Notes under the pieces: model-generated
The model's input: the letters and a program-made list of their open reading frames with translations, nothing else
The model's database searches: none
Told to the model about the DNA's origin: nothing
NCBI GenBank assembly: GCA_020636375.1
Contig: JACJXZ010000011.1
Span: 258,115 to 322,114, forward strand
DNA from: Lewinellaceae bacterium
GTDB taxonomy: Bacteria; Bacteroidota; Bacteroidia; Chitinophagales; Saprospiraceae
Length of the DNA stretch: 64,000 bases
Direction: 5' to 3'
Shown here: positions 1 through 64,000 of the stretch, one piece after another
Numbering within the stretch: the first letter of the stretch is position 1
How the letters are laid out: every line of letters begins with the position of its first letter
Position numbers and translations under genes: made by a program

Positions 1-2844
1 ACCGACCTGCACGTGATCGACAACGGAGGGCCCCTGCTGATCCCGGCAGGTGGATATCTGGTATTGGGCAACAATGGCGACCCGGCTGCCAACGGAGGCG
101 TTGCAGTGGATTACGCTTACAGCTCGGGCACTTTCAATCTGGCCAACGGTGCCGACGAAATTATCCTGACCGCTCCGGACCTTGTCGAAGTCGACCGGGT
201 AGAATGGGATGACGGCGCTACCTTCCCGGACCCCACTGGCGCGTCCATGGCCCTGCAACTGACCAACCTGGACAATAACGACGGCGCCAACTGGTGCGAA
301 GCCATGACCCCTTATGGTGCCGGGGACCTGGGGACGCCAGGCGCTGTCAACGACTGCGTACCGCCGCCCTCCTTCGACCTGCAGATTACCGAAATTTGGG
401 TCGGCCAGGATGGGGGCGATCTGACCGCCGACTGGTTCGAGATCACCAACTTTGGGCAAACAGCCTGGGTCAGTGGCATCGACGGCGGCCTGTACTTCGA
501 TGACGATTCCCAGGATCCCGCAGTAGCCGCTCCCATTAACGGCATTACCGATATCCAGCCTGGTGAAAGCGTTATCGTAGTGTCGGATATTGAAGCTGGC
601 GTGAACACTTTCTTCACCGTCTGGTCGCCCGATTATGACCTGGATGGCGTGGAAATCGGCTGGGCGGAGGGGCCCGGCCTGGGCCAGGGCGGCGATGCCG
701 TGACCCTCTTCGTCGGCGTACCAATGGTGACTAACATCGTAGACTACGAGGTCGTGCCGGCTTCTCCGTCCGGATTGTCTTACGATGTCGTTCTGGGTGC
801 CTTCAGCCAGGCGGGAACGGGAATCGTTCAAACCGGTACCAACATAGCTGTCGCCACTACCGCAACGGCGGGTACCAGTGGCCAGGAGCCCGCTATTGGC
901 TCCCCCGGCAACCAGGGGCCGCTGGTTGTACCGGAATACGACCTCCAGATTACCGAGATTTTTGCCGGCCAGGCCGGTGCCGACCTGACTGCCGACTGGT
1001 TCGAAATCCGTAACGTGGGCACAGCGCCCTGGGTGTCCGGCGTCGATCCCGACCTGTACTTTGACGATGATTCCGCCGATCCGGCATCTGCTGCCCTCGT
1101 TCAGGGCATCACCGAGATTTTGCCTGGCGCTTCCGCAATTGTGCTATCTACCGGCAATCCGGCCGATGTTACCACTTTCGTCGATGTGTGGAGTCCGGTA
1201 ATTGACCTGACGGGCGTGGAGATCGGTTATGCGGACGGTGCCGGCCTGAGCGGCGGCGGAGACGCGGTAACCCTTTGGGTGGGCGACCCCACAGCTTCCG
1301 ATCCTGTCGATATGGAAGCTTACCCTGACACGGCCCCCTTCGACGGGCAGTCGTATGACAGCGACCTGGGCGCGTTCAGCGTGGTAGGCAACGCCAACGG
1401 CGCAGTGCAGACTATAGCTTTGGGCGGCGACAACATGGACGTGCCCAACATCGGCTCGCCGGGCGACGGCCTGGCCGTCCCGCCTTCTACCGGATTGGCG
1501 ATTACGGAGATTTTTTCCGGCCAGGAAGGTGCCGACCTGACTGCCGACTGGTTTGAGATTCGCAATACGGGTACGCAGGCCTGGGTGTCGGGCGTTGATC
1601 CGGATTTATACTATGACGACGACTCTGCCGACCCGGCCAATGCTGTCCTGGTCCAGGGCATCGCCGAAATCCAGCCAGGCGCTTCAGCTATCGTCCTGAT
1701 CACCGCTGACCTGGCGGACATCACGGTTTTCACCGATGTGTGGAGCCCGGTGATCGACCTGACAGGCGTGGAGATTGGCTATGCCGATGGCGCCGGTTTG
1801 GGCGGCGGCGGCGATGCGGTGACGCTGTGGCTGGGCGACCCTGCCGCTTCCCTGCCCATCGCTATGGAAGCCTACCCCGACACGGCCCCCTTCGACGGGC
1901 AGTCGTATGACAGCGACCTGGGCGCGTTCAGCGTGGTAGGCAACGCCAACGGCGCCGTGCAGACCATCGCCCTGGGCGGCGACAATATGGACATTCCAAA
2001 CATCGGCTCTCCGGGCGACGGCCTGGCCGTCCCTCCGTCTACAGGGTTGGCGATCACCGAGATTTTCTCGGGTCAGGCCGGCGCCGACCTGACTGCCGAT
2101 TGGTTTGAGATTCGCAATACGGGCACACAGGCCTGGGTGTCGGGCGTCGATCCGGATTTGTACTACGACGACGACTCTGCCGACCCGGTCAATGCCGTCC
2201 TGGTCCAGGGCATTGCCGAGATTCAACCGGGGGCTTCCGCTATTGTGCTGATCACTGCCGACGTGGCTGACATTACCGCTTTCACCGATGTATGGAGCCC
2301 GGTGATCGACCTGGCGGGCGTGGAGATCGGCTACGCAGACGGTGCCGGGCTGGGCGGCGGCGGTGATGCGGTGACGCTGTGGCTGGATGACCCTGCCGCT
2401 TTTCTGCCTATCGCTATGGAAGCCTACCCCGACACGGCCCCCTTCGACGGGCAGTCGTATGACAGCGACCTGGGCGAATTCAGCATAGTGGATAACGCCA
2501 ATGGCGCAGTACAGACCGTCGCCCTGGGCGGCGACAATGGCGATGTGCCAAACATTGGCTCGCCGGGGGACCAGGGGCCGATCAGCAGCACAACTAACAG
2601 GGAGGCCGGTTCCATTAAGATTTTCCCGAACCCTAGCCGAGGGCTTATTTCGGTACAGCCTAAAGGTATAAGCGTGGTTGAATCTGTGGAAGTTTTTAGC
2701 CTGGAGGGCCAGTCGCTCCTTCGCTTGGCGGAAGTGCGTACTGGAGCTTTCACGCTTGACCTTTCCACTTTGCCTGCATCGGTTTACTATATACAAGTAC
2801 GCGGAGAACGTGCTGTGATCACAGAACGGATCGTCAAACAATAG
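1..2844 (+). CDS. Secreted repeat protein with four lamin-tail-domain (LTD)-like repeats and a T9SS (Por) C-terminal sorting domain. It is 5' partial, because the frame is open from base 1.
   Basis: Four ~180 aa repeats each contain the 'LQITEI..GQ.G.DLTADWFEI(R/T)N...VSG(I/V)D..LY(F/Y)DDDS' LTD-like motif. Repeats 3 and 4 are nearly identical at the nucleotide level (~540 bp units). The C-terminus 'IKIFPNPSRGLISVQP...VYYIQV' is typical of a Bacteroidetes T9SS CTD. There is no start codon at the window edge. Confidence 0.6.
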   Translation, partial: TDLHVIDNGGPLLIPAGGYLVLGNNGDPAANGGVAVDYAYSSGTFNLANGADEIILTAPDLVEVDRVEWDDGATFPDPTGASMALQLTNLDNNDGANWCEAMTPYGAGDLGTPGAVNDCVPPPSFDLQITEIWVGQDGGDLTADWFEITNFGQTAWVSGIDGGLYFDDDSQDPAVAAPINGITDIQPGESVIVVSDIEAGVNTFFTVWSPDYDLDGVEIGWAEGPGLGQGGDAVTLFVGVPMVTNIVDYEVVPASPSGLSYDVVLGAFSQAGTGIVQTGTNIAVATTATAGTSGQEPAIGSPGNQGPLVVPEYDLQITEIFAGQAGADLTADWFEIRNVGTAPWVSGVDPDLYFDDDSADPASAALVQGITEILPGASAIVLSTGNPADVTTFVDVWSPVIDLTGVEIGYADGAGLSGGGDAVTLWVGDPTASDPVDMEAYPDTAPFDGQSYDSDLGAFSVVGNANGAVQTIALGGDNMDVPNIGSPGDGLAVPPSTGLAITEIFSGQEGADLTADWFEIRNTGTQAWVSGVDPDLYYDDDSADPANAVLVQGIAEIQPGASAIVLITADLADITVFTDVWSPVIDLTGVEIGYADGAGLGGGGDAVTLWLGDPAASLPIAMEAYPDTAPFDGQSYDSDLGAFSVVGNANGAVQTIALGGDNMDIPNIGSPGDGLAVPPSTGLAITEIFSGQAGADLTADWFEIRNTGTQAWVSGVDPDLYYDDDSADPVNAVLVQGIAEIQPGASAIVLITADVADITAFTDVWSPVIDLAGVEIGYADGAGLGGGGDAVTLWLDDPAAFLPIAMEAYPDTAPFDGQSYDSDLGEFSIVDNANGAVQTVALGGDNGDVPNIGSPGDQGPISSTTNREAGSIKIFPNPSRGLISVQPKGISVVESVEVFSLEGQSLLRLAEVRTGAFTLDLSTLPASVYYIQVRGERAVITERIVKQ

Positions 2845-2998
2845 AGGTTGGTGGGTTAAATCCGTTGAATTTTCGGTGCAAATGGAGCGCGGACCCCGCA
2901 AGTCTGCGGGGCAGGTTCTCCAGGTCCGCCGGATCAATCAACGGATTTAACTCACTGCCTTTAAATTTTTGAAGTGCTTGATTTAAATGTGGAGCCAG

Positions 2999-4666
2999 TC
3001 ACTCCCATATTACCGCTTCCTGTGCCGCCAACCAGCCCTCAAAATGCCTCCCGTACCGTTGGGCCAGCTCGTTGCGTTTCACCTTCAGGGTGGGCGTCAG
3101 CAGGCCGTTTTCCACGCTCCACAGTTCGCGGGTGACGACCAGGGTGGCGATCTTTTCGTAATTAGCCAGTTTCCGGTTGACGGCATCCAGGGTTTCCCGC
3201 AGGCTTTGTTCGATGGCGGCCCGTTCTTTGGCGCGGCCCAATTCGGACAGGGCCACCAGGGCGATGGGTTGCGCCAGGCCCAGGCCGGCGATGCAGATCT
3301 GTTCGATATCGGGATTGCCGGCAAACGCCCATTCGATGGGCGCCGGCACGACGAACTTGCCCTTGGCGGTCTTGAAGGCTTCGGATACCCGGCCGGTCAG
3401 CCGCAGGAAGCCTTGCTCGTCGACCGTTCCGCTGTCGCCGGTGTGGAACCAGCCGTTGCGGAACACCTCGGCCGTCTTTTCCGGGTTCTTGTAGTAGCCG
3501 TCCATAAACCAGGGCCCGCGGGCGAGCACTTCGCCCGTTTCGGGGTCGGTTTTCACCTCGGCGCCCTGGAGGACGCGGCCGACGGTGCCGGTGGCGTCTT
3601 CCCATTCGCGGGTCATGGTAAAACCCCCGCAGGTCTCCGTCAGGCCATAGATTTCCTGGATGTTCATGCCCAGGCGGCGGTACCAGCCCTTCAGGCTGTC
3701 GGGCATAGGGGCGGCAGCGGTGATCAGTATCCGGGCCCGCCCCAGGCCGAGGGCGCGGCGGATTTTCTTTTTCACCAGGGTGGAAACGACCGGCAGGCGG
3801 AGCAGCAGGCGGAGGCGGGCCGGCGGCATGCGTTCCAGGATGGCCAGGTGGAACTTCGTCCAGATGCGGGGCACGGCGAAGAAGAAGGTGGGCCGGATTG
3901 CCTGGAGGTTTGGGGCGAAGGTGTCCAGGCTTTCTACGAAGGAGACCTGCGCCCGGTAGACAATGCTCAGCACTTCGGTCAGGGCCCGCTCGGCGATGTG
4001 GTTGAGCGGCAGGTAGGAGATCAGGCTGTTCTCGCCGGCGCGGAGCCGGAGCAGGTCCTCTTCCTTCTCCATGCGCACCAGCTCGGCCGGCTGCCGGTAG
4101 CGGAGCATCACCCCCTTGGGCGTGCCTGTGGTGCCGGAGGTGAAGATGATGGTAAAAAGGCTGTCCAGCCCGGGCACGGGGCTTCCGGCCAGGGGCTCGA
4201 AGCGGCTCAGGAAATCTTGCCATTGTTCCCCTTCCGTTACGCGGGAATTGCCTTCATAATGGGGAAAGGCGATGATGGGCATGTCCTTCGGCACCCCCTG
4301 TTTCATCTCCTCCCAGCCTTCCAGTTTGCCCACGAACAGCGCCTGGACATCTCCCAGCTCCAGCACTTCGCTGATCTGATCGGAGCGCAGGGTGGGGAAG
4401 AAGGGAACCGAGACGAAGCCGCCCATCATGATAGCCAGGTCGGCGATGATCCATTCCCGGCAGTTCTTGGAGACGATGCCGATGTGGGCGCCGGCGGGCA
4501 GCCCCAGGGAGCGCAGGCCGGCGGCCAGGCGGCGCGCCATTTGCCCGGTTTGGGCCCAGGTGTATTCCTCCCAGGTTTCGCCGAAGGGCTGGCGCAGGTA
4601 TACTTCATCGGGATGCTCCTTCTCCCACCGGTAGAAATAGCTGAGGAATGGTTTTAATGCTGCCAT
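2999..4666 (-). CDS. fadD: Long-chain fatty acid--CoA ligase (AMP-dependent synthetase/ligase).
   Basis: AMP-binding signature 'IIFTSGTTGTPKGVML', 'YGLTET' and a C-terminal 'TGD..' region. It is 555 aa with the ATG at 4666. Confidence 0.75.
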   Translation of the reverse strand: MAALKPFLSYFYRWEKEHPDEVYLRQPFGETWEEYTWAQTGQMARRLAAGLRSLGLPAGAHIGIVSKNCREWIIADLAIMMGGFVSVPFFPTLRSDQISEVLELGDVQALFVGKLEGWEEMKQGVPKDMPIIAFPHYEGNSRVTEGEQWQDFLSRFEPLAGSPVPGLDSLFTIIFTSGTTGTPKGVMLRYRQPAELVRMEKEEDLLRLRAGENSLISYLPLNHIAERALTEVLSIVYRAQVSFVESLDTFAPNLQAIRPTFFFAVPRIWTKFHLAILERMPPARLRLLLRLPVVSTLVKKKIRRALGLGRARILITAAAPMPDSLKGWYRRLGMNIQEIYGLTETCGGFTMTREWEDATGTVGRVLQGAEVKTDPETGEVLARGPWFMDGYYKNPEKTAEVFRNGWFHTGDSGTVDEQGFLRLTGRVSEAFKTAKGKFVVPAPIEWAFAGNPDIEQICIAGLGLAQPIALVALSELGRAKERAAIEQSLRETLDAVNRKLANYEKIATLVVTRELWSVENGLLTPTLKVKRNELAQRYGRHFEGWLAAQEAVIWE

Positions 4667-4858
4667 GGCGTTTGCGGTTCGTATTTTCAGCTATGAAAAT
4701 AATACTTCCGGGGCGGAATTCAACGGGTTAATAGGCAGAACCTGCCATTTGATCAAGTAAAGTTGACCCCTGCCGCTAAAAACATCACTTTTGGTGTAAC
4801 CTTTTGACAAACGGCCCCCTCTAATTATCCGAACCCGACATTGAAAGCGAACCATATC

Positions 4859-5902
4859 ATGAAAACCTTTTTTCAATCTCTCTTATTGACCATCAGTTTA
4901 ACGCCGGCTTTTGCTTCGGCCACCATGCAGACCCTCTTCAATGAACTGGAACGCGAAGGGGTCCTGAAAGTCGAACTGGAGCTGAACCTGGACACGCTGG
5001 AGCACAACGCCAGAACCTCGGAAGAGCAGCCTGCCATTTTCCGCTTTACGGACAGGCAGGGCGCCGTCCAGGAATGGAGCGCGGACGTCAACGTCCGCGG
5101 CCGTTTCCGCCGCCGCGTTTGCGCCTTCCCGCCGATCAAGATCGATTTTTCCAAAAATGACCTCCGGGCCCGGGGCCTGCTCCCCTTTGACGACATCAAG
5201 CTCGTTACCCACTGCCAGGAAGGCGAGGAAGGGCAGGAAGCGGTGCTTCGCGAATTCCTGGCTTACGAGCTCTACGGCAAGCTGAGCCCGATGAACTTCC
5301 GTGCCCAGTTGGTGGAGGTCACCTACATCGATGCCGAAAGCAATATCCGCTTCACCAAATACGGAATCCTCCTGGAGGATGCCGACGAGCTGGCCGCCCG
5401 CCTGAACAGCGAGGAATGTGAAGCCTGCTACGGCCTGGAGCCCTCCCAGGTCAACCCGGAAGCCTACCGCACCCACGCGATGTTCCAGTACATGATCGGC
5501 AACACCGACTGGTCGCTGGAGATGGCGCGCAACCTGAAGGTCATGAAGCCGCTGGACGGCGGCGCTTACTGGATTGCCCCTTACGATTTCGATTTTTCCG
5601 GGTTGGTGGGCGCCGGTTATGCCCTGCCCAATAACGACGTCGGGCAGAAGTCCGTCAGCCAGCGGGTATATATGGGCACGAAATCTACCCGCCCGCAACT
5701 GGAAGAATCCATCCGGCATTTTCAGTCCAAAAGGGAAGAAGTGATGGCCTGTGTCGAAGGCTTTACCCTGCTGAGCAGGAAGTCCCGCCGGGAAATAACC
5801 CGCTACCTGGAAAGCTTCTACGACAGCCTCGATGAGGAGGAGTTCCTGCAGGCGGCCGCCCTCGCTCCCGGGGACGCCTCTCCTGTAGCCAAAAGCAAAT
5901 AA
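4859..5902 (+). CDS. Hypothetical secreted protein with a signal peptide.
   Basis: The in-frame ATG at 4859 gives 'MKTFFQSLLLTISLTPAFASA', which is signal-peptide-like. No recognisable domain. Confidence 0.45.
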   Translation: MKTFFQSLLLTISLTPAFASATMQTLFNELEREGVLKVELELNLDTLEHNARTSEEQPAIFRFTDRQGAVQEWSADVNVRGRFRRRVCAFPPIKIDFSKNDLRARGLLPFDDIKLVTHCQEGEEGQEAVLREFLAYELYGKLSPMNFRAQLVEVTYIDAESNIRFTKYGILLEDADELAARLNSEECEACYGLEPSQVNPEAYRTHAMFQYMIGNTDWSLEMARNLKVMKPLDGGAYWIAPYDFDFSGLVGAGYALPNNDVGQKSVSQRVYMGTKSTRPQLEESIRHFQSKREEVMACVEGFTLLSRKSRREITRYLESFYDSLDEEEFLQAAALAPGDASPVAKSK

Positions 5903-5980
5903 GTTAAGCGTAACAACCCATAACAGATGCGCCTGCCACAATCCAACGTGGCGGGTGCTTTTTTTTGGGGGAGGCCCGTA

Positions 5981-6544
5981 TCACGAACCCGGAAACCCTT
6001 CCTGCTCAGTGACCCGCCTGGCCTGCAGCAGGTGCCGCTCCTCGTGGTTGGCCAGGATGGTAACCGCGTCGTGCAGGCTGTAGGTAATAAAAGAGGCGGC
6101 CGGCGAGGTGATGATTGTCCTTTTCAAATCCAGGTTTCCGAGGTTGCGCAGGTGGCGGATGAGTTCCTGGTTGTGCGCTGTAAACTGGCGGACGATGTCC
6201 GGCCCAACCTGGCTCTGGGCAGGGCGGAATACGTCCGGCGCCTTCATCTTTTGTTTGGGGACCGGCGTGATGGACCGCAGCAGCATGCTTCCCCAAAAAC
6301 CTGGGAAAAAGGGCACCTGCTCCCAGAAAGCCGCCTTTCTGGCGCCATTGGCCACCGCCTCCAGCTGCGGAAAGTAGGTGCGGTTGGAAACGATGAGGTG
6401 TTCCAGGCACTGGCCGGCGCTCCATTGCTTTTCGGAGGGTTTCCAGTTGAGCTGGCGGGCGGAGAGCCCGCCGAATGCCTGTTCGGCTTCCCGGCTGGCG
6501 TTGCCGATGCGGGTTATGATGGTATCAAGGTAGGAATTGGACAT
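5981..6544 (-). CDS. DinB family (DinB_2 / YfiT-like) putative metal-dependent hydrolase.
   Basis: 187 aa. The DinB_2-like pattern 'SARQLNWKPSEKQWSAGQCLEHL...' is present, with histidines spaced as in DinB/YfiT four-helix-bundle proteins. Confidence 0.55.
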   Translation of the reverse strand: MSNSYLDTIITRIGNASREAEQAFGGLSARQLNWKPSEKQWSAGQCLEHLIVSNRTYFPQLEAVANGARKAAFWEQVPFFPGFWGSMLLRSITPVPKQKMKAPDVFRPAQSQVGPDIVRQFTAHNQELIRHLRNLGNLDLKRTIITSPAASFITYSLHDAVTILANHEERHLLQARRVTEQEGFPGS

Positions 6545-6686
6545 TTGCGGCAGTTGTTTTTACCTGCCAAAATTACGCCGATTTTACCGCATTTTTTAAA
6601 AACCGAGTATCTTCGCCTGGCTTTTCCGGAAGACCTGACCAGTTCCGGCGGAGCATCCTAATCAAAAACTTGTCAAGCCTGTCCCT

Positions 6687-7418
6687 ATGAAACGAGAAAT
6701 CCACTCCTGGCACAGCCCGGCCCTGAACAAAACGATGGAAATAGCCGTCTACGGCCATTACGGCTTTGCCCTGCTGCTCTTCCCCACCGCTGCGGCGGAT
6801 TTTCTGGAATACGAGCGTTTTCACCTGATCGATTCCATCAGCCGCCAGATCGAAGAGGGCAAGGTAAAGGTTTTTTCCGTCAACAGCATCAACGCCGAAA
6901 GCTGGCTCAACCAGTACATGCAGCCCCGCCATAAGGCCATCCGCCACCAGCAGTTCAACGAATACATCTTCACCGAGGCTATCCCCTTCATCAAAAGCAT
7001 GACCAGCCAGGATACGCCCGTCATAACCAGCGGCGCTTCCTTCGGCGCCCTGCACGCCGCCAACCTGTTCTTCCGCCGCCCCGACCTCATCAACGGCGTC
7101 ATCGCCATGAGCGGCGACTACGACCTGAGCTCCTACACCAAAGGCTACCACGACCAGGACGTCTACTTCAACTCGCCCGTCCAGTACCTGCCCAACCTGC
7201 ATGACGATTACTTCCTGCCCCTCATCAAGCAGAGCGGCCACATCCACATCGTCACCGGTTCCGGCGACTGGGAACACCCCGACGCGTCGCGCCGCCTCTC
7301 CGCCATCCTCAGTGCCAGGGGCATCCCCCACGAACTGGACGTCTGGGGCTACGACATCCCGCACGACTGGCCTACGTGGCGCAAAATGTTGCCGCATTAT
7401 CTGGATACGCGGTTTTAG
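6687..7418 (+). CDS. Esterase family protein (putative esterase / S-formylglutathione hydrolase-like alpha/beta hydrolase).
   Basis: 'EIAVYGHYGFALLLFP' and 'SGASFGALHAANL' (a GxSxG-like nucleophile elbow) are typical of PF00756 esterases. Confidence 0.6.
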   Translation: MKREIHSWHSPALNKTMEIAVYGHYGFALLLFPTAAADFLEYERFHLIDSISRQIEEGKVKVFSVNSINAESWLNQYMQPRHKAIRHQQFNEYIFTEAIPFIKSMTSQDTPVITSGASFGALHAANLFFRRPDLINGVIAMSGDYDLSSYTKGYHDQDVYFNSPVQYLPNLHDDYFLPLIKQSGHIHIVTGSGDWEHPDASRRLSAILSARGIPHELDVWGYDIPHDWPTWRKMLPHYLDTRF

Positions 7419-7574
7419 GGGGGGAAGTATAACCGGGTACATGGGATAGGGTGATGTGGTGAGAGGGTGATGTGGTGAGACGTAATGCTGAACAAAACGG
7501 TTTTGGATGCAAGGAGCACTGGGCCCTTGGCACTGTATTGAAGCTTCGGCGTGAGACCTCGGTCAAACGCTGGA

Positions 7575-7735
7575 CAAATAGCTGTTGTCGGTTGCTAGTT
7601 GTCAGTTAGGGAACCCAATTGTTCCGGCGGCCCCAAGGCCAAACCGGCAACAACCTGTTGCCAATTATTGGCTGCCGACAGTTGGAAATAACAGACAACA
7701 GTCAACAATCAACGGCCAACTTGTCCAGTATTAGA
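7575..7735. repeat. Large imperfect inverted-repeat block immediately upstream of MITE copy 1. MITE-like or REP-like.
   Basis: 'ctggacaaatagctgttgtcggttgc...' pairs with '...caacggccaacttgtccag'. There is also an internal palindrome 'gccaattattggc'. Confidence 0.35.
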
Positions 7736-7751
7736 CGGATAGCCTGCCCTT

Positions 7752-7855
7752 GGGCTACCCGTCTAAGGCTGGACACTCCATACCTCCTGCACACGCTTGG
7801 CCTCGACTCCGCTCGGCTTTCCCTCTTCTACTGTCCAACCTTAGACGGGGAGCCT
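7752..7855. mobile_element. MITE-like ~100 bp element with ~24 bp terminal inverted repeats (copy 1 of 2).
   Basis: 'GGCTACCCGTCTAAGGCTGGACAC...GTCCAACCTTAGACGGGGAGCC'. It is ~95 percent identical to 28665-28766. Confidence 0.6.
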
Positions 7856-7948
7856 GCCCTTGTGTTAATGGCTTGAAAAACAGATTTTTATGATTTGAAT
7901 CAGGCACAGGGAAGAATGGCTCAAACCCTTCCCCGTGCCCCTGAGAGT

Positions 7949-9016
7949 TTAATTGCCGCCTATTGTTATCTTCTCACAAGCTTTATCGCTGTTTACGGGG
8001 TGTAATACAGTCCGCTTATACCCATCCGGGCAAGTCCAGCACTTCCCGGTCCCGATATCCAGGAAATAATCCCCTTCACATTTTTTAGCGTCTTCGTTCC
8101 TAATGGCTCGTTGATAGTCTGCATGTACCCTTTGGGAGCAGGCCTTTTCAGAGGTGACCGGATGGGCGGTGCGGCTAAAGCCAGAGGGGCAGCTGTAGCA
8201 ATTGCCATTGGGATCCCAAAATTGGCCGCCGGCACAATCGGTGCCCAAAAGGCCGCTGCCTCGCCCGTGATTGGTGGCGGAGGCGAAGCGTTCGAATGCG
8301 GCGCGCTCGCAGGCCTTGTCGCTCTTTACGGAAAAGACCGTCCGCTTATACCCACCCGGGCAAGTCCAGCAGGTACCCCCATCTACAGGATCATAGAATG
8401 TGCCGTCGCCACAGCCTACTTTATCGCCTTGTATGGCGGGCTTATAATCGCTGGTGACGCTTATGTTGATGCCATTGCTGCTACCCCCGTTGGGCAATAC
8501 CGCAACCAGTTCAAACTGCTGCTGGGCTTTGCCGTGAAAATCCCACTGCCATAGAATGGCCCTATTCTCTTTGTCTGCATTTTTGATGGAAAGATACTTG
8601 CCGCTGTGCCGGGCTTTGATGTAGTAGGCATTGCCTTCCGCCGGTTCGAGGGCAAACTGCTGCTGGGCTTTTCCGTGGAAATCCCACTGCCAAACCGTCT
8701 CGCCATTTTCCTGGCCGGCATTTTTAATGCTGACGTACTTGCCGCTGTGCATCGCCTTAATGTAGTAATAGCCACCACCGGCACTCTTGAACTCAAACTG
8801 TTGCTGGGCTTTGCCGTGAAAATCCCATTGCCAGAGAATGATGCCATTTTCCTGGCCAGCATCCTTGACACTAATGTACTTCCCACTGTGGCGGGCCTTC
8901 AGGAAATAGGTGCCCTCTGCCACCGGGGAAGGGCCTGATGTTCGCCATGCGCTGCAAACAAAGATGACAACAGCGAGGAGTGCAGCACTAAAGCTGATTG
9001 AATACATCGTCTTCAT
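7949..9016 (-). CDS. Secreted ricin-B-type (beta-trefoil, QxW) lectin domain protein with three C-terminal Cys-rich repeats.
   Basis: Signal peptide present. There are three ~50 aa repeats 'HSGKY(I/L)S(I/V)K.AGQENG...WQWDFHGKAQQQFE' (QxW motif). These are followed by three repeats of 'C(W/Y)(T/S)CP.G(Y/F)(K/S)RT...S(D/E)KAC'. Confidence 0.55.
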   Translation of the reverse strand: MKTMYSISFSAALLAVVIFVCSAWRTSGPSPVAEGTYFLKARHSGKYISVKDAGQENGIILWQWDFHGKAQQQFEFKSAGGGYYYIKAMHSGKYVSIKNAGQENGETVWQWDFHGKAQQQFALEPAEGNAYYIKARHSGKYLSIKNADKENRAILWQWDFHGKAQQQFELVAVLPNGGSSNGINISVTSDYKPAIQGDKVGCGDGTFYDPVDGGTCWTCPGGYKRTVFSVKSDKACERAAFERFASATNHGRGSGLLGTDCAGGQFWDPNGNCYSCPSGFSRTAHPVTSEKACSQRVHADYQRAIRNEDAKKCEGDYFLDIGTGKCWTCPDGYKRTVLHPVNSDKACEKITIGGN

Positions 9017-9154
9017 AATTAATCGTTTTAAAGGTTTTTAATTTTATGGAGCCATGGTTAAGCCTGCTAATTAGTGGTTGCCTTTTTCGATTCAAAAGCA
9101 CCATCTCCAAACAGGCTCTTACTAGCCTGGCACAAAGATCACCCCAGGCCCGCA

Positions 9155-9200
9155 GAAGGGCTTATACTTATCTTGCAAAGGCTTATACTTATCTTGCAGA
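9155..9200. promoter_or_regulatory. Tandem 22 bp direct repeat in the promoter region of the lectin gene, immediately downstream of the AraC-output hybrid sensor gene.
   Basis: 'aaggcttatacttatcttgca' occurs twice in tandem at ~9157-9200. Confidence 0.35.
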
Positions 9201-9236
9201 GGAGGGGACGTGTTGAAAATGAGGGAGTTAGAGTTT

Positions 9237-12200
9237 CTAGTCTGCGCGCAATTCACTGGGCGGGAAGCCAAACTCCTCTTTGAACATCCTGCTGAAGTAC
9301 TGGGGGCTCGTAAATCCCACCTCATAGGCGATCTCGGAAACGTTGAGCCCGGAGTTCTGCAGCAGGGCCATGGCTTTTTGAAGGCGCACGGACCGGATAA
9401 ACTGTGAAGGGGTTTTGCCGGTAATGGCTTTCAACTTGCGGTACAACTGCGTGTCGCTCATGGCCAGTTTCTGGCTGAGGCCGGGGATGGTCAAACCGGT
9501 ATCGTTTAGCCGCTCCTCAATGGCGAGAATTAATTTTTGGAGGAACTCCTGTTCCCGATCAACTTCGCGGGGGGAATCGGCAGCGGGCGGTGGTATGGAC
9601 TGGCTGCTGGTATAGGTCTGGTATTTGGCCTGTAGCAGAGCTCTGAGTTCAAGCAGCTTTCGCAGGCGGACGAGCAGCTCTTTTTTCTCGAAGGGTTTGG
9701 TAAGATACGCATCTGCGCCAAGTTCCAACCCTTCGATTTTTGATGTCATATCGGCCTTAGCCGTCAGCATAATGATGGGGATATGGCTGGTACGCTCGTC
9801 TTGCTTGAGTTCGCCGCAGACCTGATAGCCATCCTTTTCCGGCATCATAACATCAGTAATGATCAGGTCCGGGATGTATTCAAGGGCCTGATCTATACCC
9901 GCCTGCCCATCGGAGGCAAACCTTAAATTATACTCTTGCTCCAATATAAGCCGGAGGTAATCGGCTACGCCCCCCGAATCTTCTATGATGAGAATTTCAG
10001 GCTGCCCCGTTTTTTCAGAGAGCGCATAGACAGGCTGCGCTTCGGCTTTGGCAACGGAGGCGGTTGTGTCGAACGATAGCGTGCCGGGAGGGGTAGCCTG
10101 GTCGTTGACGATTGGGAGAGACACCGTGAAGATACTGCCCTGGCCCAGTACGCTCTTTACCGTTATGCTGCCGCCGGCCATCTCGATCAGCTCCTTCGTC
10201 AGGGCCAGCCCGATGCCGGTACCTCCCTGCTCGCCGGTATGGTCTTCTACCTGGAAAAAGCGGTCAAAAATATGCGGAATGGCAGCTTCTGGTATGCCTT
10301 TGCCGGTATCCGAAACTTCGATGACCAGCATATCGCGGAACGTATTCACCTTCAATGCTACATTTCCGCCGGCAGGGGTGAATTTTATTGCATTAGATAG
10401 CAGGTTATAAAAGACATACTGCATCTTCTCTTCATCAAAATCCATGATTACCGCCGGAGAGGCGTACCGGGCATCCAGGGTGATGTTTTTATCCAAAGCC
10501 AGGGAGTAAAACGAATCGGCGAGGTATTTAATATAAGCAATAATGTTTCCCTTGGTTTTCCGCAGTTGGAGGTTGCCGGCATCCAGTTTGGAAAGGTCAA
10601 GCATTTGGTTGACGAGCCGCAGTAGGCTATCCGTATTGTGCCGGATCAAATCCCGCTCCTTCTCGAATCCCTGAATCTGTTTGTTCATCCCCTGTATCAC
10701 GGTAAGCGGGGTGCGGAACTCATGCGTGATGTTGTTATACAGCCTGGTTTTGAACTGGTCCAGCTCCCGCAGGCGCAAGGCTTCCCGTTGCTCTATTTGC
10801 CGCCTGAGCCAGAACCGGAAGGCCTGGTAGATGCCTCCCGCCAGCAGTAACCCGAACAGGATTCTCGCCAGCCAGGTTTGGTACCAGTAAGGCAATACCG
10901 TAACTTTTACATGGTATTCATTGAGCGGCAGGTGGTCGCGCATAAGCGCGGCCCGCATTTTCAAAGTGTACTTCCCCGGGGGCAGGTTCTCGTATTTCAC
11001 CAGGTTGTTATGGCGTTTGGGCTCATTCCAGTCTTTTTCGTAATTGTCCAGGTAATAAGCATAATAGTGGTCATCCGGGCTTCGGAGGTCGCCCAGTAAA
11101 AACTCCAGCGTGAAGTAGCGGTCACCGGGCTGGAGTACAATTTCCTTCATCGGGCCTACTCCCCTGTTTTGAGTCGTCAATTGGCCGGTACGGCCATCGT
11201 ATTTAGAAAACTGACTGATAAATACAGGCGCTTTGCCTTTTTCCGGATCCAGATATTGTTTAATGACTTCCTTTGGATAAAAGGCTACATTCTTACTCCT
11301 CCGATCTGTTCCACCAAAATACAGGCGGCCGTCCTGGGCTCGCAGATAGGAGGTGCGGTTGTATTCCACATCCATGACCAGGGGGTTGAGCGGAAAGTCC
11401 ATGAATAAGCCGGTTTGTTGGTCAAAACGAAACAGGCCATGGTTGGTGCTCAGCCAGAGAAAACGGTCCTCTTCCCCGGGCAGTATCCCGTAAATGATGT
11501 AGTAGTCCGGACGGTTGTCGTCGATGGTGAAATGCTGAATATCGGAAAAGCCGGGAGATATTTTGCTGATGCCGGAACTGTGCCCCAGCCACATGTTGCC
11601 TTGCCGGTCTTCGTAGAAGGAAGAGACGATATTGTTTTGAAGGGCCACCCGGCTTTCCGGCCTGATACTTAGGTGGTGGAGCAGCCTTCCCTCCCCGGAA
11701 AAAACAAATACGCCCTGCCCGAAAGTGCCCAGCCAGACGGTCTGGTCTGACGGGCGCAAGTACATGTCATTAAGGTCTACCAATGTTCCGGTTAAGGCGG
11801 GTATCGGAATCGACTTTATGAACGCCAGGCTCTGCAAATCGTAGATATTGATCTGATCGTCTCCCCACCCGGCAGTCCAAATTTGCGTGCCCACCAGCAG
11901 ATGGTTGGTAGTGCCCTCAGACCTGGTATTCCCCGAATAGGGAATGTTTTTGAAACGTTCAAACGCCCCAGTCTCCCAGTCCAGTGCTTTATGGTCAAAG
12001 TATAGCTTGCCTGCTTTATAAACCACAGAATACCAGTTGGGGAAAAACGGAACATCAAGCCATTCTACGGTATCCCTGCGGGGGTCATACCTGGAAATAC
12101 CGGTTTGGGGGCCGTACGTTTTTAAGCCATTCGCCCCGTAAATCCGGCCCTGTTCGTCTTCTGCGAAGCCTCTTATGGTAATCCGGGGGATGATGTGAAA

Positions 12201-13310
12201 GGCATCCGGCTGTTGTATCCATTTCCCGAGCCCCGATTGCATGGCCACAAAAAGCAGGCCGGCCCTGTCGACAAGTATATCCTGCACATACATGAAGTTG
12301 CTGGCCCTGGGGTTTTGGCCGAGGATGTACGCATTGATCCGAAGTTGTTGCCTGGTACGAAGATCTATCTGGATAAAACTTGTGCCTCCCGCAAGATAAA
12401 GGTGATGGCCAACTGAGCGGATCAAGTCAAAGCGGACCGGGCCCAGGTCGTCGTCTTTCTTGTAGGCAAGCTCTTCATTCGCAATCCTGCTGATCACTTG
12501 ATCGTAGGGCATTTGCAGAAAATCATGAACCGACCAATCCGCCAGATCAAGGTAGAACACGACCAAATCCCGGGAGGGAAGCTCCTCCCGATACCCCCAC
12601 AAGCGGTTTTGACGATCTACATCCAGGGTTTTATTGGTCATCAATACCAGCTGGGAAGCGGGCAGCCGGAGTTGGCGCTGCACCTGTCCGGAGGTGTCGA
12701 GCAAGGCCAGGCCTGCCGTATCTTTCACGATGCATCCGCCTTGAAATGGCTTTATAACCGGTTCCCCGTAGGTCAGCAGGGGGGGATGGGCCATCCGTTT
12801 CATGGAATCTGCTCCGGAGGAGCAGTAGAGCTGATAGCGCCGGCGCCCGGTATCCGGATCTTGGGATAATGGATGAATACCCCACAGTCGGCCTGTTGTT
12901 TCCTCCACTTCGATGTAGTCCAGGGCAGCCTGTTTTTGTCCCGGCAGGGCCACCGGGATGGAATCGGTTACCCGGTGCTGCAAAGGATCAAAAACGTGTA
13001 TCTGCCTGCCGGAGTTGAGGTATAATTTTCCCCGGGCGGCTTCAAAAACCTGTTGTTGGTCCGCGAAGGACAAATCCATGCCGATCTCTATCTGCTGGAT
13101 TTTGAGGCCATCAAAGAACTCCAGGCCTTTGCCGTAGTGCCCCAGCCATAGCCTGCCCAGGCTATCCTGGTAAAGATTGTGCACCGCCCCAAAGCTGGCC
13201 CGGGTCTCCTCATTGATCAGCTCAAAGGCGTAGTGGCTTTGCGCCGCTGCCGGGCAGGGCAGCCGATAAATGAAAACCACAATGAGCAGAAACTTGAGGC
13301 AGGCCTTCAA
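9237..13310 (-). CDS. Hybrid two-component system sensor histidine kinase / response regulator with a periplasmic beta-propeller, Y_Y_Y domain and AraC-type HTH output (Bacteroidetes HTCS).
   Basis: 1357 aa. It has a signal peptide, propeller repeats, a TM segment, HisKA 'ITHEFRTPLTVIQG', HATPase 'GTGIGLALTKELIEMAGG', a receiver 'ILIIEDSGG...ITDVMMPEKDGY' and a C-terminal AraC HTH '...SPQYFSRMFKEEFGFPPSE'. Confidence 0.85.
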   Translation of the reverse strand: MKACLKFLLIVVFIYRLPCPAAAQSHYAFELINEETRASFGAVHNLYQDSLGRLWLGHYGKGLEFFDGLKIQQIEIGMDLSFADQQQVFEAARGKLYLNSGRQIHVFDPLQHRVTDSIPVALPGQKQAALDYIEVEETTGRLWGIHPLSQDPDTGRRRYQLYCSSGADSMKRMAHPPLLTYGEPVIKPFQGGCIVKDTAGLALLDTSGQVQRQLRLPASQLVLMTNKTLDVDRQNRLWGYREELPSRDLVVFYLDLADWSVHDFLQMPYDQVISRIANEELAYKKDDDLGPVRFDLIRSVGHHLYLAGGTSFIQIDLRTRQQLRINAYILGQNPRASNFMYVQDILVDRAGLLFVAMQSGLGKWIQQPDAFHIIPRITIRGFAEDEQGRIYGANGLKTYGPQTGISRYDPRRDTVEWLDVPFFPNWYSVVYKAGKLYFDHKALDWETGAFERFKNIPYSGNTRSEGTTNHLLVGTQIWTAGWGDDQINIYDLQSLAFIKSIPIPALTGTLVDLNDMYLRPSDQTVWLGTFGQGVFVFSGEGRLLHHLSIRPESRVALQNNIVSSFYEDRQGNMWLGHSSGISKISPGFSDIQHFTIDDNRPDYYIIYGILPGEEDRFLWLSTNHGLFRFDQQTGLFMDFPLNPLVMDVEYNRTSYLRAQDGRLYFGGTDRRSKNVAFYPKEVIKQYLDPEKGKAPVFISQFSKYDGRTGQLTTQNRGVGPMKEIVLQPGDRYFTLEFLLGDLRSPDDHYYAYYLDNYEKDWNEPKRHNNLVKYENLPPGKYTLKMRAALMRDHLPLNEYHVKVTVLPYWYQTWLARILFGLLLAGGIYQAFRFWLRRQIEQREALRLRELDQFKTRLYNNITHEFRTPLTVIQGMNKQIQGFEKERDLIRHNTDSLLRLVNQMLDLSKLDAGNLQLRKTKGNIIAYIKYLADSFYSLALDKNITLDARYASPAVIMDFDEEKMQYVFYNLLSNAIKFTPAGGNVALKVNTFRDMLVIEVSDTGKGIPEAAIPHIFDRFFQVEDHTGEQGGTGIGLALTKELIEMAGGSITVKSVLGQGSIFTVSLPIVNDQATPPGTLSFDTTASVAKAEAQPVYALSEKTGQPEILIIEDSGGVADYLRLILEQEYNLRFASDGQAGIDQALEYIPDLIITDVMMPEKDGYQVCGELKQDERTSHIPIIMLTAKADMTSKIEGLELGADAYLTKPFEKKELLVRLRKLLELRALLQAKYQTYTSSQSIPPPAADSPREVDREQEFLQKLILAIEERLNDTGLTIPGLSQKLAMSDTQLYRKLKAITGKTPSQFIRSVRLQKAMALLQNSGLNVSEIAYEVGFTSPQYFSRMFKEEFGFPPSELRAD

Positions 13311-13436
13311 ATTGATACCGGATTAGAGCGTGTTCAGGAATTTGGAAGGGCTCTGTTTTTTATATTAACTCCAGCGTATATGGCGTACCGGTGCTTAACC
13401 GGCATGGAATATACGAATTGTTAGTGCCAGGCTTCT

Positions 13437-13856
13437 CTATTCATTTTGAATTTTAGCTAAATATTCTCTTGGTGTCAAAATTGACAATTCACTTTCTTTG
13501 TAATCTTTCGTATTCCTTGTAATTATTATTTCGTGTCCCGACTCCTCTGCGCAATAGTTTTGAACCCCATCTTCGAAATCCTTAAATCTTGAATTGGCCG
13601 CCTTGTCAATTATTGTCTGTCCAACATTCTCTACATTGACTATCCTTAGAATTTTCTTTGTTTGTGTATCTGCTTTACGCTGATTCTCCAGTTTCCCGAT
13701 TATATAGTTTATATTCGTAATGCTTATTGGTGAAACACAAAGTTTGACCTCTGATGATATTGATTCTTCAATTATTTCAGCGATATCATCCATAAAAGGT
13801 TCTCTATCAAGCAATAAGTCTAAAAGCACATCAGAGTCTAAAAATATTTTTTTCAT
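13437..13856 (-). CDS. PIN-domain toxin (VapC-like) of a type II toxin-antitoxin pair.
   Basis: 'MKKIFLDSDVLLDLL' carries the N-terminal acidic PIN motif. It is AT-rich relative to its surroundings and overlaps the upstream ORF by 4 bp (ATGA). Confidence 0.6.
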   Translation of the reverse strand: MKKIFLDSDVLLDLLLDREPFMDDIAEIIEESISSEVKLCVSPISITNINYIIGKLENQRKADTQTKKILRIVNVENVGQTIIDKAANSRFKDFEDGVQNYCAEESGHEIIITRNTKDYKESELSILTPREYLAKIQNE

Positions 13857-14110
13857 TTTCTTAAATATTTTTCTAATAATGCATCTTGAAGAATTTCCTT
13901 GTAAGAGGTAAAATCTGCAGGTAATTTGACTGAGCCTTTTAATTCTCTTACCAATTCCGTTGAGGTCTTTTTCTTCTTTGATTTCTCGGTTTTTGTCAGA
14001 GATTTCAGATATTCCTCAACTATGCTTGATAAGCTTTTGCCACTTGATTTAGCATATTCTTTTGCTTCATCAATGACCATTTGATTAATTGACAACGTTA
14101 ATTTACTCAT
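13853..14110 (-). CDS. Putative antitoxin (small DUF6364/VapB-like protein) partner of the PIN toxin.
   Basis: 85 aa, Lys-rich, with a 4 bp start/stop overlap with the PIN gene. It has the same low GC. Confidence 0.5.
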   Translation of the reverse strand: MSKLTLSINQMVIDEAKEYAKSSGKSLSSIVEEYLKSLTKTEKSKKKKTSTELVRELKGSVKLPADFTSYKEILQDALLEKYLRK

Positions 14111-14350
14111 ACGTATTCTTTTTTACGTACAAAGTAATGGGGTTTGTTGGATTTTGTCAAGTGAATCACGTTTTTTTTGCTCGGCACTAACTTTTGAATA
14201 AACGCCCGCCCACTTGCGTTGCCAGCCTGCAAATCACCCCTTAGCGCGAATCTGTATCCTGCTCCATCAAGTGAGTGGCGAAGCTATGCCGCGGCGTATG
14301 CAGTATGGACTTCGGGTTTATTCCTGTATATTGCACCCCAAACCAACAGC

Positions 14351-15109
14351 ATGTCCGTAGAAACCAAAGGCGAGCTGCAGGGCCTTCAGGAAGCCGCCCG
14401 GGCGGTAGCCATCACGCTGAGCAAAATGCGGGAACACGCCCGCCCCGGCATGTCGGCCCGGGAACTGGACGAGTACGGCTATGCCCTGCTGCGGTCGTTC
14501 GGCGCCAGCCCGGCACCGATGAAGGATTACAACTTTCCGGGATATACCTGCATCAGCGTCAACCACGAAGTGTGCCACGGCATTCCCGGCCCGCAGAAAA
14601 TCCTGCGCGAGGGCGACCTGGTCAACATCGACGTGTCTGCCGAACTGAACGGTTTTTACGGCGACAACGGCGGCTCCTTCATCCTCGGGCAGGACCGGCA
14701 AGGGCTGGCGCCGCTGGTGCAGGCGTCGCAAGAGATCCTCCACCTGGCCATCGGCCGCATCAGGAGCCGGGTGCGGATCGCCGACGTCGGCGGGTTCATC
14801 GAAACGGAAGCCCGGAAGCGCGGGTTCCGGGTGATCAAAAACCTCTGCGGGCACGGCATCGGCCGACGGCTGCACGAAAGCCCGGAAGAGATTCCCTGTT
14901 TCCGGGACCGGCTGAACCGGGGCCGCTTCCGGAAAAACTCGGTCATTGCCGTGGAGACCTTCATCTCCACCGGCGGGAGGTACGCCTATGAGACGGCCGA
15001 CGGCTGGACGATGCGGGCCGAGGGCGACAGCTTCGTCGCCCAGCACGAGCACACGATCATCGTGACGGACGGCGAGCCGGTAATCCTGACCGCCGATAAC
15101 GGAATTTAA
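14351..15109 (+). CDS. map: Type I methionine aminopeptidase.
   Basis: M24A fold motifs 'YNFPGYTCISVNHEVCHGIP', 'GDLVNIDV' and 'HEHTI'. The ATG is at 14351. Confidence 0.85.
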   Translation: MSVETKGELQGLQEAARAVAITLSKMREHARPGMSARELDEYGYALLRSFGASPAPMKDYNFPGYTCISVNHEVCHGIPGPQKILREGDLVNIDVSAELNGFYGDNGGSFILGQDRQGLAPLVQASQEILHLAIGRIRSRVRIADVGGFIETEARKRGFRVIKNLCGHGIGRRLHESPEEIPCFRDRLNRGRFRKNSVIAVETFISTGGRYAYETADGWTMRAEGDSFVAQHEHTIIVTDGEPVILTADNGI

Positions 15110-15138
15110 ACCTGCCGGCCAAAAACCATACATCATAA

Positions 15139-15627
15139 ATGAGAAGTTTTCTCCCGCTGCTGTTTTGCCTCGCCTTGCCTTTACTTTTAGCCGCCCAGCC
15201 TGAAAGCCCCCCCGAACTGTTTCACGTCCTGCGGGCCAAAGACAGCCTTCTGTTTGACATAGGGTTCAACACCTGCGACATCGGCCAGTTTCAGGCCCTG
15301 GTGAGCGAGGATCTGGAGTTTTACCACGACCAGTCCGGCATCACCGCATCGAAGGCCGATTTTATCGCCGGCACGGAGAACGGCCTGTGCAAGCTGCCCT
15401 ACAAGGCCCGGCGGGAACTGGTGCCCGGCAGCCTGCAGGTTTTTCCGATGAGCAACGACGGACAGCTGTACGGCGCCATCCAAACCGGGACGCACCGCTT
15501 TTACGCCAAATATCCGGACGAGGAGGAAGTGCTGACCTCAACGGCTAAATTCACCCACCTCTGGCTGCTGGAAGAAGGGGAGTGGAGGCTTTCGAGGGTG
15601 TTGAGTTATGACCATCGGGCGGATTGA
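15139..15627 (+). CDS. Secreted NTF2-like / DUF4440 (SnoaL-like) family protein.
   Basis: It has a signal peptide and the size and pattern of the nuclear transport factor 2-like superfamily. Confidence 0.45.
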   Translation: MRSFLPLLFCLALPLLLAAQPESPPELFHVLRAKDSLLFDIGFNTCDIGQFQALVSEDLEFYHDQSGITASKADFIAGTENGLCKLPYKARRELVPGSLQVFPMSNDGQLYGAIQTGTHRFYAKYPDEEEVLTSTAKFTHLWLLEEGEWRLSRVLSYDHRAD

Positions 15628-15839
15628 TGGACAGAGGGTAAGTTTATTTGAGGACAGGCGGGATGTGCAGTACGTGGAGATTCGGGGGTGCCTGGAGTGA
15701 CGAACCTCCGTAGGCATTTTTTGACATTGGACCGACCATCGTCCATTTTCTCTTTTTTGCCGTCGTTTTTTGCCGTATTTTAAGACAGCTTCGTTCAGCC
15801 GGATGAAGTTATTTTTTGCCACAATTAAAAGCGCGCTGT

Positions 15840-17735
15840 ATGAAAACGAAAAAAACGCTGCTCCTTGCAACCAGCCTGTTCTTTGCATTGTACGCCACTG
15901 CCCAGGTGTTCTGGACCGATATCAGGGCGGAAGCCATTTACCAGTCAACCGGCGGGACGGAAAATGCCGAAAAAATCTACACGGCTTTTGAACCGCAGGA
16001 TTTGTGCCTTGCCCCGGCACTTCAGAAAATTTACTGGACAGACTGGGGGAAAGGCGCTATCTACCGCTCCAACCTCGATGGGACGGGACGGGAAACGCTC
16101 CTTTTCGGCCTTTCTCTGCCAAACGGCATCGTCGTTGACGAAGCCGGCCAGGCTGTTTATTTCATTGTTTCCGACAAAATTCAAAAGATGGGGCTCGACG
16201 GCAGCAATGTCCAGGTAGTAATTTCCGGGCTGTCCCGGCCGCTGGACATTGACCTGGACCTGGAGGCGGGCAAGATTTACTGGAGCGACCGAATAGACAA
16301 CGCCATCTACAAAGCCGGCATGGACGGAAGCAATATGGAGGTTGTCCTTTCCGGCCTGGCAGGCCCTACGGATATTGAACTGGACGTGGCGGGGCAGAAG
16401 GTATACTGGCGGCAGTCCGATGGCCTGGCTATCGGCCGGTCTGAGCTGATGAGGGCAGGCTTTGACGGGCAGGGCGAGGAAAGGGTGGCTATTGGTTATT
16501 CTTTCGGCTTCTGCCTGGACCGCCTGAACCAAAAGATTTACTGGACGATATCCGAATCGGGCATCGAGCGGATTTACCGGGCCAACCTGGATGGGTCGGG
16601 CCAGGAAATACGCTTTTCCAACCTGTACTCGCCCCGGAAGATCGCCGTTGATCCCGGCGCCGAAACGGTGTACTGGACGGAGGATTTTACGCCCGAAGTC
16701 ATGTCCCGCGCCGGTTATGACGGCCAGGGGCGGGAAGTCCTGCTGTTCTATCAAATCACCCGGCCGACGAAGATATTCATAGACACGGCCAGCAATGAGG
16801 TATACTTGCTGAATGATTTTTATGTATTCTTGCCGAATCACGACCCGCTTTCCGCGATCGTCAGGGCGGAATTGTACGACGACAATTTTGAGGTGCTGCT
16901 CCAGTATCCGGCATTGGAGACTCCCCTTGATTTCGCCGTAGATGTGGCCAACGGGAAAATATACTGGACGGATGAAGGCCCCAACGAGGTCAGGAGGGCC
17001 AACCTGGATGGGAGCAATGTCGAGACCCTGGCCAGCCCTGCCTCCTGGCACGGGCGGGTCAACATCCTGGAACTGGACGTGCAGGCCGGCAAGCTGTATT
17101 GGGATGATCCTTTCGGGGATAAGCTATACAAAATGAACCTGGATGGAACCGGTTTGGAAGAAGCGGCCAGCCTGGAAGGGCTGGGCCTCTCCGATATGGT
17201 TCTCGGCACGGAGGAAGGAGAGCTTTACTGGGCATCCGGGACCGGCCTTATCCAGCGGGCTAACCTCCCGGATGGCGAGGTGCAAACTTTGTATACCACC
17301 ACCAGAATACCGAACGGCCTGGCCATCGACTTTCAGAACGGCCGGATGTACTGGGCAGAAAACTCGGGAAGCTGCTCGGATTGGGTCATGACGGCCAATA
17401 TTGACGGGACGGATTCCCGGGAGCTGATCGATTTTGGGACTTGCGGGCACCGGTCCGCCGGCATTTTCGTCAAGCCTTTCGTGCTTACCGCCACGGCGGA
17501 ACCCGACAAAGGCTCCTTCCGCCTTTTCCCCAACCCGGCGGGCAATTGGTTGGCCGTCGAAGGCCCGGAAACCGGGGCTGAACTAAGCATCTACGACCAA
17601 CTGGGGCGGCAGGTCATGGCCGCGAATCTGGCCGGCGGGCAGCAGCGGATTGATGTGTCCCGCCTGAATAACGGGATTTACTTTCTCGTCCTGAGAGGGG
17701 AAAAAATATTTACACAACGTTTCATAAAAAACTAA
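15840..17735 (+). CDS. YWTD (LDL-receptor class B) beta-propeller repeat protein with a T9SS C-terminal sorting domain.
   Basis: Repeated 'K(I/V)YW(T/S)D...(A/N)IY(R/K)...DG(S/T)' blades, a signal peptide, and the C-terminal 'FRLFPNPAGNWLAVEG...YFLVLRGEK'. Confidence 0.7.
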   Translation: MKTKKTLLLATSLFFALYATAQVFWTDIRAEAIYQSTGGTENAEKIYTAFEPQDLCLAPALQKIYWTDWGKGAIYRSNLDGTGRETLLFGLSLPNGIVVDEAGQAVYFIVSDKIQKMGLDGSNVQVVISGLSRPLDIDLDLEAGKIYWSDRIDNAIYKAGMDGSNMEVVLSGLAGPTDIELDVAGQKVYWRQSDGLAIGRSELMRAGFDGQGEERVAIGYSFGFCLDRLNQKIYWTISESGIERIYRANLDGSGQEIRFSNLYSPRKIAVDPGAETVYWTEDFTPEVMSRAGYDGQGREVLLFYQITRPTKIFIDTASNEVYLLNDFYVFLPNHDPLSAIVRAELYDDNFEVLLQYPALETPLDFAVDVANGKIYWTDEGPNEVRRANLDGSNVETLASPASWHGRVNILELDVQAGKLYWDDPFGDKLYKMNLDGTGLEEAASLEGLGLSDMVLGTEEGELYWASGTGLIQRANLPDGEVQTLYTTTRIPNGLAIDFQNGRMYWAENSGSCSDWVMTANIDGTDSRELIDFGTCGHRSAGIFVKPFVLTATAEPDKGSFRLFPNPAGNWLAVEGPETGAELSIYDQLGRQVMAANLAGGQQRIDVSRLNNGIYFLVLRGEKIFTQRFIKN

Positions 17736-17740
17736 AATCC

Positions 17741-18190
17741 ATGAAAACCACATTGCAAATAACCCTGTTGCTGCTGCTCCTCATCTGGAGTGCCTCTTGC
17801 CTGAACAACGAGGAAGGGGGGGATCTCGTGCTGGACCCCGATATCTTCCAGACCGAAGAACAAATCCTTGGCGCCCTGGCCGGGCGTTACCGGTGTGTTG
17901 CCGATTGTTGCGGCCAGGATTCTGTAGTGCTCAATGTCCTGTCGGTGAATATGTCAAAGGTGATTTTCGAACACAATCCGGATTTCTGCCTGGGGTGGCT
18001 TGCCACCACTTTCACCAACTGGCCGGCAGAGGAAGTGCTTGACCTGGGCGATGAGGATTTCACTATTCAATATATTTACTCCGTAGGTTATAATTATGGT
18101 TTCATCCTCAATTTGAAACCGAATCAGAAAGCCTTCGAAATCTTTTATGGCCTGGACGACAGTTGGGGGAGGTTTGAAAAGATAGAGTGA
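17741..18190 (+). CDS. Hypothetical lipoprotein.
   Basis: 'MKTTLQITLLLLLLIWSASC' is a lipobox-like signal. Confidence 0.4.
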   Translation: MKTTLQITLLLLLLIWSASCLNNEEGGDLVLDPDIFQTEEQILGALAGRYRCVADCCGQDSVVLNVLSVNMSKVIFEHNPDFCLGWLATTFTNWPAEEVLDLGDEDFTIQYIYSVGYNYGFILNLKPNQKAFEIFYGLDDSWGRFEKIE

Positions 18191-18216
18191 ATTGTACAGG
18201 AAAATAGCCTTAAACC

Positions 18217-18654
18217 ATGAAAACTGGCAAATCCCCCGCTGAATACCGCTTTGACGACAGCCGCAACCTCTTCAACGCCACTATTGTGGGCAATCTGTTG
18301 CTGGCTGTCTTCATGGCGGCGCCCAACCTGGCAGATTTCCCCTATAGCGGGCACGTGCAGACAAGCTTTTATACCGCTTGCCTGGCCTTCGCGCTACAGC
18401 GGCTCTATAACTGGGGATCGCAAAAGGCGAACGCCCTCATCCTGATCGTTTACCTGGCGGCCTGCGGGGCGGAGTACGCTATTTGGGGCCTGCCCGGCTC
18501 GCCTCTTTCCACCAAGGAGGACCCGTACATGGGCAAGGGCCTGTTCCTTGAGATTGTGCTGTGGTCGCTGCCGCTGATCTACATAGGATTGCGGGTATTG
18601 CTGGCCCTGCCTATCGTTTTGACCATGATCAGCCTCGTGCCGCGATCATCCTGA
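18217..18654 (+). CDS. Hypothetical integral membrane protein.
   Basis: Four predicted hydrophobic helices. No known motif. Confidence 0.4.
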   Translation: MKTGKSPAEYRFDDSRNLFNATIVGNLLLAVFMAAPNLADFPYSGHVQTSFYTACLAFALQRLYNWGSQKANALILIVYLAACGAEYAIWGLPGSPLSTKEDPYMGKGLFLEIVLWSLPLIYIGLRVLLALPIVLTMISLVPRSS

Positions 18655-18825
18655 TCGCCCGGCCGCTATAGCTTCAGGAGCTTTTTGTTCCTGAAGCCAT
18701 AGTAGTTATTCGGTTATTATTTAATTTACCCTGGTTGCAAGACAAGCCTTTGGGGGCCAGCCGTGAACCCATTGTATTTTGCCGGTTGGCCTTTGTTCAT
18801 CCCAAAACTCTTAACAACCCACGAC

Positions 18826-19512
18826 ATGAAAAAAATACTGCCCCTGCTCATTCTGGCCGTACTTTCCCACTACCTCCCCGCCCAAACCGCCCTGTCCTTT
18901 TACGCCGGGCCCAACCAGATCCAAATAGTATCCAAGTACGGCGACAACTACCCTTACGCCGAAACAAAGCTGGATGCCCCGGCCGGCTACGGAGCGGTTT
19001 TTATCCTACAACCCGAAGCCGATGAGGTGCTGAAGCCTGGCCTCGAAGTGGGGTATACGAGCAATACCGGGCGCCTGCATGTCTATTCCGGCGGGAAAGG
19101 CAGCAGCAGTTCCTGGTCCGGAGACTTCCATTTCCGGTATTTGCTGTTGGGCTTCCATCCCGAATTGACAGCACGGGCCGGCCGGCTTGAACTGGGGCTC
19201 GGGTTGGGATTCCGGCTGCGGTTGTTGCTGGCCAACGAACGGGTAGAAGTGAGGGGCTTGAATTCTGACCTCATCAATGGTTCGGAAAACATCGAAGAAA
19301 GTGGTCGCGCCGGCGATTATCTGAATGACAACATAACGGGCTGGATGGTTTTCCTGTCCGCCCGGTGGAGGATAAACGGCAACTGGGCCGCCGGGCTGAG
19401 GGCCACCTACGACCGGGGCAGCGAACCGGGCAAAGGCGGCTTCGCTACCGGCAATACCTTCCGGGATGCCTTTCTGGGCGGCGGGATCACTTACCGCTTC
19501 AATAAAAAATAG
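18826..19512 (+). CDS. Outer-membrane beta-barrel (porin-like) family protein.
   Basis: It has a signal peptide 'MKKILPLLILAVLSHYLPAQ' and an alternating amphipathic pattern, and it ends '...GGGITYRFNKK'. Confidence 0.45.
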   Translation: MKKILPLLILAVLSHYLPAQTALSFYAGPNQIQIVSKYGDNYPYAETKLDAPAGYGAVFILQPEADEVLKPGLEVGYTSNTGRLHVYSGGKGSSSSWSGDFHFRYLLLGFHPELTARAGRLELGLGLGFRLRLLLANERVEVRGLNSDLINGSENIEESGRAGDYLNDNITGWMVFLSARWRINGNWAAGLRATYDRGSEPGKGGFATGNTFRDAFLGGGITYRFNKK

Positions 19513-19582
19513 GCGGACAGGAATTAAAAAGCGGTTTTCCCGGTTTTCAGGGCATTGCTTATTTTTTACCACACCAGGAACG

Positions 19583-20083
19583 ATGTCCGACGCTAACCCG
19601 CATTCCAGTAACCTCCATATCCGCCAGGAGAACAACGCCGCCGTCCTGGCCCGCCTGAACCGCCACGTGCATGCGCCCCATTACGAGCGGCACCCCGACC
19701 GCTATGCGCCCTATGATTTTGGCCGGTTCGTCGGTTGGTACGAAACCGTGCTGGCAAAGGAGGGCGCCTACGGCCTGGTGGCTTACCTGGAAGGCGAGCC
19801 GGTGGGGTACGCCCTGCTGCTCCACAAAAAGAACAACGGAGCACATGCCATGCTGGCCGAAAATTATGAGTATGTGCAAGTGGAAGAGATGGCCGTCGCC
19901 ACAGCACACCAGGGCAGAGGCTTCGGCAAACAGCTGATGCAGCACATCCGCGCTTTCTGCCGGGAGAAGGGCGCCCGGCGGGTGCAGCTCAGCGTCTGGC
20001 TGGACAATGAGGCCGCCAAGAGTTTCTACGAGCGGGAGGGCTTCGAAGGGTATTTGCTGTATATGGAAATGGCGGTGGAGTAG
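19583..20083 (+). CDS. GNAT family N-acetyltransferase.
   Basis: 'VEEMAVATAHQGRGFGKQLMQHI' is the acetyl-CoA binding motif A (Q/RxxGxG/A). Confidence 0.7.
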   Translation: MSDANPHSSNLHIRQENNAAVLARLNRHVHAPHYERHPDRYAPYDFGRFVGWYETVLAKEGAYGLVAYLEGEPVGYALLLHKKNNGAHAMLAENYEYVQVEEMAVATAHQGRGFGKQLMQHIRAFCREKGARRVQLSVWLDNEAAKSFYEREGFEGYLLYMEMAVE

Positions 20084-20169
20084 ACGCTGTGGATGTTTCA
20101 AAAACAGCCCCATCTCCGGAACTTTTCTCTTGTTTCATCCTTTTTGAAGAGGTATCAAAACCAACCCGC

Positions 20170-20631
20170 ATGCAAACCACGCCCACGCTGCAGCTCGGCA
20201 GCATCCCCCCCGAAACCCCTTATCGTATCCGCCCCGGAAGCTATGCCGTCTTCTTCAACGAGAAGGGCGAAGCCGGCGTCATCCGCAACGACGACGGCGA
20301 CTACTTCCTGGCCGGCGGCGGCATCGAGCCGGGGGAAACCAAAGAGCAGGCCCTGCTGCGCGAAGTGCAGGAGGAGGCCGGCCTGCTGGCAGAGATCGAC
20401 GCCTACATGGGTTCTGCCGCCGAATACTACTACGACCCCGGCCACCGGCACTACTTCAACAAGATCGGCCACTTCTTCCTGATCACGCCCTATGAACAGG
20501 ACCTGTCCCTCAAAGTGGAAGACGACCACACCCTGCTCTGGCTGCCCCTGGAGCAGGCCCACCCGCTGATGTACCACGACATCTACCGCTGGGCCCTGGA
20601 GCAGGCCGTAAACCGGACGGGCCACCTTTAG
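20170..20631 (+). CDS. NUDIX hydrolase.
   Basis: The Nudix box 'GGGIEPGETKEQALLREVQEEAGL' is present. Confidence 0.75.
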   Translation: MQTTPTLQLGSIPPETPYRIRPGSYAVFFNEKGEAGVIRNDDGDYFLAGGGIEPGETKEQALLREVQEEAGLLAEIDAYMGSAAEYYYDPGHRHYFNKIGHFFLITPYEQDLSLKVEDDHTLLWLPLEQAHPLMYHDIYRWALEQAVNRTGHL

Positions 20632-20643
20632 GTGGCTCGTATC

Positions 20644-21423
20644 TTAAATGCAATAAAAAATAAAATAATTCATCCCCAGGTTAAACCCCGCGTGCGCCAG
20701 GATAGCCCCCAGGATGGACCCCGAGCGTTGCCGGAAGCAGGAAAACGACAGGCAAAGCCCGAAGAGCGCCGCTGCCCAAAGGAGGGCGGGCCCTGCCAGG
20801 AACTTCCAGTTGCCGGAAACATAGACGATGCCGAAGTGCGCCAGGTGGACGAGCGCAAAGGCCAGGCTGTCCAGCACGGAGGCCATCCGCTGGCCGAAGC
20901 TGGCCCGAAAGTTTTCGTGGATGAGCCCCCGGTAGAACAGTTCCTCCCCGATAGGGCTGAACGTCATGCCGATAGAGGCGAAGATCAGGAAGAAGGCCAG
21001 GCGGGTATCGGCGTTCATCTCCGGCGGCAGGTTGCTGTAAGTGCCGGAAATGTAGTACAGCCAGTTGCGTTCTGTCAGGCCGTAAACTTCGTATGAGAAC
21101 GCAAACATCAACCCACAGTATGCCAGTCCTGCCGCCAGGCCGGCAAGCAGCCAGCCGTAACGGCGCGGCCGGCAGATTCCCACTGCTTTTCGCCCTTCCC
21201 GGCTCAGCAGCACGTAAGGGGCTGCCCACATGCTGAGGAAGACAAGGGAAACATACTGGTAACTGCCCGTCTGGCTGGCCCACAACACCAGCCAGAAGCG
21301 GGGGATGCTCCAGAGCAGAACAAGAGCCAGGCCGGAGCGCCAGCCGGGGCGCAGGAGGGGGTGCCAGAAAGGGCGGTAGAAAGCAGATGGCATAAGTAAA
21401 GTTATTTGCATGATCAAACGCAT
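20644..21423 (-). CDS. CPBP family intramembrane glutamic endopeptidase (CAAX protease / Abi-like).
   Basis: 'EELFYRGLIHENF', 'FALVHLAH' and a C-terminal 'HAGFN' are the CPBP motifs. It is polytopic. Confidence 0.7.
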   Translation of the reverse strand: MRLIMQITLLMPSAFYRPFWHPLLRPGWRSGLALVLLWSIPRFWLVLWASQTGSYQYVSLVFLSMWAAPYVLLSREGRKAVGICRPRRYGWLLAGLAAGLAYCGLMFAFSYEVYGLTERNWLYYISGTYSNLPPEMNADTRLAFFLIFASIGMTFSPIGEELFYRGLIHENFRASFGQRMASVLDSLAFALVHLAHFGIVYVSGNWKFLAGPALLWAAALFGLCLSFSCFRQRSGSILGAILAHAGFNLGMNYFIFYCI

Positions 21424-21493
21424 CCTGGGCCAGTACCTTTCAGGATAATTTTTAAATTTGGAGACAACATCAAATTTCAGGAATTCCCAAGCT

Positions 21494-23128
21494 ATGAAAA
21501 AATACCTGAGTTTGCTCTGCAGCCTGGCAGCTGTTTGTACAACCCTTACCGCTCAGCCGGCCTTCACCCGGCAGGACACCCTGCGCGGTTCCGTCACCCC
21601 GGAGCGGGCCTGGTGGGACCTGGCGTATTACCACCTGGATATTTTCGTCAACCCCGCCGACAGCACCATCACGGGGTCCAACACCATCCGATACCGGGTG
21701 CTGGCGCCGGGGCAGCGCCTGCAGGTCGACCTGCAGCCGCCCATGCAGGTGGAAAAAGTAGTGCAAAACGGCAAAGAACTGCCCTTCCGGCAGGATGGCA
21801 ATGCCTGGTTCGTGGAACTGCCCCGGCCTCAGGTGCCGGGAACGACAGCAGCCATAACCGTCTTTTACGGCGGCCGCCCCCGCGTGGCCCGCAACCCGCC
21901 CTGGGACGCCGTCATGGCCTGGGAAACCGACGACAACGGCAAGCCCTTTGCCGCCACTTCCTGCCAGGGCGAAGGCGCCAGCCTCTGGTGGCCCTGCAAG
22001 GACCATATGTACGACGAGCCCGACAGCATGCTGCTCAGCGTGCGTGTGCCCGCCGGGCTGATGGACATCTCCAACGGCCGCCTGCGCGGAGTGGATGAAA
22101 ATGAAGACGGCACCCGTACCTTCCACTGGTTCGTCGGCAACCCCATCAACAATTACGGGGTGAATGCCAACATCGCCGATTATGTGTATTTTTCCGAAAA
22201 ATACCCGGGAGAAAAGGGCGCGCTCGACTGCGACTACTACGTGCTGCCCTACAACCTGGAAAAGGCGCGGGAACAGTTTAAAGACGTGCCGCGCATGCTG
22301 GCCGCCTTCGAGCACTGGTTCGGCCCCTATCCCTTCTATGAAGACGGCTTCAAGCTGGTGGAAGTGCCTTACCTGGGCATGGAGCACCAAAGCTCGGTGA
22401 CCTACGGCAACGGCTACCAGAACGGCTACCGCGGTTACGACCTGAGCGGCACGGGCTGGGGCCTGAAGTTCGACTTCATCATCATCCACGAGGCCGGCCA
22501 CGAGTGGTTTGCCAACAGCATCACCTACCAGGACATTGCCGACATGTGGGTGCACGAAGGCTTTACCGCCTATTCGGAAAACCTCTTCCTGGACTACCAC
22601 TACGGCAAGGAGGCCAGCGCCGATTACGTCATCGGTACCCGCGCCAATATCCGGAACGACCGCCCCGTTATCGGCCCCTATGGCGTGAACCGCAGCGGCT
22701 CGGGCGACATGTACTATAAGGGTGCCAATATGCTGCACACCCTGCGCCAGATCGTCGACGATGACGAAAAGTGGCGCGGCATCCTGCGCGGCATGAACCG
22801 CGAATTCTACCACCAGACGGTGACCTCCCGGCAGGTGGAGGAGTACCTCAGCCGCCAGGCCGGCCGGGATTTGTCCCGCTTCTTCGATCAATATCTGCGC
22901 ACCATCCTGATCCCCCGGCTGGAATACCGCATCGAGGGCAAAAAGCTGTCCTACCGCTGGGCCAATTGCGTGGAGGGCTTCGACATGCCGGTAAAGGCTT
23001 TTGTAAACGAACAAGAACAGTGGCTGGCGCCGGCGGCCGGGAAATGGAAGCAGCTAAAAATCAGCAAGAGCATACAGTCCTTCCGCATTGACCGGAATTT
23101 TTATGTGGAATACATGGAAATACATTGA
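21494..23128 (+). CDS. M1 family zinc metallopeptidase (aminopeptidase N-like), secreted.
   Basis: 'IIIHEAGHEWFAN' (HExxH) plus the downstream 'WVHEGFTAY' glutamate. A signal peptide is present. Confidence 0.8.
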   Translation: MKKYLSLLCSLAAVCTTLTAQPAFTRQDTLRGSVTPERAWWDLAYYHLDIFVNPADSTITGSNTIRYRVLAPGQRLQVDLQPPMQVEKVVQNGKELPFRQDGNAWFVELPRPQVPGTTAAITVFYGGRPRVARNPPWDAVMAWETDDNGKPFAATSCQGEGASLWWPCKDHMYDEPDSMLLSVRVPAGLMDISNGRLRGVDENEDGTRTFHWFVGNPINNYGVNANIADYVYFSEKYPGEKGALDCDYYVLPYNLEKAREQFKDVPRMLAAFEHWFGPYPFYEDGFKLVEVPYLGMEHQSSVTYGNGYQNGYRGYDLSGTGWGLKFDFIIIHEAGHEWFANSITYQDIADMWVHEGFTAYSENLFLDYHYGKEASADYVIGTRANIRNDRPVIGPYGVNRSGSGDMYYKGANMLHTLRQIVDDDEKWRGILRGMNREFYHQTVTSRQVEEYLSRQAGRDLSRFFDQYLRTILIPRLEYRIEGKKLSYRWANCVEGFDMPVKAFVNEQEQWLAPAAGKWKQLKISKSIQSFRIDRNFYVEYMEIH

Positions 23129-23240
23129 AATATATGGAAATGTGTGGAAATGTGTGGGGATACATGGAAATACGTGGAAATACATGGAGATACATGGAAA
23201 TACGTGGAGATATGTGGAAATACGTGGAGATATGTGGAGA
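23104..23240. repeat. 10 bp minisatellite array, ~14 copies of 'TGGARATAYR', straddling the M1 peptidase stop codon.
   Basis: 'tggaaatacatggaaatacgtggagatatgtggaaatacg...'. It is the same family as the array at 39401-39545, in inverted orientation. Confidence 0.8.
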
Positions 23241-23302
23241 TTTGCTACCCGGGGCTATTGTGTCCTGTGTGGCAAAAAAAAACAACCGAAAGGCAAGCAA
23301 AT

Positions 23303-23911
23303 ATGGATCCCAGATTCTTTCCTACTCCGGAAGATTTCCGGTCCTGGCTCCAGGAAAACCACGACAAGCAGGAGGAGCTTTGGGTCGGTTATTACAAAAA
23401 AGCCGCTAAAAAGCCGAGCATTACCTGGCCGGAATCGGTCGACGAGGCGCTGTGCTTTGGCTGGATTGACGGCCTGCGCAGGTCCATCGACGAGGAAAGC
23501 TACAAAATCCGTTTCACGCCCCGCCGGCCCAGCAGCATCTGGAGCGCGGTGAACATCAGGCGGTTTGAGGAATTGAAAAAACTGGGCAGAATCCGGTCTC
23601 CGGGGCAGGCCGCATACGAACGCAGGAAGGAAAAGCGTTCAGAACGATATTCCTACGAACAAGGCACACTGGAGCTTTCCGAAGCTTACGAAAAAAAGAT
23701 CAGGGCCAATAAAAAGGCCTGGGATTTTTTCCGGTCCTTGCCGCCTTCCGTCCAAAAGCCTTCCATCTGGTACGTGATGAGCGCGAAGTGGGAGGAGACG
23801 CGCCTGCGGCGGCTGGAGACGCTGATACAGTGCTCGGAGGAGGGGCAGCTAGGCTGGTCGAAGTCTCCAGACTTCGACCTAAGCCCACACCTAAAAAAAC
23901 ATCACCAATGA
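23303..23911 (+). CDS. YdeI/OmpD-associated family protein (DUF1801-like).
   Basis: 'EELWVGYYKKAAKKPSITWPESVDEALCFGWIDG', 'WYVMSAKWEETRLRRLETLI'. Confidence 0.65.
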   Translation: MDPRFFPTPEDFRSWLQENHDKQEELWVGYYKKAAKKPSITWPESVDEALCFGWIDGLRRSIDEESYKIRFTPRRPSSIWSAVNIRRFEELKKLGRIRSPGQAAYERRKEKRSERYSYEQGTLELSEAYEKKIRANKKAWDFFRSLPPSVQKPSIWYVMSAKWEETRLRRLETLIQCSEEGQLGWSKSPDFDLSPHLKKHHQ

Positions 23912-25377
23912 AATACCATCCCCTGTTAACCTTAATCTTCCTGTTGTCCTTACCGACAGCATTTCTCTCCAGCCAGCCGGGCAGCCCGGCCGCCGGAGAG
24001 CGCATCCAACAGATGGAAAACAGCCTTTTGCCCGGCATCGTCATCGCCGGCAGGGAAGAGGCCAGCCGCTTCAACATCCACGACCGGATGAGGCATTACA
24101 AAGTGCCGGGCCTGAGCATTGCCTTTGTCGATAACGGGCAGGTCGCCTGGACGCGGTGCTACGGCTACCGGAGCCAGGACAGCCTGGTGCCGGTCGACAG
24201 CCTCACCCTCTTCCAGGCGGCTTCCATCAGCAAGCCGGTGGCCGCCCTGGCCGCCCTGCGGCTGGTGGAGGAAGGAAAGCTGAAACTGGATGAAGACGTC
24301 AACCGGTATCTGAAAGGCTGGCAGGTGGAGGCCACGCCTTTTACGGAAGGAAAGCCCATCACCCTGGAACACCTGCTCACCCATACCGCCGGGCTGACGG
24401 TCCACGGCTTCGGGGGCTATGCGCAGGGAGATTCCGTACCCACCCTCCTCCAGGTCCTGAACGGAGAAAAGCCGGCCAACTCGGATAAGATCGAGCCCGA
24501 CACCTTTCCCGGCAGCATCTGGCGGTACTCGGGCGGGGGGTATACCCTGATGCAGAAGATGGTGGAGGACGTGGCCGGGAAACCCTTTCCCCAGGTCATG
24601 CAGGAAATGGTATTGTCGCCGGTCGGCATGAACCCCAGCACGTATGAACAGCCGTTGCCGGAAAGGCTGCGCCAAAATGCCGCCATTGGCCATCGGCCGG
24701 ATGGCAAAAAAGTGGAAGGCGACTGGCACACCTACCCCGAAATGGCAGCCGCCGGCCTGTGGACGACGCCTTCCGATCTCGCCCGCTACATCATCGAAGT
24801 GCAGCAATCGCTCAAAGGCGAATCCAACCGGGTGCTTTCCCGGGAGATGACGGAAAAAATGCTCGCTAAGCACCTGGGCGACTGGGGCCTGGGGCCGGCG
24901 CTGGCCGGCGAAGGCGATTCCCTGCGCTTCAGCCACGGCGGCGCCAACGAAGGCTACCGCTGCCAGATGATGGGCTTTGCCCATCGGGGGCAGGGCGTGG
25001 TGCTGATGTCCAATTCCGACAACGGCATCGCACTCATCGGCGAAGTCCTGAGGGCAGTCTCGGAGGCCTACGGCTGGGGGATTTATAACGCCGAAACCAG
25101 GGAAGTGATCAGCCTGGCACCGGAGCAACTGGAGCGCTTCGCCGGCCAATACCGCCTCCCGGAACAGCAAATTGAAGTACACTTGTCCCTGAAAGACGGC
25201 CGGCTTTGGGCGAAACAGCTGTGGGACGGCGCGGAATACGAGCTGTATCCGGAATCGGAGCTGATCTTTTTTGAGACTGGAGAGGGTATTGTTTTTAATT
25301 TTACTGCTGCTGAGGAAGGCAAAATAACTGGTTTCTCTGTTTTCGGCGGCGCGTATCAGTTTGACAAAATCGACTAA
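23908..25377 (+). CDS. Serine hydrolase of the beta-lactamase / PBP4 (class C-like) family, secreted.
   Basis: It has a signal peptide and the SxxK motif 'ASISKPV'. The start overlaps the YdeI stop by 4 bp. Confidence 0.7.
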   Translation: MKYHPLLTLIFLLSLPTAFLSSQPGSPAAGERIQQMENSLLPGIVIAGREEASRFNIHDRMRHYKVPGLSIAFVDNGQVAWTRCYGYRSQDSLVPVDSLTLFQAASISKPVAALAALRLVEEGKLKLDEDVNRYLKGWQVEATPFTEGKPITLEHLLTHTAGLTVHGFGGYAQGDSVPTLLQVLNGEKPANSDKIEPDTFPGSIWRYSGGGYTLMQKMVEDVAGKPFPQVMQEMVLSPVGMNPSTYEQPLPERLRQNAAIGHRPDGKKVEGDWHTYPEMAAAGLWTTPSDLARYIIEVQQSLKGESNRVLSREMTEKMLAKHLGDWGLGPALAGEGDSLRFSHGGANEGYRCQMMGFAHRGQGVVLMSNSDNGIALIGEVLRAVSEAYGWGIYNAETREVISLAPEQLERFAGQYRLPEQQIEVHLSLKDGRLWAKQLWDGAEYELYPESELIFFETGEGIVFNFTAAEEGKITGFSVFGGAYQFDKID

Positions 25378-26091
25378 ATGCCTGCCATGAAAGGAATCCC
25401 AGGGATAAGGATTTCCGCCCGCTTTTGCGGCCCGCCCGGCACCGCCAACGGCGGCTACGCCTGCGGCAGGCTCGACAACCTCACCGATTATGTGTCCGAG
25501 GTGACCCTGCGGCGGCCGCCCCCGCTGGATAAAGAACTGGAAGTGCAGCGCGAGGGAGACGAGTTGCGGCTGATGGACGGCGATCAGCTCGTCGCCTCCG
25601 CCCGCCCCGGCGCTGTGGCCTTCGCCGCTCCCGCGCCCCCGGAATGGGAACAGGCGGAGGAAGCCTCCCGGCGGTTCATCGGGTTCCGGCGCCACCCCTT
25701 TCCCGGCTGCTTCGTCTGCGGGCCGGACCGGGGCGATCACGACGGATTACATATTTTCGCCGGCAGGGTAGGGGAGGCGCCCCTCTTCGCTTCCCCCTGG
25801 ATACCGGAGGCGGAGCTGGCCGATGCAGCGCGCCGGGTGCGCAATGAGTTCCTGTGGGCCGCCCTGGATTGCCCCGGTGCCTTCGCCGTCTGTGGAGAGG
25901 CCATGCGCAAGGTCGTCCTGGGCCGGATGACGGCCCGCATCGAGAGGGAAATACGGGCCGGCGAACGCTGCACCGTACTGGCCTGGCCCAAAGGGCAGGA
26001 CGGCCGGAAGTTCTTCTCCGGCACCGCCATCTATAACGCCGGGCGGCAGCTCTGCGCCGTGGGGGATGCGGTGTGGATAGAGATTGCCTGA
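25378..26091 (+). CDS. Hypothetical protein, possibly a hotdog-fold thioesterase-like protein.
   Basis: The ATG sits immediately after the upstream stop (an operon arrangement). 'GGYACGRL' is the only suggestive motif and it is weak. Confidence 0.3.
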   Translation: MPAMKGIPGIRISARFCGPPGTANGGYACGRLDNLTDYVSEVTLRRPPPLDKELEVQREGDELRLMDGDQLVASARPGAVAFAAPAPPEWEQAEEASRRFIGFRRHPFPGCFVCGPDRGDHDGLHIFAGRVGEAPLFASPWIPEAELADAARRVRNEFLWAALDCPGAFAVCGEAMRKVVLGRMTARIEREIRAGERCTVLAWPKGQDGRKFFSGTAIYNAGRQLCAVGDAVWIEIA

Positions 26092-26434
26092 CGGGGTTCG
26101 TTTCCAGGCAAATCGCAAATTTTAGCCGGCTCGCAGAGACGGTCGCAAATCGCAAATCAAAAAGCCCGGTATTTGAGACGTTTGATGTGCGATGTACGGC
26201 CGCCCCTCCGCCGCCGTTTACCCCGAATACCCTGCTCGTTACCCGTTCCAACCTGCCTGCCGCCCGCCAGCCCTGGCAATCTGCCGGCGGCGTACCTACC
26301 TTTGTCTCATCAATAACGGCAGAAGGCCAGCGGCCATAAGCCAGATTTCCTAAACCCGGCCGGGGAAAACACATTGCTCTGCACACTGCTGCAGGCCCTG
26401 GCCATTCATTGTTTACCTCAAAACTCATTAAATC

Positions 26435-28525
26435 ATGAACTTTCTGAAAACCGGGCTTTTACTAGCCATCCTCTCCATTTTTTTCAGCGGTGCTGTTTCC
26501 GCACAATCCCCCAAGGTTGTCGTGCTGGGAAAGGCCACCGCCCTGCAAACCAAAACCATTGGCAACAAAACGGTAGAAACCAAAAGGATCGAAACGTCCC
26601 GCCCCGGCGTGCGCGAGGCGGAAACCAAATCCAGGAATTTGCTCAACGGCGTGGAAGCGGTTTACCTGGACGCGGGCCAGTTCCAAAAGGGCACCATTCC
26701 TGAAAACGAGTACGTGAAAGAAGCCATGAGCAAACACATCCCCATCGTGCTGGAAAATGTGGACAAAGCAGCCCTGATGAAGCTCTCCGGCATCGGCGTC
26801 GACGCCAAGGTTGCCGTCGTGGAATCCATGTCGGACAAGAGGGGCGTCCGGGTGACCATCATCGAGGACAGCCCGGAAAAGGGGCTGCGGAAAGCCCAGG
26901 CGCCGGCCGTTGCCGGCATGCAGGATACGGGCGAAGCTTCCGGCCAGATGGACCGCTCGAAAGCGGACCCCGAGAAACTGCGGAAAGCGGAAATGGAGCA
27001 AGGCCGCCAGCGCCCTCAGCCACCGGTAGAGAAGGCGGAACCGTCGCCGGATAAAAGCCGGAGCAACAGCCTGGAGCGCCTGTCCACCCAAACCATTGAG
27101 GCATTGGAAACCCACAAGGCAAAAAAGGCCAAAGTCCGCCTGGAAAAAAGCACCGGCAGCCTGGCACCGGATTTCGAGAACGCCTATGCTTCCATCGGCC
27201 CCGGCTTCCCGGACGCCGGCAGCTTTGCCGAATGGGACAAGCCCCTGGACAACCCGGCGGTCAATTCCCTGCCCAAATATTCGGAATACCACATCGACCT
27301 CAACTGGGCGCAAAGAGAATGGAGCCCCTGGAGCGGGCAGACTGCACGGGTAAACGTGAACTACAACATCGTGCTGTATGCCACGACCAGCCCCAAGCAG
27401 AAGTGGATGAAAATAACCACCTCCGGCACGGGCGTCAATCCGGGAAGCCTGGCCTGGAACCACTACACCGACCGGGGCTTCTACACCGAGCGGTTCTACC
27501 AGATGTTTGGCGTGTACTACCCCGGTAACGGAAAAAAACTGGAAAACGCCCGCCCGCTCAATGCCAACAATTCGGGTAGTGTTCAGACGACGACCGGTTT
27601 TACGGTGGGGGCGACTGCCGGCGCCGATTCCAACGGCCCCAGCACCGGCGTGTCGGCCTCTTTTTCCAGCAGCACTTCCGTGACCAACGCCATTTCGGAT
27701 TTCCAGGTGGTCAACAACTCTGACAGCCAGTGGGCCAAGTTTGACTACCAGCTGTCCAAAACCTCCGGCGGCAGTTATGGCAACTGGGAGGACCTGCTTA
27801 GGCTCTGCGCGTTTTGCGAGCCAGGGCTTTACAATTTGCCAGGCTGGTCCACAGGCAATATGCCGGCTTACGCCGAGGGCGTCTGGAAGTTCCCTGCCAG
27901 CCACAACGGCGAAGAAACCCTGTATTTTTACCAGCACCACTACATGCGGGATACCTGGCTGGTCGATGGAAATATCTTTCATTATAATTTCCGGACCATG
28001 ACCAGAAACCAGCGGTACGATAAATTTGTCAATGTCGACTTTTCCGTGGTCCAGCTCCCTCACCTGGGCATGGGCGGCGAGACCGGACAGTCTTCTATCG
28101 CTCACGCCGGCCACCACTCCCGGGCGGTTGACGGAGACGTCGACGGCATCTGGGCCGACGCTTCCGTTACCCATACCGGGCTGGAGGACAACCCCTACTG
28201 GGAGATCAGGCTCGACGAACAATACGCGCACATCCCCATCGAAAAGATCGAACTCTGGAACCGGACCGATTGCTGCGGGCAGCGGCTCGGAAACTACCGG
28301 ATTTTCGTTTCCGACCAGCCTTTATCCTCTGCGGACCTCAACGGCGCCATCCAGGAGGCCAACAACAGCAACGGCAATATCCTGATGATCAACCATCCGG
28401 GGGAAAACGGCAGGAAGAAAGACTTCGTGATCAACCGGACGGCGAGGTACATCCGGGTGCAACTCAACGGCCGGGATTATCTCTCGCTGGCGGAAGTGAG
28501 GATCGTCCCGAGGGGGTATTTCTAA
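26435..28525 (+). CDS. Secreted multidomain protein with a C-terminal F5/8 type C (discoidin, fucolectin-like) domain and a Ser/Thr-rich amphipathic segment.
   Basis: Signal peptide, an N-terminal K/E-rich low-complexity region, a mid-protein 'VQTTTGFTVGATAGADSNGPSTGVSASFSSSTSVTNA', and a C-terminal 'NPYWEIRLD...WNRTDCCGQRLGNYRIFVSD...YIRVQLNGRDYLSLAEVRIV'. Confidence 0.55.
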   Translation: MNFLKTGLLLAILSIFFSGAVSAQSPKVVVLGKATALQTKTIGNKTVETKRIETSRPGVREAETKSRNLLNGVEAVYLDAGQFQKGTIPENEYVKEAMSKHIPIVLENVDKAALMKLSGIGVDAKVAVVESMSDKRGVRVTIIEDSPEKGLRKAQAPAVAGMQDTGEASGQMDRSKADPEKLRKAEMEQGRQRPQPPVEKAEPSPDKSRSNSLERLSTQTIEALETHKAKKAKVRLEKSTGSLAPDFENAYASIGPGFPDAGSFAEWDKPLDNPAVNSLPKYSEYHIDLNWAQREWSPWSGQTARVNVNYNIVLYATTSPKQKWMKITTSGTGVNPGSLAWNHYTDRGFYTERFYQMFGVYYPGNGKKLENARPLNANNSGSVQTTTGFTVGATAGADSNGPSTGVSASFSSSTSVTNAISDFQVVNNSDSQWAKFDYQLSKTSGGSYGNWEDLLRLCAFCEPGLYNLPGWSTGNMPAYAEGVWKFPASHNGEETLYFYQHHYMRDTWLVDGNIFHYNFRTMTRNQRYDKFVNVDFSVVQLPHLGMGGETGQSSIAHAGHHSRAVDGDVDGIWADASVTHTGLEDNPYWEIRLDEQYAHIPIEKIELWNRTDCCGQRLGNYRIFVSDQPLSSADLNGAIQEANNSNGNILMINHPGENGRKKDFVINRTARYIRVQLNGRDYLSLAEVRIVPRGYF

Positions 28526-28664
28526 ACTGATCCGCAACTATTTAGGGCAGCGGCAGAAAGTTAACCTAAATAGTTGCACTAATCCCTTAGGATTAGCGCA
28601 AGGCTTGTCCGGAAATTTACAAGGCCCAGGTTCGCTGGCAATCAACGGCTTAGAGGTTGCATCG

Positions 28665-28766
28665 GCTACCCGTCTAAGGTTGGACACTCCATGCCTCCTG
28701 CACACGCTTGGCCTCGACTCCGCTCGGCTTTCCCCTTTCTGCTGTCCAACCTTAGACGGGTAGCCG
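28665..28766. mobile_element. MITE-like element, copy 2.
   Basis: 'GGCTACCCGTCTAAGGTTGGACAC...GTCCAACCTTAGACGGGTAGCC' has perfect 24 bp TIRs. It is ~95 percent identical to 7752-7855. Confidence 0.6.
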
Positions 28767-28944
28767 TTGCGTCCCGATAGTTAACGCCTATGCGATAGCT
28801 ATCGGGATCGCTTCCCAAGCATCCCCTCCAAACATGCTCTTAAGCAGATACCCCGCCATGACAAATATCATTGTCCCTCTGCGTCCAAAGGAGTATTATT
28901 AAATTTCGAAAGCGGCGGGGTGGTCAAACAATAAGCACAAAGGT

Positions 28945-29829
28945 ATGGCGTATCCCATCAAAACAGACATCGTCCCTCTGCTGCGGCACCTGGCCGAAGC
29001 CTTAATGCCGGTGGCGCGGGCGAATTTTGTAGGCCTGGCCTTTGAAACGGAGGCCGAGGGGATGGAGTTGTCTTTCCTTCCGGAGGACATCGTCAAAAGC
29101 GTCGGCCAGATTCTGTGCCAGGTGATCGCTTTTACTCCCTCTGGCTACGAGGTCCGCTTGTCGGTGGAATTGCCCGGGGAAGGGGAGGAGGAGCAGTTGC
29201 TGATCGGCATTTCCAATACGGGGGTAAGCCTGGCCATCCTGCAAGAGATCACCGCCGGCCTCCCGCTTCCGGTGGAAGTGAAAGGGCGTTCCGGCAAAGG
29301 CACCCGGTTTGAACTCCGCCTGCCTTTAGCGCCGGAAGAAGAGGCGGTTGCCGAAAGCGCCGTGCCTGCTCCGCCGGGAAGCGGGGGAGGCAACGTCCCC
29401 ATCCTTTTTCAGAAACTGCGGTCGCGCATGCGGGCCTATGCTTCCAGCATGAAAAGCCTGGAGGAGGCCGTCGCCCGCCAACACGGCCAGCAGGAGCAAG
29501 TCTTCCTGAAAAAAGTGAACGCCATCATCCTGGCCAACCTCAGCCGGGAGGACTTCGACGTCAGGGCCCTGGCCCGCAGCCTGGCCCTGAGCCGCACCCA
29601 GCTGTACCGGCGGCTCAAGCCGCTGATCCAGCAACCGCCATCCCGTTATATCCGCTTTGTCCGCCTGCAAAAAGCCAAGGCATACCTGGAAAAAGGAGAG
29701 ATGACGGTAAGCGATGTGTGTTTCCAGGTGGGCTTCACCGACAAGAGCCACTTCACCCGCGCTTTCAAGCAACAATTCGGATTCAGCCCTTCTTATCTGC
29801 GGAAAAATTCAATCGTACATCATGGATAG
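28945..29829 (+). CDS. AraC family transcriptional regulator.
   Basis: C-terminal HTH_18 '...VSDVCFQVGFTDKSHFTRAFKQQFGFSPSYLR'. Confidence 0.75.
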   Translation: MAYPIKTDIVPLLRHLAEALMPVARANFVGLAFETEAEGMELSFLPEDIVKSVGQILCQVIAFTPSGYEVRLSVELPGEGEEEQLLIGISNTGVSLAILQEITAGLPLPVEVKGRSGKGTRFELRLPLAPEEEAVAESAVPAPPGSGGGNVPILFQKLRSRMRAYASSMKSLEEAVARQHGQQEQVFLKKVNAIILANLSREDFDVRALARSLALSRTQLYRRLKPLIQQPPSRYIRFVRLQKAKAYLEKGEMTVSDVCFQVGFTDKSHFTRAFKQQFGFSPSYLRKNSIVHHG

Positions 29830-29849
29830 AAGCGAGGAAATCAAACGGG

Positions 29850-29935
29850 CCTATCGCTATTCGCTATTCGCTATTCGCAGGTTGCTGTTGGGAGCTTGCG
29901 AACAGCGAACTGCGAATAGCGAACCGCCGCCACAA
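29850..29935. terminator. Hairpin after the AraC gene, built on a tandem 'cgctattcg' repeat.
   Basis: 'ttcgctattcgcag...(~30 nt)...ctgcgaatagcgaa' forms perfect 14 bp arms. Confidence 0.3.
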
Positions 29936-30145
29936 CCTCTGATGCAACCTACAGTCCATTTTCCGGGACGAATATCCTACCTGCCGCCCTGTTTTTTCGG
30001 GTATATTATGCAACGAAGGTATTGAGGATGGGCGTGAGGCCATCAGGCGCCAGCCAACCCGATGAAAACAAGCAAAACCCCAAAAAGCCACGGGAAGGCC
30101 TTACGCTCACCTTCTTAAAAATTCGCCCCCATAAAACCAGATATC

Positions 30146-30502
30146 GTGGACAAAGCCGGAAGAAATAAAAGACTTATCCTCGAGTTCATCCGGGCGCTCA
30201 ACGAAGCAGGCGATAAACGCCAAATCCTTTCCCGATACACTTCCGATCCGAATCTTGCCGAACGCATCGCCTTCCTGGAGGAGGCCTTTCCGCACTATCA
30301 GGTGCGGGTGGACGAGGTGACGGCGGAAGGAAACAGAGTCGTCGTGCGGGCCCGCTTCATCGGAAAGCACGAAGGGAGGGCAAACGGCCTGGCACCTACC
30401 GGCGAGCGGGTGGAGCTGCCTTATGCCATCGGGTACCAGGTAGAGCAGGGCAGGATCGTGGCGCACTGGATGATCACAGACTGGCATGAGTTAGCCATGT
30501 AA
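30146..30502 (+). CDS. SnoaL-like predicted ester cyclase (COG5485-type).
   Basis: 118 aa. It has the family motif 'HWMITDW' and a GTG start. Confidence 0.55.
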   Translation: MDKAGRNKRLILEFIRALNEAGDKRQILSRYTSDPNLAERIAFLEEAFPHYQVRVDEVTAEGNRVVVRARFIGKHEGRANGLAPTGERVELPYAIGYQVEQGRIVAHWMITDWHELAM

Positions 30503-30668
30503 TCTTTGCAGCCGGTTTGCCGGCGCTACCGGCAGCGGCATGTACTATGGCGGCCACAGCGTGGCGCTCGCTTCTAAATGATAATAGTCATTGCTACATC
30601 CCGCTTAATGGATTATTTTGAGAGCGCTGAAAAAGTTTGGACAACTTCCCCAAACCATAAACACGGAC

Positions 30669-31082
30669 ATGGATACAGAAAAGCGCAACCGGGCATTCAT
30701 TTTAGGATACTACAACGCCTTAGCGGGGAAGAGAAAGACCGAAGAACTCATCCGCAGGTATGTTTCCGACGAAAAGCTGATCGGGCACATCAAATTCTTT
30801 GAGCAAACCTTTCCCGGTTATGACGCCGTGGTTGAAGAGATGTATACTGCCGGTGACAAAGTCTTTGTCCGGGCCAGCATGTCCGGCAGGCATGAAGGGA
30901 GCCTGGACGACATCCCGCCCACCTTCAAGCATTTCAAGATGCCATTCGCCATCTGCTACCGGATCAAGGACAACAAGATCATCGACCACTGGATGATCGC
31001 CGACCAGATGGAGCTGCTCGAACAGCTGGGCCTGGCCGGGACCATCAAACCGGAGTTTGAAAAAGTGGAGAAGAAGGACTGA
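30669..31082 (+). CDS. SnoaL-like predicted ester cyclase, a paralog of the upstream gene.
   Basis: 'DHWMIADQ', with the same architecture. Confidence 0.55.
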   Translation: MDTEKRNRAFILGYYNALAGKRKTEELIRRYVSDEKLIGHIKFFEQTFPGYDAVVEEMYTAGDKVFVRASMSGRHEGSLDDIPPTFKHFKMPFAICYRIKDNKIIDHWMIADQMELLEQLGLAGTIKPEFEKVEKKD

Positions 31083-31159
31083 GAACCCTATACCTCTCTG
31101 AACAACCAAAAAGATGAAACCGATCATTAACCAAAAAACCGATTCCTTTGCATTTGCCC

Positions 31160-32842
31160 TTACTCTTTCTTCTCTATTTTCGCCTTGACTACTTCCTCCT
31201 TCTTTTCCGGTTCTCCGTTCTTTGTCTTTCCATTCCCGTGCTCCCCGTTCTTTGCCAGGTACTCCGGCAGTTGGAGGCCCGACTGGTTCATGAACTCGCT
31301 CAGGGCGGGGATAGACTTGAACATATTGCTCAGGAAGCTGGCCGTGCCCTGTCCGTCGCCCCCGTCGAAGACGGTCACCTTGTCAAATTTGATGTTCTTG
31401 ATCGCTTCGGCCTGGATTCGCGCCAGTTCCGGGATCTTGTCTACCAGGAGTAGCCCGATTGCCGCCTGGGCGTTGCCGTCAGCGGCGTCGACCAGCTTCT
31501 GGAAGCCCATCGCCTGGGCGTCCAGCACCTTGAGCATGCCCTCGGCTTCGGCCTGGTAACGGGCCAGCACGGCGGCCGCTTCGCCTTCAGCCACTTTGCG
31601 TTTCTGTTCGGCTTCGGCTTCAGCGGCGATCACCGTCTTTTCCTTGTCGATCTGAGACTGGACCACCTCGTTGGCGCGGCGGGCGGCCAGTTCGCGTTCT
31701 TTGCGGGCGTCTTCGGCCTCTTTCTGGGCCAGGTAGGCCGCTTTCTGGGCTTCGGCCTCGGCGGTTTTTTCGGCCACTTCGGCATTTTTATTGGCGGCAG
31801 CCACCTTTTGCCGGCGGTCGGTATCCGAGATCGCAATCTCGATGTCCGCCAGGTTTTTCCCTTTGATGGCCTCGGCCTGGGCGTTCTTTTCCCCGATCTC
31901 GGCGGTGGAGTTGGCGGCGGCCACCTGGATGCGCCGTTCTCTATCGGCTTCCTTTTCGCCGATCTCGGCGGCTGAATCGGCGGCGGCTACGCGGGTACGG
32001 CGGGTTTTTTCGGCTTCTTTTTCTCCGATTTCAGCTTCCGAGTTGGCGATGGCCACCTGGGTGCGCCGTTCCTTAGCCGCTTCGGCCTGGCCGATGGCGC
32101 CCGTGCGCTCTTCCTTGGCCACTTTCACCTTGGCGTCGTTGATGGCCTTGGCGGCGGCCTCTTGCCCCAGAGCTTTGATGTAGCCAGATTCGTCGTGGAT
32201 GTCGGTGACGTTGACGTTGATCAGGTCTAGGCCGATCTTGTGCAGTTCGTCGCCGACGTGTTCGTAGACGGAGGTGACGAACTTGTCGCGGTCGGCGTTC
32301 AGCTCCTCGATGTCCATGTTGGCGATCACCAGGCGCATCTGGCCCATGATGATGTCGTGGGCCAGGGAGCGGATCGAGTCCTTGTGCATGCCCAGCAGGC
32401 GCTCGGCGGCTGCTTTCATCAGGCTGGGTTCGTTGCTGATGGCCACCGTGAACTGTGCCGGGACGGACACCCGGATGTTCTGCTTGGACAGGGCGTCCTG
32501 GAGGTTCACGTCGATGGACATGGGCTGGAGGTCCAGGTACTGGTAGTCCTGGATTACCGGCCAGATAAAGGCCGCTCCGCCGTGGATGCAGTTGGCGCTG
32601 CCCTGCCCGGTCTTTCCGTAGATCACCAGGATCTTGTCGGAGGGGCACCGGCGGTAGCGCGAAATGAAGAACCACATCAGAAGCAGGAAAATAGCGACGA
32701 CGACGACGATGGGCAGTGCAATAGACATGCCTTTGCCCATGATGCCTTCATCGAGCTGCGCCCACAGGGGGGTGGACAGAAACAGGATGGCTGCCGACAG
32801 CAGGAGCCTGAACCTGGAAGCAATGGAACTGCGAAGTATCAT
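31160..32842 (-). CDS. floT: Flotillin family protein (SPFH/band 7 domain with a long Ala/Glu-rich coiled coil).
   Basis: An N-terminal TM segment, an SPFH core, and repetitive 'AEIGEKEAE..RR.QVAAANS' coiled-coil repeats. Confidence 0.75.
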   Translation of the reverse strand: MILRSSIASRFRLLLSAAILFLSTPLWAQLDEGIMGKGMSIALPIVVVVAIFLLLMWFFISRYRRCPSDKILVIYGKTGQGSANCIHGGAAFIWPVIQDYQYLDLQPMSIDVNLQDALSKQNIRVSVPAQFTVAISNEPSLMKAAAERLLGMHKDSIRSLAHDIIMGQMRLVIANMDIEELNADRDKFVTSVYEHVGDELHKIGLDLINVNVTDIHDESGYIKALGQEAAAKAINDAKVKVAKEERTGAIGQAEAAKERRTQVAIANSEAEIGEKEAEKTRRTRVAAADSAAEIGEKEADRERRIQVAAANSTAEIGEKNAQAEAIKGKNLADIEIAISDTDRRQKVAAANKNAEVAEKTAEAEAQKAAYLAQKEAEDARKERELAARRANEVVQSQIDKEKTVIAAEAEAEQKRKVAEGEAAAVLARYQAEAEGMLKVLDAQAMGFQKLVDAADGNAQAAIGLLLVDKIPELARIQAEAIKNIKFDKVTVFDGGDGQGTASFLSNMFKSIPALSEFMNQSGLQLPEYLAKNGEHGNGKTKNGEPEKKEEVVKAKIEKKE

Positions 32843-32866
32843 ATTTTGGGTTTTTTGACGAGGTTT

Positions 32867-33110
32867 GGGATGATTGTTATAGTGTTATATTGTTGGTAAA
32901 AGCTGTGTTTTGGGGATTGTTATAGTGTTATATTGTTGGCTAAGGCTGTGTTTTGGGGATTGCTATAGTGTTGGTCAAAGCTGTGTTTTGGGGAGTGCTA
33001 TTTTGCTGCCTCTCATCCACTGAGCCAGCGCTATAACACTATAACAATATAGCAATATAGCAATATAGCAATATAGCAATATAGCAATATAGCAATATAG
33101 CAATATAGCA
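32867..33110. repeat. Structured intergenic repeat block between NfeD and flotillin: three ~44 bp direct repeats followed by about nine copies of the 8 bp unit 'caatatag'.
   Basis: 'ggattgttatagtgttatattgttgg..aagctgtgttttgg' x3, then 'ctataacactataacaatatag(caatatag)n', which is partly the inverse of the first unit. Confidence 0.8.
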
Positions 33111-33112
33111 AT

Positions 33113-33682
33113 TCAACCCTCCCCCTTCTCCAAAGGCGCCACCACCACAAATCCTTCCTTTGCTTCCACGACCATTACCTTCTCGTGGGTGGCCAGCGTG
33201 CGGCCGTTTGCCGTGCGGGCGTCCATCTCGCGGTTGACGTTGTCGATCTTGACGATGACCCTTCCTTTGCCGCCCGGCGGGATAGGGACGTACACCGTGC
33301 CCATTTTCCCCTCGGCCTGCCACAGGCGCCAGGTGCCTTCCTCCTGGTTGCGGAGCAGCCAGCGGAAGAACCAGGTGAGCAGCAGCACGGCGATGCCCCC
33401 GGCGACGAGGGCGGTGATGATCACCAGTGTCCAGGACCAGGAGGTGTTGAGCAAAATGGCGCGAGCGGTGAAGGCGCCGACGGAGATGAACGTGAGCAAT
33501 GTCTTTACGATTCCGAGGCCGGCGTCGCTGGCCTCGGCGTGGGCATCCATATCGCCGCCGGCGTCGACATCTACATCGCCGCCCATGTCCATGCCCGCAA
33601 AAATGGAGATCAGGAGCAGTAGGATGAGCAACCCGCCGGCGACGGTGCCGGCCCAGAAGAGAAGGTGGAGGATGTCCTGCAT
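33113..33682 (-). CDS. NfeD family membrane protein (flotillin-associated, with a C-terminal OB-fold).
   Basis: Three TM helices and a C-terminal beta-rich domain. It has the conserved position upstream of flotillin. Confidence 0.65.
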   Translation of the reverse strand: MQDILHLLFWAGTVAGGLLILLLLISIFAGMDMGGDVDVDAGGDMDAHAEASDAGLGIVKTLLTFISVGAFTARAILLNTSWSWTLVIITALVAGGIAVLLLTWFFRWLLRNQEEGTWRLWQAEGKMGTVYVPIPPGGKGRVIVKIDNVNREMDARTANGRTLATHEKVMVVEAKEGFVVVAPLEKGEG

Positions 33683-33882
33683 GATTAAATTTGGCTATTG
33701 ACAGATTGTTAAGTTCGGGGTTTTAATTTGTATTTCCAAAATTCTACTGGCCAGGGGCGCTGTTTTATCGGCAAAATCGACAAAACATACTCTCATCACT
33801 ATAAAGGTCTTTTGTTACCCGGAAAGGCATTGCTATTTTTGTGCTATTCTATCCTATCGCAGAATCGAAACCAGCCATACCA

Positions 33883-35763
33883 ATGAAGGAAAAACTAATC
33901 TATTTAACCGGAGTCTTCCTGCTGGCCCTGGCCGGCTGTGCTCCTGAAAATACTCAGACAGACGTGAATGAACAAACCACCGGACGCAAGATCGTCGTCT
34001 ACCAGGTATTCACCCGCCTCTTCGGCAACACCAATACCGCCAACAAGCCCTGGGGCACCATCGAAGAGAACGGCGTGGGCAAGTTCAGCGACTTCACCGG
34101 CAAGGCCCTGGATTCCATCCGCGCCCTGGGCGTCACCCACATCTGGTACACCGGCGTACCCCACCACGCCGTCATCCGGGACTACACTTCCTACGGCATC
34201 TCCAACGACGACCCCGACGTGGTCAAAGGCCGGGCCGGCTCGCCCTACGCGGTGAAGGATTATTATAATGTAAACCCCGACCTGGCGGAAGACCCCGCCC
34301 GGCGGCTGGAAGAATTCCAGGCCCTCCTCGAACGCACCCATCGCCACGGCCTGAAGGCGATCATCGACATTGTGCCCAACCACGTGGCGCGCCGCTACGA
34401 GGGGAAAAACAACCCGGAAGGGGTGGAGGACTTCGGCGCGAATGACGATACCTCCGTGGAATACCGGCGCGACAACAACTTCTACTACATCCCCGGCGAG
34501 CCCTTCCGCGTGCCCGAGCCGCAGGGCGGCTACCAGCCCCTGGGCGGCGAACCTCACCCCCTGGCCGACGGCCGGTTCGACGAAAACCCCGCCAGGTGGA
34601 CCGGCAACGGCGCCCGCAAGGCACAACCCGATGCCAACGACTGGTACGAAACCGTGAAGGTCAACTACGGCGTGCGCCCGGACGGCACGAAGGACTTCCC
34701 GGAACTGCCCGAAGGCTTCGGCCAGAAGGACTACAAAGCCCACTACGAATTCTGGCAGGACAAGGACGTGCCCGATTCCTGGACAAAATTCCGCGACATC
34801 GCCCTGTACTGGACGGCCATGGGCGTCGACGGCTTCCGCTTCGACATGGCGGAGATGGTGCCGGTGGAGTTCTGGAGCTTCATGAACTCGGCGATCAAGA
34901 TGAAAAACCCCGATGCCTTCCTGCTGGCGGAAATTTATACCCCTTCCATCTACCGCGACTACATCCGCCTCGGCAAGATGGACTACCTCTACGACAAGGT
35001 AGAATTGTACGACACCCTCAAAAACATCATGCAGGGGTATGGCAGCACCGACCACCTCCTATCCATTCTGGCAGGCCAGGCTGGCATCGAACACCAAATG
35101 CTGCACTTCCTGGAGAACCACGACGAGCAGCGCATCGCCAGCCCGCCCTTCGCCGGCGACGCCCGGAAGGGCCAGCCCGCCATGGTGGTTTCCGCCACCA
35201 TCAGCACGTCTCCCACCATGATCTACTTCGGGCAGGAGGTTGGCGAGCCGGGCGCCGAAGAGCCGGGCTTTGGCGATCCCACCCGGACTTCCATCTTCGA
35301 CTACGTCGGCGTGCCCAGCCACCAGCGCTGGATGAACGGCGGCGCGTTCGACGGCGGGCAGTCTACCCCCGAAGAGAAGGCCTTGCGCGATTTCTACCGC
35401 CGCCTGCTCAACTTCACGATCAACAGCCCGGCCCTGATGGGGCAATGCCAGATTATACATGGCTACAACCGGGGGCAGGAGGGATACGACCACCGGGTGT
35501 TCTCCTTTGTGCGGTGGTCGTGGCCGTCGAAGGAGGAAAAACTGATCATCGTGGCCAATTTCGATGCGGAAAAGGTCTATCAGTTTGAACTGCGGGTTCC
35601 CCCGGATATCATCACCATCTGGAGGCTGAAAGATGGAGAATATGAACTGGCGGAACGGCTGTACGGAAATAAAAAGGCCCGGCTGGAAGTGGCGGATGGC
35701 CGGGGCAAAGTGTCGATGGAGTTGGCGCCGCTGGAGTCGGTGATCTGGGAGGTGGGGCGTTAA
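33883..35763 (+). CDS. Alpha-amylase family glycoside hydrolase (GH13), lipoprotein.
   Basis: 'KAIIDIVPNHVA', 'GVDGFRFDMAEMVP', 'FLENHDEQR'. It has a lipobox 'LALAGC'. Confidence 0.8.
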   Translation: MKEKLIYLTGVFLLALAGCAPENTQTDVNEQTTGRKIVVYQVFTRLFGNTNTANKPWGTIEENGVGKFSDFTGKALDSIRALGVTHIWYTGVPHHAVIRDYTSYGISNDDPDVVKGRAGSPYAVKDYYNVNPDLAEDPARRLEEFQALLERTHRHGLKAIIDIVPNHVARRYEGKNNPEGVEDFGANDDTSVEYRRDNNFYYIPGEPFRVPEPQGGYQPLGGEPHPLADGRFDENPARWTGNGARKAQPDANDWYETVKVNYGVRPDGTKDFPELPEGFGQKDYKAHYEFWQDKDVPDSWTKFRDIALYWTAMGVDGFRFDMAEMVPVEFWSFMNSAIKMKNPDAFLLAEIYTPSIYRDYIRLGKMDYLYDKVELYDTLKNIMQGYGSTDHLLSILAGQAGIEHQMLHFLENHDEQRIASPPFAGDARKGQPAMVVSATISTSPTMIYFGQEVGEPGAEEPGFGDPTRTSIFDYVGVPSHQRWMNGGAFDGGQSTPEEKALRDFYRRLLNFTINSPALMGQCQIIHGYNRGQEGYDHRVFSFVRWSWPSKEEKLIIVANFDAEKVYQFELRVPPDIITIWRLKDGEYELAERLYGNKKARLEVADGRGKVSMELAPLESVIWEVGR

Positions 35764-35789
35764 TTCTGCTCTGGTATTTAATGCCAATA

Positions 35790-35990
35790 CTTCACAGGGC
35801 CCTGCTCGTTAAGACGTATCGTCGTACACGATCCAAGGCGCAGGGCTCCTGCCCTGCGTGCCATAAGAAACGCATCAAGGGCAGGAGCCCTTGGCCAAGG
35901 GCCGCGTACGAGCTGTAGCTCGTAGCGAGCAGTGGAACGTATCGTCGTACACGGTCTAAGGCGCAGGGCTGGCGGCCGACCATCCGCCGT
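35790..35990. repeat. REP-like intergenic element between convergent genes: a ~35 bp direct repeat plus GC-rich hairpins.
   Basis: 'acgtatcgtcgtacacgRtcYaaggcgcagggct' occurs twice. Hairpins 'gcagggctcctgccctgc' and 'caagggcaggagcccttg' are present. Confidence 0.5.
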
Positions 35991-36735
35991 CCACCACCAG
36001 GCTCTGGCCGGTGACCTGCCGGGCATTGTCCGACAACAGAAAGAGGGCGGCGTGAGCGATGTCCGCAGGTGTCGATGTAGCACCGGTGGGGGTCAGGCGG
36101 TCCCAGGTTGCCTGGTAGTCCGGTTCCAGGCGCATCGTCCGTTCCGTCAGGGTAGCGCCGGGAGTGACGGCGTTGACGGTGATGCCGTGGGGCGCCAGCT
36201 CTACCCCCAGGCTTCTGACCAGCATTTCCAGGGCGGCCTTGGTCATGCCGTAGGCCGCCAGGTTGGGGTGTGCCTGGTGGCCGGTGACGGAGGACATAAA
36301 AAGGATACGGCCGCCGGCACCCTGGCTGGCCATCTGCCGGGCGGCAGCCTGTGCCAGGAAAAAAGAGCCCTGCAGGTTGACGGAAACGAGCCGCCGGAAC
36401 TGCTCCGGCGCATAGTCCAGGAAGCTGCCGAAGGTGGTGATGCCGGCGTTGGCGACGGCAAAATCCAGGCGGCCGAACTCGCGGACTGCGGTTTTGACCA
36501 TCTGGCTAATGACGTCGAGGCTGCTGGAGTCGCCGGGCAAAGTCAGGCAGTTTCCACCCTGCAGGCGGATGCTTTCGGCTGCTTGGGCTGCCAGGCCCGC
36601 GTCGATATCGTTTAACAGGACGGATGCGCCGCTCAGGGCAAGCTGCCGGGCGATCTCGTAGCCGATGCCCGTTCCGGCGCCGGTGATTACCGCTGTTTTA
36701 TTGTGGAAAGAGTAAACCGCCATTTTTTCAGCCAA
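35956..36735 (-). CDS. SDR family oxidoreductase (short-chain dehydrogenase).
   Basis: 'TGAGTGIGYEIA' (Rossmann fold) and 'YGMTKAALEML' (YxxxK). Confidence 0.8.
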   Translation of the reverse strand: MAEKMAVYSFHNKTAVITGAGTGIGYEIARQLALSGASVLLNDIDAGLAAQAAESIRLQGGNCLTLPGDSSSLDVISQMVKTAVREFGRLDFAVANAGITTFGSFLDYAPEQFRRLVSVNLQGSFFLAQAAARQMASQGAGGRILFMSSVTGHQAHPNLAAYGMTKAALEMLVRSLGVELAPHGITVNAVTPGATLTERTMRLEPDYQATWDRLTPTGATSTPADIAHAALFLLSDNARQVTGQSLVVDGGWSAASPAP

Positions 36736-36851
36736 AGGTAATCAATCTGTGAAGGTGACGACGTAACATGGCAATTGGGGGTGCCCAGGGTTTAGGCTAC
36801 CCTTTTGACGTTGGACAACCGGCGTAGCTTCGTGCCCGTCTGCCCAGCCTC

Positions 36852-37667
36852 CTAAGGCGCATCCGGGTCGATGCCCATTTGGCGCAATTTTTCCGCCAGT
36901 TGCCGGGAGCGGCGCTCAGCAGTTTCGGCTCTTTGCTTTTCTTTTTCCGCTCTTTGCTTCTCCTCTTCCGCTCTTTGCTTCTCCTCTTCCGCTCTTTGTT
37001 TCTCCTTCAGCGCCTCCGCCTGAGCTTTTTGCGTTTTTTTCATCTCTTCGTACAGCAGTTCCCGCTGCTTATTCAGCTTCAGGACAGCCTCCCGGTTGAA
37101 CGCCAGCAGTTCCAGGTACGACAGGAAACGCTCGCCGTCCGGCCGGTACAACGTCAGGGCTTCTACTGTCCATTCGAAACGGATGCCCAGCAGCGGGCTG
37201 ATCCACTGGCGGATTTCGGGAACAGCGGCAAGTTCCTCCCCTTCCCGGAGATAACCTTCCAGCTTGTTCTGGTGCGGGTCGTAGATGTAGTATTCCTCCA
37301 CGCCATAGCGCCGGTAAAACTCGAATTTTTTAGCCATTTCGCCGGCGCGGTTGCCGGGAGACAGGATTTCGAATACTACCTGGGGCGGAATATTGTCTTC
37401 CACCCATTGCATATAAGAACTGCGGTAACCCTTGTGCCGGCCAATGACGGCCATCACGTCGGGGGCCAACCGGATGTCCGGCCGGCCTTCTACCGGATAC
37501 CAGAACAGGTCGCCGGCGACAAATACGTCATACCTGTCGGTAAAGCAGGCTTCCAGGCCCAGTTTGATCAGCACGATCCATTCGAATTGGAGGGTGTTTT
37601 CGGCCATGGGTTCTCCGTCGGTGTCAGGATATATCAAATGCAGTTTATCTTTCGGTACGCTTTGCAT
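36852..37667 (-). CDS. Uma2 family (DUF820) endonuclease with a C-terminal KQRAEEE coiled-coil repeat.
   Basis: PD-(D/E)xK-like core 'DVFVAGDLFWYP...EILSPGN..'. The C-terminus '(EKQRAEE)x4' is encoded by a 21 bp tandem repeat at ~36930-37010. The ATG is at 37667. Confidence 0.6.
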   Translation of the reverse strand: MQSVPKDKLHLIYPDTDGEPMAENTLQFEWIVLIKLGLEACFTDRYDVFVAGDLFWYPVEGRPDIRLAPDVMAVIGRHKGYRSSYMQWVEDNIPPQVVFEILSPGNRAGEMAKKFEFYRRYGVEEYYIYDPHQNKLEGYLREGEELAAVPEIRQWISPLLGIRFEWTVEALTLYRPDGERFLSYLELLAFNREAVLKLNKQRELLYEEMKKTQKAQAEALKEKQRAEEEKQRAEEEKQRAEKEKQRAETAERRSRQLAEKLRQMGIDPDAP

Positions 37668-37835
37668 AAGCTTGGTCGTGGTTATAAAATAACGGCTGCT
37701 TCCAAAGATAAGAAATTCCGGGGATAGATGCTTTATAGTTCTGTGGCAATGGGAGGGTAGCCGGGGTTTATGATGTGTAGTTTTGCCTGAATGCGCCCCG
37801 TCCAAAAATATCATAGATTGCAGCTACACTGGGTT

Positions 37836-39362
37836 TTACTCTTCTTTGATCACCACCACCGCCTTTTCCAGCAGTTCATCCCTGCCTTGCCGGATGCCCT
37901 CAGGGGTGGGTTCCGTATAAATGTCCGGTTTGATGCCAACGAGGTGGTGGGGCGAGCCGTCGTGCTGCAGCACCAGCATGCCGGTGAAGGAAATGCTGTA
38001 TCCGCCGGGCGCGCGGAAGCCATTGCCGTTGCCGTTGGCGCCGGCCGTCGGCGTGCCGATGATGGTTCCCAGGCCGTAGTGCCTGACGATGGCCAGCAGG
38101 CTCTCGGAATAACTCATGGCGCTGCCGTCGTTGAGAAAAGCAACTTTCCCTTTGATCCGGGGCTTTTCCGGCGGGAGGTTCCAGCGGGTGGTTTCGTAGG
38201 TAATAGGTTCTTCCCGGTCCGGATAATACACGATGGGGGTCTTGAAATAAGCCGATTCTGCCGGCTCATCGATGAGGTGGCAGAGGAACTGTTTGTGGAT
38301 TTTCGGATAGCCTCTCAGGTCGAAGACGACGCCTTTGGCGCGGGCCAGCTCTTCGAGGCGGCCTTCGAATTGCTCCTTTGACAACCGCTCCAGGTTGCAG
38401 TAGTAATAGCCTTCTTCTATTTCATAGAAAGCTTCGCGGCATATTTCCTTCAGGATTTTCAGCGCCCAGTACCACAACCTTTTGGTTTGGACGGCCAACT
38501 CCTCCTTCCCGCGCCGGATTTTCAGGCGGCAGAGCGGTTCGCTGTCCTTGCCCCACAACGACCACCATTGAAGCGCCTTCGCCCGCTTCCACTGCGGGCT
38601 GCCGGAGATGAGGGCCATTGCGCTGTCCAGTTGCTGCCGGGCATCCTGGCCGTCCACCTCCAGGATGACGTCTCCCGGTTTGACCTCTTCTGCCCGGGAA
38701 TAGGTAGCCACGATTTTGTCTTCCACCAGGGTGGTCAGGAAATACGGATACAGGGTGTCCGGATTGGCCGGGTGGTTCAGCCCGGCGTGGCCGTCCTGTA
38801 GTTTTTCCAGCAAACGCGCCAGGATTTCCATGCCGCCCAGGGTGCCGGCGCCGGTAGTAATGGCGGCCGCGAGGGATTCCCGCAGCGCTGCTTCCCAGCC
38901 TGCCCGCATTGCGTCCTGATAGGGGTAGAAATGCCGGAGTATGTTCCAGGCATAAATGACGGCCGCCAGGCGGGTATCGGCCCGATCGGCCCGGTTTTGC
39001 TCCGGTTCGATGGCGGACAGCGCGGCCTGCAGGGCTTCGAATTGCGGCGGGAAAGAACCCGGCGGCGCTGCAGGCAGGTACAGCACCAGCGGGATATGGC
39101 AGCGGATGCCCATCCCGATGTCTTTTTCCAAAATGCGCTTATCAGGCGTGCCAATCGAAAAAGCGCGTTGCCGTTTAAAGCTTTCCCGCCCGATGCGCAC
39201 CGACTCGTAGCGGCTGCGCGAGGACAGGCCGACGCCCCGGTGGACGAAGTAAGCCTCCACAGTGCCTGGTTGCCACTCGACGGCCTGAGAGCCGGCCGTT
39301 TCCGCCCCGATGGACATTGTGAGCGCCAGGGGCTGGAAAACCCGGCGCAGGGCTGCTGTCAA
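37836..39362 (-). CDS. S41 family peptidase (C-terminal processing / tail-specific protease-like).
   Basis: 'GSAMSYSESLLAIVRHYGLGTIIGTPTAG' holds the catalytic Ser region. 'VGIKPDI' holds the Lys. The start is uncertain. Confidence 0.55.
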   Translation of the reverse strand: MTAALRRVFQPLALTMSIGAETAGSQAVEWQPGTVEAYFVHRGVGLSSRSRYESVRIGRESFKRQRAFSIGTPDKRILEKDIGMGIRCHIPLVLYLPAAPPGSFPPQFEALQAALSAIEPEQNRADRADTRLAAVIYAWNILRHFYPYQDAMRAGWEAALRESLAAAITTGAGTLGGMEILARLLEKLQDGHAGLNHPANPDTLYPYFLTTLVEDKIVATYSRAEEVKPGDVILEVDGQDARQQLDSAMALISGSPQWKRAKALQWWSLWGKDSEPLCRLKIRRGKEELAVQTKRLWYWALKILKEICREAFYEIEEGYYYCNLERLSKEQFEGRLEELARAKGVVFDLRGYPKIHKQFLCHLIDEPAESAYFKTPIVYYPDREEPITYETTRWNLPPEKPRIKGKVAFLNDGSAMSYSESLLAIVRHYGLGTIIGTPTAGANGNGNGFRAPGGYSISFTGMLVLQHDGSPHHLVGIKPDIYTEPTPEGIRQGRDELLEKAVVVIKEE

Positions 39363-39400
39363 CTCCGCCCGCCCCTGGCAGTGGCATCAAGATGGCGGTC

Positions 39401-39545
39401 ATTTCCATTGTATTTCCACTGCATCTCCATCGTATTTCCACCGCATTTCCACCGCATCTCCACTACATTTCCACCGCATCTCCACTGCATTTCCACTACA
39501 TCTCCACTGCATCTCCACCGTATCTCCACCGCATTTCTATACTAT
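39401..39545. repeat. 10 bp minisatellite array, ~14 copies. It is the reverse complement of the 23104-23240 family.
   Basis: The reverse complement of 'atttccaccgcatctccactgc' reads 'gcagtggagatgcggtggaaat', which matches the 'TGGARAT' units. Confidence 0.8.
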
Positions 39546-40474
39546 TTCTCCATCTCCCCCTTCACCACCTCCTTCACCCCTTCCTCATAAGGCGTAATGT
39601 CAAAATCGCTGAACTGCTGTTCGAACTTGCTGCTGTCGAAGAAGTAATCCCGGTCGTACTGGTAGGCCATTTCCGCCAGTTCCCGCATGATGGGCACGAA
39701 CAGGCCGATGAGCCGGACCAGCCAGGTAGGCAGGGCCTGGTAGCGGGGTTTCATGTTCAGTTCGCGGGCGAACAAGTCGATCCACTGTTTGCCGGTGAGT
39801 TGCTCGTGGCTGGTTGGCAGGTGCCAGGATTGGTTGTAGGCGTCCGGGGTGTTGCCAAGCAGGGCAGTGGCCCGGCCGGCATCCGGGGTATAGGTGAAAG
39901 AATGGTTCTTGTCGAGGCGGGCGAACCACTGCCCTTTCTTGCCCTGGAGCATATTTTTCAGCGCCATTTCTTGCAGGACGCTGGATTGCACCCCTGGCCC
40001 GTAAAAGTCGGCGGCGCGGGCGATGAGGGCCGTCAGGTTGCCGGCCTCCACTTCGTCCATGATCATATGGACGAGCTGTTCCCGGATGCGGCCCTTTTTG
40101 CTCACCGGGCGGAAGGGGGTCTCTTCCGTCATCTGGCCCATATAGGCCGGGTCGTACATGTAGACGTTGTCGAAGAACACCAGCCGGGCGCCGTGGGTTT
40201 TGCAGGCGCCGATCACGTTGCGCATAAGGGTGGGCCAGTGCCGGCGCCATGCCTTGATGTCATAAGGCAGGCCCACGATGAGGTAAGCGACCTCCGAGCC
40301 TTCCACCGCCTGGTCAACCTGCTCGGGGATCGTCAGGTCGGCGGCCAGGAGCTGGTCCGTTTCGTTAACCTTCTCCGGGTGGCGGCTGACGAGGCGGATG
40401 TCATCAGTGTATGCTTTCAGTGCTTTGGCCAGCGGGCCTCCGATAGCGCCGCCGGCACCTAAAATGGTCTGCAT
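39542..40474 (-). CDS. NAD-dependent epimerase/dehydratase family (extended SDR) protein.
   Basis: N-terminal 'ILGAGGAIGGPLAKAL' glycine-rich NAD(P)-binding motif. Confidence 0.65.
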   Translation of the reverse strand: MQTILGAGGAIGGPLAKALKAYTDDIRLVSRHPEKVNETDQLLAADLTIPEQVDQAVEGSEVAYLIVGLPYDIKAWRRHWPTLMRNVIGACKTHGARLVFFDNVYMYDPAYMGQMTEETPFRPVSKKGRIREQLVHMIMDEVEAGNLTALIARAADFYGPGVQSSVLQEMALKNMLQGKKGQWFARLDKNHSFTYTPDAGRATALLGNTPDAYNQSWHLPTSHEQLTGKQWIDLFARELNMKPRYQALPTWLVRLIGLFVPIMRELAEMAYQYDRDYFFDSSKFEQQFSDFDITPYEEGVKEVVKGEMEK

Positions 40475-40478
40475 CTGT

Positions 40479-40865
40479 TCAGTTTTTCAGTTCGTTAATG
40501 CTTTGTATGTCTTTTTTGAAACGTTCGGTCAGGTCGTGTACGAAACCTTCGATCACCCCCTTTTCGTTGCGGTCGATGCCGGCACTGGCGCGGGCTACTT
40601 CCTCCAGGATTTCGATGAGGAACTGGTACTCGGGATCCGGCCCGTTCTCCCGGCAGCGGTCGATGATCTTGAGGTACAGGTCTTCCGGGTCGTTCCGGTG
40701 GGTGCGCTCGTAGTCGAACGACCACTTGATCTGGCGGGCCCGGGGGTGGCCCTTCAGGATTTTCTCCAGGGATTCTACCTCTTCGGGCTGAATGAGGCCG
40801 TCGGCTTTGGCGACCAGGTAGAGCAGCTCGCCGAAGGCGTCGTAAATTCTCTCTTTTGGCGTCAT
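40479..40865 (-). CDS. TerB-like (tellurite resistance TerB family) protein.
   Basis: 'IYDAFGELLYLVAKADGLIQPEEVESL...' carries the TerB signature. The ATG is at 40865. Confidence 0.5.
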   Translation of the reverse strand: MTPKERIYDAFGELLYLVAKADGLIQPEEVESLEKILKGHPRARQIKWSFDYERTHRNDPEDLYLKIIDRCRENGPDPEYQFLIEILEEVARASAGIDRNEKGVIEGFVHDLTERFKKDIQSINELKN

Positions 40866-41339
40866 TGTGGCTCGGGTTTTGAGATCGGCTTTGGTGCCGC
40901 AGGTCAATATAAGAAATAATGAGGAAATGGGAAGCTTGCCCGGCCGGTCCGGACAGCTGACTGGAGAGGACGGGGTGGAAGGCGGAAGCGACCGAAGGGA
41001 GTCCCGTACCGACGAAGGAGGTCGGGATGGGATGCTTTGATGCACTTACGATAAATGCCGGCGAGAGGGGCCTGTCGGCAAAAATTGTTATAAAATTATT
41101 TCTACGCAAAATATTTTATTATTTTTAGCCGTCTTTTCCAAACCTGCTATGAGTTAACCAGGCCCGCTTCGGGCCGCCTGCCCGGCTTCTGTCCTTTATC
41201 CCGTAAGGGAAACAAACACTGTTCACCGTTTTTAAGCAACACTTAGGTCTTGTGGCGTCCCTCAGGGACAGGTTATATTGTTTCCGTGAGACTTAATCTA
41301 GGAGGGGCTAATAATTAGCCGGACACAATTATTTTACTG

Positions 41340-41570
41340 ATAAATAATTATCGAAGTTGCTCGCTACGGCCTGCAGTATGTGAGCGCTATCTGGAGTGCG
41401 GACCTCCAGGTCCGCGTCAATGAAACCAGATTAGGCTCCTTGTCTGCGCGGTCCTGGAGGGCCGCGCTCCGGACTAAACACATACCGGCCGCAGGCCGTA
41501 ACGAGCATTCCTGTTTTTTATCAACCTAAATATATCCATCTACATAAAACCAGATTATCAAACACCCTCA
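41340..41570 (+). other. Highly structured GC-rich palindromic region (nested hairpins) upstream of the M43 protease gene, ending in a T-run. Possibly a REP cluster, an ncRNA or a structured leader.
   Basis: Outer arms 'gctcgctacggcctgcag'/'ccgcaggccgtaacgagc'. Inner hairpins 'gcggacctccaggtccgc' and 'gcgcggtcctggagggccgcgc'. It ends '...tcctgttttttatc'. Confidence 0.4.
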
Positions 41571-41582
41571 ATTTTGACTTTC

Positions 41583-44504
<2,922 letters not shown>

Positions 44505-44683
44505 ACCGGCGCTCTGCAAAAAAAGGAACGGCAAGGCAGCATCCGGCTGCTTTGCCATTCTTTTTTTTAGGTAGCCAGCCGTAATGAAAGGAAATAAAGC
44601 AGGCTATAGCAGCCCTCATCTCCTGCCCGGCTGCCACCGGGATGAAGAACAGCAAGCAGGCTGTTCTCCATTCCGGTAAACGC

Positions 44684-45043
44684 TTACCCTGCCGGGTAGA
44701 AAAACTGCTCGCGGACGATCTTGCCGCCGTTCACTTCGTAGACGCAAATCTCGGTCATGGCTTCCCGCTTTCCCCTCTGCTTGTCGGTGGCGTCCATGTA
44801 CATGGTCACGGCGAAGTGGTTGCCCCCCACGAGAGGGTCGGAGACTTTCATGTCGTGTACTTCCATCGTGTTGGCGAAGTACTCGCTCTTGCCTTTGACG
44901 GCCTCCAGCCCTTTGGCTTCCCGGGGCTCCCCGGCGGCCTCGACGCTGACGATGTCGTCGTGGTACAATTCTTCAATGGCTTGTTGGTTCTGGCCTTTGC
45001 GGCAAAGATTTACCAGTCGGTCGGCGATTTCCTGAGTAGTCAT
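44684..45043 (-). CDS. SnoaL-like / NTF2-like family protein.
   Basis: 119 aa. It fits the SnoaL_2-like pattern. Confidence 0.45.
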   Translation of the reverse strand: MTTQEIADRLVNLCRKGQNQQAIEELYHDDIVSVEAAGEPREAKGLEAVKGKSEYFANTMEVHDMKVSDPLVGGNHFAVTMYMDATDKQRGKREAMTEICVYEVNGGKIVREQFFYPAG

Positions 45044-45165
45044 AAAACAAAGGATTTAAGGGTTAAAAAGTGTAAATTGACGGCGGCAAAGCTACGGAGA
45101 AACAAATAAAAAACAAACTATTTGTTTAATATTTATTGTTTTATTTGTCCGGAAAACTGCATAAA

Positions 45166-45654
45166 ATGAAACCGGAAACCTTGTTCAAATACCTGCTTCC
45201 CCTTCTTGGTTTTCTGCTCTTTGGCAGTTGCGGCCGCCCGGCGCCTTCCGGAGCGGAGGCTGCCCCCGGGCGGGAGAGCCTGCACCAGGCCCTCGACGCC
45301 TTCAACGCCGCCTATGCCCGCGCCGACGTCGCCGCCCTGGATAAAATGCTGGTCGCGGGTTATCTCCACACGAATGGCGCCAACCCGCCTTTAGGCAAAG
45401 ACAGCTGGCTGAACTACGTATCGGGCCGCCGGAAAGCGCTCGATGCCGGGGATCTGGTCATCGACAGCTATACCTTGCTGGACCTTCAGGTGCGGCTTCA
45501 CGGCCGGGCCGCTGCTGTGGCCGGCAAGGTGCGCATCAGCGGGCTGGACGAGGACGGCCCTTTCGAGAACGAGTTTCGGGTGACCCAGCTGTGGGTTTAT
45601 GAAGATGCCGGCGGCTGGAAGCGGGCGGCGTTTCACGATGGGGTCGTGAAATGA
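45166..45654 (+). CDS. DUF4440/NTF2-like lipoprotein.
   Basis: Lipobox 'FGSCG'. It fits the NTF2-like fold pattern. Confidence 0.45.
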   Translation: MKPETLFKYLLPLLGFLLFGSCGRPAPSGAEAAPGRESLHQALDAFNAAYARADVAALDKMLVAGYLHTNGANPPLGKDSWLNYVSGRRKALDAGDLVIDSYTLLDLQVRLHGRAAAVAGKVRISGLDEDGPFENEFRVTQLWVYEDAGGWKRAAFHDGVVK

Positions 45655-45888
45655 ATGGGGTTTCATCGTTTCAACCCCTGTACCCCATAGGGCGTGATTC
45701 CTTTTTGTACCCCTTGCTCGGTTTTAGGCCCGTCCGTCCGGCCGGGTAAATCTTAGGCTGTAGGTTTTAGGGGGGCAATCCCAGCCTAATCGGGCACTCA
45801 ACAGGTGCCTAACGCCCAAAACCTAATGCCTAAATCCTCCCAACACCGGAGGGGGCACAATTTAGCATCGCACCCTACCCCATACGCC

Positions 45889-46653
45889 TCACCTCCCCAA
45901 CATCTCCACTACCAGTTCTGCCGCCGCCGCGCCGGAATTCTGCTGCTGGCCAGTGATCAGGTTGCCGTCTGCAATAGCGTAGGACGAGAAGGGCGCCGCT
46001 ACTTTGAAATGCGTGCCGGCTATTTTCCTCGCCTCCTCCTCGATGCGGTAGGGCTGTATTTTCATGCCTACGGCCTGGTCGGCGTACTCCTCCTCGGCGT
46101 CGGCAAAGCCGGTCCAGGTCTTGCCCCTGACCAGTAGCCCGCCGTCCGAGCCTTTAGCTTCCAGCAGTAGGGTGGTAGAGTGGCAGACCGCCGCGCTGGG
46201 TTTGCCGGCTTCGTAAAAAGCGGCGAACAACTTTTCCAGGCCCTTGTTGCCCCGGTAGGTATACATGGGGCCCTGGCCGCCCACCAGGAAGATGGCGTCG
46301 TAGTCGTCGGGGTTGACGTCCGTCAGCTTGCGGGTGTTCTCCAGCATCTGGTTAAACCAGTCCTGCTGCATATAGCCAAGGGAAATGACGTCGTGGGCCG
46401 AGTAACCGCTCGCGTCGGTGGGATTGGAGTAGCCGTCCATCTCCAGTTTGCCGCCTTCGGTGGAAGCCAGCTCCACTTCATAACCCGCTTCCTGGAATAC
46501 CCGCAGCGGGTGGGTCAGCTCGGCCGCCCAGAAGCCGATCGGCCAGCCGGTCTGTTGGGAAACGGCGGGGCTGCTGGCCACCATCAGGATCCTGCCCTTG
46601 AACGGGGCGCCGTGCGGGTGCACATAACTTTGAACTTCTTTCACTTTGCTCAT
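45889..46653 (-). CDS. DJ-1/PfpI family (type 1 glutamine amidotransferase-like) protein.
   Basis: 'SAAVCHSTTLLLEA' is the Cys nucleophile elbow. Confidence 0.65.
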   Translation of the reverse strand: MSKVKEVQSYVHPHGAPFKGRILMVASSPAVSQQTGWPIGFWAAELTHPLRVFQEAGYEVELASTEGGKLEMDGYSNPTDASGYSAHDVISLGYMQQDWFNQMLENTRKLTDVNPDDYDAIFLVGGQGPMYTYRGNKGLEKLFAAFYEAGKPSAAVCHSTTLLLEAKGSDGGLLVRGKTWTGFADAEEEYADQAVGMKIQPYRIEEEARKIAGTHFKVAAPFSSYAIADGNLITGQQQNSGAAAAELVVEMLGR

Positions 46654-46792
46654 TTTTGCTGGATTTATTGTGTTGGAATTTTTTTTAAAACCCGGACAAA
46701 AATAAGCGCTATGCCTACCTTTGTCTATATACTGACGAGCAAGTATGGTACTAACTTTTAAGAAAGTATACTGATAACCAAATTAATACGAT

Positions 46793-47149
46793 ATGCCAGA
46801 TTTCATTTATAACGGAAAAGTGTACTATAACCCGGTGGAATTCGCTATGGACCGGGTGGGCGGCACCTGGAAGATGCCTATCCTGTGGCGCCTGAAGGAC
46901 AAGGTGTACCGCTACAGCGAGCTGAAGCGGTCGATCAAACACATTTCGGACAAGATGCTCACCACCCAGCTGCGGGAGTTGGAGCAGGACGGCTTTGTTC
47001 ACAGGGAGGTGTATGCGGTAGTGCCGCCCAAAACCGAATACAGCATCACCGACAAGGGCCGGCTGGCGATTCCCATCGTGGAGGCACTGAGGAATTTCGG
47101 AATAGAGCTGATGGGGATAGAGGGGATTGATGTGACGCATTATCGGTGA
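46793..47149 (+). CDS. HxlR family winged-helix transcriptional regulator.
   Basis: 'WKMPILWRLKDKVYRYSELKRSI..ISDKMLTTQLRELEQDGFVHREV'. It is divergent from the DJ-1 gene. Confidence 0.7.
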   Translation: MPDFIYNGKVYYNPVEFAMDRVGGTWKMPILWRLKDKVYRYSELKRSIKHISDKMLTTQLRELEQDGFVHREVYAVVPPKTEYSITDKGRLAIPIVEALRNFGIELMGIEGIDVTHYR

Positions 47150-47404
47150 AAATGCCTTTCAACCTGCCGGGTTTCGGTTTGGTTCCGGAATGAACAACCC
47201 GGCAGCGTTTATCGGTAACGTAAGGTAACCTTTCCCTGGCCTTCGGCATTAAAGGCAAGATTCCGGGATTTTCTCCGGGAGAAAACAATCCATATTCAAG
47301 CAGCTTCTTAGAAACCCCATGCAGGGATGAACCCTGGCGGCTGTTGATCGCTTTATAAATCAGGCATCCATTATTTTCGGCGCACCAACACTCCCAATCC
47401 CCCA

Positions 47405-47986
47405 ATGAAGGAACACCCCGAACACCGGTTAGCTGACGAACAGTACCTGAACGGCCTGCTGGGGCGGGATCCGGCAGTGCTGGAAAATATATACCAACAT
47501 TTTTTTCCCGGCATTGCGAAGCATGTGCTGGACAACAGCGGCAGCCGGGAAGATGCCGAGGATGTTTTCCAGGAGGGCCTGCTGGTGCTGTACCGCAAAG
47601 CTAAGGGAGGCAACCTGGCGCTCAGCAGCAGTTTTTATACCTTCTTTTATGCTATATGCAAGAGGATCTGGCTGAAAAAACTGACGCGGGGCAAGGCAAA
47701 CCGGGTACTGCCGCTGGAAGAAGAAAGGGTAGGGGAGATCGCCGACGATGCTGCGCAGGCCCTGGAGCAGTCGGAACAGTACCAGCTCTACCGCAGCAAG
47801 TTCAAACTGCTGGGGGAAGACTGCCAGAACCTGCTGCGGCTTTTTTTCAAGGGAGTGGGCATGGCGGAGATCGCCGGGCAGATGGGCTATGGCAGCGAGG
47901 GCTATGCCAAAAAGCGTAAATTCCAGTGCAAGGAGCAACTGGTGCAGATGATCAGGGCCGATGCCAGCTACCGGGAGCTCCGCTGA
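47405..47986 (+). CDS. RNA polymerase ECF-type sigma-70 factor.
   Basis: Region 2 'EDAEDVFQEGLLVLYRK' and region 4 'GMAEIAGQMGYGSEGYAKKRKFQCKEQL'. Confidence 0.6.
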   Translation: MKEHPEHRLADEQYLNGLLGRDPAVLENIYQHFFPGIAKHVLDNSGSREDAEDVFQEGLLVLYRKAKGGNLALSSSFYTFFYAICKRIWLKKLTRGKANRVLPLEEERVGEIADDAAQALEQSEQYQLYRSKFKLLGEDCQNLLRLFFKGVGMAEIAGQMGYGSEGYAKKRKFQCKEQLVQMIRADASYRELR

Positions 47987-48060
47987 TTTTAATCACATAG
48001 GGCATATAGGAGTTTTCGCATAGGCCACAATAGCGCCACGGATTATAAATTTATCATAGA

Positions 48061-50113
48061 TTTTCACGTGGAAAAATAGACCCTAATTTTCAAGTAAAAG
48101 AGGCCCCCTCAAAAGCGAGGCGTTTGTCATGGAGCCAGGGGTAGTCAAACTGATATTCACTCATTGCCGTCAGTATCTGCGGCAGGTCTCGTTTCTTTTT
48201 CAGGAAGATCCTGATATCGTTCATTGAAATAGAAATCGTTCCGGCATTATAGATGAAGCGGTCGAAGACCGACTGATCAGCCAGATGTTGGTAACGTCCC
48301 AACTCAAGGGCCAGAAGGCGATAAAGATTATGAGCCAGGATGGTCATGACCAGGTCGAAGTCGACTTTGATGACCATGGAAGAAGAAAGGCGGTTGAGAT
48401 GGAAGAAGTCTATCTGCTCGGAGATGGATTTCTCGATGAGCCAACGGCGGCAGTATTTCCTGACGATCTGTTCCAGGGGGATAGCAAAGTCGTTAGAGAT
48501 GATCAACGCCGGTTTGATCTTGCCATGGCCGGTGATGACGACCTGGCGGATATCTTTTCCGTATCCCGGCAGGAAGATGGTTTGATCGGCTGCTTTGAGC
48601 GTACGCTTTCGGTTTCCGGCGGCTTCCACCCGCAGGGTTTTCCAGTCCGAAGCCGGCATCTGTTCAATTTGGCGAATCATATTTTTACCGCGCCGGCGAA
48701 TAGTGATGAACTTGACGTTTCGCTCATCGAGCTGTGCCAGGTTCTCGTAATTGGTGAACCGGCTGTCGAAAACCAGGTATTTGAGTGCTTTGCCATCCGG
48801 ATCGTCGGCGCGATAAAAATCCAGGTACTCCAGTACGACCTGGGCTTCGGATTGGCGTTGCACATCGGTGTGGCCGTAGTCGATGATGCCGGTATCGGGG
48901 TCATGGGCGAGCACCGCCAGCATGCTGGCCAAGGCTTTGGATCGCTTGCCCGACCAGTTATTCTCCAGGTGGCCGTCCTCGTCACCCCAATACGGGATGG
49001 CGGTAAAATCCAGGTTAGCCGTATCGCCGAGCAGGCCGTGTCCGAGCCACCGGCGATGCAGCCGGCGCAGAAAATCCAGGTTCATCTGCCGGGTGACGCG
49101 ATGGGAATAGGAACTGAACCAGGCCGCCTTTGGCAATACGTTGAGTCCGGCGAACAGGCCGCTGCCCCGGTCCATGCACCACAGGTCATCGGCCGAATAG
49201 CGCCGCACGTTGGACAGCTTCAGGGCCAGAAAGGACAAAATGGCGGACAGGCGGGAGATCTCTCGCGTCTGGGGATAATCCGAGGAGCGGATCAGTTCAT
49301 CGATGCCGTAGTGGCGCAGGATCGGCAAGAAGCACAACAGGCCGGCGTGCTGGGTGTCAAAATACTCCTCTGCCCCGTCCCAGGCCTGTGCTTTTGGGGC
49401 TTCCAGGCGAACCACTTTCAATTCCTGGCGCTCGGTTTTGGTACGGCGAGGCAGACGGGCAAAACCTTCCCGCATCAGCAAGTCGTAGACGTAATTGTAA
49501 TTGGCCTTATGCCCTTTGGCTTGCAGCATGGAGGTGATCTCGGGAGTTGAATAATTTTGTTTGCGCAGGGCCAAAATATCCTCGTCGAGGGCCGATTGCT
49601 CAGGCGGTGACTGAACAGGCCGCCCGGTAGGCTTGACGGTAAAGAAAAAATCGATGTCGGGATGGTCCTTTAAGTGACGCCTAAAGTTCCGGGCCAGGCC
49701 ATACACTGCCGAAACGGTATAGCCAAATCGCTCGGCTACTTCAGCGGCAGGTTGCTTTTCATAGAAAAAGGCACGCATGGCTTCGTACTGTTTATGTGCC
49801 ACAGTGGGCAGGCTTGTGAAATATTCCGAAGGATCCATTTAAAACAAATTAGGCCGCATATTAAATTTGATAAGGATTTTTAAAGATAGTTAAAATTTGT
49901 ATTCCACACCCCAAAAACCCTGAAAATCACTGAAACTGGGCCTAAAAAGCTCATTTTTGGGTAAAACCCGAATCAATCCAGGCTTCTCAAACGAATAAAC
50001 GAAGCCTAATTGAACCCTAATTTGTTTTAAAACACACCGAGTCAACTACTTGACAATCAATTATTTAACAAATTTAGCCGCAGTTTAAATTAGGGTTTTT
50101 AATCCGCGTGAAA
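48061..50113 (-). mobile_element. Insertion sequence (~2.05 kb) with ~30 bp imperfect terminal inverted repeats. It is inserted between the ECF sigma gene and the anti-sigma gene.
   Basis: Left end 'ttttcacgtggaaaaatagaccctaatttt'. The reverse complement of the right end reads 'ttttcacgcggattaaaaaccctaattt'. The two ends flank a single 582 aa transposase ORF. Confidence 0.6.
48090..49838 (-). CDS. Large DDE-type transposase (IS4-superfamily-like, possibly IS1634-like). The family assignment is uncertain.
   Basis: 582 aa. There is an N-terminal HTH-like region, and it lies between terminal IRs. Confidence 0.5.
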   Translation of the reverse strand: MDPSEYFTSLPTVAHKQYEAMRAFFYEKQPAAEVAERFGYTVSAVYGLARNFRRHLKDHPDIDFFFTVKPTGRPVQSPPEQSALDEDILALRKQNYSTPEITSMLQAKGHKANYNYVYDLLMREGFARLPRRTKTERQELKVVRLEAPKAQAWDGAEEYFDTQHAGLLCFLPILRHYGIDELIRSSDYPQTREISRLSAILSFLALKLSNVRRYSADDLWCMDRGSGLFAGLNVLPKAAWFSSYSHRVTRQMNLDFLRRLHRRWLGHGLLGDTANLDFTAIPYWGDEDGHLENNWSGKRSKALASMLAVLAHDPDTGIIDYGHTDVQRQSEAQVVLEYLDFYRADDPDGKALKYLVFDSRFTNYENLAQLDERNVKFITIRRRGKNMIRQIEQMPASDWKTLRVEAAGNRKRTLKAADQTIFLPGYGKDIRQVVITGHGKIKPALIISNDFAIPLEQIVRKYCRRWLIEKSISEQIDFFHLNRLSSSMVIKVDFDLVMTILAHNLYRLLALELGRYQHLADQSVFDRFIYNAGTISISMNDIRIFLKKKRDLPQILTAMSEYQFDYPWLHDKRLAFEGASFT

Positions 50114-50216
50114 ATCTGTGTTTATAAAACATCGGTTATCATAAACTTTCAACCTGCGGCGCTACCGGGCGGATGAGTAATCCAGGATTCAGCCCCGAGC
50201 CTAAAAATTCCGAGAT

Positions 50217-51035
50217 ATGAACGAAGCGCAACGATACGAACGGATCGAATCTTACCTCTCCGGCCAGATGCCGCCGGAGGAGGCCGCCGCTTTCCGCCGG
50301 GAGATGGAAACTGATCCCGGCCTGGAGGCGGAGGTAGCGTTGCATCGGGGCATTGCCGAAGCAGTGATCGAAGAAGAAGATGTTCAGGACCTCGAAGGCA
50401 AGATCGGCGCCATCCTGGAAAAGGGTAGGGGAGAGGCCGCTGGCCTGGCCGCCCGGCGCCGTTTCCTTTCCCGCCCGCTGTTGCGGGTTGCCGCTTCGGC
50501 CGCCCTGCTGATCGTAGCTGCCCTGGCCGCTTATTTTTACCTCAGCCGGGCGGACGACAGCCCGGAAGCCCTCTTTGCCGAGTACGTCGTTTATCCCGAG
50601 TCCATATACGAAGAGTCAACAGTGCGCTCCACCGAAGGGCAAATTCAGGAGAGCGCAGCGCAGGCAGCCCGCCTCGATTCTCTGTGGAAGGCGGCGGATG
50701 CGCTGTACCGGCAGGGCAGGTACCAGGAAGCTCTGGGCGTACTCGACGAGACAGGCAGGCCGGAGAACGGCCCGCTTTCCGGAAACGCCTCCCGGCTGCA
50801 TTATTACCGGGGCATCCTGCAGGCTCGGGCGGGGCAATTCGCCGGGGCCGTTTCTTCCTTTGAGCAGGTCGCCGTCGAATACAATGAAGACGCAGACTGG
50901 AAACGGGCGCTGGCACTGCTGCGCCTGGAAGGGCGGCGGGAAGAGGCTGTGGCCCTGCTCCGCGGGATCAGCGACTCCGACACCCCGCAAAAGGATAGGG
51001 CGCGGGAGCTGCTGGAGCGGCTGGGGGAGGAATGA
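50217..51035 (+). CDS. Anti-sigma factor-like membrane protein with a C-terminal TPR-like domain.
   Basis: 'YERIESYLSGQMPPEEAAAFRREMETDPGLEAEVALH' is the Bacteroidetes anti-sigma N-terminal motif. There is one TM helix and a TPR-like C-terminus. Confidence 0.55.
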   Translation: MNEAQRYERIESYLSGQMPPEEAAAFRREMETDPGLEAEVALHRGIAEAVIEEEDVQDLEGKIGAILEKGRGEAAGLAARRRFLSRPLLRVAASAALLIVAALAAYFYLSRADDSPEALFAEYVVYPESIYEESTVRSTEGQIQESAAQAARLDSLWKAADALYRQGRYQEALGVLDETGRPENGPLSGNASRLHYYRGILQARAGQFAGAVSSFEQVAVEYNEDADWKRALALLRLEGRREEAVALLRGISDSDTPQKDRARELLERLGEE

Positions 51036-51117
51036 TAGTGTTACGGTTGTTGGCCGTCATATGCCTTGTTCGCAGCAGGCTCTTCTTTATATTTCCTTTT
51101 CGATCAAATCCTGTTCC

Positions 51118-51474
51118 GGTATGGCCTTCTCCTTCCTTAGCTGATAAAACAACTTTACATATGACCGGATTTTGCTTTTTTGCTCTTTAAAGCTTTCAGA
51201 GTAAAAAAAATATATGCAACAATCGTGTTTCAAAGAATCCAGGAAGTTTTCATAAAAACCTTCAAATATTTCTTCGTTTTCATCTCCCGCGACCTCTAGC
51301 CTTATCCAACTGACTTTCCCGGTTTTTGAAGGCTCGCCAAAAACACCATCTGATTCCAGGTAATCTAATGGTGCGTCTTGGCCCTTCTCGTAACTCCAAA
51401 AATAGTTTTCAATACGCTGAAAATATATAACCGTTTGTTTCGGCGGTCCAACTTATGATAGTCTCCCTCCGGAG
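51118..51474 (-). pseudogene. AT-rich gene remnant, about 118 codons open with no start codon.
   Basis: Minus-strand frame 'VGPPKQTVIYFQRIENYFWSYEKGQDAPLDYLESDGVFGEP...YVKLFYQLRKEKAIPEQDLIEKEI*'. GC is about 35 percent. Confidence 0.3.
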
Positions 51475-51534
51475 TGTCCGGTTTCACTGTCTCTTCAGGG
51501 TTTTGGGAAACGGGAATCTTGTAATCTCTTTTAA

Positions 51535-51720
51535 ACGCCCTAAGAGCTTGTTTGGAGGTAGTGCTTTGGTAGCGAAAAAGGCCGATTTTGGGTTCTCATG
51601 AAGGCATTTTTGAGCTTCATAGTGGCGCTATGGGGCGAAAAAATGGCGAAATGCGGTTCCAAAAGCGGACTTTTGCAGCCCAAATGACTACCTCCAAACA
51701 AGCTCTAAAGGCGCCCTTTC
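51535..51720. repeat. Long inverted repeat (about 25 bp arms, about 130 bp apart) in an AT-rich region.
   Basis: 'cctaagagcttgtttggaggtagt' pairs with 'actacctccaaacaagctctaaagg'. Confidence 0.5.
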
Positions 51721-51871
51721 TCGAATCAAAGTACTGCGATTTCCCGGATCGTTGTTTAGTTTTTGGCGATTTTTCAGGCATTCAGCGCTTGTTTTGATTG
51801 ACTAAGTTAACAATATCCTCGATATCTTTCAACAATATATCGAAACAATTTGTGTTTGCTTCTTTGGCTTG

Positions 51872-52860
51872 CCGCGAACTTTAAGCATTGTATCTGCCAA
51901 GACCGCATAGCGGTGCTGTCAGATACAATGCAGTTGAACAGCCTGTCCCGGCGCCATGCCGGGAAAGCCGCATGTATTTGCCGCCCTTATGGGCATTGTA
52001 TCGGCCTATCCAGGGGCTCTCTTCCGGCTCTTCAGCCGCCCGTTTTTCTCTGCCGGGCCCCCTGTAAGCCCCTCCGGCCAGCAACCGCAGCCTAAAATAG
52101 CCGTTTCTTCATTCTTTTTCAAGCCAATTGGCTGCATAGGGGCACAAAAATATTGCCTCAGGCCTGGCCGGCAGGTGCCTGAGCCGCAGCCAATTGGGTG
52201 TCCATCGGTTTGGCCATAAGGCAACAAGGCGGCGCCCGGCCGGTATCCAGATAACTGTTACCATGCGGCCCTTGCCGCACACCGGGCACACTTCCCAATC
52301 AATACCCGTGGCCTGCCGATAGCGCTCCCGCCAGGAAAGAACCGGAAGCTGAGTTGGCGGCGTCATCCCCAAAGCCCGCCGGCAAAGGGCTAAAGCCTGC
52401 CTTCGCAACCTGTTGGACAGGATGCCGTAATACCGGATCTTGCAAAATCTTGCCGGCAGGATGTGCTGCAAAAACCGCCGGATAAACTCCTCATGCTCCA
52501 TGCGCATCACCTTCTGCTTGTTGCCATCGGCATAATCCCGCCAGCGGAAGCAAACAGTATCCTTGTCCACGGACACAATACGGTGGTTGCCGACCTGCCT
52601 GCCAGGCCGCCAAGGCTTGCCTGGCGGGCAGGTGGCTACCCGGTGGGTATAGCGCCCAAGGTAGGCCAGCAATTGCTCCGGCCCGGCAAAGGGCAGCTTG
52701 GCATATACCACCCAATCTTCGGCCATAAGCGCATTGAGCAGTTTGCCAAAGGCCTGCTTGTTACGCAAATGGCCACACAAACCGTCCAGGCGAAGCCGGT
52801 CTGCTTTATAGTACCTGCGCAAAGCGCTGACAAACTTGCCCCTGAACATGGCCGACAAGG
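51872..52860 (-). mobile_element. IS91 family element, copy 1. The transposase is N-terminally truncated, and the element has a ~240 bp hairpin-containing terminal region.
   Basis: 51872-52108 is ~90 percent identical to 57413-57662, including the hairpin 'gcattgtatctg...cagatacaatgc'. ORF 52109-52860 has the IS91 Y2-transposase C-terminal motifs 'YLGRYTHRVA', 'CFRWRDYADGNKQKVM' and 'YYGILSN'. It also has an extra in-frame 42 bp palindromic insertion relative to copy 2. Confidence 0.65.
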
Positions 52861-52959
52861 CCTGTACCGGTACGAGGAACTCCGTAAGCGTCCGGTGAAG
52901 CCCATCTTGCATTAGCAAAAAAGCCTTCTGACCTTTAGGCTGGATCAAACCGAAAAAAG

Positions 52960-53342
52960 ATGAAGCAAAAGACATCGGAAGCGATGCGGCCGATAGTAGA
53001 GGCGTATGCCCACTACCCAGGCAGCAAGAAAGCTTTTTGCGCAGAGGAAAAAGAAGGCCCTTGCGTCGTTATTGCCGAGCAGCCTTCCCGGTTTATTGAC
53101 AAATGTATAGCCGATGAATCGCTGCTGCGAGTCATTATTGCCGATAAATACCTGGACCACCTGCCGCTGTACCGCATAGGGGCCCGTTTTGAGCGCCTGG
53201 GCATGGTTATCCCGCGCTCAACCATGTGTGGGTGGGTAGGGCAGTCAGCCGGCCGCCTAACCATTTTACACCAGAAGCTTATCGAACTGGTTTTAGCAGC
53301 GGCCTACCTGCAGGTAGACGGCCTGCCCCGTACACGCAGTGT
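52960..53342 (+). pseudogene. IS66 family transposase fragment (N-terminal part).
   Basis: 'IIADKYLDHLPLYRIGARFERLGMVIPRSTMCGWVG' matches the IS66 'DHLPLYRQ' region. Confidence 0.6.
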
Positions 53343-55387
53343 CAGGGAATTTTCAGGCATAATTTATTATAGTTTCACTTAAAAACGAAATCTACTTTGA
53401 AATTGCATAACCAAGGGACTCTGGGGTCGATGCCGCTGCGGGCTAAGCGTTGAGGCAAACGGGTATAATGCTGGTGGAGCCCCAATTTTTCAGGCACGCC
53501 ATAAAAAGTAATGACAATGGTGTCGTCCTTGACTTTGAGGCTGCCATCGAAATCCAGGAAGACGCTTTTGGCCAAGTGTTGAGCCGTCCATTGGCTGAAA
53601 GGCTGAGGCAGCAATTGCTTGAGCTCGAAACAGGCGGCTTGGGCTAACAGGGCAGCCGTTTGTTTAGCCAGGCGGACATTGAGGTTCATAGTAGCGGCGC
53701 GGTTCCATCCATGTGGTACCTTTCTTCAAAATTAAAGAAGTCCTCAATAGCCCAGCGTTTGGGGTAGTGTTGGCTGACTTGCAAGAAAGCCTCTTGGCTG
53801 GAAGTGGAAACAAAAGGTTTATAGGAAAACTTGGTCAACCCGGTTCTTTGAACGATAAGCTGAAAGGTTTGCTCATGGCCCTTGAATTGAAAAGGGGCGC
53901 TGGCCAGGGCATAGCCAGGCCAATGTTGTTTGAACTCCATGGCCGGGTAAAGCTGTCGGACGTGCTTGGCGTTAGGGGCAGGCACTATAATGTCGAAGCT
54001 GGGGTGCTCCAGGATAGTGCTTAGCAACTCTACGGTATAATGTTCCGTATCGGCCAAGAGCAAAGCCGAAGGCAGGCCAATTTGCTCTAAAAAAGAAAGC
54101 AGCTGAGTGCTTGCCCTGGTACAGGAACGCCCCGGCGAAGCAATGCCGAAGCCAAAAGGCTGCCCGGACAAGGCATCGTTGCAAAAGAAGGTTTGCATCA
54201 TTTTAGCGGCTTTTTCCCTGGGCATTTTCTTCTTGCGCGGCATGATGCGGCCAGACTGGGTGACGATGCGGTGGGGGTCCAGGGCCAGGATGTTTGCTTC
54301 GTTGTAATGGCCTAATTGTTTCCTGCGCTGGGCCAGGGCCAATTGCAAAGCCTGGGATTGTTCGATGTTTTGGCCATAGGACAGCTCATGGATTTGCTTG
54401 TCGGTTGGCAGGAAAGAAAGCCCGTTGGCGAGGGCAAAGCCTTGGTTGCACAGGGTATTCTTGGCTCTGATGCGGTTGGTGCAAATAGCCGCTTCATGAA
54501 CCATCTGCAAGGCCATGCGGCAAGCCAGGCTATCTCCTGTCCCCAAGTATTGCTGCAGCATGGGCCAGGCGCCTAGCTTTAAATGGAAGGGAAGCAGGAG
54601 CATCAAGCCCAGGTGAGTGCCGGAAACGCGCTGGGCCAACTGCTGGCGCAAACGCCGCTCGTTAGACGAGGGGCTTATTTTTAGCCTGGCTTTGCGGCGC
54701 TTGCTTACCTGTTGCTCCACTACTGTTTGGCCTGGTTGAGGCGGCGGGTGCTTAAACAATTTTTTTTTCCAGCCCGTATTCGGCTAAAATGCGCCGTACG
54801 CTGCTGCGGCTGATTTTATGGCCCTCTTGGCGAAGCTTTTGAGCGATCGCCTCAGTGCTTTGGGCCGGATCTAAAAACTTGTAGCGGATGACAAGGTTCT
54901 TCACTGGCTCGGTGCGCACTGGCTTCGTTTTAGGGCCAGGTTTTTTGTTAACCAAAGCCTGGGAGCCTTCGGCCTTAAAGGCCTTGAGCAATTGGTGGTA
55001 GCGCTGCTCGGAATAGCCGTATCTTTGTGCGGCTTCCTTCGTACTTGCCAGGCGCCTTCGGCGAGCATGAGCAATTTTTGCCCGCTAAGTCGTCTTCGCG
55101 AAGGTTTAAAGTTTTAGCAAAGGGAGCTGTCAGGCAAATGGGAGGCAGGAGCATAAGCAATAGGGTTGGAAAACTAATCGAATATGAACATATATAAAAT
55201 ATACATACTTAAACGCCAAACACCAAAATTGGCTAACTATTTGGCAATGAGGATTTGATGAAAAACAGCAATAATGTGAACGAAACACATATGTTCAAAA
55301 TAAATTATTGTGCCGCTGTGCCGTAAATTTACGGATAATGGATGTAATTTGAAAAGGCTAAAACAAATTATGCCTGAAAATTCCCTG
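53343..55387 (-). mobile_element. IS4/IS5-superfamily insertion sequence with perfect 21 bp terminal IRs. Its transposase is frameshifted across ORFs 54752-54991, 53686-54759 and 53375-53689. The IS splits the IS66 gene.
   Basis: The IR 'CAGGGAATTTTCAGGCATAAT' is inverted at both ends. The tnp has an N-terminal HTH fragment and a C-terminal 'YPKRWAIEDFFNFE' (DDE_Tnp_1 E-motif). Each end abuts a copy of the ~22 bp 'cccgtacacgMagtgtcRggg' palindrome. Confidence 0.6.
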
Positions 55388-55397
55388 TACACGAAGT

Positions 55398-55580
55398 GTC
55401 GGGAAAGGGGCGCAAACCGCCGCCATCTTTTACAGCTTCTTCGCCTGCTGCAAACTCAACGGCGTCGATCCCGTCGAATGGCTGGAGGACGTCATGGCCC
55501 GGTTGCCGGATCACCCGGTCAACCGAATTGAGGAACTTCTGCCGCATCTTTGGAAAAAAGCTGAGGATTGCAAGATGTAG
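55398..55580 (+). pseudogene. IS66 family transposase fragment (C-terminal tail).
   Basis: 'AAIFYSFFACCKLNGVDPVEWLEDVMARLPDHP' matches the conserved IS66 C-terminus. Confidence 0.55.
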
Positions 55581-55946
55581 TTCACCGGACGCTTACAATT
55601 CTCCAAACTATGGAGCCCATCAGGCCCGAAAAAAATAAAGAACGGCGACGACGTTTAATGCGCGGCGCCGAACGGCATATCTATGAAGCAAATTACCGCC
55701 GCGCATTATAGCGATTTCAACACGCCCCGAAAACCGGATTTAAACTCACGATTACAGGAGCTTTTTTCGGTGGCCTTGATCATTGGTTGCCCGGTAAAGT
55801 ATTGCCAGGTTTCTATCATTTTTGACATTTTCCGTCCGATTCTTTTATCAGGTAATTATTGTAAAGCAATTTTGAGGCCGCCTTTTATTTTTTGGCGCGG
55901 CCAACCTGCTTAACTTAATGGTGTTGACGCATTGTTAGCGGCAAAT

Positions 55947-57347
55947 TTAGCTAGTAACATCTAACCTCTTCTCTAAAATTTTCTCCCTTTGCCAATCAAT
56001 AATTGTTTTTTCCAAGGACTCCGTTATTTGTGTGAACGGTCTATCTTTATTTTCCCAATCAGTCGAGGTTACTGGTTTTCCATCTTTAGGCAATGCCTGT
56101 AAATAACTGAAATGTGTTTTTTGCCAAAGACATTCCCTAATAATTATTGGAATCACTTTCACTTTTTCATCATCATGAAGTTTTAATGCTGTCTTCATTT
56201 CAGTCTCATAACAATATTCTGATGCTATGAAATCTGTACTTATTAGCAACAAGATAATGTCTGCTTTTTTTAGAGCATTTTTTATTTGTTCATCCCAATT
56301 TTTTCCAGCTTCTATCAAACCATCGTACCAAATATTGTTTATAAGTTTGGCAATTTGAAGAACTTTTAAGTTTTTAATCAAAGTAATACAAATATCTTCA
56401 TCATTTCGAGAATAAGCAATAAAGAAATTTAAAGGTTCTCTCAATGAATTTACATAGTTTTCAATTTTCTCTTGGAGTGAAAATGCATCCTTGTGATTTC
56501 TTTCCTTCAAAATTAAACTGACTATATCTAAAGCCAGCTTTAAATTGCCTTTAGAGAATTCCCTTTTAGCTTGTTCTAGTTTTTCAATTATGTTACATTC
56601 TTCAATACAAATATCAATTTTCTGTTGAATAAACTCTCTATGAGCTTCTGAAGTTTTGCTTAAATTTTCCTTAGCTTTTTCAAAGTTACTCAAGGAAATT
56701 TCCCAAAGTTTTTCACTATAAGCTCTCATTCCTTGGCTCAAATATTTGTTGAATTGCACAAATTTATCTCTTTCATCAAGATGTTTTTGTAATTGTTTTT
56801 CAATACTAGCATCCTTTTTTATTTCGCTCGCTTTTATAAGGCATTCTATTGCTTCATTTAAAAAACCTCTCTTATAAGAATCCTTTGCAATTTCTTTAAA
56901 TTCAACAAGCTGAGCCTCTATATCGTATTCAAGTGAAACAATTAAATCTCCAGTTTCATCAGTTTCGAATTCATAATTACCTAATCCTTCTTTGACTATT
57001 TCTTCTCCTATCTCAGAACCAAAAGGAATTCTAATCACATATGGACGATTTTCATAGTAAAAACCCCTTCCATCGCAAGGATAGCAGAATAGATTAATCT
57101 TCTTCACCCCCTTACATCGAGAACATTTCTCAAGACTACGCCTTTCCCCAAAAAGAATATTTTTTCGAGTTTTGTATATTGTTCCTTGACCATAACACTC
57201 CGGACAAGAAATAACCCTTTTTCCATTTCCTTGGCATTCTTTGCACTTAATTACCCTTGATAATTCAACTCTTATTTCAAATCCTCGATAGGCATTTTTT
57301 TCAGTCGTATTAATCGTTAGATAATTATTCTTTTTTTGAATACTCAT
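55947..57347 (-). CDS. TIR-domain protein with an N-terminal DnaJ-type (CxxCxGxG)x4 zinc finger and a central helical region. Candidate standalone anti-phage/NADase effector in an AT-rich island.
   Basis: 466 aa. N-terminal 'CKECQGNG..CPECYGQG...CSRCKGVK...CYPCDGRG'. C-terminal TIR features 'NFFIAYSRNDEDI...IWYDGLIEAGKNWDEQI...ADIILLLISTDFIASEYCYETE...KVIPIIIREC'. Gene GC is about 33 percent against about 60 percent for the window. It sits directly between IS66/IS91 remnants. Confidence 0.7.
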   Translation of the reverse strand: MSIQKKNNYLTINTTEKNAYRGFEIRVELSRVIKCKECQGNGKRVISCPECYGQGTIYKTRKNILFGERRSLEKCSRCKGVKKINLFCYPCDGRGFYYENRPYVIRIPFGSEIGEEIVKEGLGNYEFETDETGDLIVSLEYDIEAQLVEFKEIAKDSYKRGFLNEAIECLIKASEIKKDASIEKQLQKHLDERDKFVQFNKYLSQGMRAYSEKLWEISLSNFEKAKENLSKTSEAHREFIQQKIDICIEECNIIEKLEQAKREFSKGNLKLALDIVSLILKERNHKDAFSLQEKIENYVNSLREPLNFFIAYSRNDEDICITLIKNLKVLQIAKLINNIWYDGLIEAGKNWDEQIKNALKKADIILLLISTDFIASEYCYETEMKTALKLHDDEKVKVIPIIIRECLWQKTHFSYLQALPKDGKPVTSTDWENKDRPFTQITESLEKTIIDWQREKILEKRLDVTS

Positions 57348-57412
57348 ATATCTGAATGGCTATCAATTTTAGAATTCATTGTTTTAATAACATACCGAAT
57401 TAGAGATAATAT

Positions 57413-58957
57413 TGCCGCTAACTTTAAGCATTGTATCTGCCGGGACCGCGCAGCGGTGCTGTCAGATACAATGCAGTTGGACGGAACCGCCAAACGCAGC
57501 TGCCTCTATGGGCATTGTATCGGCCTATCCAGGGGCTCTCTTACGGCTCTTTAGCCATCCGTTTTTCTCTGCCGGCCCCCTGTAAGCCCCTCCGGCCGGC
57601 AACCGCAGCCTAAAATAGCCGTTTCTTCCTTCTTTTTCAAGCCAAACATCCGCTTCAAGGCATAAAAATACAGCCTCAGGGCTGAACTGTAGCTGCCTGA
57701 GCCGCAGGCAATGGGGTGGACAACCCTTTAGCCATGAGGCAACAAGGCGGCCCCCGGCCAGCCGGTATCCAGAGAACCGTCAACATGCGGCCCTTGCCGC
57801 ACACCGGGCACACTTCCCAATCAATGCCGGCGGCCTGCCGGTAGCGCTCCCGCCAGGACAGAACCGGAAGCTGGGGCGGCGGTTTTACCCCTAAAGCTTG
57901 CCGGCAAAGTGTCAATGCCCGGCGGCGCAGCCGGTTGGATAAAATACCGTAGTAGCGGATCTTGCAGAACCGGGTGCCGGCAGTACATGCTGTAAAACCG
58001 CCGGATAAACTCCTCATGCTCCAGGCACATCACTTTCTGCTTATTGCCATCGGCGTAATCCCGCCAGCGGAAGCAAACCGTATCCTTGTCCATGGACACA
58101 ATGCGGTGGTTGCTTACCGCCACCCGGTGGGTATAGCGCCCAAGGTAGGTCAGCAATTGCTCCGGCCCGGCAAAGGGCGGCTTGGCATAGGCTACCCATT
58201 CTTGAGCCATCAGCTTGTTTAATAAGCCGTCAAAAGCCTGCTTGCTGCGCAAACGGCCGCACAGCCCTGCCAGGCGAAGCCGGCCAGCTCGGTAGTGCCG
58301 GCGCAAAGCGCTGACAAACTTTCCCTTGAACAGGGCCGACAGAGCCTGCACCGGCACAAAGAACTCCTCGCGGGCTGATACCCATTTGCCGCCCCTCAAG
58401 CCTCCACCAGGAACTATGCAGTGGAGGTGAGGGTGGTAATGCAGGTTCTGACCCCAACTATGCAAGATGGCTGCCATGCCCGGCCGGGCGCCCAGGTAAT
58501 GCCTGTCGGCACACAGCTTCGACAAGGCCGCCCACGCTTCTTGGAATAAGGTTCCATACAACAGCCGTTCATTGTAGCGCACTAAATCGTGAACCTCTGC
58601 CGGAAGCGTAAAAACGATAACCTGTCCCGTACACAAAGTGTCGGGATGAAAATATCCCACTGGCAAAAGCTCTGCTTGCCGCGCTTCCAGCCAGGCTTCC
58701 CGAGCCAGGCTCTGGCATTTAGGACAATGGCGGTTGCGGCAGCTATTATAACTGATGCGAATGTGCCCGCATTCATCGCATGCGTCGATAACTTGTCCCG
58801 TACACGCAGTGTCGGGATGGCCGCCCAATGCCGCCGTACGGCATTGCTCTATAGCTCGCATGGCCTTATGCTGGGCTTTGCTCAGCTTATGCTTTGAACG
58901 GTAAGCTGTGCCGCCGGCTCGAAAAACATCGGCTACCTCATATTTAGGCCGGGCCAT
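57413..58957 (-). mobile_element. IS91 family element, copy 2: a terminal hairpin region plus a Y2/HUH transposase gene. The gene is frameshifted near 57960-58017 and carries two in-frame 30-33 bp palindrome insertions.
   Basis: 'HPHLHCIVPGGGL', 'CRNRHCPKCQ', 'YLGRYTHRVA'. The C-terminus continues in ORF 57676-58017 in another frame. The insertions at 58618-58647 and 58790-58819 split 'GGH|..|DACDECGH' and the HUH motif 'YFH|..|VFTLP'. Confidence 0.7.
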
Positions 58958-58974
58958 GAATGGGTCACCAACGG

Positions 58975-59240
58975 GCCAGCAAATCCGGCAGCCCTTTCAT
59001 CCGGCTGTTTTGCACATGCACATAACGCGCAGTGGTGCTCACGTTGGAATGGCCCAGCAGGGCCTTCACCGTCAGCGTATCCACCCCGTTTTCCAATAAG
59101 TGCGTGGCAAAACTATGGCGCAGCACATGCACCCCTGCCTGCTTGCGAAGGCCAATGCGCTGGCATGCCTGCTTAAATACGGCTTGTACCGTGCGGATGC
59201 TGATATGCCGCCCGGGACATCTTGCCCGGCCGGACGACAG
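58975..59240 (-). pseudogene. Tyrosine recombinase (phage-integrase family) C-terminal fragment immediately upstream of the IS91 transposase gene.
   Basis: Minus-strand frame '...VLRHSFATHLLENGVDTLTVKALLGHSNVSTTARYVHV...' has the canonical R..H..Y catalytic tail. Confidence 0.6.
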
Positions 59241-59994
59241 TTTCGAGCAGGCCCTGCTCCATCACCAGCTTGCCCAGCCGTTTGAGGTTGTAGGACAGCA
59301 CTCCCAAAGCGACATATTTCTTGAACCCGTCCAGGCCTTTATCCGGCACCCGGTTGGCGCCGCTATGCTCCAATTCATTGATATTTGATTCTACAGCGCT
59401 GTGTTTTTTGCGCAATGCCACGAACGTTTTGGCGCTTTCTTCAGCTTCCTGTTGCGGCGTTTTTTTCCCTTTTTTGGGCATCACTACGTGCTCAAAGTCC
59501 TCTTGCAAGGCCTTCTTGGCCAAAAAAAAAAAAAAACCTCTGTCAAAACTAATACTATTCAGCGCATAACCTTCGCTGAAGCGCTCCTTGACACGCTTGG
59601 CCAGCGCAATAGGCTGGGCTTTGTCTCCCTGCCCCACCAATACTTCATGGTCAACAATGAATTGAAATTGGTCCGTTGTTATCAGGGTATTGTGGCCCAG
59701 CTCCACTTTCTTATTATGTTTCCCTTTTTGTATCCACTCCACATGAGGCTCAAAAATAGAAAACACTTTTTCTTCATGAGGGATTATTTCTCCTTTAATA
59801 ATACGGCGCTCTACCAAACCGATATGCTTTTCCAGCATCTCATGGTAATAGGATAAAGCTTTTAATAATGCGCCAAGCTGAATATCTGCCAGCGCTAAGG
59901 GCAACAATTCCTTATAGCTTTGCTCTACGCGCTGGCTCAATTCCCGGCTGCGCTGCAAATATTTTTCAGCCGCTTTTTTCAACCGCTCCTTATA
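59173..59994 (-). pseudogene. C-terminal half of an IS1182/IS5-like DDE transposase gene that is interrupted by the IS4-like element at 59995-61635.
   Basis: '...SAVESNINELEHSGANRVPDKGLDGFKKYVALGVLSYNLKRLGKL'. Reading through the 8 bp TSD joins it in frame to ORF 61623-62408 ('...KGKGYKERLKKAAEKYLQ'). Confidence 0.5.
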
Positions 59995-61635
59995 TCCCTA
60001 GACTTTGGACGTGCGGCGTTGGGGGAAATTTTTTTTCCATCCTTTCGCCGCCCGCCCTGTTAAAAAAAGAGCCGTTCAGGCTCGCTTTTTCTTTGCCTTT
60101 TTACCCTTCCACACGACTTTATGGCGTTCTCTCTTGTCCTGAATGTCTCCTTCTTTGCGCCCTCGGCTTTTTATTTGCAGTTTTGGGAGGAAGGGCTCCT
60201 GCTCAAAACTCAAAATAATAGATTCCATTTGCCGCTGCACCTCGGAGGGAGATACTGGCAAGCCATATTCAACGCGCTTTTTGTAACGCTTGTCGTACTT
60301 CTGCCATTTGTGCACTTTCGCCTGCGCTTCGTCTTTGGCTACCCAAAGTAGCCAGTAGGCCAGGCTTACTATCTCCATCCAATTATCCAAGTGCTCCACG
60401 TCCGGCGTCTGGAAGCTATCCATCAGCAAGTTTTGTTTGCCAAACCGGAGGAAGTGCTCTATATCAAAGCGCTGGCGATAGGCCCAGTATATTTCTTCGA
60501 GGGTTAATTCTCCTACCTGCTGCCCCATACGCCCAGCCACATGCGCCTCTTGAATATAGGCTCCTTTGTCTGGGCATCCATCAAACGCACGCTTACCAGC
60601 CGAAAGGGCTTATCTTTCATATTCATACCTCGTTTGGTACGGATCATCATATTGTCCCAGGCTTGCACTTGTACCAGCACCCGCCGCCCATTAGACAAAG
60701 CCACTCCAAAGGTGCCCTCCTCATCCGGCGGCAATTCCACTGCTCAGCCTCTGAGAGCTTGTACTTTTCTCCATACACTGCATTAGCTCCCCGCTGATCG
60801 GAGTTGTTAGCCCTTCTTTGCTCCTGCTCCCCGATACTGAGGGCTTTCCATACCGCCCGGTTGTTGGTTAAGCGGATGGTGTTCACTAAATGGGGCTGCT
60901 CATACAGCGGGGCGATATATTCGGGCGAACCGTAGTAACGATCTGATGCATTGACGGTCAAGTGTGTGCCAAAAGGCAATTCCTTATTGTCCACTAAATC
61001 CTTGACTTGCCGAGCAGCGAATGTATGCCCTTGGCTGGCTATGCCCTGCCGGCGGATACTCAGCGGAAGGTTCCATGGCGCCTCAGCTACCCCATATAAG
61101 GACCGCCGCGCTGCCAAGCCAACCACTGATATGCTATAGCCAATATCCACTGGTACCGGTTTCCCTTTACCCGGTTATTAGCCACATACACGTGGGAACG
61201 ATCAGGAAGCGTTGGCGAATGATACCGTATCAATGAACTGCCGTCTGTGTTGAGCAAGTAAAACTTTTCAAACGGTTTAGCCATATAACCGCTTTTCAAC
61301 GATAAGAGCTTTTGCTCCAACTCTAAATGGGCACGCTGCTTTTCCTCTTCTGGATAATGGGCGCCTTCATGCAGGCAGTTTATTGCATCCGCTATGCTAC
61401 TGTATTGATAATGATAGCAGCGGCTTAGGCTAACTGCCGTAACTGACCGGGCAGATTGCTGGCTAGCTAGGCCCATCACTAAGTTGGCCAAAGCTTTGCT
61501 TTTTCCAACCTCCAGTTGTAATATTGAGTGGCAGAACGACTCGGTGGCTTTGTTTTTTCGCACAATCCAAAGTTCCGATGTTGTTCTGTCTTTTCAAAAT
61601 CTACCCCTAGCACGTCCAAAGTCTAGTTATATCCC
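59995..61635 (-). mobile_element. IS4-family insertion sequence with 17 bp perfect IRs and an 8 bp target-site duplication (TTATATCC). The transposase is fragmented by frameshifts across ORFs 60076-60540, 60647-61150 and 61087-61563.
   Basis: IR 'CTAGACTTTGGACGTGC' at 59995-60011 is inverted at 61619-61635. The flanks read 'ttatatcc|IS|ttatatcc'. The tnp C-terminus 'RQRFDIEHFLRFGKQNL' is a DDE_Tnp_1 motif. Confidence 0.65.
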
Positions 61636-62408
61636 TTCCCTTTCTTTTGATGGATATTAGCGGTGCGCCGGTAAACCCGCTTAATAATTTTATGCCAATG
61701 CTTGTGCTTGCGCCAGCCGGGCAGGGTAGTGTGCTTTAATATTAATCCTATCGTGTCCAGGCATTTGCGGTTGCAATCCCATAATAAATTAATATCAGTT
61801 GGAAAATGTATAGTGCTTTCCACCGCGTAAGTGTCGGCCTTCAAATTTAATTCAATATTTTCTTCGCTTTCGTTTTTTTTTAATTGGTGGCCCGCTTTAA
61901 CCACCACTTCGCTGATCTCCTTTAAAGTTTTCTCGTCAAGCAATGCGATATTATCTTTCAGCGTTTGCAGCTCGTAATATTTGCCTTCGCCAAATACTTG
62001 CCGGGTATGTACCCCCAGGATGCCGCGCACCACTTGGTGGTGGTTGGCCAGGTCGTAAACGGTGTCATAGTCCGCATCCAGGTTTAGCCGCATTGTGCCC
62101 AGCACCAATATCTCCCACAAGCTCATGCCTAAACGGCCCGTTGCTTTTTTACCCCCCAAAACCTTCTTTTCAAGAATCTCGAAAACCACCTCATTTAGAT
62201 AGGGAGTGACAAAAATGTATTGCAAGCCTGCCAGCAGTTGGGGAAGCTCATGTCGGCTCTTGCCGTCTATTTTTACATCCGGGATCAGTTGGGCGTCCAG
62301 TTCATTTTGCTGTTCGAAGCGCTTTCTCATCAGGGGAAAATTTGAATGTTTGGCGAATAACAAATTAGTTAAATCTTTCATGTGATTGAAAAACAATGCT
62401 TTACGCAT
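61636..62408 (-). pseudogene. N-terminal half of the same IS1182/IS5-like transposase gene.
   Basis: ORF 61623-62408 is 261 aa. Its stop codon is created by the inserted IS terminus (…GYN* via 'ctag'). Confidence 0.45.
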
Positions 62409-62437
62409 TCAACTCTCCCGAATATACGAATAATTCA

Positions 62438-62635
62438 TCAACTTTTATAGCACTGGATGTCGATTTTTTTGAATTTATTTCGCTGAAAATCAGTTAGTTG
62501 TGCATGGGGCTTTCGTTTTCTGCCAGACACGATGTAGGTTTTGACCGTCGGCTCGCTGTAGCCCCTGCGCTCCATGTAGCGCAACATTTTAGCTCTTAAT
62601 GGTTTCATGGTAAAGCGTTTTGGTGAAATAATCAT
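62438..62635 (-). pseudogene. Tyrosine recombinase N-terminal SAM-like domain fragment.
   Basis: 'RAKMLRYMERRGYSEPTVKTYI' matches the integrase N-terminal core-binding motif. Confidence 0.35.
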
Positions 62636-62718
62636 CTCTCGCTTTACCAGTTAAGGCTTTTGGAGGACAAAAGCTACCGCCGGAACGGCGGTTTAGTTCA
62701 ACGGTGAAGCTACCTGCC

Positions 62719-63420
62719 GTGCGACACTTAGGAGTATGGCCAGGTAGCTAATGTGTGTGCCCGGCATGGGCATCCGGTCCCTGTAAAGATAGGGAATAAA
62801 ACTAGAGGGTGAAAATCCCTTACAGGCAAGTTGCCGAAGCCTGTTAGCAAGCCGCAAGGGCGCTCGGAGTGATCCGGGGTCTGAAGGAAGCGGGACTGCA
62901 AAAGCTGGTACCGACGAACAGGAATCGCATAAGAGGCTGGATTAGGAGCGTAAGGCAGCATCCCGTCAGGCGTGACGGGATCAAAGCGCGTAGGCAGCCA
63001 TCCTAATTGAGTAGATGCGGCGGCGATCAGCGGAAAGCGGATGTCCTTACCCGGGGAGATCTCCACGAGGATTCATTCCTGGAATGGAGAAGTCAGCCGA
63101 AGCCATAGTAGCGGAGCCAAACCGTGTTCTAATGACTAGCCATCCCGACACTTTGTGTACGGGACAAGTTGTTGCTGGCAGCGGAGCGTGAGAGGGTAGC
63201 CGTGAAGGGCTGAACGTCGAACAGCGGACGATCCGCGAAACATGGAACTTGTCTATCATGGGTGACCGATTCCCTACGGCAAACCATCCGTTTCGATGGA
63301 AAAGATGCAAGGTGCAACTGGTGAAAAGAGCGGTTGTACTGTTTGACGAACCGCCGTATACGTGACCCGTACGTACGGTGGTGTGAGGGCTCTGGAACAG
63401 TGACGGACACCTTTGCCCAT
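62719..63420 (+). ncRNA. Candidate ORF-less group II intron (class C-like) or related structured RNA, about 700 nt.
   Basis: It begins GUGCG at 62719. Near the 3' end (63351-63384) there is a domain-V-like hairpin 'CCGCCGUAUACG-UGACC-CGU[AC]GUACGGUGG', with the lower stem CCGUAU/GUACGG and the 2 nt AC bulge identical to the canonical DV. A triad-position 'CGC' and a GAAAGCGG-type motif lie upstream. No IEP ORF is present. The region also contains a copy of the 30 bp palindrome (63141-63170). Confidence 0.3.
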
Positions 63421-63493
63421 TGGGTAGGTTTAAATGTCAGTCGCTGTTCCTTGCCACTCGATTGGCGGCATCCTCATATCTTGATATTCCTTT

Positions 63494-63712
63494 CTATGCA
63501 GCTAAATCGGTAGGCCTGATATTTAAATCTTCCAATATTGAGCTTAACTCTTTCAGAAATTTCCCTCTTCTATATTGGTATTGGATCAACATGATATCTT
63601 CTTCATCTCCTTTTTGCTTATGGAGATCTATCATCTCGTCGACTGACTTTATTTGCTCCAGTAAATCAGCTACTTTGCTTATTCTTTCATCCATTATTTC
63701 TAAATCCTTCAT
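63494..63712 (-). CDS. Hypothetical small helical protein (AT-rich).
   Basis: 72 aa ORF in a ~35 percent GC region. Confidence 0.25.
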   Translation of the reverse strand: MKDLEIMDERISKVADLLEQIKSVDEMIDLHKQKGDEEDIMLIQYQYRRGKFLKELSSILEDLNIRPTDLAA

Positions 63713-63723
63713 CTCTGCTAATT

Positions 63724-63969
63724 TTATCCTCCGAAATTTATCTCAATATACCCTTTGGGGTATCTTTTCCTTTGTTTATTCATCTTGCTCTTGGTGAACC
63801 AATCATTCCAATGAAGCAAGTCTGATCTTGTCCAGTTATGCAATTTATGGTTTTCTGGATAAAGAATCATCAGGTAAGCATCAATTCCGTAGTTTTTTGG
63901 TACTGCTCCTCTGATAAATTCACCCCTAATCAAGGATTCTTTCTCTTCAACTATCTCATAATCAACCAA
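63724..63969 (-). CDS. Hypothetical protein (AT-rich). It may extend beyond the window.
   Basis: 81+ aa ORF, co-directional and adjacent to the previous ORF. Confidence 0.25.
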   Translation of the reverse strand: MVDYEIVEEKESLIRGEFIRGAVPKNYGIDAYLMILYPENHKLHNWTRSDLLHWNDWFTKSKMNKQRKRYPKGYIEINFGG

Positions 63970-64000
63970 ATTGACCAGGTCAATGTCTTTAGGGTTCCTC

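Follow-up and report, generated by a model that had tools for sequence, protein, structure and literature searches.

A single AT-rich gene in the window, the stretch of 64,000 nucleotides of Lewinellaceae DNA analysed here, encodes a protein of 466 amino acids in which a DnaJ-derived module is joined through a TPR-like helical linker to a TIR domain (Table 1). We propose that it acts in the cytoplasm as sensor and effector in one chain, is of the bacterial TIR immune type and is borne on a gene cassette, and put the probability of this reading somewhat below one half (about 0.45).

The ORF had a GC content of 0.31, while the window as a whole had 0.552 and bases 1–48000 had 0.572; this is close enough to the 33% in a 60% GC genome estimated in the initial annotation. 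GC3 was 0.23, equal to that of the homologue, whose contig (locus L001) has 32% GC. These values agree with the horizontal acquisition proposed at that stage, and support a foreign, AT-rich gene probably derived from a low-GC donor lineage. As its GC3 is unameliorated, the gene would be a recent arrival. NCBI lists the identical protein, P0001, under the name 'TIR domain-containing protein [Lewinellaceae bacterium]'. An identical 1.54-kb segment was present in three independent Logan assemblies, each extending 29–37 nt into the IS91-like end, and the locus is therefore not an assembly chimera.

Table 1. Positions of the features discussed in the text, in window coordinates.
Feature	Position	Strand	Evidence or remark
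ORF of the TIR gene, stop codon included	55947–57347	minus	466 aa: DnaJ CTD-I/zinc finger, TPR-like linker, TIR
DnaJ CTD-I with inserted zinc-finger domain, aa 5–141	56925–57335	minus	TIGR02349, AlphaFold, Foldseek
All-helical TPR-like linker, seven helices, aa 142–304	56436–56924	minus	AlphaFold, Foldseek, BLASTP
TIR domain, aa 305–460	55968–56435	minus	HMMs, AlphaFold, Foldseek, alignment to Cat1
D342 codon	56322–56324	minus	Coordinates checked by translation
S376 codon	56220–56222	minus	Coordinates checked by translation
E383 codon (position of catalytic Glu)	56199–56201	minus	Coordinates checked by translation
AT-rich 64-nt leader, cassette boundary to ATG	57348–57411	minus	Sequence; candidate promoter site
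Putative 5′ cassette boundary GTTAGCGGCAA, attC R′-type core	57412–57422	minus	Crossover between G and TT; L001 homology starts here
TTGCCGCTAAC, putative inverse core (R″) of the cassette's own attC	55934–55944	minus	2 nt past the stop codon
IS91-like copy A: oriIS end and C-terminal two thirds of tnpA	51880–52883	minus	Truncated at 52883
IS66-family derivative	52884–55596	plus	Remnant; inverted repeats 52884–52911 and 55569–55596
Nested DDE-transposase IS within the IS66-family derivative	53343–55387	minus	
IS91-like copy B	57423–58957	minus	NCBIfam IS91 family transposase, E 2.4e-106; Pfam Y2_Tnp, Zn_Tnp_IS91

Domain organisation of the protein

The C-terminal TIR domain assigned in the initial annotation was borne out by both profiles and structure. 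Pfam TIR_2 (PF13676) matched aa 308–410 with 56 bits against a cut-off of 28 (E 6.9e-15), PF01582 scored 23.5 against a cut-off of 21.3, and the AlphaFold model had a pLDDT above 90 over aa 305–460. TIR domains accounted for 46 of 50 among the Foldseek PDB matches listed, ranks 1–18 included; AbTir (7uxu) was matched with a TMt of 0.80 and MapSPARTA (8spo_E) with an rmsd of 2.7. A profile match to Cat1 was also obtained (E 1.7e-9). At the sequence level D342, S376 and E383 align with Cat1 D33, S68 and E74, mutation of which abolishes activity (PMC12162218). All three are invariant or nearly so across the TIR clade (alignment A3), and E383 occupies the position of the catalytic glutamate to which attention had been drawn earlier. 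Compared with Cat1 and classical TIRs, the catalytic helix contains a one-residue insertion before this glutamate (SEYCYETE versus SDWCWD-E). The domain has the fold and active-site residues of NAD+-cleaving TIR enzymes and, judged by its sequence, looks capable of NADase activity. The protein shares its TIR fold with the NAD+-cleaving effectors Cat1, AbTir, SPARTA TIR-APAZ and ThsB and has conserved equivalents of Cat1 D33, S68 and E74, and activation by oligomerisation would be the expected shared logic. The sensor differs: where those systems have CARF, Argonaute/APAZ or a ThsA partner, here a DnaJ client-binding module is attached via the TPR-like linker.

At the N-terminus, TIGR02349 matched aa 5–141 over model positions 117–256 (E 3.2e-22), and the 2009 DnaJ matches found by exhaustive HMMER searching were restricted to aa ~5–141. 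PF00684 gave 27.9 bits, under its cut-off of 32.7. Four CxxCxGxG motifs with spacing identical to that of DnaJ had been reported for this region. The spacing holds for all eight cysteines (C35/C38, C48/C51, C75/C78 and C88/C91), but only three motifs are perfect (C35, C48 and C88), the third in order being CxxCxGxK (C75-C78-G80-K82). TIR and DnaJ segments were aligned separately (A3 and A4). A full-length MAFFT alignment of mixed DnaJ and TIR sequences (A1) and a trimmed alignment (A2) were discarded, as the C-terminal half of DnaJ was misplaced onto TIR columns. In A4 all eight cysteines are invariant, and the columns of P108/G110 and G133-D134-L135 are at least 90% conserved. As the MSA did not cover the N-terminus, the full-length AlphaFold model had a pLDDT of less than 50 in that part; when aa 1–150 were modelled with DnaJ segments, the module reached a pLDDT of 93.2. 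The top Foldseek matches of the resulting model were DnaJA2, S. pneumoniae DnaJ and Ydj1, and phmmer against the PDB matched the module to 6jzb and 1nlt. The DnaJ-type zinc finger recognised in the initial annotation is therefore present, but the zinc finger alone is too narrow a description, since the whole of CTD-I accompanies it.

The CTD-I with its inserted two-zinc finger is shared with class A J-domain proteins (E. coli DnaJ, Ydj1 and DnaJA2; identity 28–38%), from which the protein otherwise differs in its fusion to TIR and in what is missing. No match to the J domain (PF00226) was obtained anywhere in the protein, which starts at DnaJ model position ~117; the G/F region was absent from the module in Pfam and TIGR02349 profile comparisons; and the DnaJ matches end at ~aa 141, where the helical linker follows and CTD-II and the C-terminal dimerisation domain are absent. 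The N-terminus is thus the client-binding module of a class A DnaJ, without any of the parts that couple to DnaK or dimerise. As these parts are missing, the protein cannot serve as a DnaK co-chaperone of the canonical sort.

AlphaFold placed the linker helices at aa 143–301 with a pLDDT of 75–88. The linker is therefore ~160 aa long rather than the ~200 aa first estimated, and forms a TPR-like helical solenoid. Foldseek gave weak matches to the TPR proteins OGT, SPY and P58IPK in alignments of 272–417 columns, which are longer than the linker, and BLASTP matched it to the TPR region of P0003 (E 2e-5).

Relatives, selection and partner genes

Full-text literature searches found no description of a TIR–DnaJ fusion, in agreement with the initial annotation, in which the combination was not recognised as a described defence family. 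Among 5.8 billion proteins there was one other full-length relative, with 76% identity. The full-length fusion is known from two clusters, to which can be added one independent fusion in reverse order, P0009 of the same TIR clade, in which TIR is followed by a full DnaJ_C; only ordinary DnaJ proteins, and no fused relatives, were found for the DnaJ part of P0009. Such rarity implies a small ecological weight. Within the same clade P0003 combines TIR, TPR and an IF2 C2 domain, and other close relatives carry FGE/C-lectin, Fib_succ, GH18 or QueC domains. By eye, P0004 resembles P0003 in architecture.

The gene is under purifying selection. In the comparison with the L001 homologue dN/dS was 0.14 overall, and 0.31, 0.077 and 0.075 for the DnaJ-like module, the linker and the TIR domain respectively. 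TIR is the most conserved module (89% amino acid identity to P0002), and the DnaJ-like module the fastest-evolving, at about four times the rate of the TIR domain.

A sensor-like module that evolves faster than its effector is typical of conflict genes, and this bears on whether the protein has an immune role at all. It could instead sense proteotoxic stress or serve quality control, or keep the cassette array stable as an addiction or toxin module, with the TIR domain acting independently of phage as an NADase toxin or as a protein–protein scaffold. DnaJ CTD-I binds non-native proteins in general, as such a role would demand. Some TIR-clade relatives (P0006, P0010) lie in housekeeping contexts and have apparently extracytoplasmic domains, so that the clade may have signalling roles beyond phage defence. 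The locus itself is not a recognisable defence island, the upstream genes being housekeeping genes and the others IS elements. Against a non-immune role stand, in addition to the rate difference, the conserved active-site residues, which argue against a purely scaffolding TIR, the extremely patchy, cassette-borne distribution, and the absence of an antitoxin-like partner. On balance we consider a non-immune function rather unlikely.

An immune protein might also act as one half of a pair. PADLOC ThsB1 (PDLC00420) was the best defence-HMM match (aa 307–455, E 9.2e-38), and the protein could be a ThsB-like generator of a nucleotide signal that activates an effector elsewhere in the genome, the remains of a split or orphaned Thoeris-type system whose partners were parted by the nearby IS activity. 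However, the ThsB1 model was matched only in its TIR part (positions 3–148 of 319), and it matches every member of the clade whatever domain is fused. No ThsA, SIR2, Macro, SAVED or STAND gene, and no ThsA-type effector (SIR2/SLOG or Macro/TM), was found in the window, L001 or L002, and no Argonaute partner adjoins the gene in the window, in accordance with the initial annotation. With no ThsA-like or other partner nearby, the gene is therefore not a Thoeris system. In L001, which is undisrupted, the gene is likewise alone in its cassette and lies next to unrelated genes, which encode a pentapeptide protein and a TM/P-loop protein. A Thoeris-type origin is accordingly improbable. Scans with Pfam, NCBIfam and PADLOC detected no P-loop domain (NACHT/NB-ARC) in the protein, which thus lacks the central NTPase of STAND/NLR sensors such as Avs and bNACHT.

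Putative cassette boundaries and surrounding IS elements

By its sequence the gene looks like a stranded integron gene cassette, single-ORF and promoter-proximal, of which only the crossover termini survive. GTTAGCGGCAA at its 5′ boundary is the exact reverse complement of positions 55934–55944 (11 of 11 nt), and each of three consecutive, tiling cassettes in L001 likewise starts with a sequence complementary to its own R″ over 10–11 nt. Homology between the window and L001 ends at ~55930 and at 57412–57422, that is, at the cassette crossover points. Within the leader, the proximal 27 nt are alignable to L001 by BLAST and the remainder aligns loosely. In the window copy the attC is reduced to R″ and a 3-nt spacer, the rest being missing or diverged, and folding of the DNA downstream of the gene gave no attC-like hairpin (z –1.2).

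In L001 three cassettes delimited by attC-like sites follow one another in a same-strand array, and the homologue is one of them. L001 has a putative complete attC, with attC elements at 2583–2641 and 4103–4290 of that locus, and six copies of the type-2 element were seen across five contigs (twice in L001 and once each in L010–L013). In five of these six cases it directly follows the stop codon of a sizeable ORF on the same strand; in L013 there is a 41-codon ORF only. When genome contigs were scanned with the 21-mer attC end, L001's own contig was recovered together with one match in a housekeeping ORF, probably due to chance. A strict generic attC pattern (RYYYAAC...GTTRRRY, paired boxes) gave no match; it is too strict, as even the L001 elements were missed. 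A relaxed scan recovered all four L001 elements and, in the window, also the two IS91-like oriIS palindromes, with a noisy background. No integron integrase was found on these contigs, which are short. A tyrosine recombinase fragment at ~58958–59200 scored alike for XerC, XerA and IntI, and was not taken as IntI because it could not be told from Xer on scores.

Integron cassettes are reported to encode compact phage-defence systems (bioRxiv 10.1101/2024.07.02.601719; 10.64898/2026.03.17.712381). The gene resembles them in its single ORF, short leader, inverse core right after the stop codon and R″-complementary 5′ start, and in having a homologue in an array of same-strand cassettes. It differs in that no integrase was seen, the attC is mostly lost and the window copy lies outside any array; moreover, the cassettes studied are from Proteobacteria, whereas the host here is a Bacteroidota (Lewinellaceae) MAG.

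The truncated attC, the IS debris on both sides and the recent arrival indicated by GC3 would also be expected of a functionless passenger, an unexpressed cassette stranded in this genome and headed for decay. We regard this as unlikely, since the ORF is intact across 466 codons, the sequence is identical in three sequencing runs, and the dN/dS of 0.14 shows that the lineage is under selection. Transcription could be driven by the tnpA of an IS91-like copy and the AT-rich leader, which lie directly upstream on the same strand. The outward promoters of ISCR1 are a precedent.

The initial annotation had placed the gene between two IS91 copies with an IS66 remnant nearby, which is correct, and had attributed its mobility to IS91 rolling-circle transposition, which the following evidence does not support. 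The IS91-like copies start at 51869/51880 and 57412/57423. Copy B has an oriIS palindrome at 57428–57474 and a frameshifted tnpA at 57676–58957, and its flanking target tetranucleotide, GTTA, is also the first four nucleotides of the cassette. For copy A the flanking sequence is the canonical target GTTC, which lies within TTGCCGCGAAC (51869–51879). The two are 79% identical over 1021 alignment columns, in a range of 79–92% for the IS91-like copies. Between copy A and the gene lie 2.7 kb of other IS DNA and a 337-bp stretch (55597–55933).

Elements of the IS91 family are arranged in the order terIS, tnpA, oriIS and target tetranucleotide, and one-ended transposition, which carries DNA beyond terIS, mobilises adjacent DNA in 1–14% of events (PMC13181058). 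Capture and delivery of the gene in this way might be suggested by the two copies, which enclose it in direct orientation, and by its location on the terIS side of copy A. However, the gene adjoins copy B at its oriIS end, where neighbouring DNA is not mobilised (PMC13181058), and copy B therefore cannot carry it, while copy A is truncated, only 79% identical to copy B and parted from the gene by unrelated IS DNA. In L001 no IS91 sequence was found, and homology with that locus ends precisely at the attC crossover points. The IS91-family target GTTA/GTTC is nothing more than the first bases of the attC R′ core, which explains the presence of an IS91-like element at that spot. Mobilisation by IS91 is thus very unlikely. 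TTGCCGCTAAC was also considered as an IS91-like terminus, the terIS of copy A at 55934–55944; this was rejected, as 55597–55946 has no similarity to copy B and L001 has the same 11-mers without IS91.

Proposed mechanism and implications

If the gene encodes a sensor-effector as proposed, the targets of the DnaJ-derived module would be either hydrophobic segments exposed on abundant non-native proteins that infection produces, for instance capsid or coat subunits, or phage proteins whose normal partner is host DnaJ. Several copies would be gathered by multivalent binding, possibly with the help of the TPR-like region, and the TIR domains would then assemble head-to-tail to make a composite active site. 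NAD+ would be hydrolysed, or a signal nucleotide made, and the infected cell would halt growth ahead of phage release. We infer NADase activity, oligomerisation and client binding for the fusion. As to its history, the gene would have come from a low-GC donor as a single-ORF, promoter-proximal integron cassette and been stranded in an IS-dense stretch of the Lewinellaceae genome, where an IS91-like element is inserted exactly at the 5′ GTT of the cassette.

A conceptual precedent is bNACHT25, whose sensing of phage coat protein depends on host DnaJ (PMC12169576), and in which DnaJ-type client recognition is likewise tied to an abortive immune effector. That system has a STAND NTPase and a nuclease effector and uses the cell's own full DnaJ in trans, with its J-domain function, whereas the protein described here has a DnaJ fragment without a J domain joined in cis to TIR, with no NTPase. 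In plants, 'integrated decoy' NLR receptors join a copy of a host domain engaged by pathogens to a domain with an immune effector or signalling function. These receptors and the present protein both make use of TIR domains, and NB-ARC and LRR are absent from the TIR fusion. By analogy, a decoy role for the DnaJ module is offered as a hypothesis only. A broader and more doubtful proposal is that the TIR clade uses 'integrated baits', in which ligand-binding domains have been taken over from essential host proteins, fused to TIR and distributed as cassettes. The baits may include the DnaJ CTD-I/zinc finger of the window gene, the full DnaJ_C of P0009 and the initiator-tRNA-binding IF2 C2 domain of P0003. 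NAD+ depletion would then be triggered when phage factors hijack or overload the machinery of chaperones or of translation initiation.

Bacterial immunity is known to combine TIR effectors with variable sensors; a sensor made from the client-binding half of DnaJ is new in the literature searched, and follows soon after the evidence that an NLR-like protein senses phage by way of host DnaJ. Should the fusion work in the way proposed, it would provide a compact, single-gene test (~1.5 kb) of chaperone-type recognition as an immune trigger. The cassette-type boundaries would extend the view of integrons as defence gene libraries to a low-GC MAG lineage, with a stranded copy in Bacteroidota. The sister architecture with IF2 C2 hints at a broader principle of host domains as bait and, if that reading is true, the clade would be a bacterial counterpart to the integrated decoys of plant NLRs, in the form of plug-in integron cassettes.

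Domain composition of the TIR gene product

The AT-rich ORF claimed in the initial annotation is present exactly at 55947..57347 on the minus strand and encodes 466 aa. Its GC content is 31%, as against 55% for the whole window and 57% for the 48 kb upstream, which are mostly housekeeping, and its GC3 is 0.23. The identical protein is found in public data under the name 'TIR domain-containing protein [Lewinellaceae bacterium]'. Contigs of 1.54 kb with 100% identity were recovered from three independent Logan assemblies, spanning window positions 55898/55902 to 57440/57448 and reaching 29–37 nt into the GC-rich IS91-like end. Because these contigs cross the junction between AT-rich and GC-rich DNA, the junction is real and not a chimera of MAG assembly. 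Their shortness shows that both flanks of the gene are repeated DNA.

The N-terminus had been described as a DnaJ zinc finger. The Cys motifs are present (three perfect CxxCxGxG and one CxxCxGxK), but the description was too narrow, as the module is a complete CTD-I plus zinc finger. The NCBIfam DnaJ equivalog matched aa 6–141 on model positions 117–256 (E 3.2e-22). An exhaustive HMMER search with aa 1–304 against 1.84 billion representative proteins returned one full-length relative, P0002, and 2009 DnaJ-type proteins, whose matches were restricted to aa ~5–141 at 28–38% identity. In an alignment with 28 DnaJ segments all eight Cys and several motif Gly were invariant, and columns P108/G110 and G133-D134-L135 were at least 90% conserved. 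AlphaFold modelled aa 1–150 with a pLDDT of 93, and the best PDB matches to this model were DnaJA2, S. pneumoniae DnaJ and Ydj1, all in CTD-I plus zinc finger. Pfam and NCBIfam scans showed neither a J domain nor a G/F region, CTD-II or dimerisation domain in the protein. The protein retains the client-holding part of DnaJ, without the DnaK-coupling part.

Residues 143–301 were predicted to form seven helices (pLDDT 75–88). Foldseek gave weak matches to the TPR proteins OGT, SPY and P58IPK, in alignments exceeding the linker in length, and the linker resembles the TPR region of P0003, a relative by its TIR domain (E 2e-5). The predicted structure is that of a helical repeat connector.

The proposed TIR domain was borne out by profile and structure comparisons. 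Pfam TIR_2 (56 bits, cut-off 28) and TIR (23.5, cut-off 21.3) matched aa 308–410, the PADLOC ThsB1 model matched aa 307–455 (E 9.2e-38), and AlphaFold2, supplied with an alignment of TIR-clade relatives for the full-length protein, gave pLDDT >90 over aa 305–460. TIR domains accounted for 46 of the 50 listed Foldseek PDB matches, which include AbTir with 3AD (TMt 0.80), MAL, MyD88 and the SPARTA TIR-APAZ subunit. The nearest solved relative by sequence is Cat1, a TIR NADase associated with CRISPR; a single-sequence query gave E 1.4e-5 and a clade profile 1.7e-9. Residues D342, S376 and E383 align to D33, S68 and E74 of Cat1. These Cat1 residues line the NADase pocket, and activity needs each one (PMC12162218). 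The three window residues, whose codon coordinates were verified, are invariant or nearly so among 37 clade members. Judged from these alignments, the TIR domain carries NADase-type active-site residues. It differs from classical TIRs by one extra residue directly before the Glu (SEYCYETE versus SDWCWD-E).

Relatives of the protein and selection on the gene

Among 5.8 billion clustered proteins the same architecture was found in P0002 only (76% identity), and a word-indexed search with the N-terminal 304 aa detected nothing else. In a codon comparison with P0002, dN/dS was 0.14 overall, 0.075 in the TIR domain, 0.077 in the linker and 0.31 in the DnaJ-like module, values that show the gene to be functional in its lineage. 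It is under purifying selection, with the N-terminal module fastest to evolve, and the putative sensor is therefore the fast-evolving part, matching expectation for a conflict gene. That the gene is a silent passenger in the Lewinellaceae host is distinctly unlikely.

The TIR clade is promiscuous, with partners including TPR, WD40, LRR-Roc-COR, CHAT, FGE/C-lectin, Macro and NACHT; its closest members share 50–58% identity in the TIR domain. The nearest, P0003 (58%), consists of TIR, TPR and an IF2 C2 domain, its C-terminus matching 1D1N in a phmmer search of the PDB (E 5e-19). The C2 domain of translation initiation factor IF2 is an fMet-tRNA-binding barrel, and P0003 gives the clade a second fusion of TIR to a ligand-binding domain of housekeeping type. 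For P0004 (50%) TIR and TPR were confirmed, the C-terminus being P0003-like by eye only. P0007 combines TIR, TPR and FGE, P0008, P0010 and P0013 combine TIR with Fib_succ, and P0006 combines TIR with GH18. P0009 has TIR followed by a full DnaJ_C (half a zinc finger, CTD-I and CTD-II), the reverse order of the window protein. Since no relatives other than ordinary DnaJ proteins were found for the DnaJ part of P0009, this fusion is an independent one; one source run of P0009, SRR12358676, also contains the window gene. J-less DnaJ C-terminal modules were found in other, non-TIR fusions as well.

Probable cassette structure and flanking insertion sequences

DNA homology between the window and L001, the P0002 locus (32% GC throughout), is 80% and confined to window 55930–57374. 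In end alignments, both loci show GTTAGCGGCAAT immediately 5′ of the gene and GCCGCTAAC-AAT immediately 3′ of its stop. That motif occurs nine times in L001 against 1.5 expected, and none of 200 shuffles reached nine. L001 is made up of three tiling units, whose opening 10–11 nt (GTT...) match, in exact reverse complement, the ...AAC box after the last ORF of the same unit. Two types of structured element, one of 59 nt and one of about 180 nt, separate the units and have the order AAC box, 3-nt spacer, stem arm, variable loop, other arm, 5-nt spacer and GTT box. The longer element was also present in four other metagenomic contigs, with variable outer boxes and a conserved interior; five of six copies lie directly 3′ of the stop of a sizeable same-strand ORF, and the copy in locus L013 follows a 41-codon ORF only. 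Integron cassettes carry a single ORF and a palindromic site of 60 to >150 bp with conservation only at the GTT crossover (10.64898/2026.03.17.712381). As far as sequence can tell, the L001 layout is that of integron cassettes with their attC sites, and the complementarity of a cassette start to its own inverse core (R″) is what recombination of circular cassettes at G|TT leaves behind. Since an integron integrase was looked for and none found, the array is in formal terms to be called a cluster of attC-like sites. The window copy has kept an 11-nt version of both termini (57422–57412 and 55944–55934) and lost the rest of the attC. The TIR gene is a stand-alone and probably a single-cassette gene.

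The product of the L001 cassette upstream of the P0002 gene is 311 aa long, with TM helices at its N-terminus and a domain resembling P-loop GTPases/ATPases; it gave weak PADLOC matches to PDC-S01, PtuA and GajA and has no counterpart in the window. In L018, the P0004 locus (1574 bp, 29% GC), whose contig barely exceeds the gene in length, GTTATACGC lies ~30 nt before the ATG and GCGTATAAAC ~10 nt past the stop; allowing for a 1-nt indel, the two may represent ends of a cassette.

Coordinates of features surrounding the TIR gene and in related loci
Feature	Location	Strand	Remarks
1357-aa ORF	9237-13310	-	
Uma2-family ORF	36852-37814	-	
IS91-like copy A	51880-52883		truncated; low-coordinate side, past IS66-family derivative
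attC-like oriIS palindrome, copy A	51877-51935	-	
IS66-family derivative	52884-55596		contains nested DDE-transposase IS, 53343-55387
337 bp without assignment	low-coordinate side of TIR gene		
IS91-like copy B	57423-58957		high-coordinate side; beyond it tyrosine-recombinase fragment and split ISNCY element
attC-like oriIS palindrome, copy B	57420-57478	-	
AACYTGTCCCGTACACRNAGTGTCGGGATGGC palindromes	58615-58648, 58786-58819, 63139-63170		
Tyrosine recombinase, C-terminal fragment	~58958-59200	-	
ISNCY-family transposase, split	within 59173-62408		C-terminal part 59173-59982, N-terminal part 61623-62408
Transposase fragments	60076-61150		between ISNCY halves
Tiling units	L001, 137-879, 1054-2585, 2639-4110		
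311-aa protein	L001, 1565-2500		
P0009 gene	L002, 717-1928		also L003, L004
P0004 gene	L018, 262-1518		

The initial annotation suggested that IS91 rolling-circle transposition had mobilised the gene. This is unlikely, as the gene is on the non-mobilised side of copy B and copy A is truncated. The IS91-family order is terIS, (orf), tnpA, oriIS with a palindrome, and the target tetranucleotide CTTG, GTTC or variants, and one-ended transposition takes along DNA past terIS (PMC13181058). On the minus strand, both copies show the terminal palindrome, then CTTAAA, then GTTC (A) or GTTA (B), which places the true IS ends at 51880 and 57423. The four nucleotides beside copy B are bases 1–4 of the cassette, so the GTT core of the cassette was the insertion site of copy B. 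Copy A is 79% identical to B and ends at 52883, and unrelated IS DNA lies between it and the gene. The 11 nt TTGCCGC(G/T)AAC, with one mismatch, adjoin the oriIS side of both copies (51869–51879 and 57412–57422), and IS91 biology explains only 4 nt of this shared flank. Both copies may have inserted at the cores (R′) of attC sites that were related to one another and once formed a small cassette array.

The oriIS palindromes are attC-like in geometry (GTCCAAC or GTTCAAC, 2 nt, 11-bp stem, 6 nt, GTT), with the 59-nt AAC-to-GTT distance of the short L001 elements. This likeness could be convergence of two systems acting on ssDNA hairpins, and could be the reason for an IS91-like element sitting at cassette cores. 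Two copies of the ~32-nt imperfect palindrome AACYTGTCCCGTACACRNAGTGTCGGGATGGC lie inside the copy B transposase ORF, where they encode a repeated PDT(A/L)CTGQVI peptide, and a third is inverted, 4.3 kb off; the element resembles a small REP or MITE. The stop codon of the tyrosine recombinase fragment overlaps the IS91-like tnpA start, and its upstream end is cut by the ISNCY element; XerC, XerA and integron-integrase models score it about equally. The fragments between the ISNCY halves are nested IS insertions.

Possible function in defence

No partner gene lies beside the TIR gene, as had been noted, and ThsA or other system components were found neither in the window by PADLOC nor in the homologous loci L001 and L002 (P0009 locus). 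The sole other defence-candidate matches in the window were a Uma2-family putative endonuclease (PDC-S03, E 6e-12) and the 1357-aa ORF (weak PDC-M43B match); genes farther upstream code for peptidases that carry T9SS sorting domains and for an amylase, a flotillin and a sigma/anti-sigma pair. A ThsB-like signal maker acting with a distant partner, to which the ThsB1 match would correspond, is quite improbable beside these searches. The protein is outside Thoeris, having no ThsA, outside DnaJ chaperones, having no J domain, and outside STAND sensors, having no NTPase. In the literature searched no DnaJ-CTD/TIR fusion is described, in agreement with the initial annotation, which did not recognise the combination as a described defence family. 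The protein fits a general, well-known design of TIR effector plus variable sensor.

Our preferred explanation is tentative, with a probability of roughly 45%, and composite. The DnaJ-derived module would recognise non-native or viral proteins accumulating in infection or, alternatively, phage proteins engaging host DnaJ. Ligand binding would cluster the protein, and the assembled TIR domains would hydrolyse NAD+ or produce a signal, aborting the infection. The closest precedent from experiment is bNACHT25, whose response to phage coat protein requires host DnaJ and which apparently monitors a host process, without direct phage-protein binding (PMC12169576). A non-immune stress or addiction role appears rather unlikely.

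The extreme rarity of the fusion tempers its weight, its function being inferred from sequence and model. Its appeal is that it is small and testable, with a conceptual tie to chaperone-mediated sensing, and the sister architecture with IF2-C2 gives a hint of a wider 'host-domain bait' principle.

Follow-up and report, generated by a model that had tools for sequence, protein, structure and literature searches.

A minute, probably mobile hairpin repeat of Bacteroidota, inserted twice into an IS91-family transposase gene and targeted by an IS4-like element

The window, a 64,000-nt stretch of a contig from a Lewinellaceae bacterium, contains two copies of an IS91-family transposase gene, an IS66-family remnant, an IS4-like insertion sequence (IS) and a group II intron, together with several small palindromes lodged within them (coordinates, strand, feature):

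52595–52633 (−): palindromic insertion in IS91 copy 1, in frame, 39 nt, of different sequence, after YLGRYTHRVA
52960–53319 (+): IS66-family transposase remnant, N-terminal part
53320–53343 (−): 3′ part of a hairpin, left of the IS (GACACTGCGTGTACGGGGCAGGCC, − strand)
53344–55386 (−): IS4-like DDE insertion sequence inside that hairpin (HTH_32 + DDE_Tnp_1; ends AGGGAATTTTCAGGCATAATTT)
55387–55407 (−): 5′ part of the same hairpin copy (TTTCCCGACACTTCGTGTAC, − strand)
57676–58957 (−): IS91-family transposase gene copy 2 (Zn_Tnp_IS91 + Y2_Tnp), host of both hairpin insertions
58619–58645 (−): hairpin insertion 2, 27 nt, CCCGACACTTTGTGTACGGGACAGGTT, giving PDTLCTGQV between YFH and IVFTLP
58790–58816 (−): hairpin insertion 1, 27 nt, CCCGACACTGCGTGTACGGGACAAGTT, giving PDTACTGQV between GGH and IDACDEC
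62721–63410 (+): ORF-less group II intron with the third hairpin copy (Rfam D1D4-3, 106.8 bits; D1D4-1; DV-DVI)
63144–63170 (+): hairpin copy in the intron, an unoccupied target site of the IS4-like element

The sequence CATCCCGACACTNNGTGTACGGGACARGTT occurs three times in the window, where none is expected by chance, and the pattern AACYTGTCCCGTACACRMAGTGTCGGGATG matches at 58619–58648 (+), 58790–58819 (+) and 63141–63170 (−), with no match in 100 dinucleotide-preserving shuffles, which excludes a chance palindrome. The first-pass annotation, which had placed a 30-bp motif twice in the IS91 reading frame, was right about both copies and one nucleotide out for the first start (58619 rather than 58618). 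The inverted copy that it located at 63141–63170 in an intron-like RNA is equally real, and the element holding it is a group II intron. Shorter versions of about 22 bp had been described at both ends of the IS4-like element; a 20-nt core with one mismatch directly adjoins each end (53327–53346 and 55384–55403).

IS91 copy 2 is a member of its family by the presence of both Zn_Tnp_IS91 and Y2_Tnp domains and of the HUH and YxxxY motifs; a break interrupts its reading frame close to the 3′ end. Alignment with 13 homologues defines each additional segment as exactly nine codons (27 nt), not the 10–11 codons counted previously. Insertion 1 is absent from all 13, including L109/P0001 (∼90% identical), in which insertion 2 is present; insertion 2 is absent from L110/P0002 and the 11 other homologues. 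As L110 has both sites empty and L109 has the second alone filled, the insertions were acquired successively. Comparison with IS91 relatives, which had been suggested as a check, thus shows that the 27-nt segments are insertions gained at different times: 12 of the 13 homologues lack both, the thirteenth has one, and no aligned homologue contains the two together as a native peptide. A motif scan found the peptide in 1 of 120 IS91 homologues. The insertions do not, however, split the motifs that they were thought to split. YFH, formerly read as the HUH motif, is the C-terminal edge of Pfam Zn_Tnp_IS91, within the conserved YFHxVFTLP; by the motifs established for IS91/HUH enzymes, the HUH motif is HPHLH (residues 175–179), inside Y2_Tnp and ∼70 residues beyond YFH. 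Nor is the zinc finger divided, insertion 1 lying three residues ahead of the first CxxC and not between zinc ligands.

Neither IS91 site shows a target duplication, and the unit is inserted 3′ of a T. Site 2 is predicted to lie in a 15-nt loop (P(unpaired) ∼0.9); site 1 is, by prediction, not clearly within a loop. By direct reading, all six frames of the 27-nt unit are free of stop codons, and it is therefore tolerated whatever frame receives it. Since such a unit keeps the frame and only frame-keeping inserts persist in a spreading transposase, the in-frame placement is best read as survivorship rather than function; in practical terms, inserts of this kind lengthen annotated proteins by nine residues. 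The hairpins at the ends of IS91 itself (22-bp stems, 51885–51931 and 57428–57474), considered as a source, share no sequence relation with the unit. That IS91 copy 1 carries a different in-frame palindrome was correctly noted at first, but it spans 52593–52633 and adds a net 39 nt (13 codons relative to copy 2 and homologues), rather than 42 bp at ∼52595–52640. Its termini, ACCTG…CAGGT, resemble the tail of the 27-nt hairpin, and no second copy of this 39–42-nt palindrome was found in all the sequence examined.

The IS4-like element is flanked by a 14-bp target duplication that corresponds to the central part of the hairpin, its first copy being GTACACGCAGTGTC (53330–53343) and its second GTACACGAAGTGTC (55387–55400; 13/14 identical). 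In all recovered flanks (both flanks in the window and seven further contigs, six with both ends and one with a single end) the hairpin is cut at the same position, every copy of the element occupying a fixed site in a single family of palindromic repeats. An intact and an occupied site can be compared directly: the window hairpin at 63144–63170 is empty, and in contig L126, beside the same intron flank, the IS4-like element is inserted after GTGTAC, which shows that the IS targets a pre-existing hairpin. The hairpin is a specific, preferred target of this DDE element, whose insertion accounts for the hairpin copies at its ends. Contig L115 had suggested that the hairpin halves are parts of the IS termini, an idea rejected because the outer flanks differ in further contigs and an intact site exists. 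The IS66 remnant and positions 55401–55578 form an in-frame reading through the hairpin (…YLQVD-GLPRTRSVG-KGAQTAAIFYS…). The hairpin, which is antisense to the IS66 gene, stands at a deletion junction; such inserts can seed internal deletions. The IS66 protein of contig L111, tried as a reference for the remnant, was too distant to give a match.

The group II intron, whose 5′ GTGCG and 3′ end were assigned by eye, has its hairpin in a terminal loop, 13 nt long in the Rfam model, within an expansion of 85 nt. The intron sits 26 nt downstream of a different, terminator-like hairpin. The proposal that the motif marks targets of a retroelement, as a homing site of group II introns, is not borne out, since the hairpin is an insertion in a peripheral loop of the intron and the hairpin upstream of the intron is another one. 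The position of the hairpin also differs between related introns (the window intron and that of L074), and in L053 it occupies the apex of domain V.

The conserved span and its flanking T were derived from 115 instances. The repeat unit is 26–27 nt long, CCCGACAC-TNC-GTGT(A)CGGGA-CAGGT(T), and as a single strand is predicted to form a hairpin whose 9-bp stem is closed by a triloop and carries a single bulged A on its 3′ arm, leaving a 3′ tail of 5–6 nt unpaired. All variants are predicted to adopt this same bulged hairpin, and pairing is kept in every upper-stem variant (ACAC/GTGT, ACAT/ATGT, ACCC/GGGT and ACCT/AGGT), the pattern of compensatory change indicating that the structure is under selection. 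A T directly precedes the unit in 82% of instances. Unit boundaries are identical across unrelated contexts, and the added length is 27 nt in IS91 and 26 nt in nested copies, with no target duplication.

The motif is not restricted to the copies first seen: its core occurs at >108 loci in at least 35 assemblies among the matches listed, nearly all from Bacteroidota/FCB. A near-identical core recurs in several Bacteroidota orders and in Marinimicrobia, and conservation across orders and phyla implies a conserved recognising factor, which would be open to phylogenetic profiling. Copies are mostly intergenic, with a ratio of convergent to divergent gene pairs of 22:7. A phage origin finds no match in 2.9 million viral contigs, and a plasmid origin only two partial matches at chance level; a literature search by sequence string returned nothing relevant to the hairpin.

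A larger stem-loop often holds the hairpin in its apical loop, and the hairpin's own loop can serve in the same way. Insertion there stacks half-repeats into nested arrays, the 5′ halves being 9 nt and the 3′ halves 17 nt long (4+4 in L082, 7+11 in L061), and a symmetric four-fold nesting at a single loop position fixes the insertion point within the loop. The hairpin is also found within tandem arrays of 7–9-mers and at the apex of a ∼200-bp MITE. The gene between inverted copies in L087, considered as a candidate, encodes an ordinary flavodoxin-like reductase.

Queries comprising the PDB-verified IS608 TnpA, E. coli TnpA-REP and a profile built from four sequences revealed no Y1/RAYT-like ORF in ∼0.74 Mb around 115 copies, nor in the window. 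The cognate transposase (IS200/IS605 TnpA or REP-associated) that the first-pass annotation had recommended seeking is accordingly absent from those 0.74 Mb. No protein family is enriched near hairpin copies, and neither a GTAG or CGTC tag nor its complement is present in the 29-nt consensus. The original description of the motif as a PATE/REPIN-like miniature palindromic mobile element holds as regards the mobile element but finds no support as regards the REPIN/RAYT link, the consensus having no GTAG tag and those 0.74 Mb no Y1 gene.

We consider it probable (roughly 65%) that the motif is a copy of a very small mobile hairpin repeat family that moves as single-stranded DNA by means of a trans-acting enzyme. 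Such a miniature mobile hairpin resembles REPs or the cyanobacterial SDRs and represents a new family within an uncommon class of very small mobile DNA that had been described before. A structure-specific nuclease or transferase acting in trans would recognise the bulged hairpin, cut after the T at its 5′ foot and after the T of its 3′ tail, and join the released piece 3′ of an exposed T in a single-stranded target, such as a hairpin loop or a replication or rolling-circle intermediate. The best guess for this enzyme is an HUH Y1 protein of the IS200/IS605-RAYT type. A preference for single strands and loops is supported by IS91 site 2, with its predicted loop. Against movement by such an enzyme stand the lack of a Y1/RAYT-like ORF in the sequence searched and of a GTAG or CGTC tag, and IS91 site 1, which is not clearly within a loop. 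Two further observations sit less comfortably with it. The difference between 27 nt in IS91 and 26 nt in nested copies is not an obvious product of a precise transposase, and the unequal numbers of 5′ and 3′ halves in L061, L108 and L051 require secondary slippage or a different process.

A tentative alternative is that the hairpin is moved by an agent outside the RAYT/IS200 group, either an unrecognised trans-acting ssDNA/RNA hairpin transferase conserved in the FCB group or a host replication or repair activity. Were this true, the hairpin and the cyanobacterial SDRs would form a class of their own among the smallest mobile DNAs known, and the hairpin would have a parasite of its own, an IS landing only there.

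It is unlikely that the hairpin lacks dedicated mobility and owes its spread to replication slippage, a switch of template from one existing copy to another, microhomology-based gene conversion and passive carriage within IS91, MITEs and introns. The variable inserted length of 26 or 27 nt is in keeping with such a process, as are the unequal 9-nt/17-nt half-repeat arrays expected of slippage, the flanks CAT…ATCG common to both IS91 copies of the hairpin, and the finding of insertion 2 with IS91 in another metagenome, to which IS91 would have carried it. However, the same unit boundaries recur in unrelated contexts, insertions have occurred in unique sequence with donor homology of ≤1–3 nt, the four-fold nesting is symmetric at a single position, and the near identity across orders and phyla implies a conserved recognising factor.

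RNA-mediated spread seems quite improbable; here the hairpin would be transcribed, and the resulting small RNA, or its cDNA copy from the reverse transcriptase of a group II intron or another source, would be inserted into nucleic-acid loops. Such a route was reportedly proposed by Elhai et al. (2008) for cyanobacterial SDR elements. It agrees with the location of 3 of ∼113 hairpin loci in group II introns, at stem apices, with the sense orientation of the hairpin in both IS91 and the intron, and with the excess of G·T over A·C among variant pairs, which at 9 versus 5 is not significant. Yet IS91 and MITEs are DNA elements without a reverse-transcription step, the window intron is ORF-less and no reverse transcriptase gene was seen in as much of the window as was surveyed, the hairpin in IS66 is antisense to its gene, and hairpins at the 3′ ends of neighbouring genes are almost as often antisense (37) as sense (42).

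It is very improbable, although footprints were once suggested, that the IS4-like element, or another with hairpin halves at its ends, left the solo hairpins behind when it excised. Hairpin halves do stand beside every recovered IS4-like end, but the outer flanks vary between IS copies, solo copies lack the 14-bp duplication that the IS generates in the hairpin, and a search of the metagenome collection with an exact 20-mer of the IS end yields just one additional true copy, as against the hairpin in at least 35 assemblies. The intron hairpin, which is empty in the window and holds the IS in L126, again makes the hairpin the pre-existing target of the IS, and on this ground the footprint explanation is rejected. 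Finally, it is scarcely credible that the segments are native or functional in this IS91 lineage or are marks of group II intron homing. Both keep the frame and encode nearly the same peptide, and a second lineage has kept insertion 2. Of 120 homologues, however, 119 lack them; elsewhere the same DNA is mostly intergenic; the unit, stop-free in all six frames, is tolerated in any of them; no intron adjoins the IS91 copies; and the intron lies 26 nt past a different terminator-like hairpin.

Among known systems, Rickettsia palindromic elements, mentioned in PMC3733652, are likewise tolerated in frame within ORFs; they measure 100–150 bp, whereas the present hairpin is 27 nt long and mostly intergenic. 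MITEs, which have terminal inverted repeats matching an IS and a target-site duplication, differ in that the unit here is a single hairpin and leaves no target duplication at either IS91 site. Comparison with the 'peel and paste' transposition of IS200/IS605 (PDB 2A6M, 2VJV and 2XM3) concerns only the way of working: a bulged sub-terminal hairpin is recognised, and insertion occurs without target duplication, 3′ of a short motif in ssDNA. The present unit, in contrast, consists of a single hairpin where those elements have two ends; it lacks a transposase gene, and its target comes down essentially to a single T.

The hairpin resembles REP, BIME and REPIN sequences (PMC3116915, PMC3733652; PDB 4ER8) in being a short, bulged and imperfect palindrome present in many copies, mostly extragenic and enriched between convergent genes, and also in its occasional intragenic copies and its use as a target by insertion sequences. 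The hairpin falls within the REP definition of a multicopy, mainly extragenic imperfect palindrome of 20–40 nt. Unlike REPs it has no conserved unpaired GTAG/CGTC tag and it nests within itself, which is not a known REP feature; unlike in REPtrons, no RAYT was found beside any copy (0.74 Mb, 115 copies); and unlike REPINs it occurs as single units, including the IS91, intron and nested insertions, inverted doublets being confined to a Bacteroidales subset (L052, L083 and L086).

IS1397 belongs to the IS3 family and duplicates 3–4 bp. The IS4-like element differs from it in having a DDE_Tnp_1 transposase (IS4/IS5-type), an HTH_32 protein encoded by an ORF of its own and a duplication of apparently 14 bp. 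IS1397 and ISKpn1 (PMC94167; Tobes & Pareja, PMC1525189; via the references of PMC3116915) reportedly insert almost exclusively into one palindromic repeat family at a fixed position, and the IS4-like element too lands at a fixed position of one small palindrome family.

The family bears on the mode of movement of 20–30-nt hairpin repeats, whether cyanobacterial SDRs or REP-like repeats without a tag. Elhai et al. (2008, Genome Res 18:1484) are said to have described small dispersed repeats SDR1–8, with units of 21–27 nt, in Nostoc punctiforme and its relatives. These reportedly form a conserved hairpin with compensatory changes and occur in tandem heptamers, in minitransposons and nested in themselves, with no associated gene and a mechanism that was not established. 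The work is cited in PMC3116915 and PMC3733652. Compared by description only, the Bacteroidota hairpin shares with SDRs a 21–27-nt unit with a compensatory hairpin, self-nesting, placement in tandem heptamers and minitransposons, and copies with which no gene is associated; its hosts are Bacteroidota/FCB and those of the SDRs Nostocales. The present family differs from SDRs in offering, within a protein-coding gene, sites that can be compared cleanly in their empty and filled states, and in having an IS dedicated to the hairpin. The exact sites in a conserved gene define the inserted unit as 27 nt, without duplication and after a T, the ordered nested arrays define its point of entry into the loop, and the compensatory stem variants and the IS landing pad make the family unusually clean material.

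The degenerate 30-mer, which in sense orientation reads CAT-CCCGACAC-TNN-GTGTACGGGAC-ARGTT, matches the window three times, at 58619–58648 and 58790–58819 on one strand and at 63141–63170 on the opposite strand, and not once in 100 dinucleotide-preserving shuffles. The first-pass annotation had described this motif correctly overall, with a coordinate offset of one base. A search with the 20-nt core (up to three mismatches) adds two copies with one mismatch each, at 53327–53346 and 55384–55403, which adjoin the inverted repeats of an IS4-like element. The mobile features concerned are as follows.

52109–52975, minus strand: IS91 copy 1, an IS91-family transposase gene
52960–53343 and 55401–55578: IS66 transposase remnant, which reads through the hairpin once the IS is removed
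53344–55386, minus strand: IS4-like element, with HTH_32 and DDE_Tnp_1 fragments
57821–58957, minus strand: IS91 copy-2 ORF, with Zn_Tnp_IS91 and Y2_Tnp domains

Across 115 instances the unit is conserved from −2 to +26 relative to the core, with flat composition outside, and has the consensus (A 59%)(T 82%)-CCCGACAC-T(90%)N C(74%)-GTGTACGGGAC-A G G T(66%) T(70%). Its predicted single-stranded DNA fold is identical for every version: the lower stem is (T)CCCG/CGGG(A), the upper stem has 4 bp and carries a triloop, an A or G is bulged out of the 3′ arm, and the CAGGT tail is unpaired. Four forms of the upper stem, ACAC/GTGT, ACAT/ATGT (seven copies, in two bins), ACCC/GGGT and ACCT/AGGT, retain pairing throughout, and the variation is compensatory. 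Read directly, the canonical unit has zero stop codons across all six frames.

Two copies lie within the IS91 copy-2 ORF. A protein-collection search with the copy-2 protein returned thousands of IS91-family proteins; among the matches listed, those of Lewinellaceae and Saprospiraceae are nearest to the window IS91. In an alignment with 13 homologues (57–93% identity), both segments are missing from 12 of the 13, each as a gap of exactly nine residues (GGH^PDTACTGQV^IDAC for segment 1 and YFH^PDTLCTGQV^IVFTLP for segment 2; carets mark boundaries here and below). The segments are thus insertions, as had been proposed, of nine codons rather than the 10–11 first counted. YFH, initially read as the HUH motif, closes the Pfam Zn_Tnp_IS91 domain as its final conserved block (profile positions up to 85–90); the invariant HPHLH of Y2_Tnp (residues 175–179) is the HUH motif. 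The homologue P0001, encoded on contig L109 and 90% identical over the aligned part, contains segment 2 and lacks segment 1, and P0002 (on L110) has neither. When the window DNA is aligned with both contigs, the missing segments are clean gaps of 27 nt and the target is not duplicated, the empty sites being CAC^ATA, CAC^CTT and CAC^GTT and the filled ones CAT[27 nt]ATC or CAT[27 nt]ATA. The two segments were therefore acquired in succession, site 2 having been filled before site 1. Among the 120 best IS91 homologues, P0001 alone contains a hairpin peptide in any of the six hairpin reading frames. Between its two lineages, insertion 2 differs at two positions, both in the tail, and its 22-nt core is unchanged; this divergence alongside the host gene is consistent with ongoing propagation of the carrier IS91. 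A 27-nt stop-free insert keeps the transposase ORF open; the in-frame position is most simply explained by the survival of those events that preserved the frame, and nothing suggests a function for the inserted peptide.

The different in-frame palindrome reported for IS91 copy 1 is also present, at 52593–52633, and is unrelated to the hairpin. It corresponds to a 39-nt in-frame insertion (52595–52633), a multiple of three, directly 3′ of the catalytic YLGRYTHRVA codons, with termini (ACCTG…CAGGT) that recall the hairpin tail; a second copy was absent from all sequence searched. The IS91-like element as a whole is made up of two genes, for a tyrosine recombinase and a Y2 transposase, and of a terminal hairpin whose stem is 22 bp long (51885–51931, 57428–57474). 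On L110 (1440–1600) this terminal hairpin abuts the opposite, GTTC-containing end, as it would in tandem copies or at the junction of a circle.

Well beyond this contig, the motif was located at no fewer than 108 loci in at least 35 assemblies when 185,579 species-representative genomes were scanned with CCCGACACNNNGTGTACGGGAC, for which (19 specified bases) about four chance matches are estimated. Among the matches listed are Saprospiraceae and Lewinellaceae MAGs, Flavilitoribacter nigricans, many Bacteroidales MAGs, Niastella, Rikenellaceae, three Marinimicrobia/Fidelibacterota assemblies and three hairpin-rich freshwater bins (23, 17 and 15 loci), two of which encode type IX secretion sorting domains; the window also encodes a T9SS sorting-domain protein, which together with the nearest relatives of its IS91 marks it as part of a Bacteroidota genome. 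Two actinobacterial hits in the same list look like chance. No copy was found among 2.9 million viral contigs, and PLSDB plasmids gave no real match.

The hairpin is mostly intergenic, with 5 of 115 copies falling in called ORFs of 120 aa or longer, most of these being low-complexity, and intergenic copies with two flanking genes lie between convergent rather than divergent genes in 22 versus 7 cases. In the three hairpin-rich bins it occurs within tandem 7–9-mer arrays, (TGGTCAT)n, (TACGAAT)n and (TGAGTTAAT/TGGTTGAT)n, in some cases recurring every 35–45 nt; in Bacteroidales it also forms inverted doublets with a spacing of about 27 nt. It forms the apex of a MITE of about 200 bp with terminal repeats AGTGCTTGTTTGGAGG in Lewinellaceae HK-STAS-BACT-26 (copies on L014, L038, L063, L068, L072 and L078). 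The hairpin is also repeatedly nested in its own loop, singly on L016, L031 and L043 and serially on L082, which reads (CCCGACACT)x4 then (GTGTGTACGGGACAGGT)x4. Every nesting adds exactly 26 nt, 3′ of the loop T, versus 27 nt in both IS91 insertions. Some half-repeat arrays are unequal (seven five-prime versus 11 three-prime halves on L061, one versus three on L108), so slippage must also act on the arrays.

In intact relatives of the IS4-like element the ORFs are 135 and 446 aa long. One further copy of the element (L115, 88% identical) was recovered by scanning metagenomes with its terminal 20-mer, and look-ups of its transposase relatives P0121, P0122 and P0127 yielded eight more contigs. 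Among the close relatives compared (L115/L121, L122, L123, L124, L125, L126 and the window), every recovered flank ends in a hairpin-family member cut at an identical position, …AACCTGYCCCGYACNC-nnn-GKGTC^AGGGAATTTT or …TCCCGACNC-nnn-GKGTAC^AGGGAATTTT, and the DNA beyond varies (IS66 remnant, intron, MITE, others). The B-end flank on L126 is the window intron sequence up to …gactagccatcccgacactttgtgtac^AGGG, which makes the intact hairpin at 63144–63170 the unoccupied form of a site filled elsewhere. The window flanks share GTACACG[C/A]AGTGTC (53330–53343 and 55387–55400, 13/14 identical), a 14-bp duplication of the hairpin centre, and deleting the IS plus one repeat yields a single consensus-like hairpin; this duplication length comes from the window alone, since the two flanks are often mismatched in short-read contigs, a mismatch attributed to assembly through a 2-kb repeat. 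The IS4-like element thus splits the hairpin that it targets. The 22-bp versions that the first-pass annotation placed at both its ends are real, as one-mismatch cores; that they are IS footprints or termini is ruled out by the shared cut position, the differing outer flanks and the intact site in the window. A 61%-identical relative (P0127, L127/L128) adjoins a different small palindrome, TTCCCGATAGCTATC^AGGG, which suggests that the whole subgroup targets CCCG…CGGG hairpins.

The L126 element lies in a copy of the HK-STAS-BACT-26-type MITE of about 200 bp. Beside the L115 element, an array of three REP-like hairpins, CTGGTCGACGTTnnAAACrTCGACCAGCGG, occupies L115 1–190 (equivalent to L121); these are unrelated to our unit and make up another small palindrome family of that community. 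Several transposase ORFs between 52 and 62 kb of the window are split, the IS4-like one into three pieces and IS91 copy 2 near its 3′ end, and a DDE_Tnp_1-like ORF contains a run of 15 A (59516–59530). P0121 matches a 357-aa fragment of the IS4-like transposase at 100% identity; recent decay, or else homopolymer errors in a long-read assembly, may therefore account for the breaks. Between the mobile elements, a 39% GC island holds an ORF (55947–57347, minus strand) for a 466-aa protein that combines a TIR_2 domain with a DnaJ-type CXXCXGXG zinc module and so resembles a defence gene.

Once the IS is taken out, the reading frame of the IS66 fragment continues through the hairpin (…AAAYLQVD-GLPRTRSVG-KGAQTAAIFYSFFACCKLNGVD…stop). 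Positions 1–74 of 284 of Pfam DDE_Tnp_IS66 directly precede the IS66 C-terminal element, so that about 210 profile positions are missing with the hairpin at the junction; recombination between two hairpin insertions is one possible cause. A fragment about 70% similar, on L115/L121/L124, has a variant hairpin at the same place.

Group II introns also carry the unit. In the window intron it lies where a terminal loop, 13 nt long in the Rfam model, has an 85-nt expansion, in a related intron (L074) about 120 nt further upstream, and on L053 antisense at the apex of a domain-V-like stem. Degenerate intron copies at L053 6330–6420 and L074 330–400 have small palindromes replacing the domain V apex, the hairpin in the former and TCCCGAAAGTTTTCGGGA in the latter. 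A terminator-like hairpin, ACCGCCGGAACGGCGGTTTAGTTCAAC, forms the end of a third IS91-like fragment (62641–62704, 94–95% identical to L110 and L111), and the ORF-less window intron (about 62721–63410) lies 26 nt downstream of that hairpin; this placement resembles, by analogy, class C intron homing beside stem-loops.

The cognate IS200/IS605 TnpA or REP-associated tyrosine transposase sought for the repeat did not emerge: queries with IS608 TnpA, E. coli TnpA-REP (identical to PDB 2A6M and 4ER8) and a profile of four solved Y1 transposases detected no Y1 HUH transposase in the window or in 0.74 Mb around hairpin copies, and these surroundings contain no recurrent protein family. The unit also lacks the GTAG and CGTC tags that mark the two REP superfamilies (PMC3733652), and RAYT-type REP membership is therefore not established. 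A structure-specific, single-strand cut-and-join reaction in trans is nevertheless argued for by the bulged hairpin under selection with its conserved loop T and 3′ tail, the absent target duplication, the T found 5′ of the unit, at its 3′ end and at the nested target, the preference for stem-loop apices (IS91 site 2 lies in a predicted 15-nt loop; site 1 is ambiguous) and the single-stranded stages of its hosts (rolling-circle IS91, intron cDNA). Such an activity would cut the single-stranded hairpin and join the unit to its target. HUH Y1 enzymes are, to our knowledge, the only class with these properties and hence our best, if tentative, guess. Among the rivals, enzyme-independent template switching or slippage accounts more readily than a precise transposase for the unequal half-arrays and for the variation between 26 and 27 nt. 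Spread through an RNA intermediate, reportedly proposed for cyanobacterial SDRs, is a further rival to cut-and-join in trans.

By whichever route it moves, the hairpin represents a new Bacteroidota/FCB family within a known but poorly understood kind, the REP-like or SDR-like miniature hairpin repeats, and the first of the three initial alternatives, a miniature palindromic mobile element, was correct for a feature that is real. Its insertions into a transposase gene are well defined, and it has a companion IS for which the hairpin is the target. Its contexts match almost point by point what the abstract of Elhai et al. 2008 is said to describe for cyanobacterial 'small dispersed repeats', and they overlap with REP/BIME biology (PMC3116915, PMC3733652). 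The IS4-like element, for its part, targets one small palindromic repeat family as IS1397, according to references in PMC3116915, targets E. coli REPs.

Follow-up and report, generated by a model that had tools for sequence, protein, structure and literature searches.

The question raised by this locus is whether a non-coding region of some 700 nt within the 64,000-nucleotide stretch of Lewinellaceae DNA analysed here (the window) encodes a ribozyme, and, if so, where this ribozyme begins and ends, to which class it belongs and how an element without a protein of its own could have reached its present position. An initial annotation, made from the letters alone, had proposed for 62719-63420 an ORF-less class C group II intron or some other structured RNA, starting at a GUGCG motif and closing with a domain-V-like hairpin. 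According to the analysis presented here, positions 62755-63462 of the + strand very probably hold a bacterial group IIC intron of 708 nt that is complete but, lacking an ORF, non-autonomous, its termini being GUGUGCC...CUCGAU, as judged from Rfam matches, from an alignment to 26 other copies, from the junctions of tandem copies and from six intron-less contigs. Selfish RNA elements of this kind are known, the form without a protein being uncommon.

The structured, G+C-balanced and non-coding character that had been ascribed to the region was borne out by a G+C content of 0.54-0.57 (as compared to 0.35-0.39 downstream), by a predicted fold of the 744-nt stretch with a z value of -5.9 relative to shuffled sequences, and by the presence within the intron region of short ORFs only, none of which has homologues; the antisense ORFs inside the intron (112 aa and 93 aa) have no record as called genes elsewhere. 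When the whole 64-kb window was scanned with Rfam, a single above-threshold match was obtained, this being to group-II-D1D4-3 (RF02001) at 62863-63045 on the + strand (106.8 bits, E = 7e-21 for the whole window, GA 32), and because of this E value a chance origin of the group II signal is excluded. A permissive Rfam scan of 62400-63700 added group-II-D1D4-1 (RF01998) at 63054-63210 (34.2 bits, cutoff 35) and Intron_gpII (RF00029), which represents domains V-VI, at 63349-63462 (37 bits, being 3 below its gathering cutoff of 40). These three group II models are collinear on the + strand, domains I-IV preceding V-VI in the right order, and therefore point to a group II intron on that strand. The other option contained in the initial annotation, namely that of a different structured RNA or ribozyme, could draw on the sub-threshold Intron_gpII score and on nothing more, and its probability is considered negligible when set against the collinearity of the three models with the E value of the D1D4-3 match, the covariation with bona fide RT-encoding introns described below, and the presence of exact intron-type ends.

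Relatives of the element were sought by scanning GTDB species genomes with the domain V pattern CCGCCGTAT-N11-ACGTACGGTGG, which returned at least 120 loci (designated by L numbers), mostly from Bacteroidota, and 26 further complete copies were pulled from the listed loci by BLAST and motif extraction. Among the matches listed, all 26 complete relatives start with GUGUGCC or GUGCGCC, the equivalent position in the window being 62755, and nothing upstream of GUGUGCC is common to the 26 relatives and the window. Copies in the tandem arrays L114 and L047 are joined as CUCGAU/GUGUGCC (here and below, a slash within a sequence marks a junction), and the closing helix of domain I begins at intron position 6 in every aligned copy. 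The 3' end was approached by means of a 72-aa ORF located just downstream (63494-63712, - strand), which was used to retrieve public contigs. All six contigs so retrieved (L001-L006) are intron-less at 63462; between 64000 and 63462 they match the window with 100% identity, and past that position they are unrelated to it. The rebuilt window junction, ...aatgT/TGGCGGCATCC, agrees with the ...gccT/TGGCGGCATCC of the intron-less contigs, T at 62754 included (with the bases spelled, aatgT/TGGCGGC in the window versus ccT/TGGCGGC in the contigs). Therefore, the 3' end of the intron is placed at 63462 (...CUCGAU), with 62754 being part of the exon. Owing to the 5' alignment with the relatives and to the intron-less 3' junction, the intron is taken to span 62755-63462, sequence comparison thus fixing its predicted ends at single-nucleotide resolution; it carries a 5' GUGUG (consensus GUGYG) at 62755 and a 3' ...GAU (consensus AY) at 63462. 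The closest flanks of the window intron were found in assembly GCA_020636095.1.

The GUGCG at 62719, which had initially been taken as the intron start, is indeed present, fits the GUGYG consensus, and would define a mobile unit of 62719-63462 with CUGCC (62714-62718) as IBS1. This CUGCC, immediately preceding the motif, is fully complementary over 5 nt to GGCAG (62954-62958) in the EBS1 loop region, a better match than the 4-bp pairing of GCAU with AUGU that is proposed below. A start at 62719 is nevertheless very improbable, given that no relative has anything ahead of GUGUGCC, that the domain I closing helix invariably starts at intron position 6, that 62719-62754 folds with exon sequence into a 9-bp hairpin, of which it supplies the loop and the 3' arm, that the T at 62754 also occurs in the intron-less contigs, and that excision at 62755 rebuilds an attC-like site, whereas excision at 62719 does not. 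The GUGCG is thus a coincidence within the 24-nt loop of the upstream hairpin, the 36 nt that precede 62755 belonging to this target hairpin, and the complementarity between GGCAG and CUGCC is probably due to chance, although it could also indicate a cryptic, alternative 5' site. C.te.I1 of Clostridium tetani, which is also ORF-less and whose genome contains no IEP (PMC4424553, PMC4024640), likewise has a GUGYG upstream that may serve as an alternative; it differs in being a IIB-type intron that is located within a gene and splices alternatively, whereas nothing suggests a coding function for the exons of the window intron. At the opposite end, the limit first drawn at 63420 proved to be some 40 nt short of the 3' end at 63462, the domain VI being 75 nt in length.

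Within these limits all six domains could be drawn, and the intron as folded from sequence has the six-domain group II architecture (D1-D6). Domain I (62760-63055) is closed by pairing of 62760-62764 with 63051-63055 and includes the D1D4-3 match, the domain II hairpin (63056-63094) corresponds to helix 18 of the consensus alignment, and domain III (63101-63211), with J2/3 before it, is covered by the D1D4-1 match. Domain IV (63216-63347), closed by a basal stem (63216-63223 with 63340-63347), contains no ORF and displays no RT similarity. Domain V (63350-63382) is exactly the hairpin that was originally described, with CCGUAU paired to GUACGG (G-U wobbles included), a CGC triad (63352-63354) with a central G-U pair, a 2-nt AC bulge (63371-63372), a 3-bp upper helix and a 5-nt loop. 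Domain VI (63385-63459) possesses a 3-bp basal helix (GAG with CUC) and a bulged A63456, the presumed branch point; this 3-bp base with bulged A is found in 88 of 94 distinct relatives among the matches listed, as well as in the window. The length of domain VI (75 nt, versus a median of 42 nt among relatives) goes with an architecture that the window intron has in common with a copy from a Saprospiraceae MAG (L086).

An alignment of D1-D3 from 22 copies yielded 72 consensus pairs, for which 97% of the cells are paired, as compared to 34-45% when the partners are slid; compensatory changes were observed in 46 of these 72 pairs, and none of 500 shuffles reached the observed covariation score. 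Of the 72 pairs, 61 can form in the window intron, the remainder being confined to two length-variable hairpins, and the intron retains 127 of 136 near-invariant D1-D3 columns, one of the differences representing a compensated pair; its D1-D3 distance to the nearest relative is 32%. On the basis of these comparisons the intron core looks functional rather than decayed, and the suggestion of a truncated copy was set aside for an intron that is complete and whose core is kept.

The CGC triad, the short domain V, the 3-bp base of domain VI, the stem-loop target and the IEPs of the relatives assign the intron, at the level of sequence and predicted structure, to class C. ORF-containing relatives measure 1.85-2.0 kb and specify proteins of 420-475 aa, which match the GsI-IIC RT (6AR1, E = 2.6e-96), the Eubacterium rectale IIC RT (7UIM) and TIGR04416, and the alignment of the window intron with RT-encoding copies that have class C IEPs extends over D1-D3 and D5-D6. 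It resembles the group IIC introns O.i.I1, GsI-IIC and that of Eubacterium rectale in its GUGUGCC.../...CUCGAU ends, CGC triad and short domain V; the intron of O. iheyensis (O.i.I1) likewise begins with GUGUGCCCGGCAUGGG and has a CGC triad. The resemblance extends to the domain VI basal helix of 3 bp with its bulged A, such a helix being usual in IIC introns (PMC4748821). Class C introns insert just downstream of a DNA stem-loop and employ a short IBS1 and no IBS2 (PMC4424553, PMC2504315), insertion after a stem-loop being a hallmark of IIC introns (PMC4424553, PMC12584367), and in the window 5 nt lie between the end of a 9-bp stem and the intron, a 4-nt IBS1 candidate being available there. 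Unlike these group IIC introns, the window intron lacks a domain IV ORF, has a domain VI of 75 nt and carries an extra hairpin in its EBS1 stem-loop.

A further difference concerns the target itself. The 5'-exon target stem-loop (62708-62749, + strand) consists of the arms AGCUACCUG (62708-62716) and CAGGUAGCU (62741-62749), enclosing a loop of 24 nt, and stems of at least 9 bp placed in this manner relative to an insertion point were encountered at 0.7% of 1000 random positions. A Rho-independent terminator was rejected as the target in the window, the loop being 24 nt and a U-tract being absent; a terminator does hold as the target for the relatives L022, L074 and L102. All neighbouring genes are on the - strand, the intron being antisense to them, and their order on that strand is the DUF6932 gene with the 72-aa ORF, the (antisense) intron, a Xer-like integrase, a Y2 transposase and a TIR-domain gene; the small reverse-strand ORFs that had been noted in the AT-rich sequence downstream of the intron are the 72-aa and DUF6932 ORFs of this series. 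The integrase gene (- strand) is split into an N-terminal part (62635-62438) and a C-terminal part (59255-58977) by ISNCY/DDE transposase debris, a 65-aa integrase fragment having no record as a called gene elsewhere, and the IS91-family Y2 transposase is located at 58957-57821 (- strand). The intron thereby splits a recombination-site-like element situated between the DUF6932/72-aa pair and the unit formed by the Xer-like integrase and IS91 transposase, and its insertion could immobilize the adjacent gene module.

The layout of this split element resembles that of an attC site. Its outer 7-mer is the GTTCAAC box (62696-62702 on the + strand, GTTGAAC on the - strand), and its other 7-mer, GT/TGGCG, is the one split by the intron, which is located inside this 7-bp GTTRRRY-like box. 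In silico removal of the intron generates on the - strand the site CGCCAAC-att-AGCTACCTG-loop-CAGGTAGCT-tcacc-GTTGAAC. One other site with the architecture of this rebuilt site was found in the window, at 57482-57416 on the far side of the integrase-Y2 unit, while shuffled sequence contains 0.5 sites of attC-like architecture per strand. The window and L001 part exactly at G/TT of GTTGGCG, which is the integron-type crossover point, the intron being inserted 1 nt 3' of it. In addition, the gene modules each begin with a TTRRRY that is complementary to their own RYYYAAC box, in the fashion of integron cassettes, the TIR gene module being bounded by GTTAGCGGCAAT and ATTGCCGCTAAC and the DUF6932/72-aa pair by TTGGCGGCA and TGCCGCCAA. 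Locus L032 follows the same box logic, its intron being inserted inside GCCTA/AC (GT/TAGGC on the other strand).

The target consensus of IIC-attC introns is TTGT/T, and their IEPs form a monophyletic clade. Like S.ma.I2 of Serratia marcescens, a member of that group, the window intron runs antisense to its neighbouring genes, lies between a gene and the stem-loop site of that gene, and is positioned within a 7-mer of the GTTRRRY/RYYYAAC type (PMC3001079, PMC8876359). S.ma.I2, in contrast, encodes its own protein and resides in Proteobacteria, in class 1 integrons with IntI, whereas the window intron is devoid of an ORF and no IntI integrase was found in the 64-kb window, where the only integrase type is the adjacent Xer-like recombinase, paired with an IS91 transposase. 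The target is named only 'attC-like', on account of its layout and 7-mer boxes, because no IntI was found and because the site could belong to an IS91-like unit.

Considering this last point, the hairpin could be an IS91-related one, that is, the terminal hairpin (ori/ter end) of an IS91-family element or the insertion target of such an element rather than an integron attC, in which case the intron lineage would parasitise the ends of rolling-circle transposons. GAAC and CAAG are the target tetranucleotides of IS91, and in three genera, represented by the window, L001 and L032, the unit begins directly after GAAC. Moreover, the integrase-Y2 unit has one site of the rebuilt architecture on either side and the window contains no others, the integrase is Xer-like (144 bits against TIGR02249, the integron integrase model, for which the cutoff is 265), and integrase or Y2 genes were observed near relatives at 10 loci among the matches listed. 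Against an IS91 hairpin stand the modules whose TTRRRY starts are each complementary to their own RYYYAAC box, the divergence between the window and L001 at the very crossover point of integrons, and the placement of relatives' introns in canonical boxes such as that of L032, and we consider this explanation doubtful, while retaining the label attC-like for the site.

Exon recognition was examined with the aid of the same alignments. Among the matches listed, the 5' exon ends with UGU in 19 of 27 copies, every non-tandem Bacteroidota copy being included in this number, and the 3' exon of the copies begins with U. In the window, the last four nucleotides of the 5' exon, AUGU (62751-62754), are therefore proposed as IBS1, in line with the UGU exon ends of the relatives, and U63463, the U with which the 3' exon starts, as IBS3. 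The proposed EBS1 is GCAU (62958-62961), situated at columns 312-319 of alignment A1, in a loop that contains ACAU in the relatives; we infer that GCAU would pair with AUGU. This candidate pairing comprises only 4 bp, one of which is a G-U pair, and is shorter than the match between GGCAG and CUGCC; next to GCAU, the EBS1 stem-loop of the window contains an inserted 8-bp hairpin that sets it apart from its relatives, and these points speak against the present interpretation.

The proposal of an ORF-less class C intron was upheld by the Rfam matches, by the D1-D3 covariation, by the GsI-IIC-like proteins of the relatives and by the spacing of 135 nt from domain III to domain V, in which there is no RT. 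As first reported for the immediate surroundings, no RT/maturase is encoded here, and a tblastn search with 13 related IEPs revealed none anywhere in the 64-kb window. A second copy of the intron was not found within the window, nor in metagenomes, in one scan with the 5' 21-mer, the sole return of which was an unrelated truncated IIC fragment (L130). The window intron possesses a domain IV hairpin (63312-63339, + strand) that is specific to ORF-less copies and has the conserved loop GGUGAAAAGAGC (63320-63331). The consensus of this loop is G(G/A)UG(A/U/C)AAAGAGC, located 21-22 nt before domain V, and among the matches listed 10 of the 12 complete ORF-less copies (that of the window included) have the motif, versus none of 15 ORF-containing ones. 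Across all listed loci, 18 of 21 matches to the motif lie at most 80 nt upstream of domain V, the distance being 21-22 nt for 17 of these and 47 nt for the other. Eight pairs of the 9-bp stem show compensatory changes, with 92% of cells paired as opposed to 36-48% when slid; the invariance of the loop in this covariation set is partly by construction, the sequences having been chosen by the motif.

In order to obtain a length-unbiased census of ORF content, the 44 domain V matches preceded by 2 kb or more of sequence were taken from the listed loci, among which 18 have a full RT ORF, 13 (~30%) are ORF-less, 6 have a partial RT and 8 are unclear; most of the ORF-less copies in this census carry the domain IV hairpin. 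ORF-less and ORF-containing copies intermingle in a D1-D3 tree, D1-D3 distances between the two forms being as small as 7% (L065a and L065b), 9% (L113 and L107) and 12% (L078 and L062), and pairs of an ORF-less and an ORF-containing copy occur in genomes of relatives (L065, L114). Two origins for the hairpin were considered. Derivation of the loop from conserved IEP codons (GEK, encoded by GGUGAAAAG) was rejected, the motif not being conserved in the ORFs and the flanking arms being absent there, and recurrent independent ORF deletions are an unlikely source, seeing that the corresponding place in ORF-containing copies is devoid of a hairpin. The combined pattern suggests that a non-autonomous lineage has persisted, its catalytic domains tracking those of its partner introns. 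We therefore put forward, tentatively and with somewhat less than even confidence, that the window intron belongs to an undescribed, long-lived, SINE-like family of non-autonomous Bacteroidota IIC introns, characterized by a domain IV module of its own (the GGUGAAAAGAGC loop hairpin, 21-22 nt before D5), by catalytic domains that track co-resident RT-encoding 'drivers', and by antisense homing into attC-like stem-loops that bound defence/toxin-antitoxin modules and Xer-integrase/IS91 units.

The same observations bear on whether the intron is a dead relic, i.e. a formerly mobile intron that lost its ORF and with it both splicing and movement. Its single copy, the lack of a nearby RT, its antisense orientation relative to local transcription with no promoter found, a region full of decayed mobile elements (the split integrase and transposase fragments) and the altered EBS1 hairpin would all be compatible with such a state. 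As regards the promoter, none was found on the + strand by a sigma-70 scan, the consensus of which does not cover Bacteroidota promoters, and a terminator scan likewise gave nothing useful. A relic would, on the other hand, hardly be expected to keep 127 of 136 near-invariant D1-D3 positions (a compensated pair among the differences), together with an intact D5 triad and bulge, D6 branch A and both splice-site motifs. Furthermore, the domain IV hairpin is kept, with covarying stems, across ORF-less copies of many genera, which argues for selection on the RNA. The relic explanation is thus regarded as unlikely.

If the intron is active, it would splice and move with the aid of a helper protein acting in trans. 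Transcription of the + strand would produce an RNA that folds into the ribozyme, the RT/maturase coming in trans from a IIC relative that has an ORF and lies at another site of the genome, and excision would take place by branching at A63456 or by hydrolysis. The excised RNA may then reverse splice into single-stranded DNA at a stem-loop that precedes ...UGU/U; it would recognize this target by the shape of the hairpin, by the short pairing of EBS1 with IBS1 (GCAU with AUGU) and by a single-base contact of EBS3 with IBS3. Class C intron-encoded proteins consist of RT and X domains and are without an endonuclease domain, because of which cDNA synthesis would be primed at the replication fork.

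A need for the protein supplied by another, related intron is likewise presumed for TeI3 of Thermosynechococcus elongatus, which is mobilized in trans by 'driver' IEPs and which, like the introns described here, consists of compact ORF-less ribozymes with an intact core and a remodelled domain IV common to the ORF-less copies (PMC2882425). TeI3 differs in being IIB1/chloroplast-like and in stemming from one deletion in one genome, where it is present in 17 copies, whereas the window intron is a IIC intron, and ORF-less copies bearing the domain IV hairpin occur across many genera of Bacteroidota, interleaved in D1-D3 trees with ORF-containing introns. The several near-identical copies of TeI3 have no counterpart here, with one copy in the window and none in the one metagenome scan. 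ORF-less bacterial introns have been called rare (PMC4424553, PMC3245105); should the family reading be true, they would be far commoner than the literature states. If the ORF-less family holds up, it would also offer a tractable bacterial model of a retroelement partnership in which one parasite exploits another, a set of compact natural IIC ribozymes of ~570-710 nt, and a link between IIC introns and attC-like recombination sites outside Proteobacteria.

The conserved 5' flank of ~100 nt in the relatives returned no Rfam family match when the relatives' loci were scanned. The intron constitutes an unannotated ribozyme and mobile element missed by gene callers, and the same applies to its relatives on sequenced Bacteroidota plasmids: similar copies are present on plasmids of Tenacibaculum, Chryseobacterium and Persicobacter, with no feature annotated beneath the match. 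The two plasmid copies that were inspected are in antisense orientation and located just downstream of - strand genes.

The 64-kb window contains just two attC-like sites (57416-57482, and 62696-62754 together with 63463-63469), in each of which an RYYYAAC box is followed by a 9-12-bp stem with a loop of ~20 nt and then by GTTRRRY, and which flank on both sides the unit composed of a Xer-like integrase and an IS91 Y2 transposase. Gene modules near these sites start with TTRRRY, a sequence complementary to each module's own RYYYAAC box. The DUF6932/72-aa module is common to the window and six other contigs (window compared with contig L001, 10251-10253), and the window (62753-62754/63463) and these contigs part exactly at G|TT of GTTGGCG, whereas the left-hand partner is not the same, being in each case a different integrase and Y2 unit. 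This divergence position is where the crossover in integron-type recombination would be expected.

The Xer-like integrase gene, located upstream of the IS91 transposase, is interrupted (58977-62635, - strand): its N-terminal 65 aa (62635..62438, - strand) and C-terminal ~90 aa (59255..58977, - strand) are separated by ~3.2 kb of nested transposase debris, namely an ISNCY-like 261-aa ORF (61623-62408) and DDE_Tnp_1 fragments (59173-61563). Where the integrase-Y2 unit begins, a GC-rich hairpin, ACCGCCG-TTC-CGGCGGT (62676-62692, - strand), directly follows the GTTGAAC box, and a comparable small hairpin, AGCTCC-TGCC-GGAGCT, likewise follows GTTGAAC in the related locus L032.

Among the relatives' loci (L008-L126 and L132), a domain IV hairpin with loop GGUGAAAAGAGC was common to the ORF-less IIC copies (window 63312-63339), lying 21-22 nt upstream of domain V, and was not found in the ORF-containing copies of this set. 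ORF-less introns made up 13 of the 44 sampled IIC copies among the matches listed, a share far above the "rare" by which reviews describe ORF-less bacterial group II introns (PMC4424553, PMC3245105). Bacteroidota plasmids also bear such introns without annotation, no annotated feature lying beneath the matches on CP116298.1 (107702-108255, with a second copy at L132 7075-7669), NZ_CP041688.1 (3439-3994) and CP012862.1 (191588-192151). On the two plasmids inspected, CP116298.1 and NZ_CP041688.1, the introns are antisense to, and directly downstream of, flanking genes that include a restriction endonuclease gene and a DUF4339 gene, among others.

IIC introns were also observed head-to-tail in a Chitinophagales MAG (L114, 5091-7966; in order, an ORF-less, a degenerate-ORF and an ORF-less copy) and a Prolixibacteraceae MAG (L047, 2491-6378; two ORF-containing copies), with neighbouring introns joined at CUCGAU|GUGUGCC. 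This tandem arrangement points to the domain VI hairpin of an intron as the target of the next one.

In several genera of Flavobacteriia and Bacteroidia, the intron is preceded by a conserved sequence of ~100 nt (..TTGATTTAGCACT..CGCC.ATT..TTATACA..TGT|; for example L107 3940-4039, L065, L055, L062 and L078), which matched no Rfam family and is probably a conserved recombination-site family. In the window, CUGCC, directly before the GUGCG taken by the initial annotation as the intron start (together 62714-62723), has its complement, GGCAG (62954-62958), in the EBS1 loop region, and a second such sequence, GGCAGC, occurs at 62993-62998; the complementarity is probably due to chance, though it could provide a cryptic alternative 5' splice site.

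Elsewhere in the window, a perfect 12-nt inverted repeat, GTTAGCGGCAAT / ATTGCCGCTAAC (55935-57430), encloses the gene (55947-57347, - strand) for a TIR-domain protein of 466 aa that also has a DnaJ-type zinc-finger region, and together they look like a mobile defence-gene cassette.
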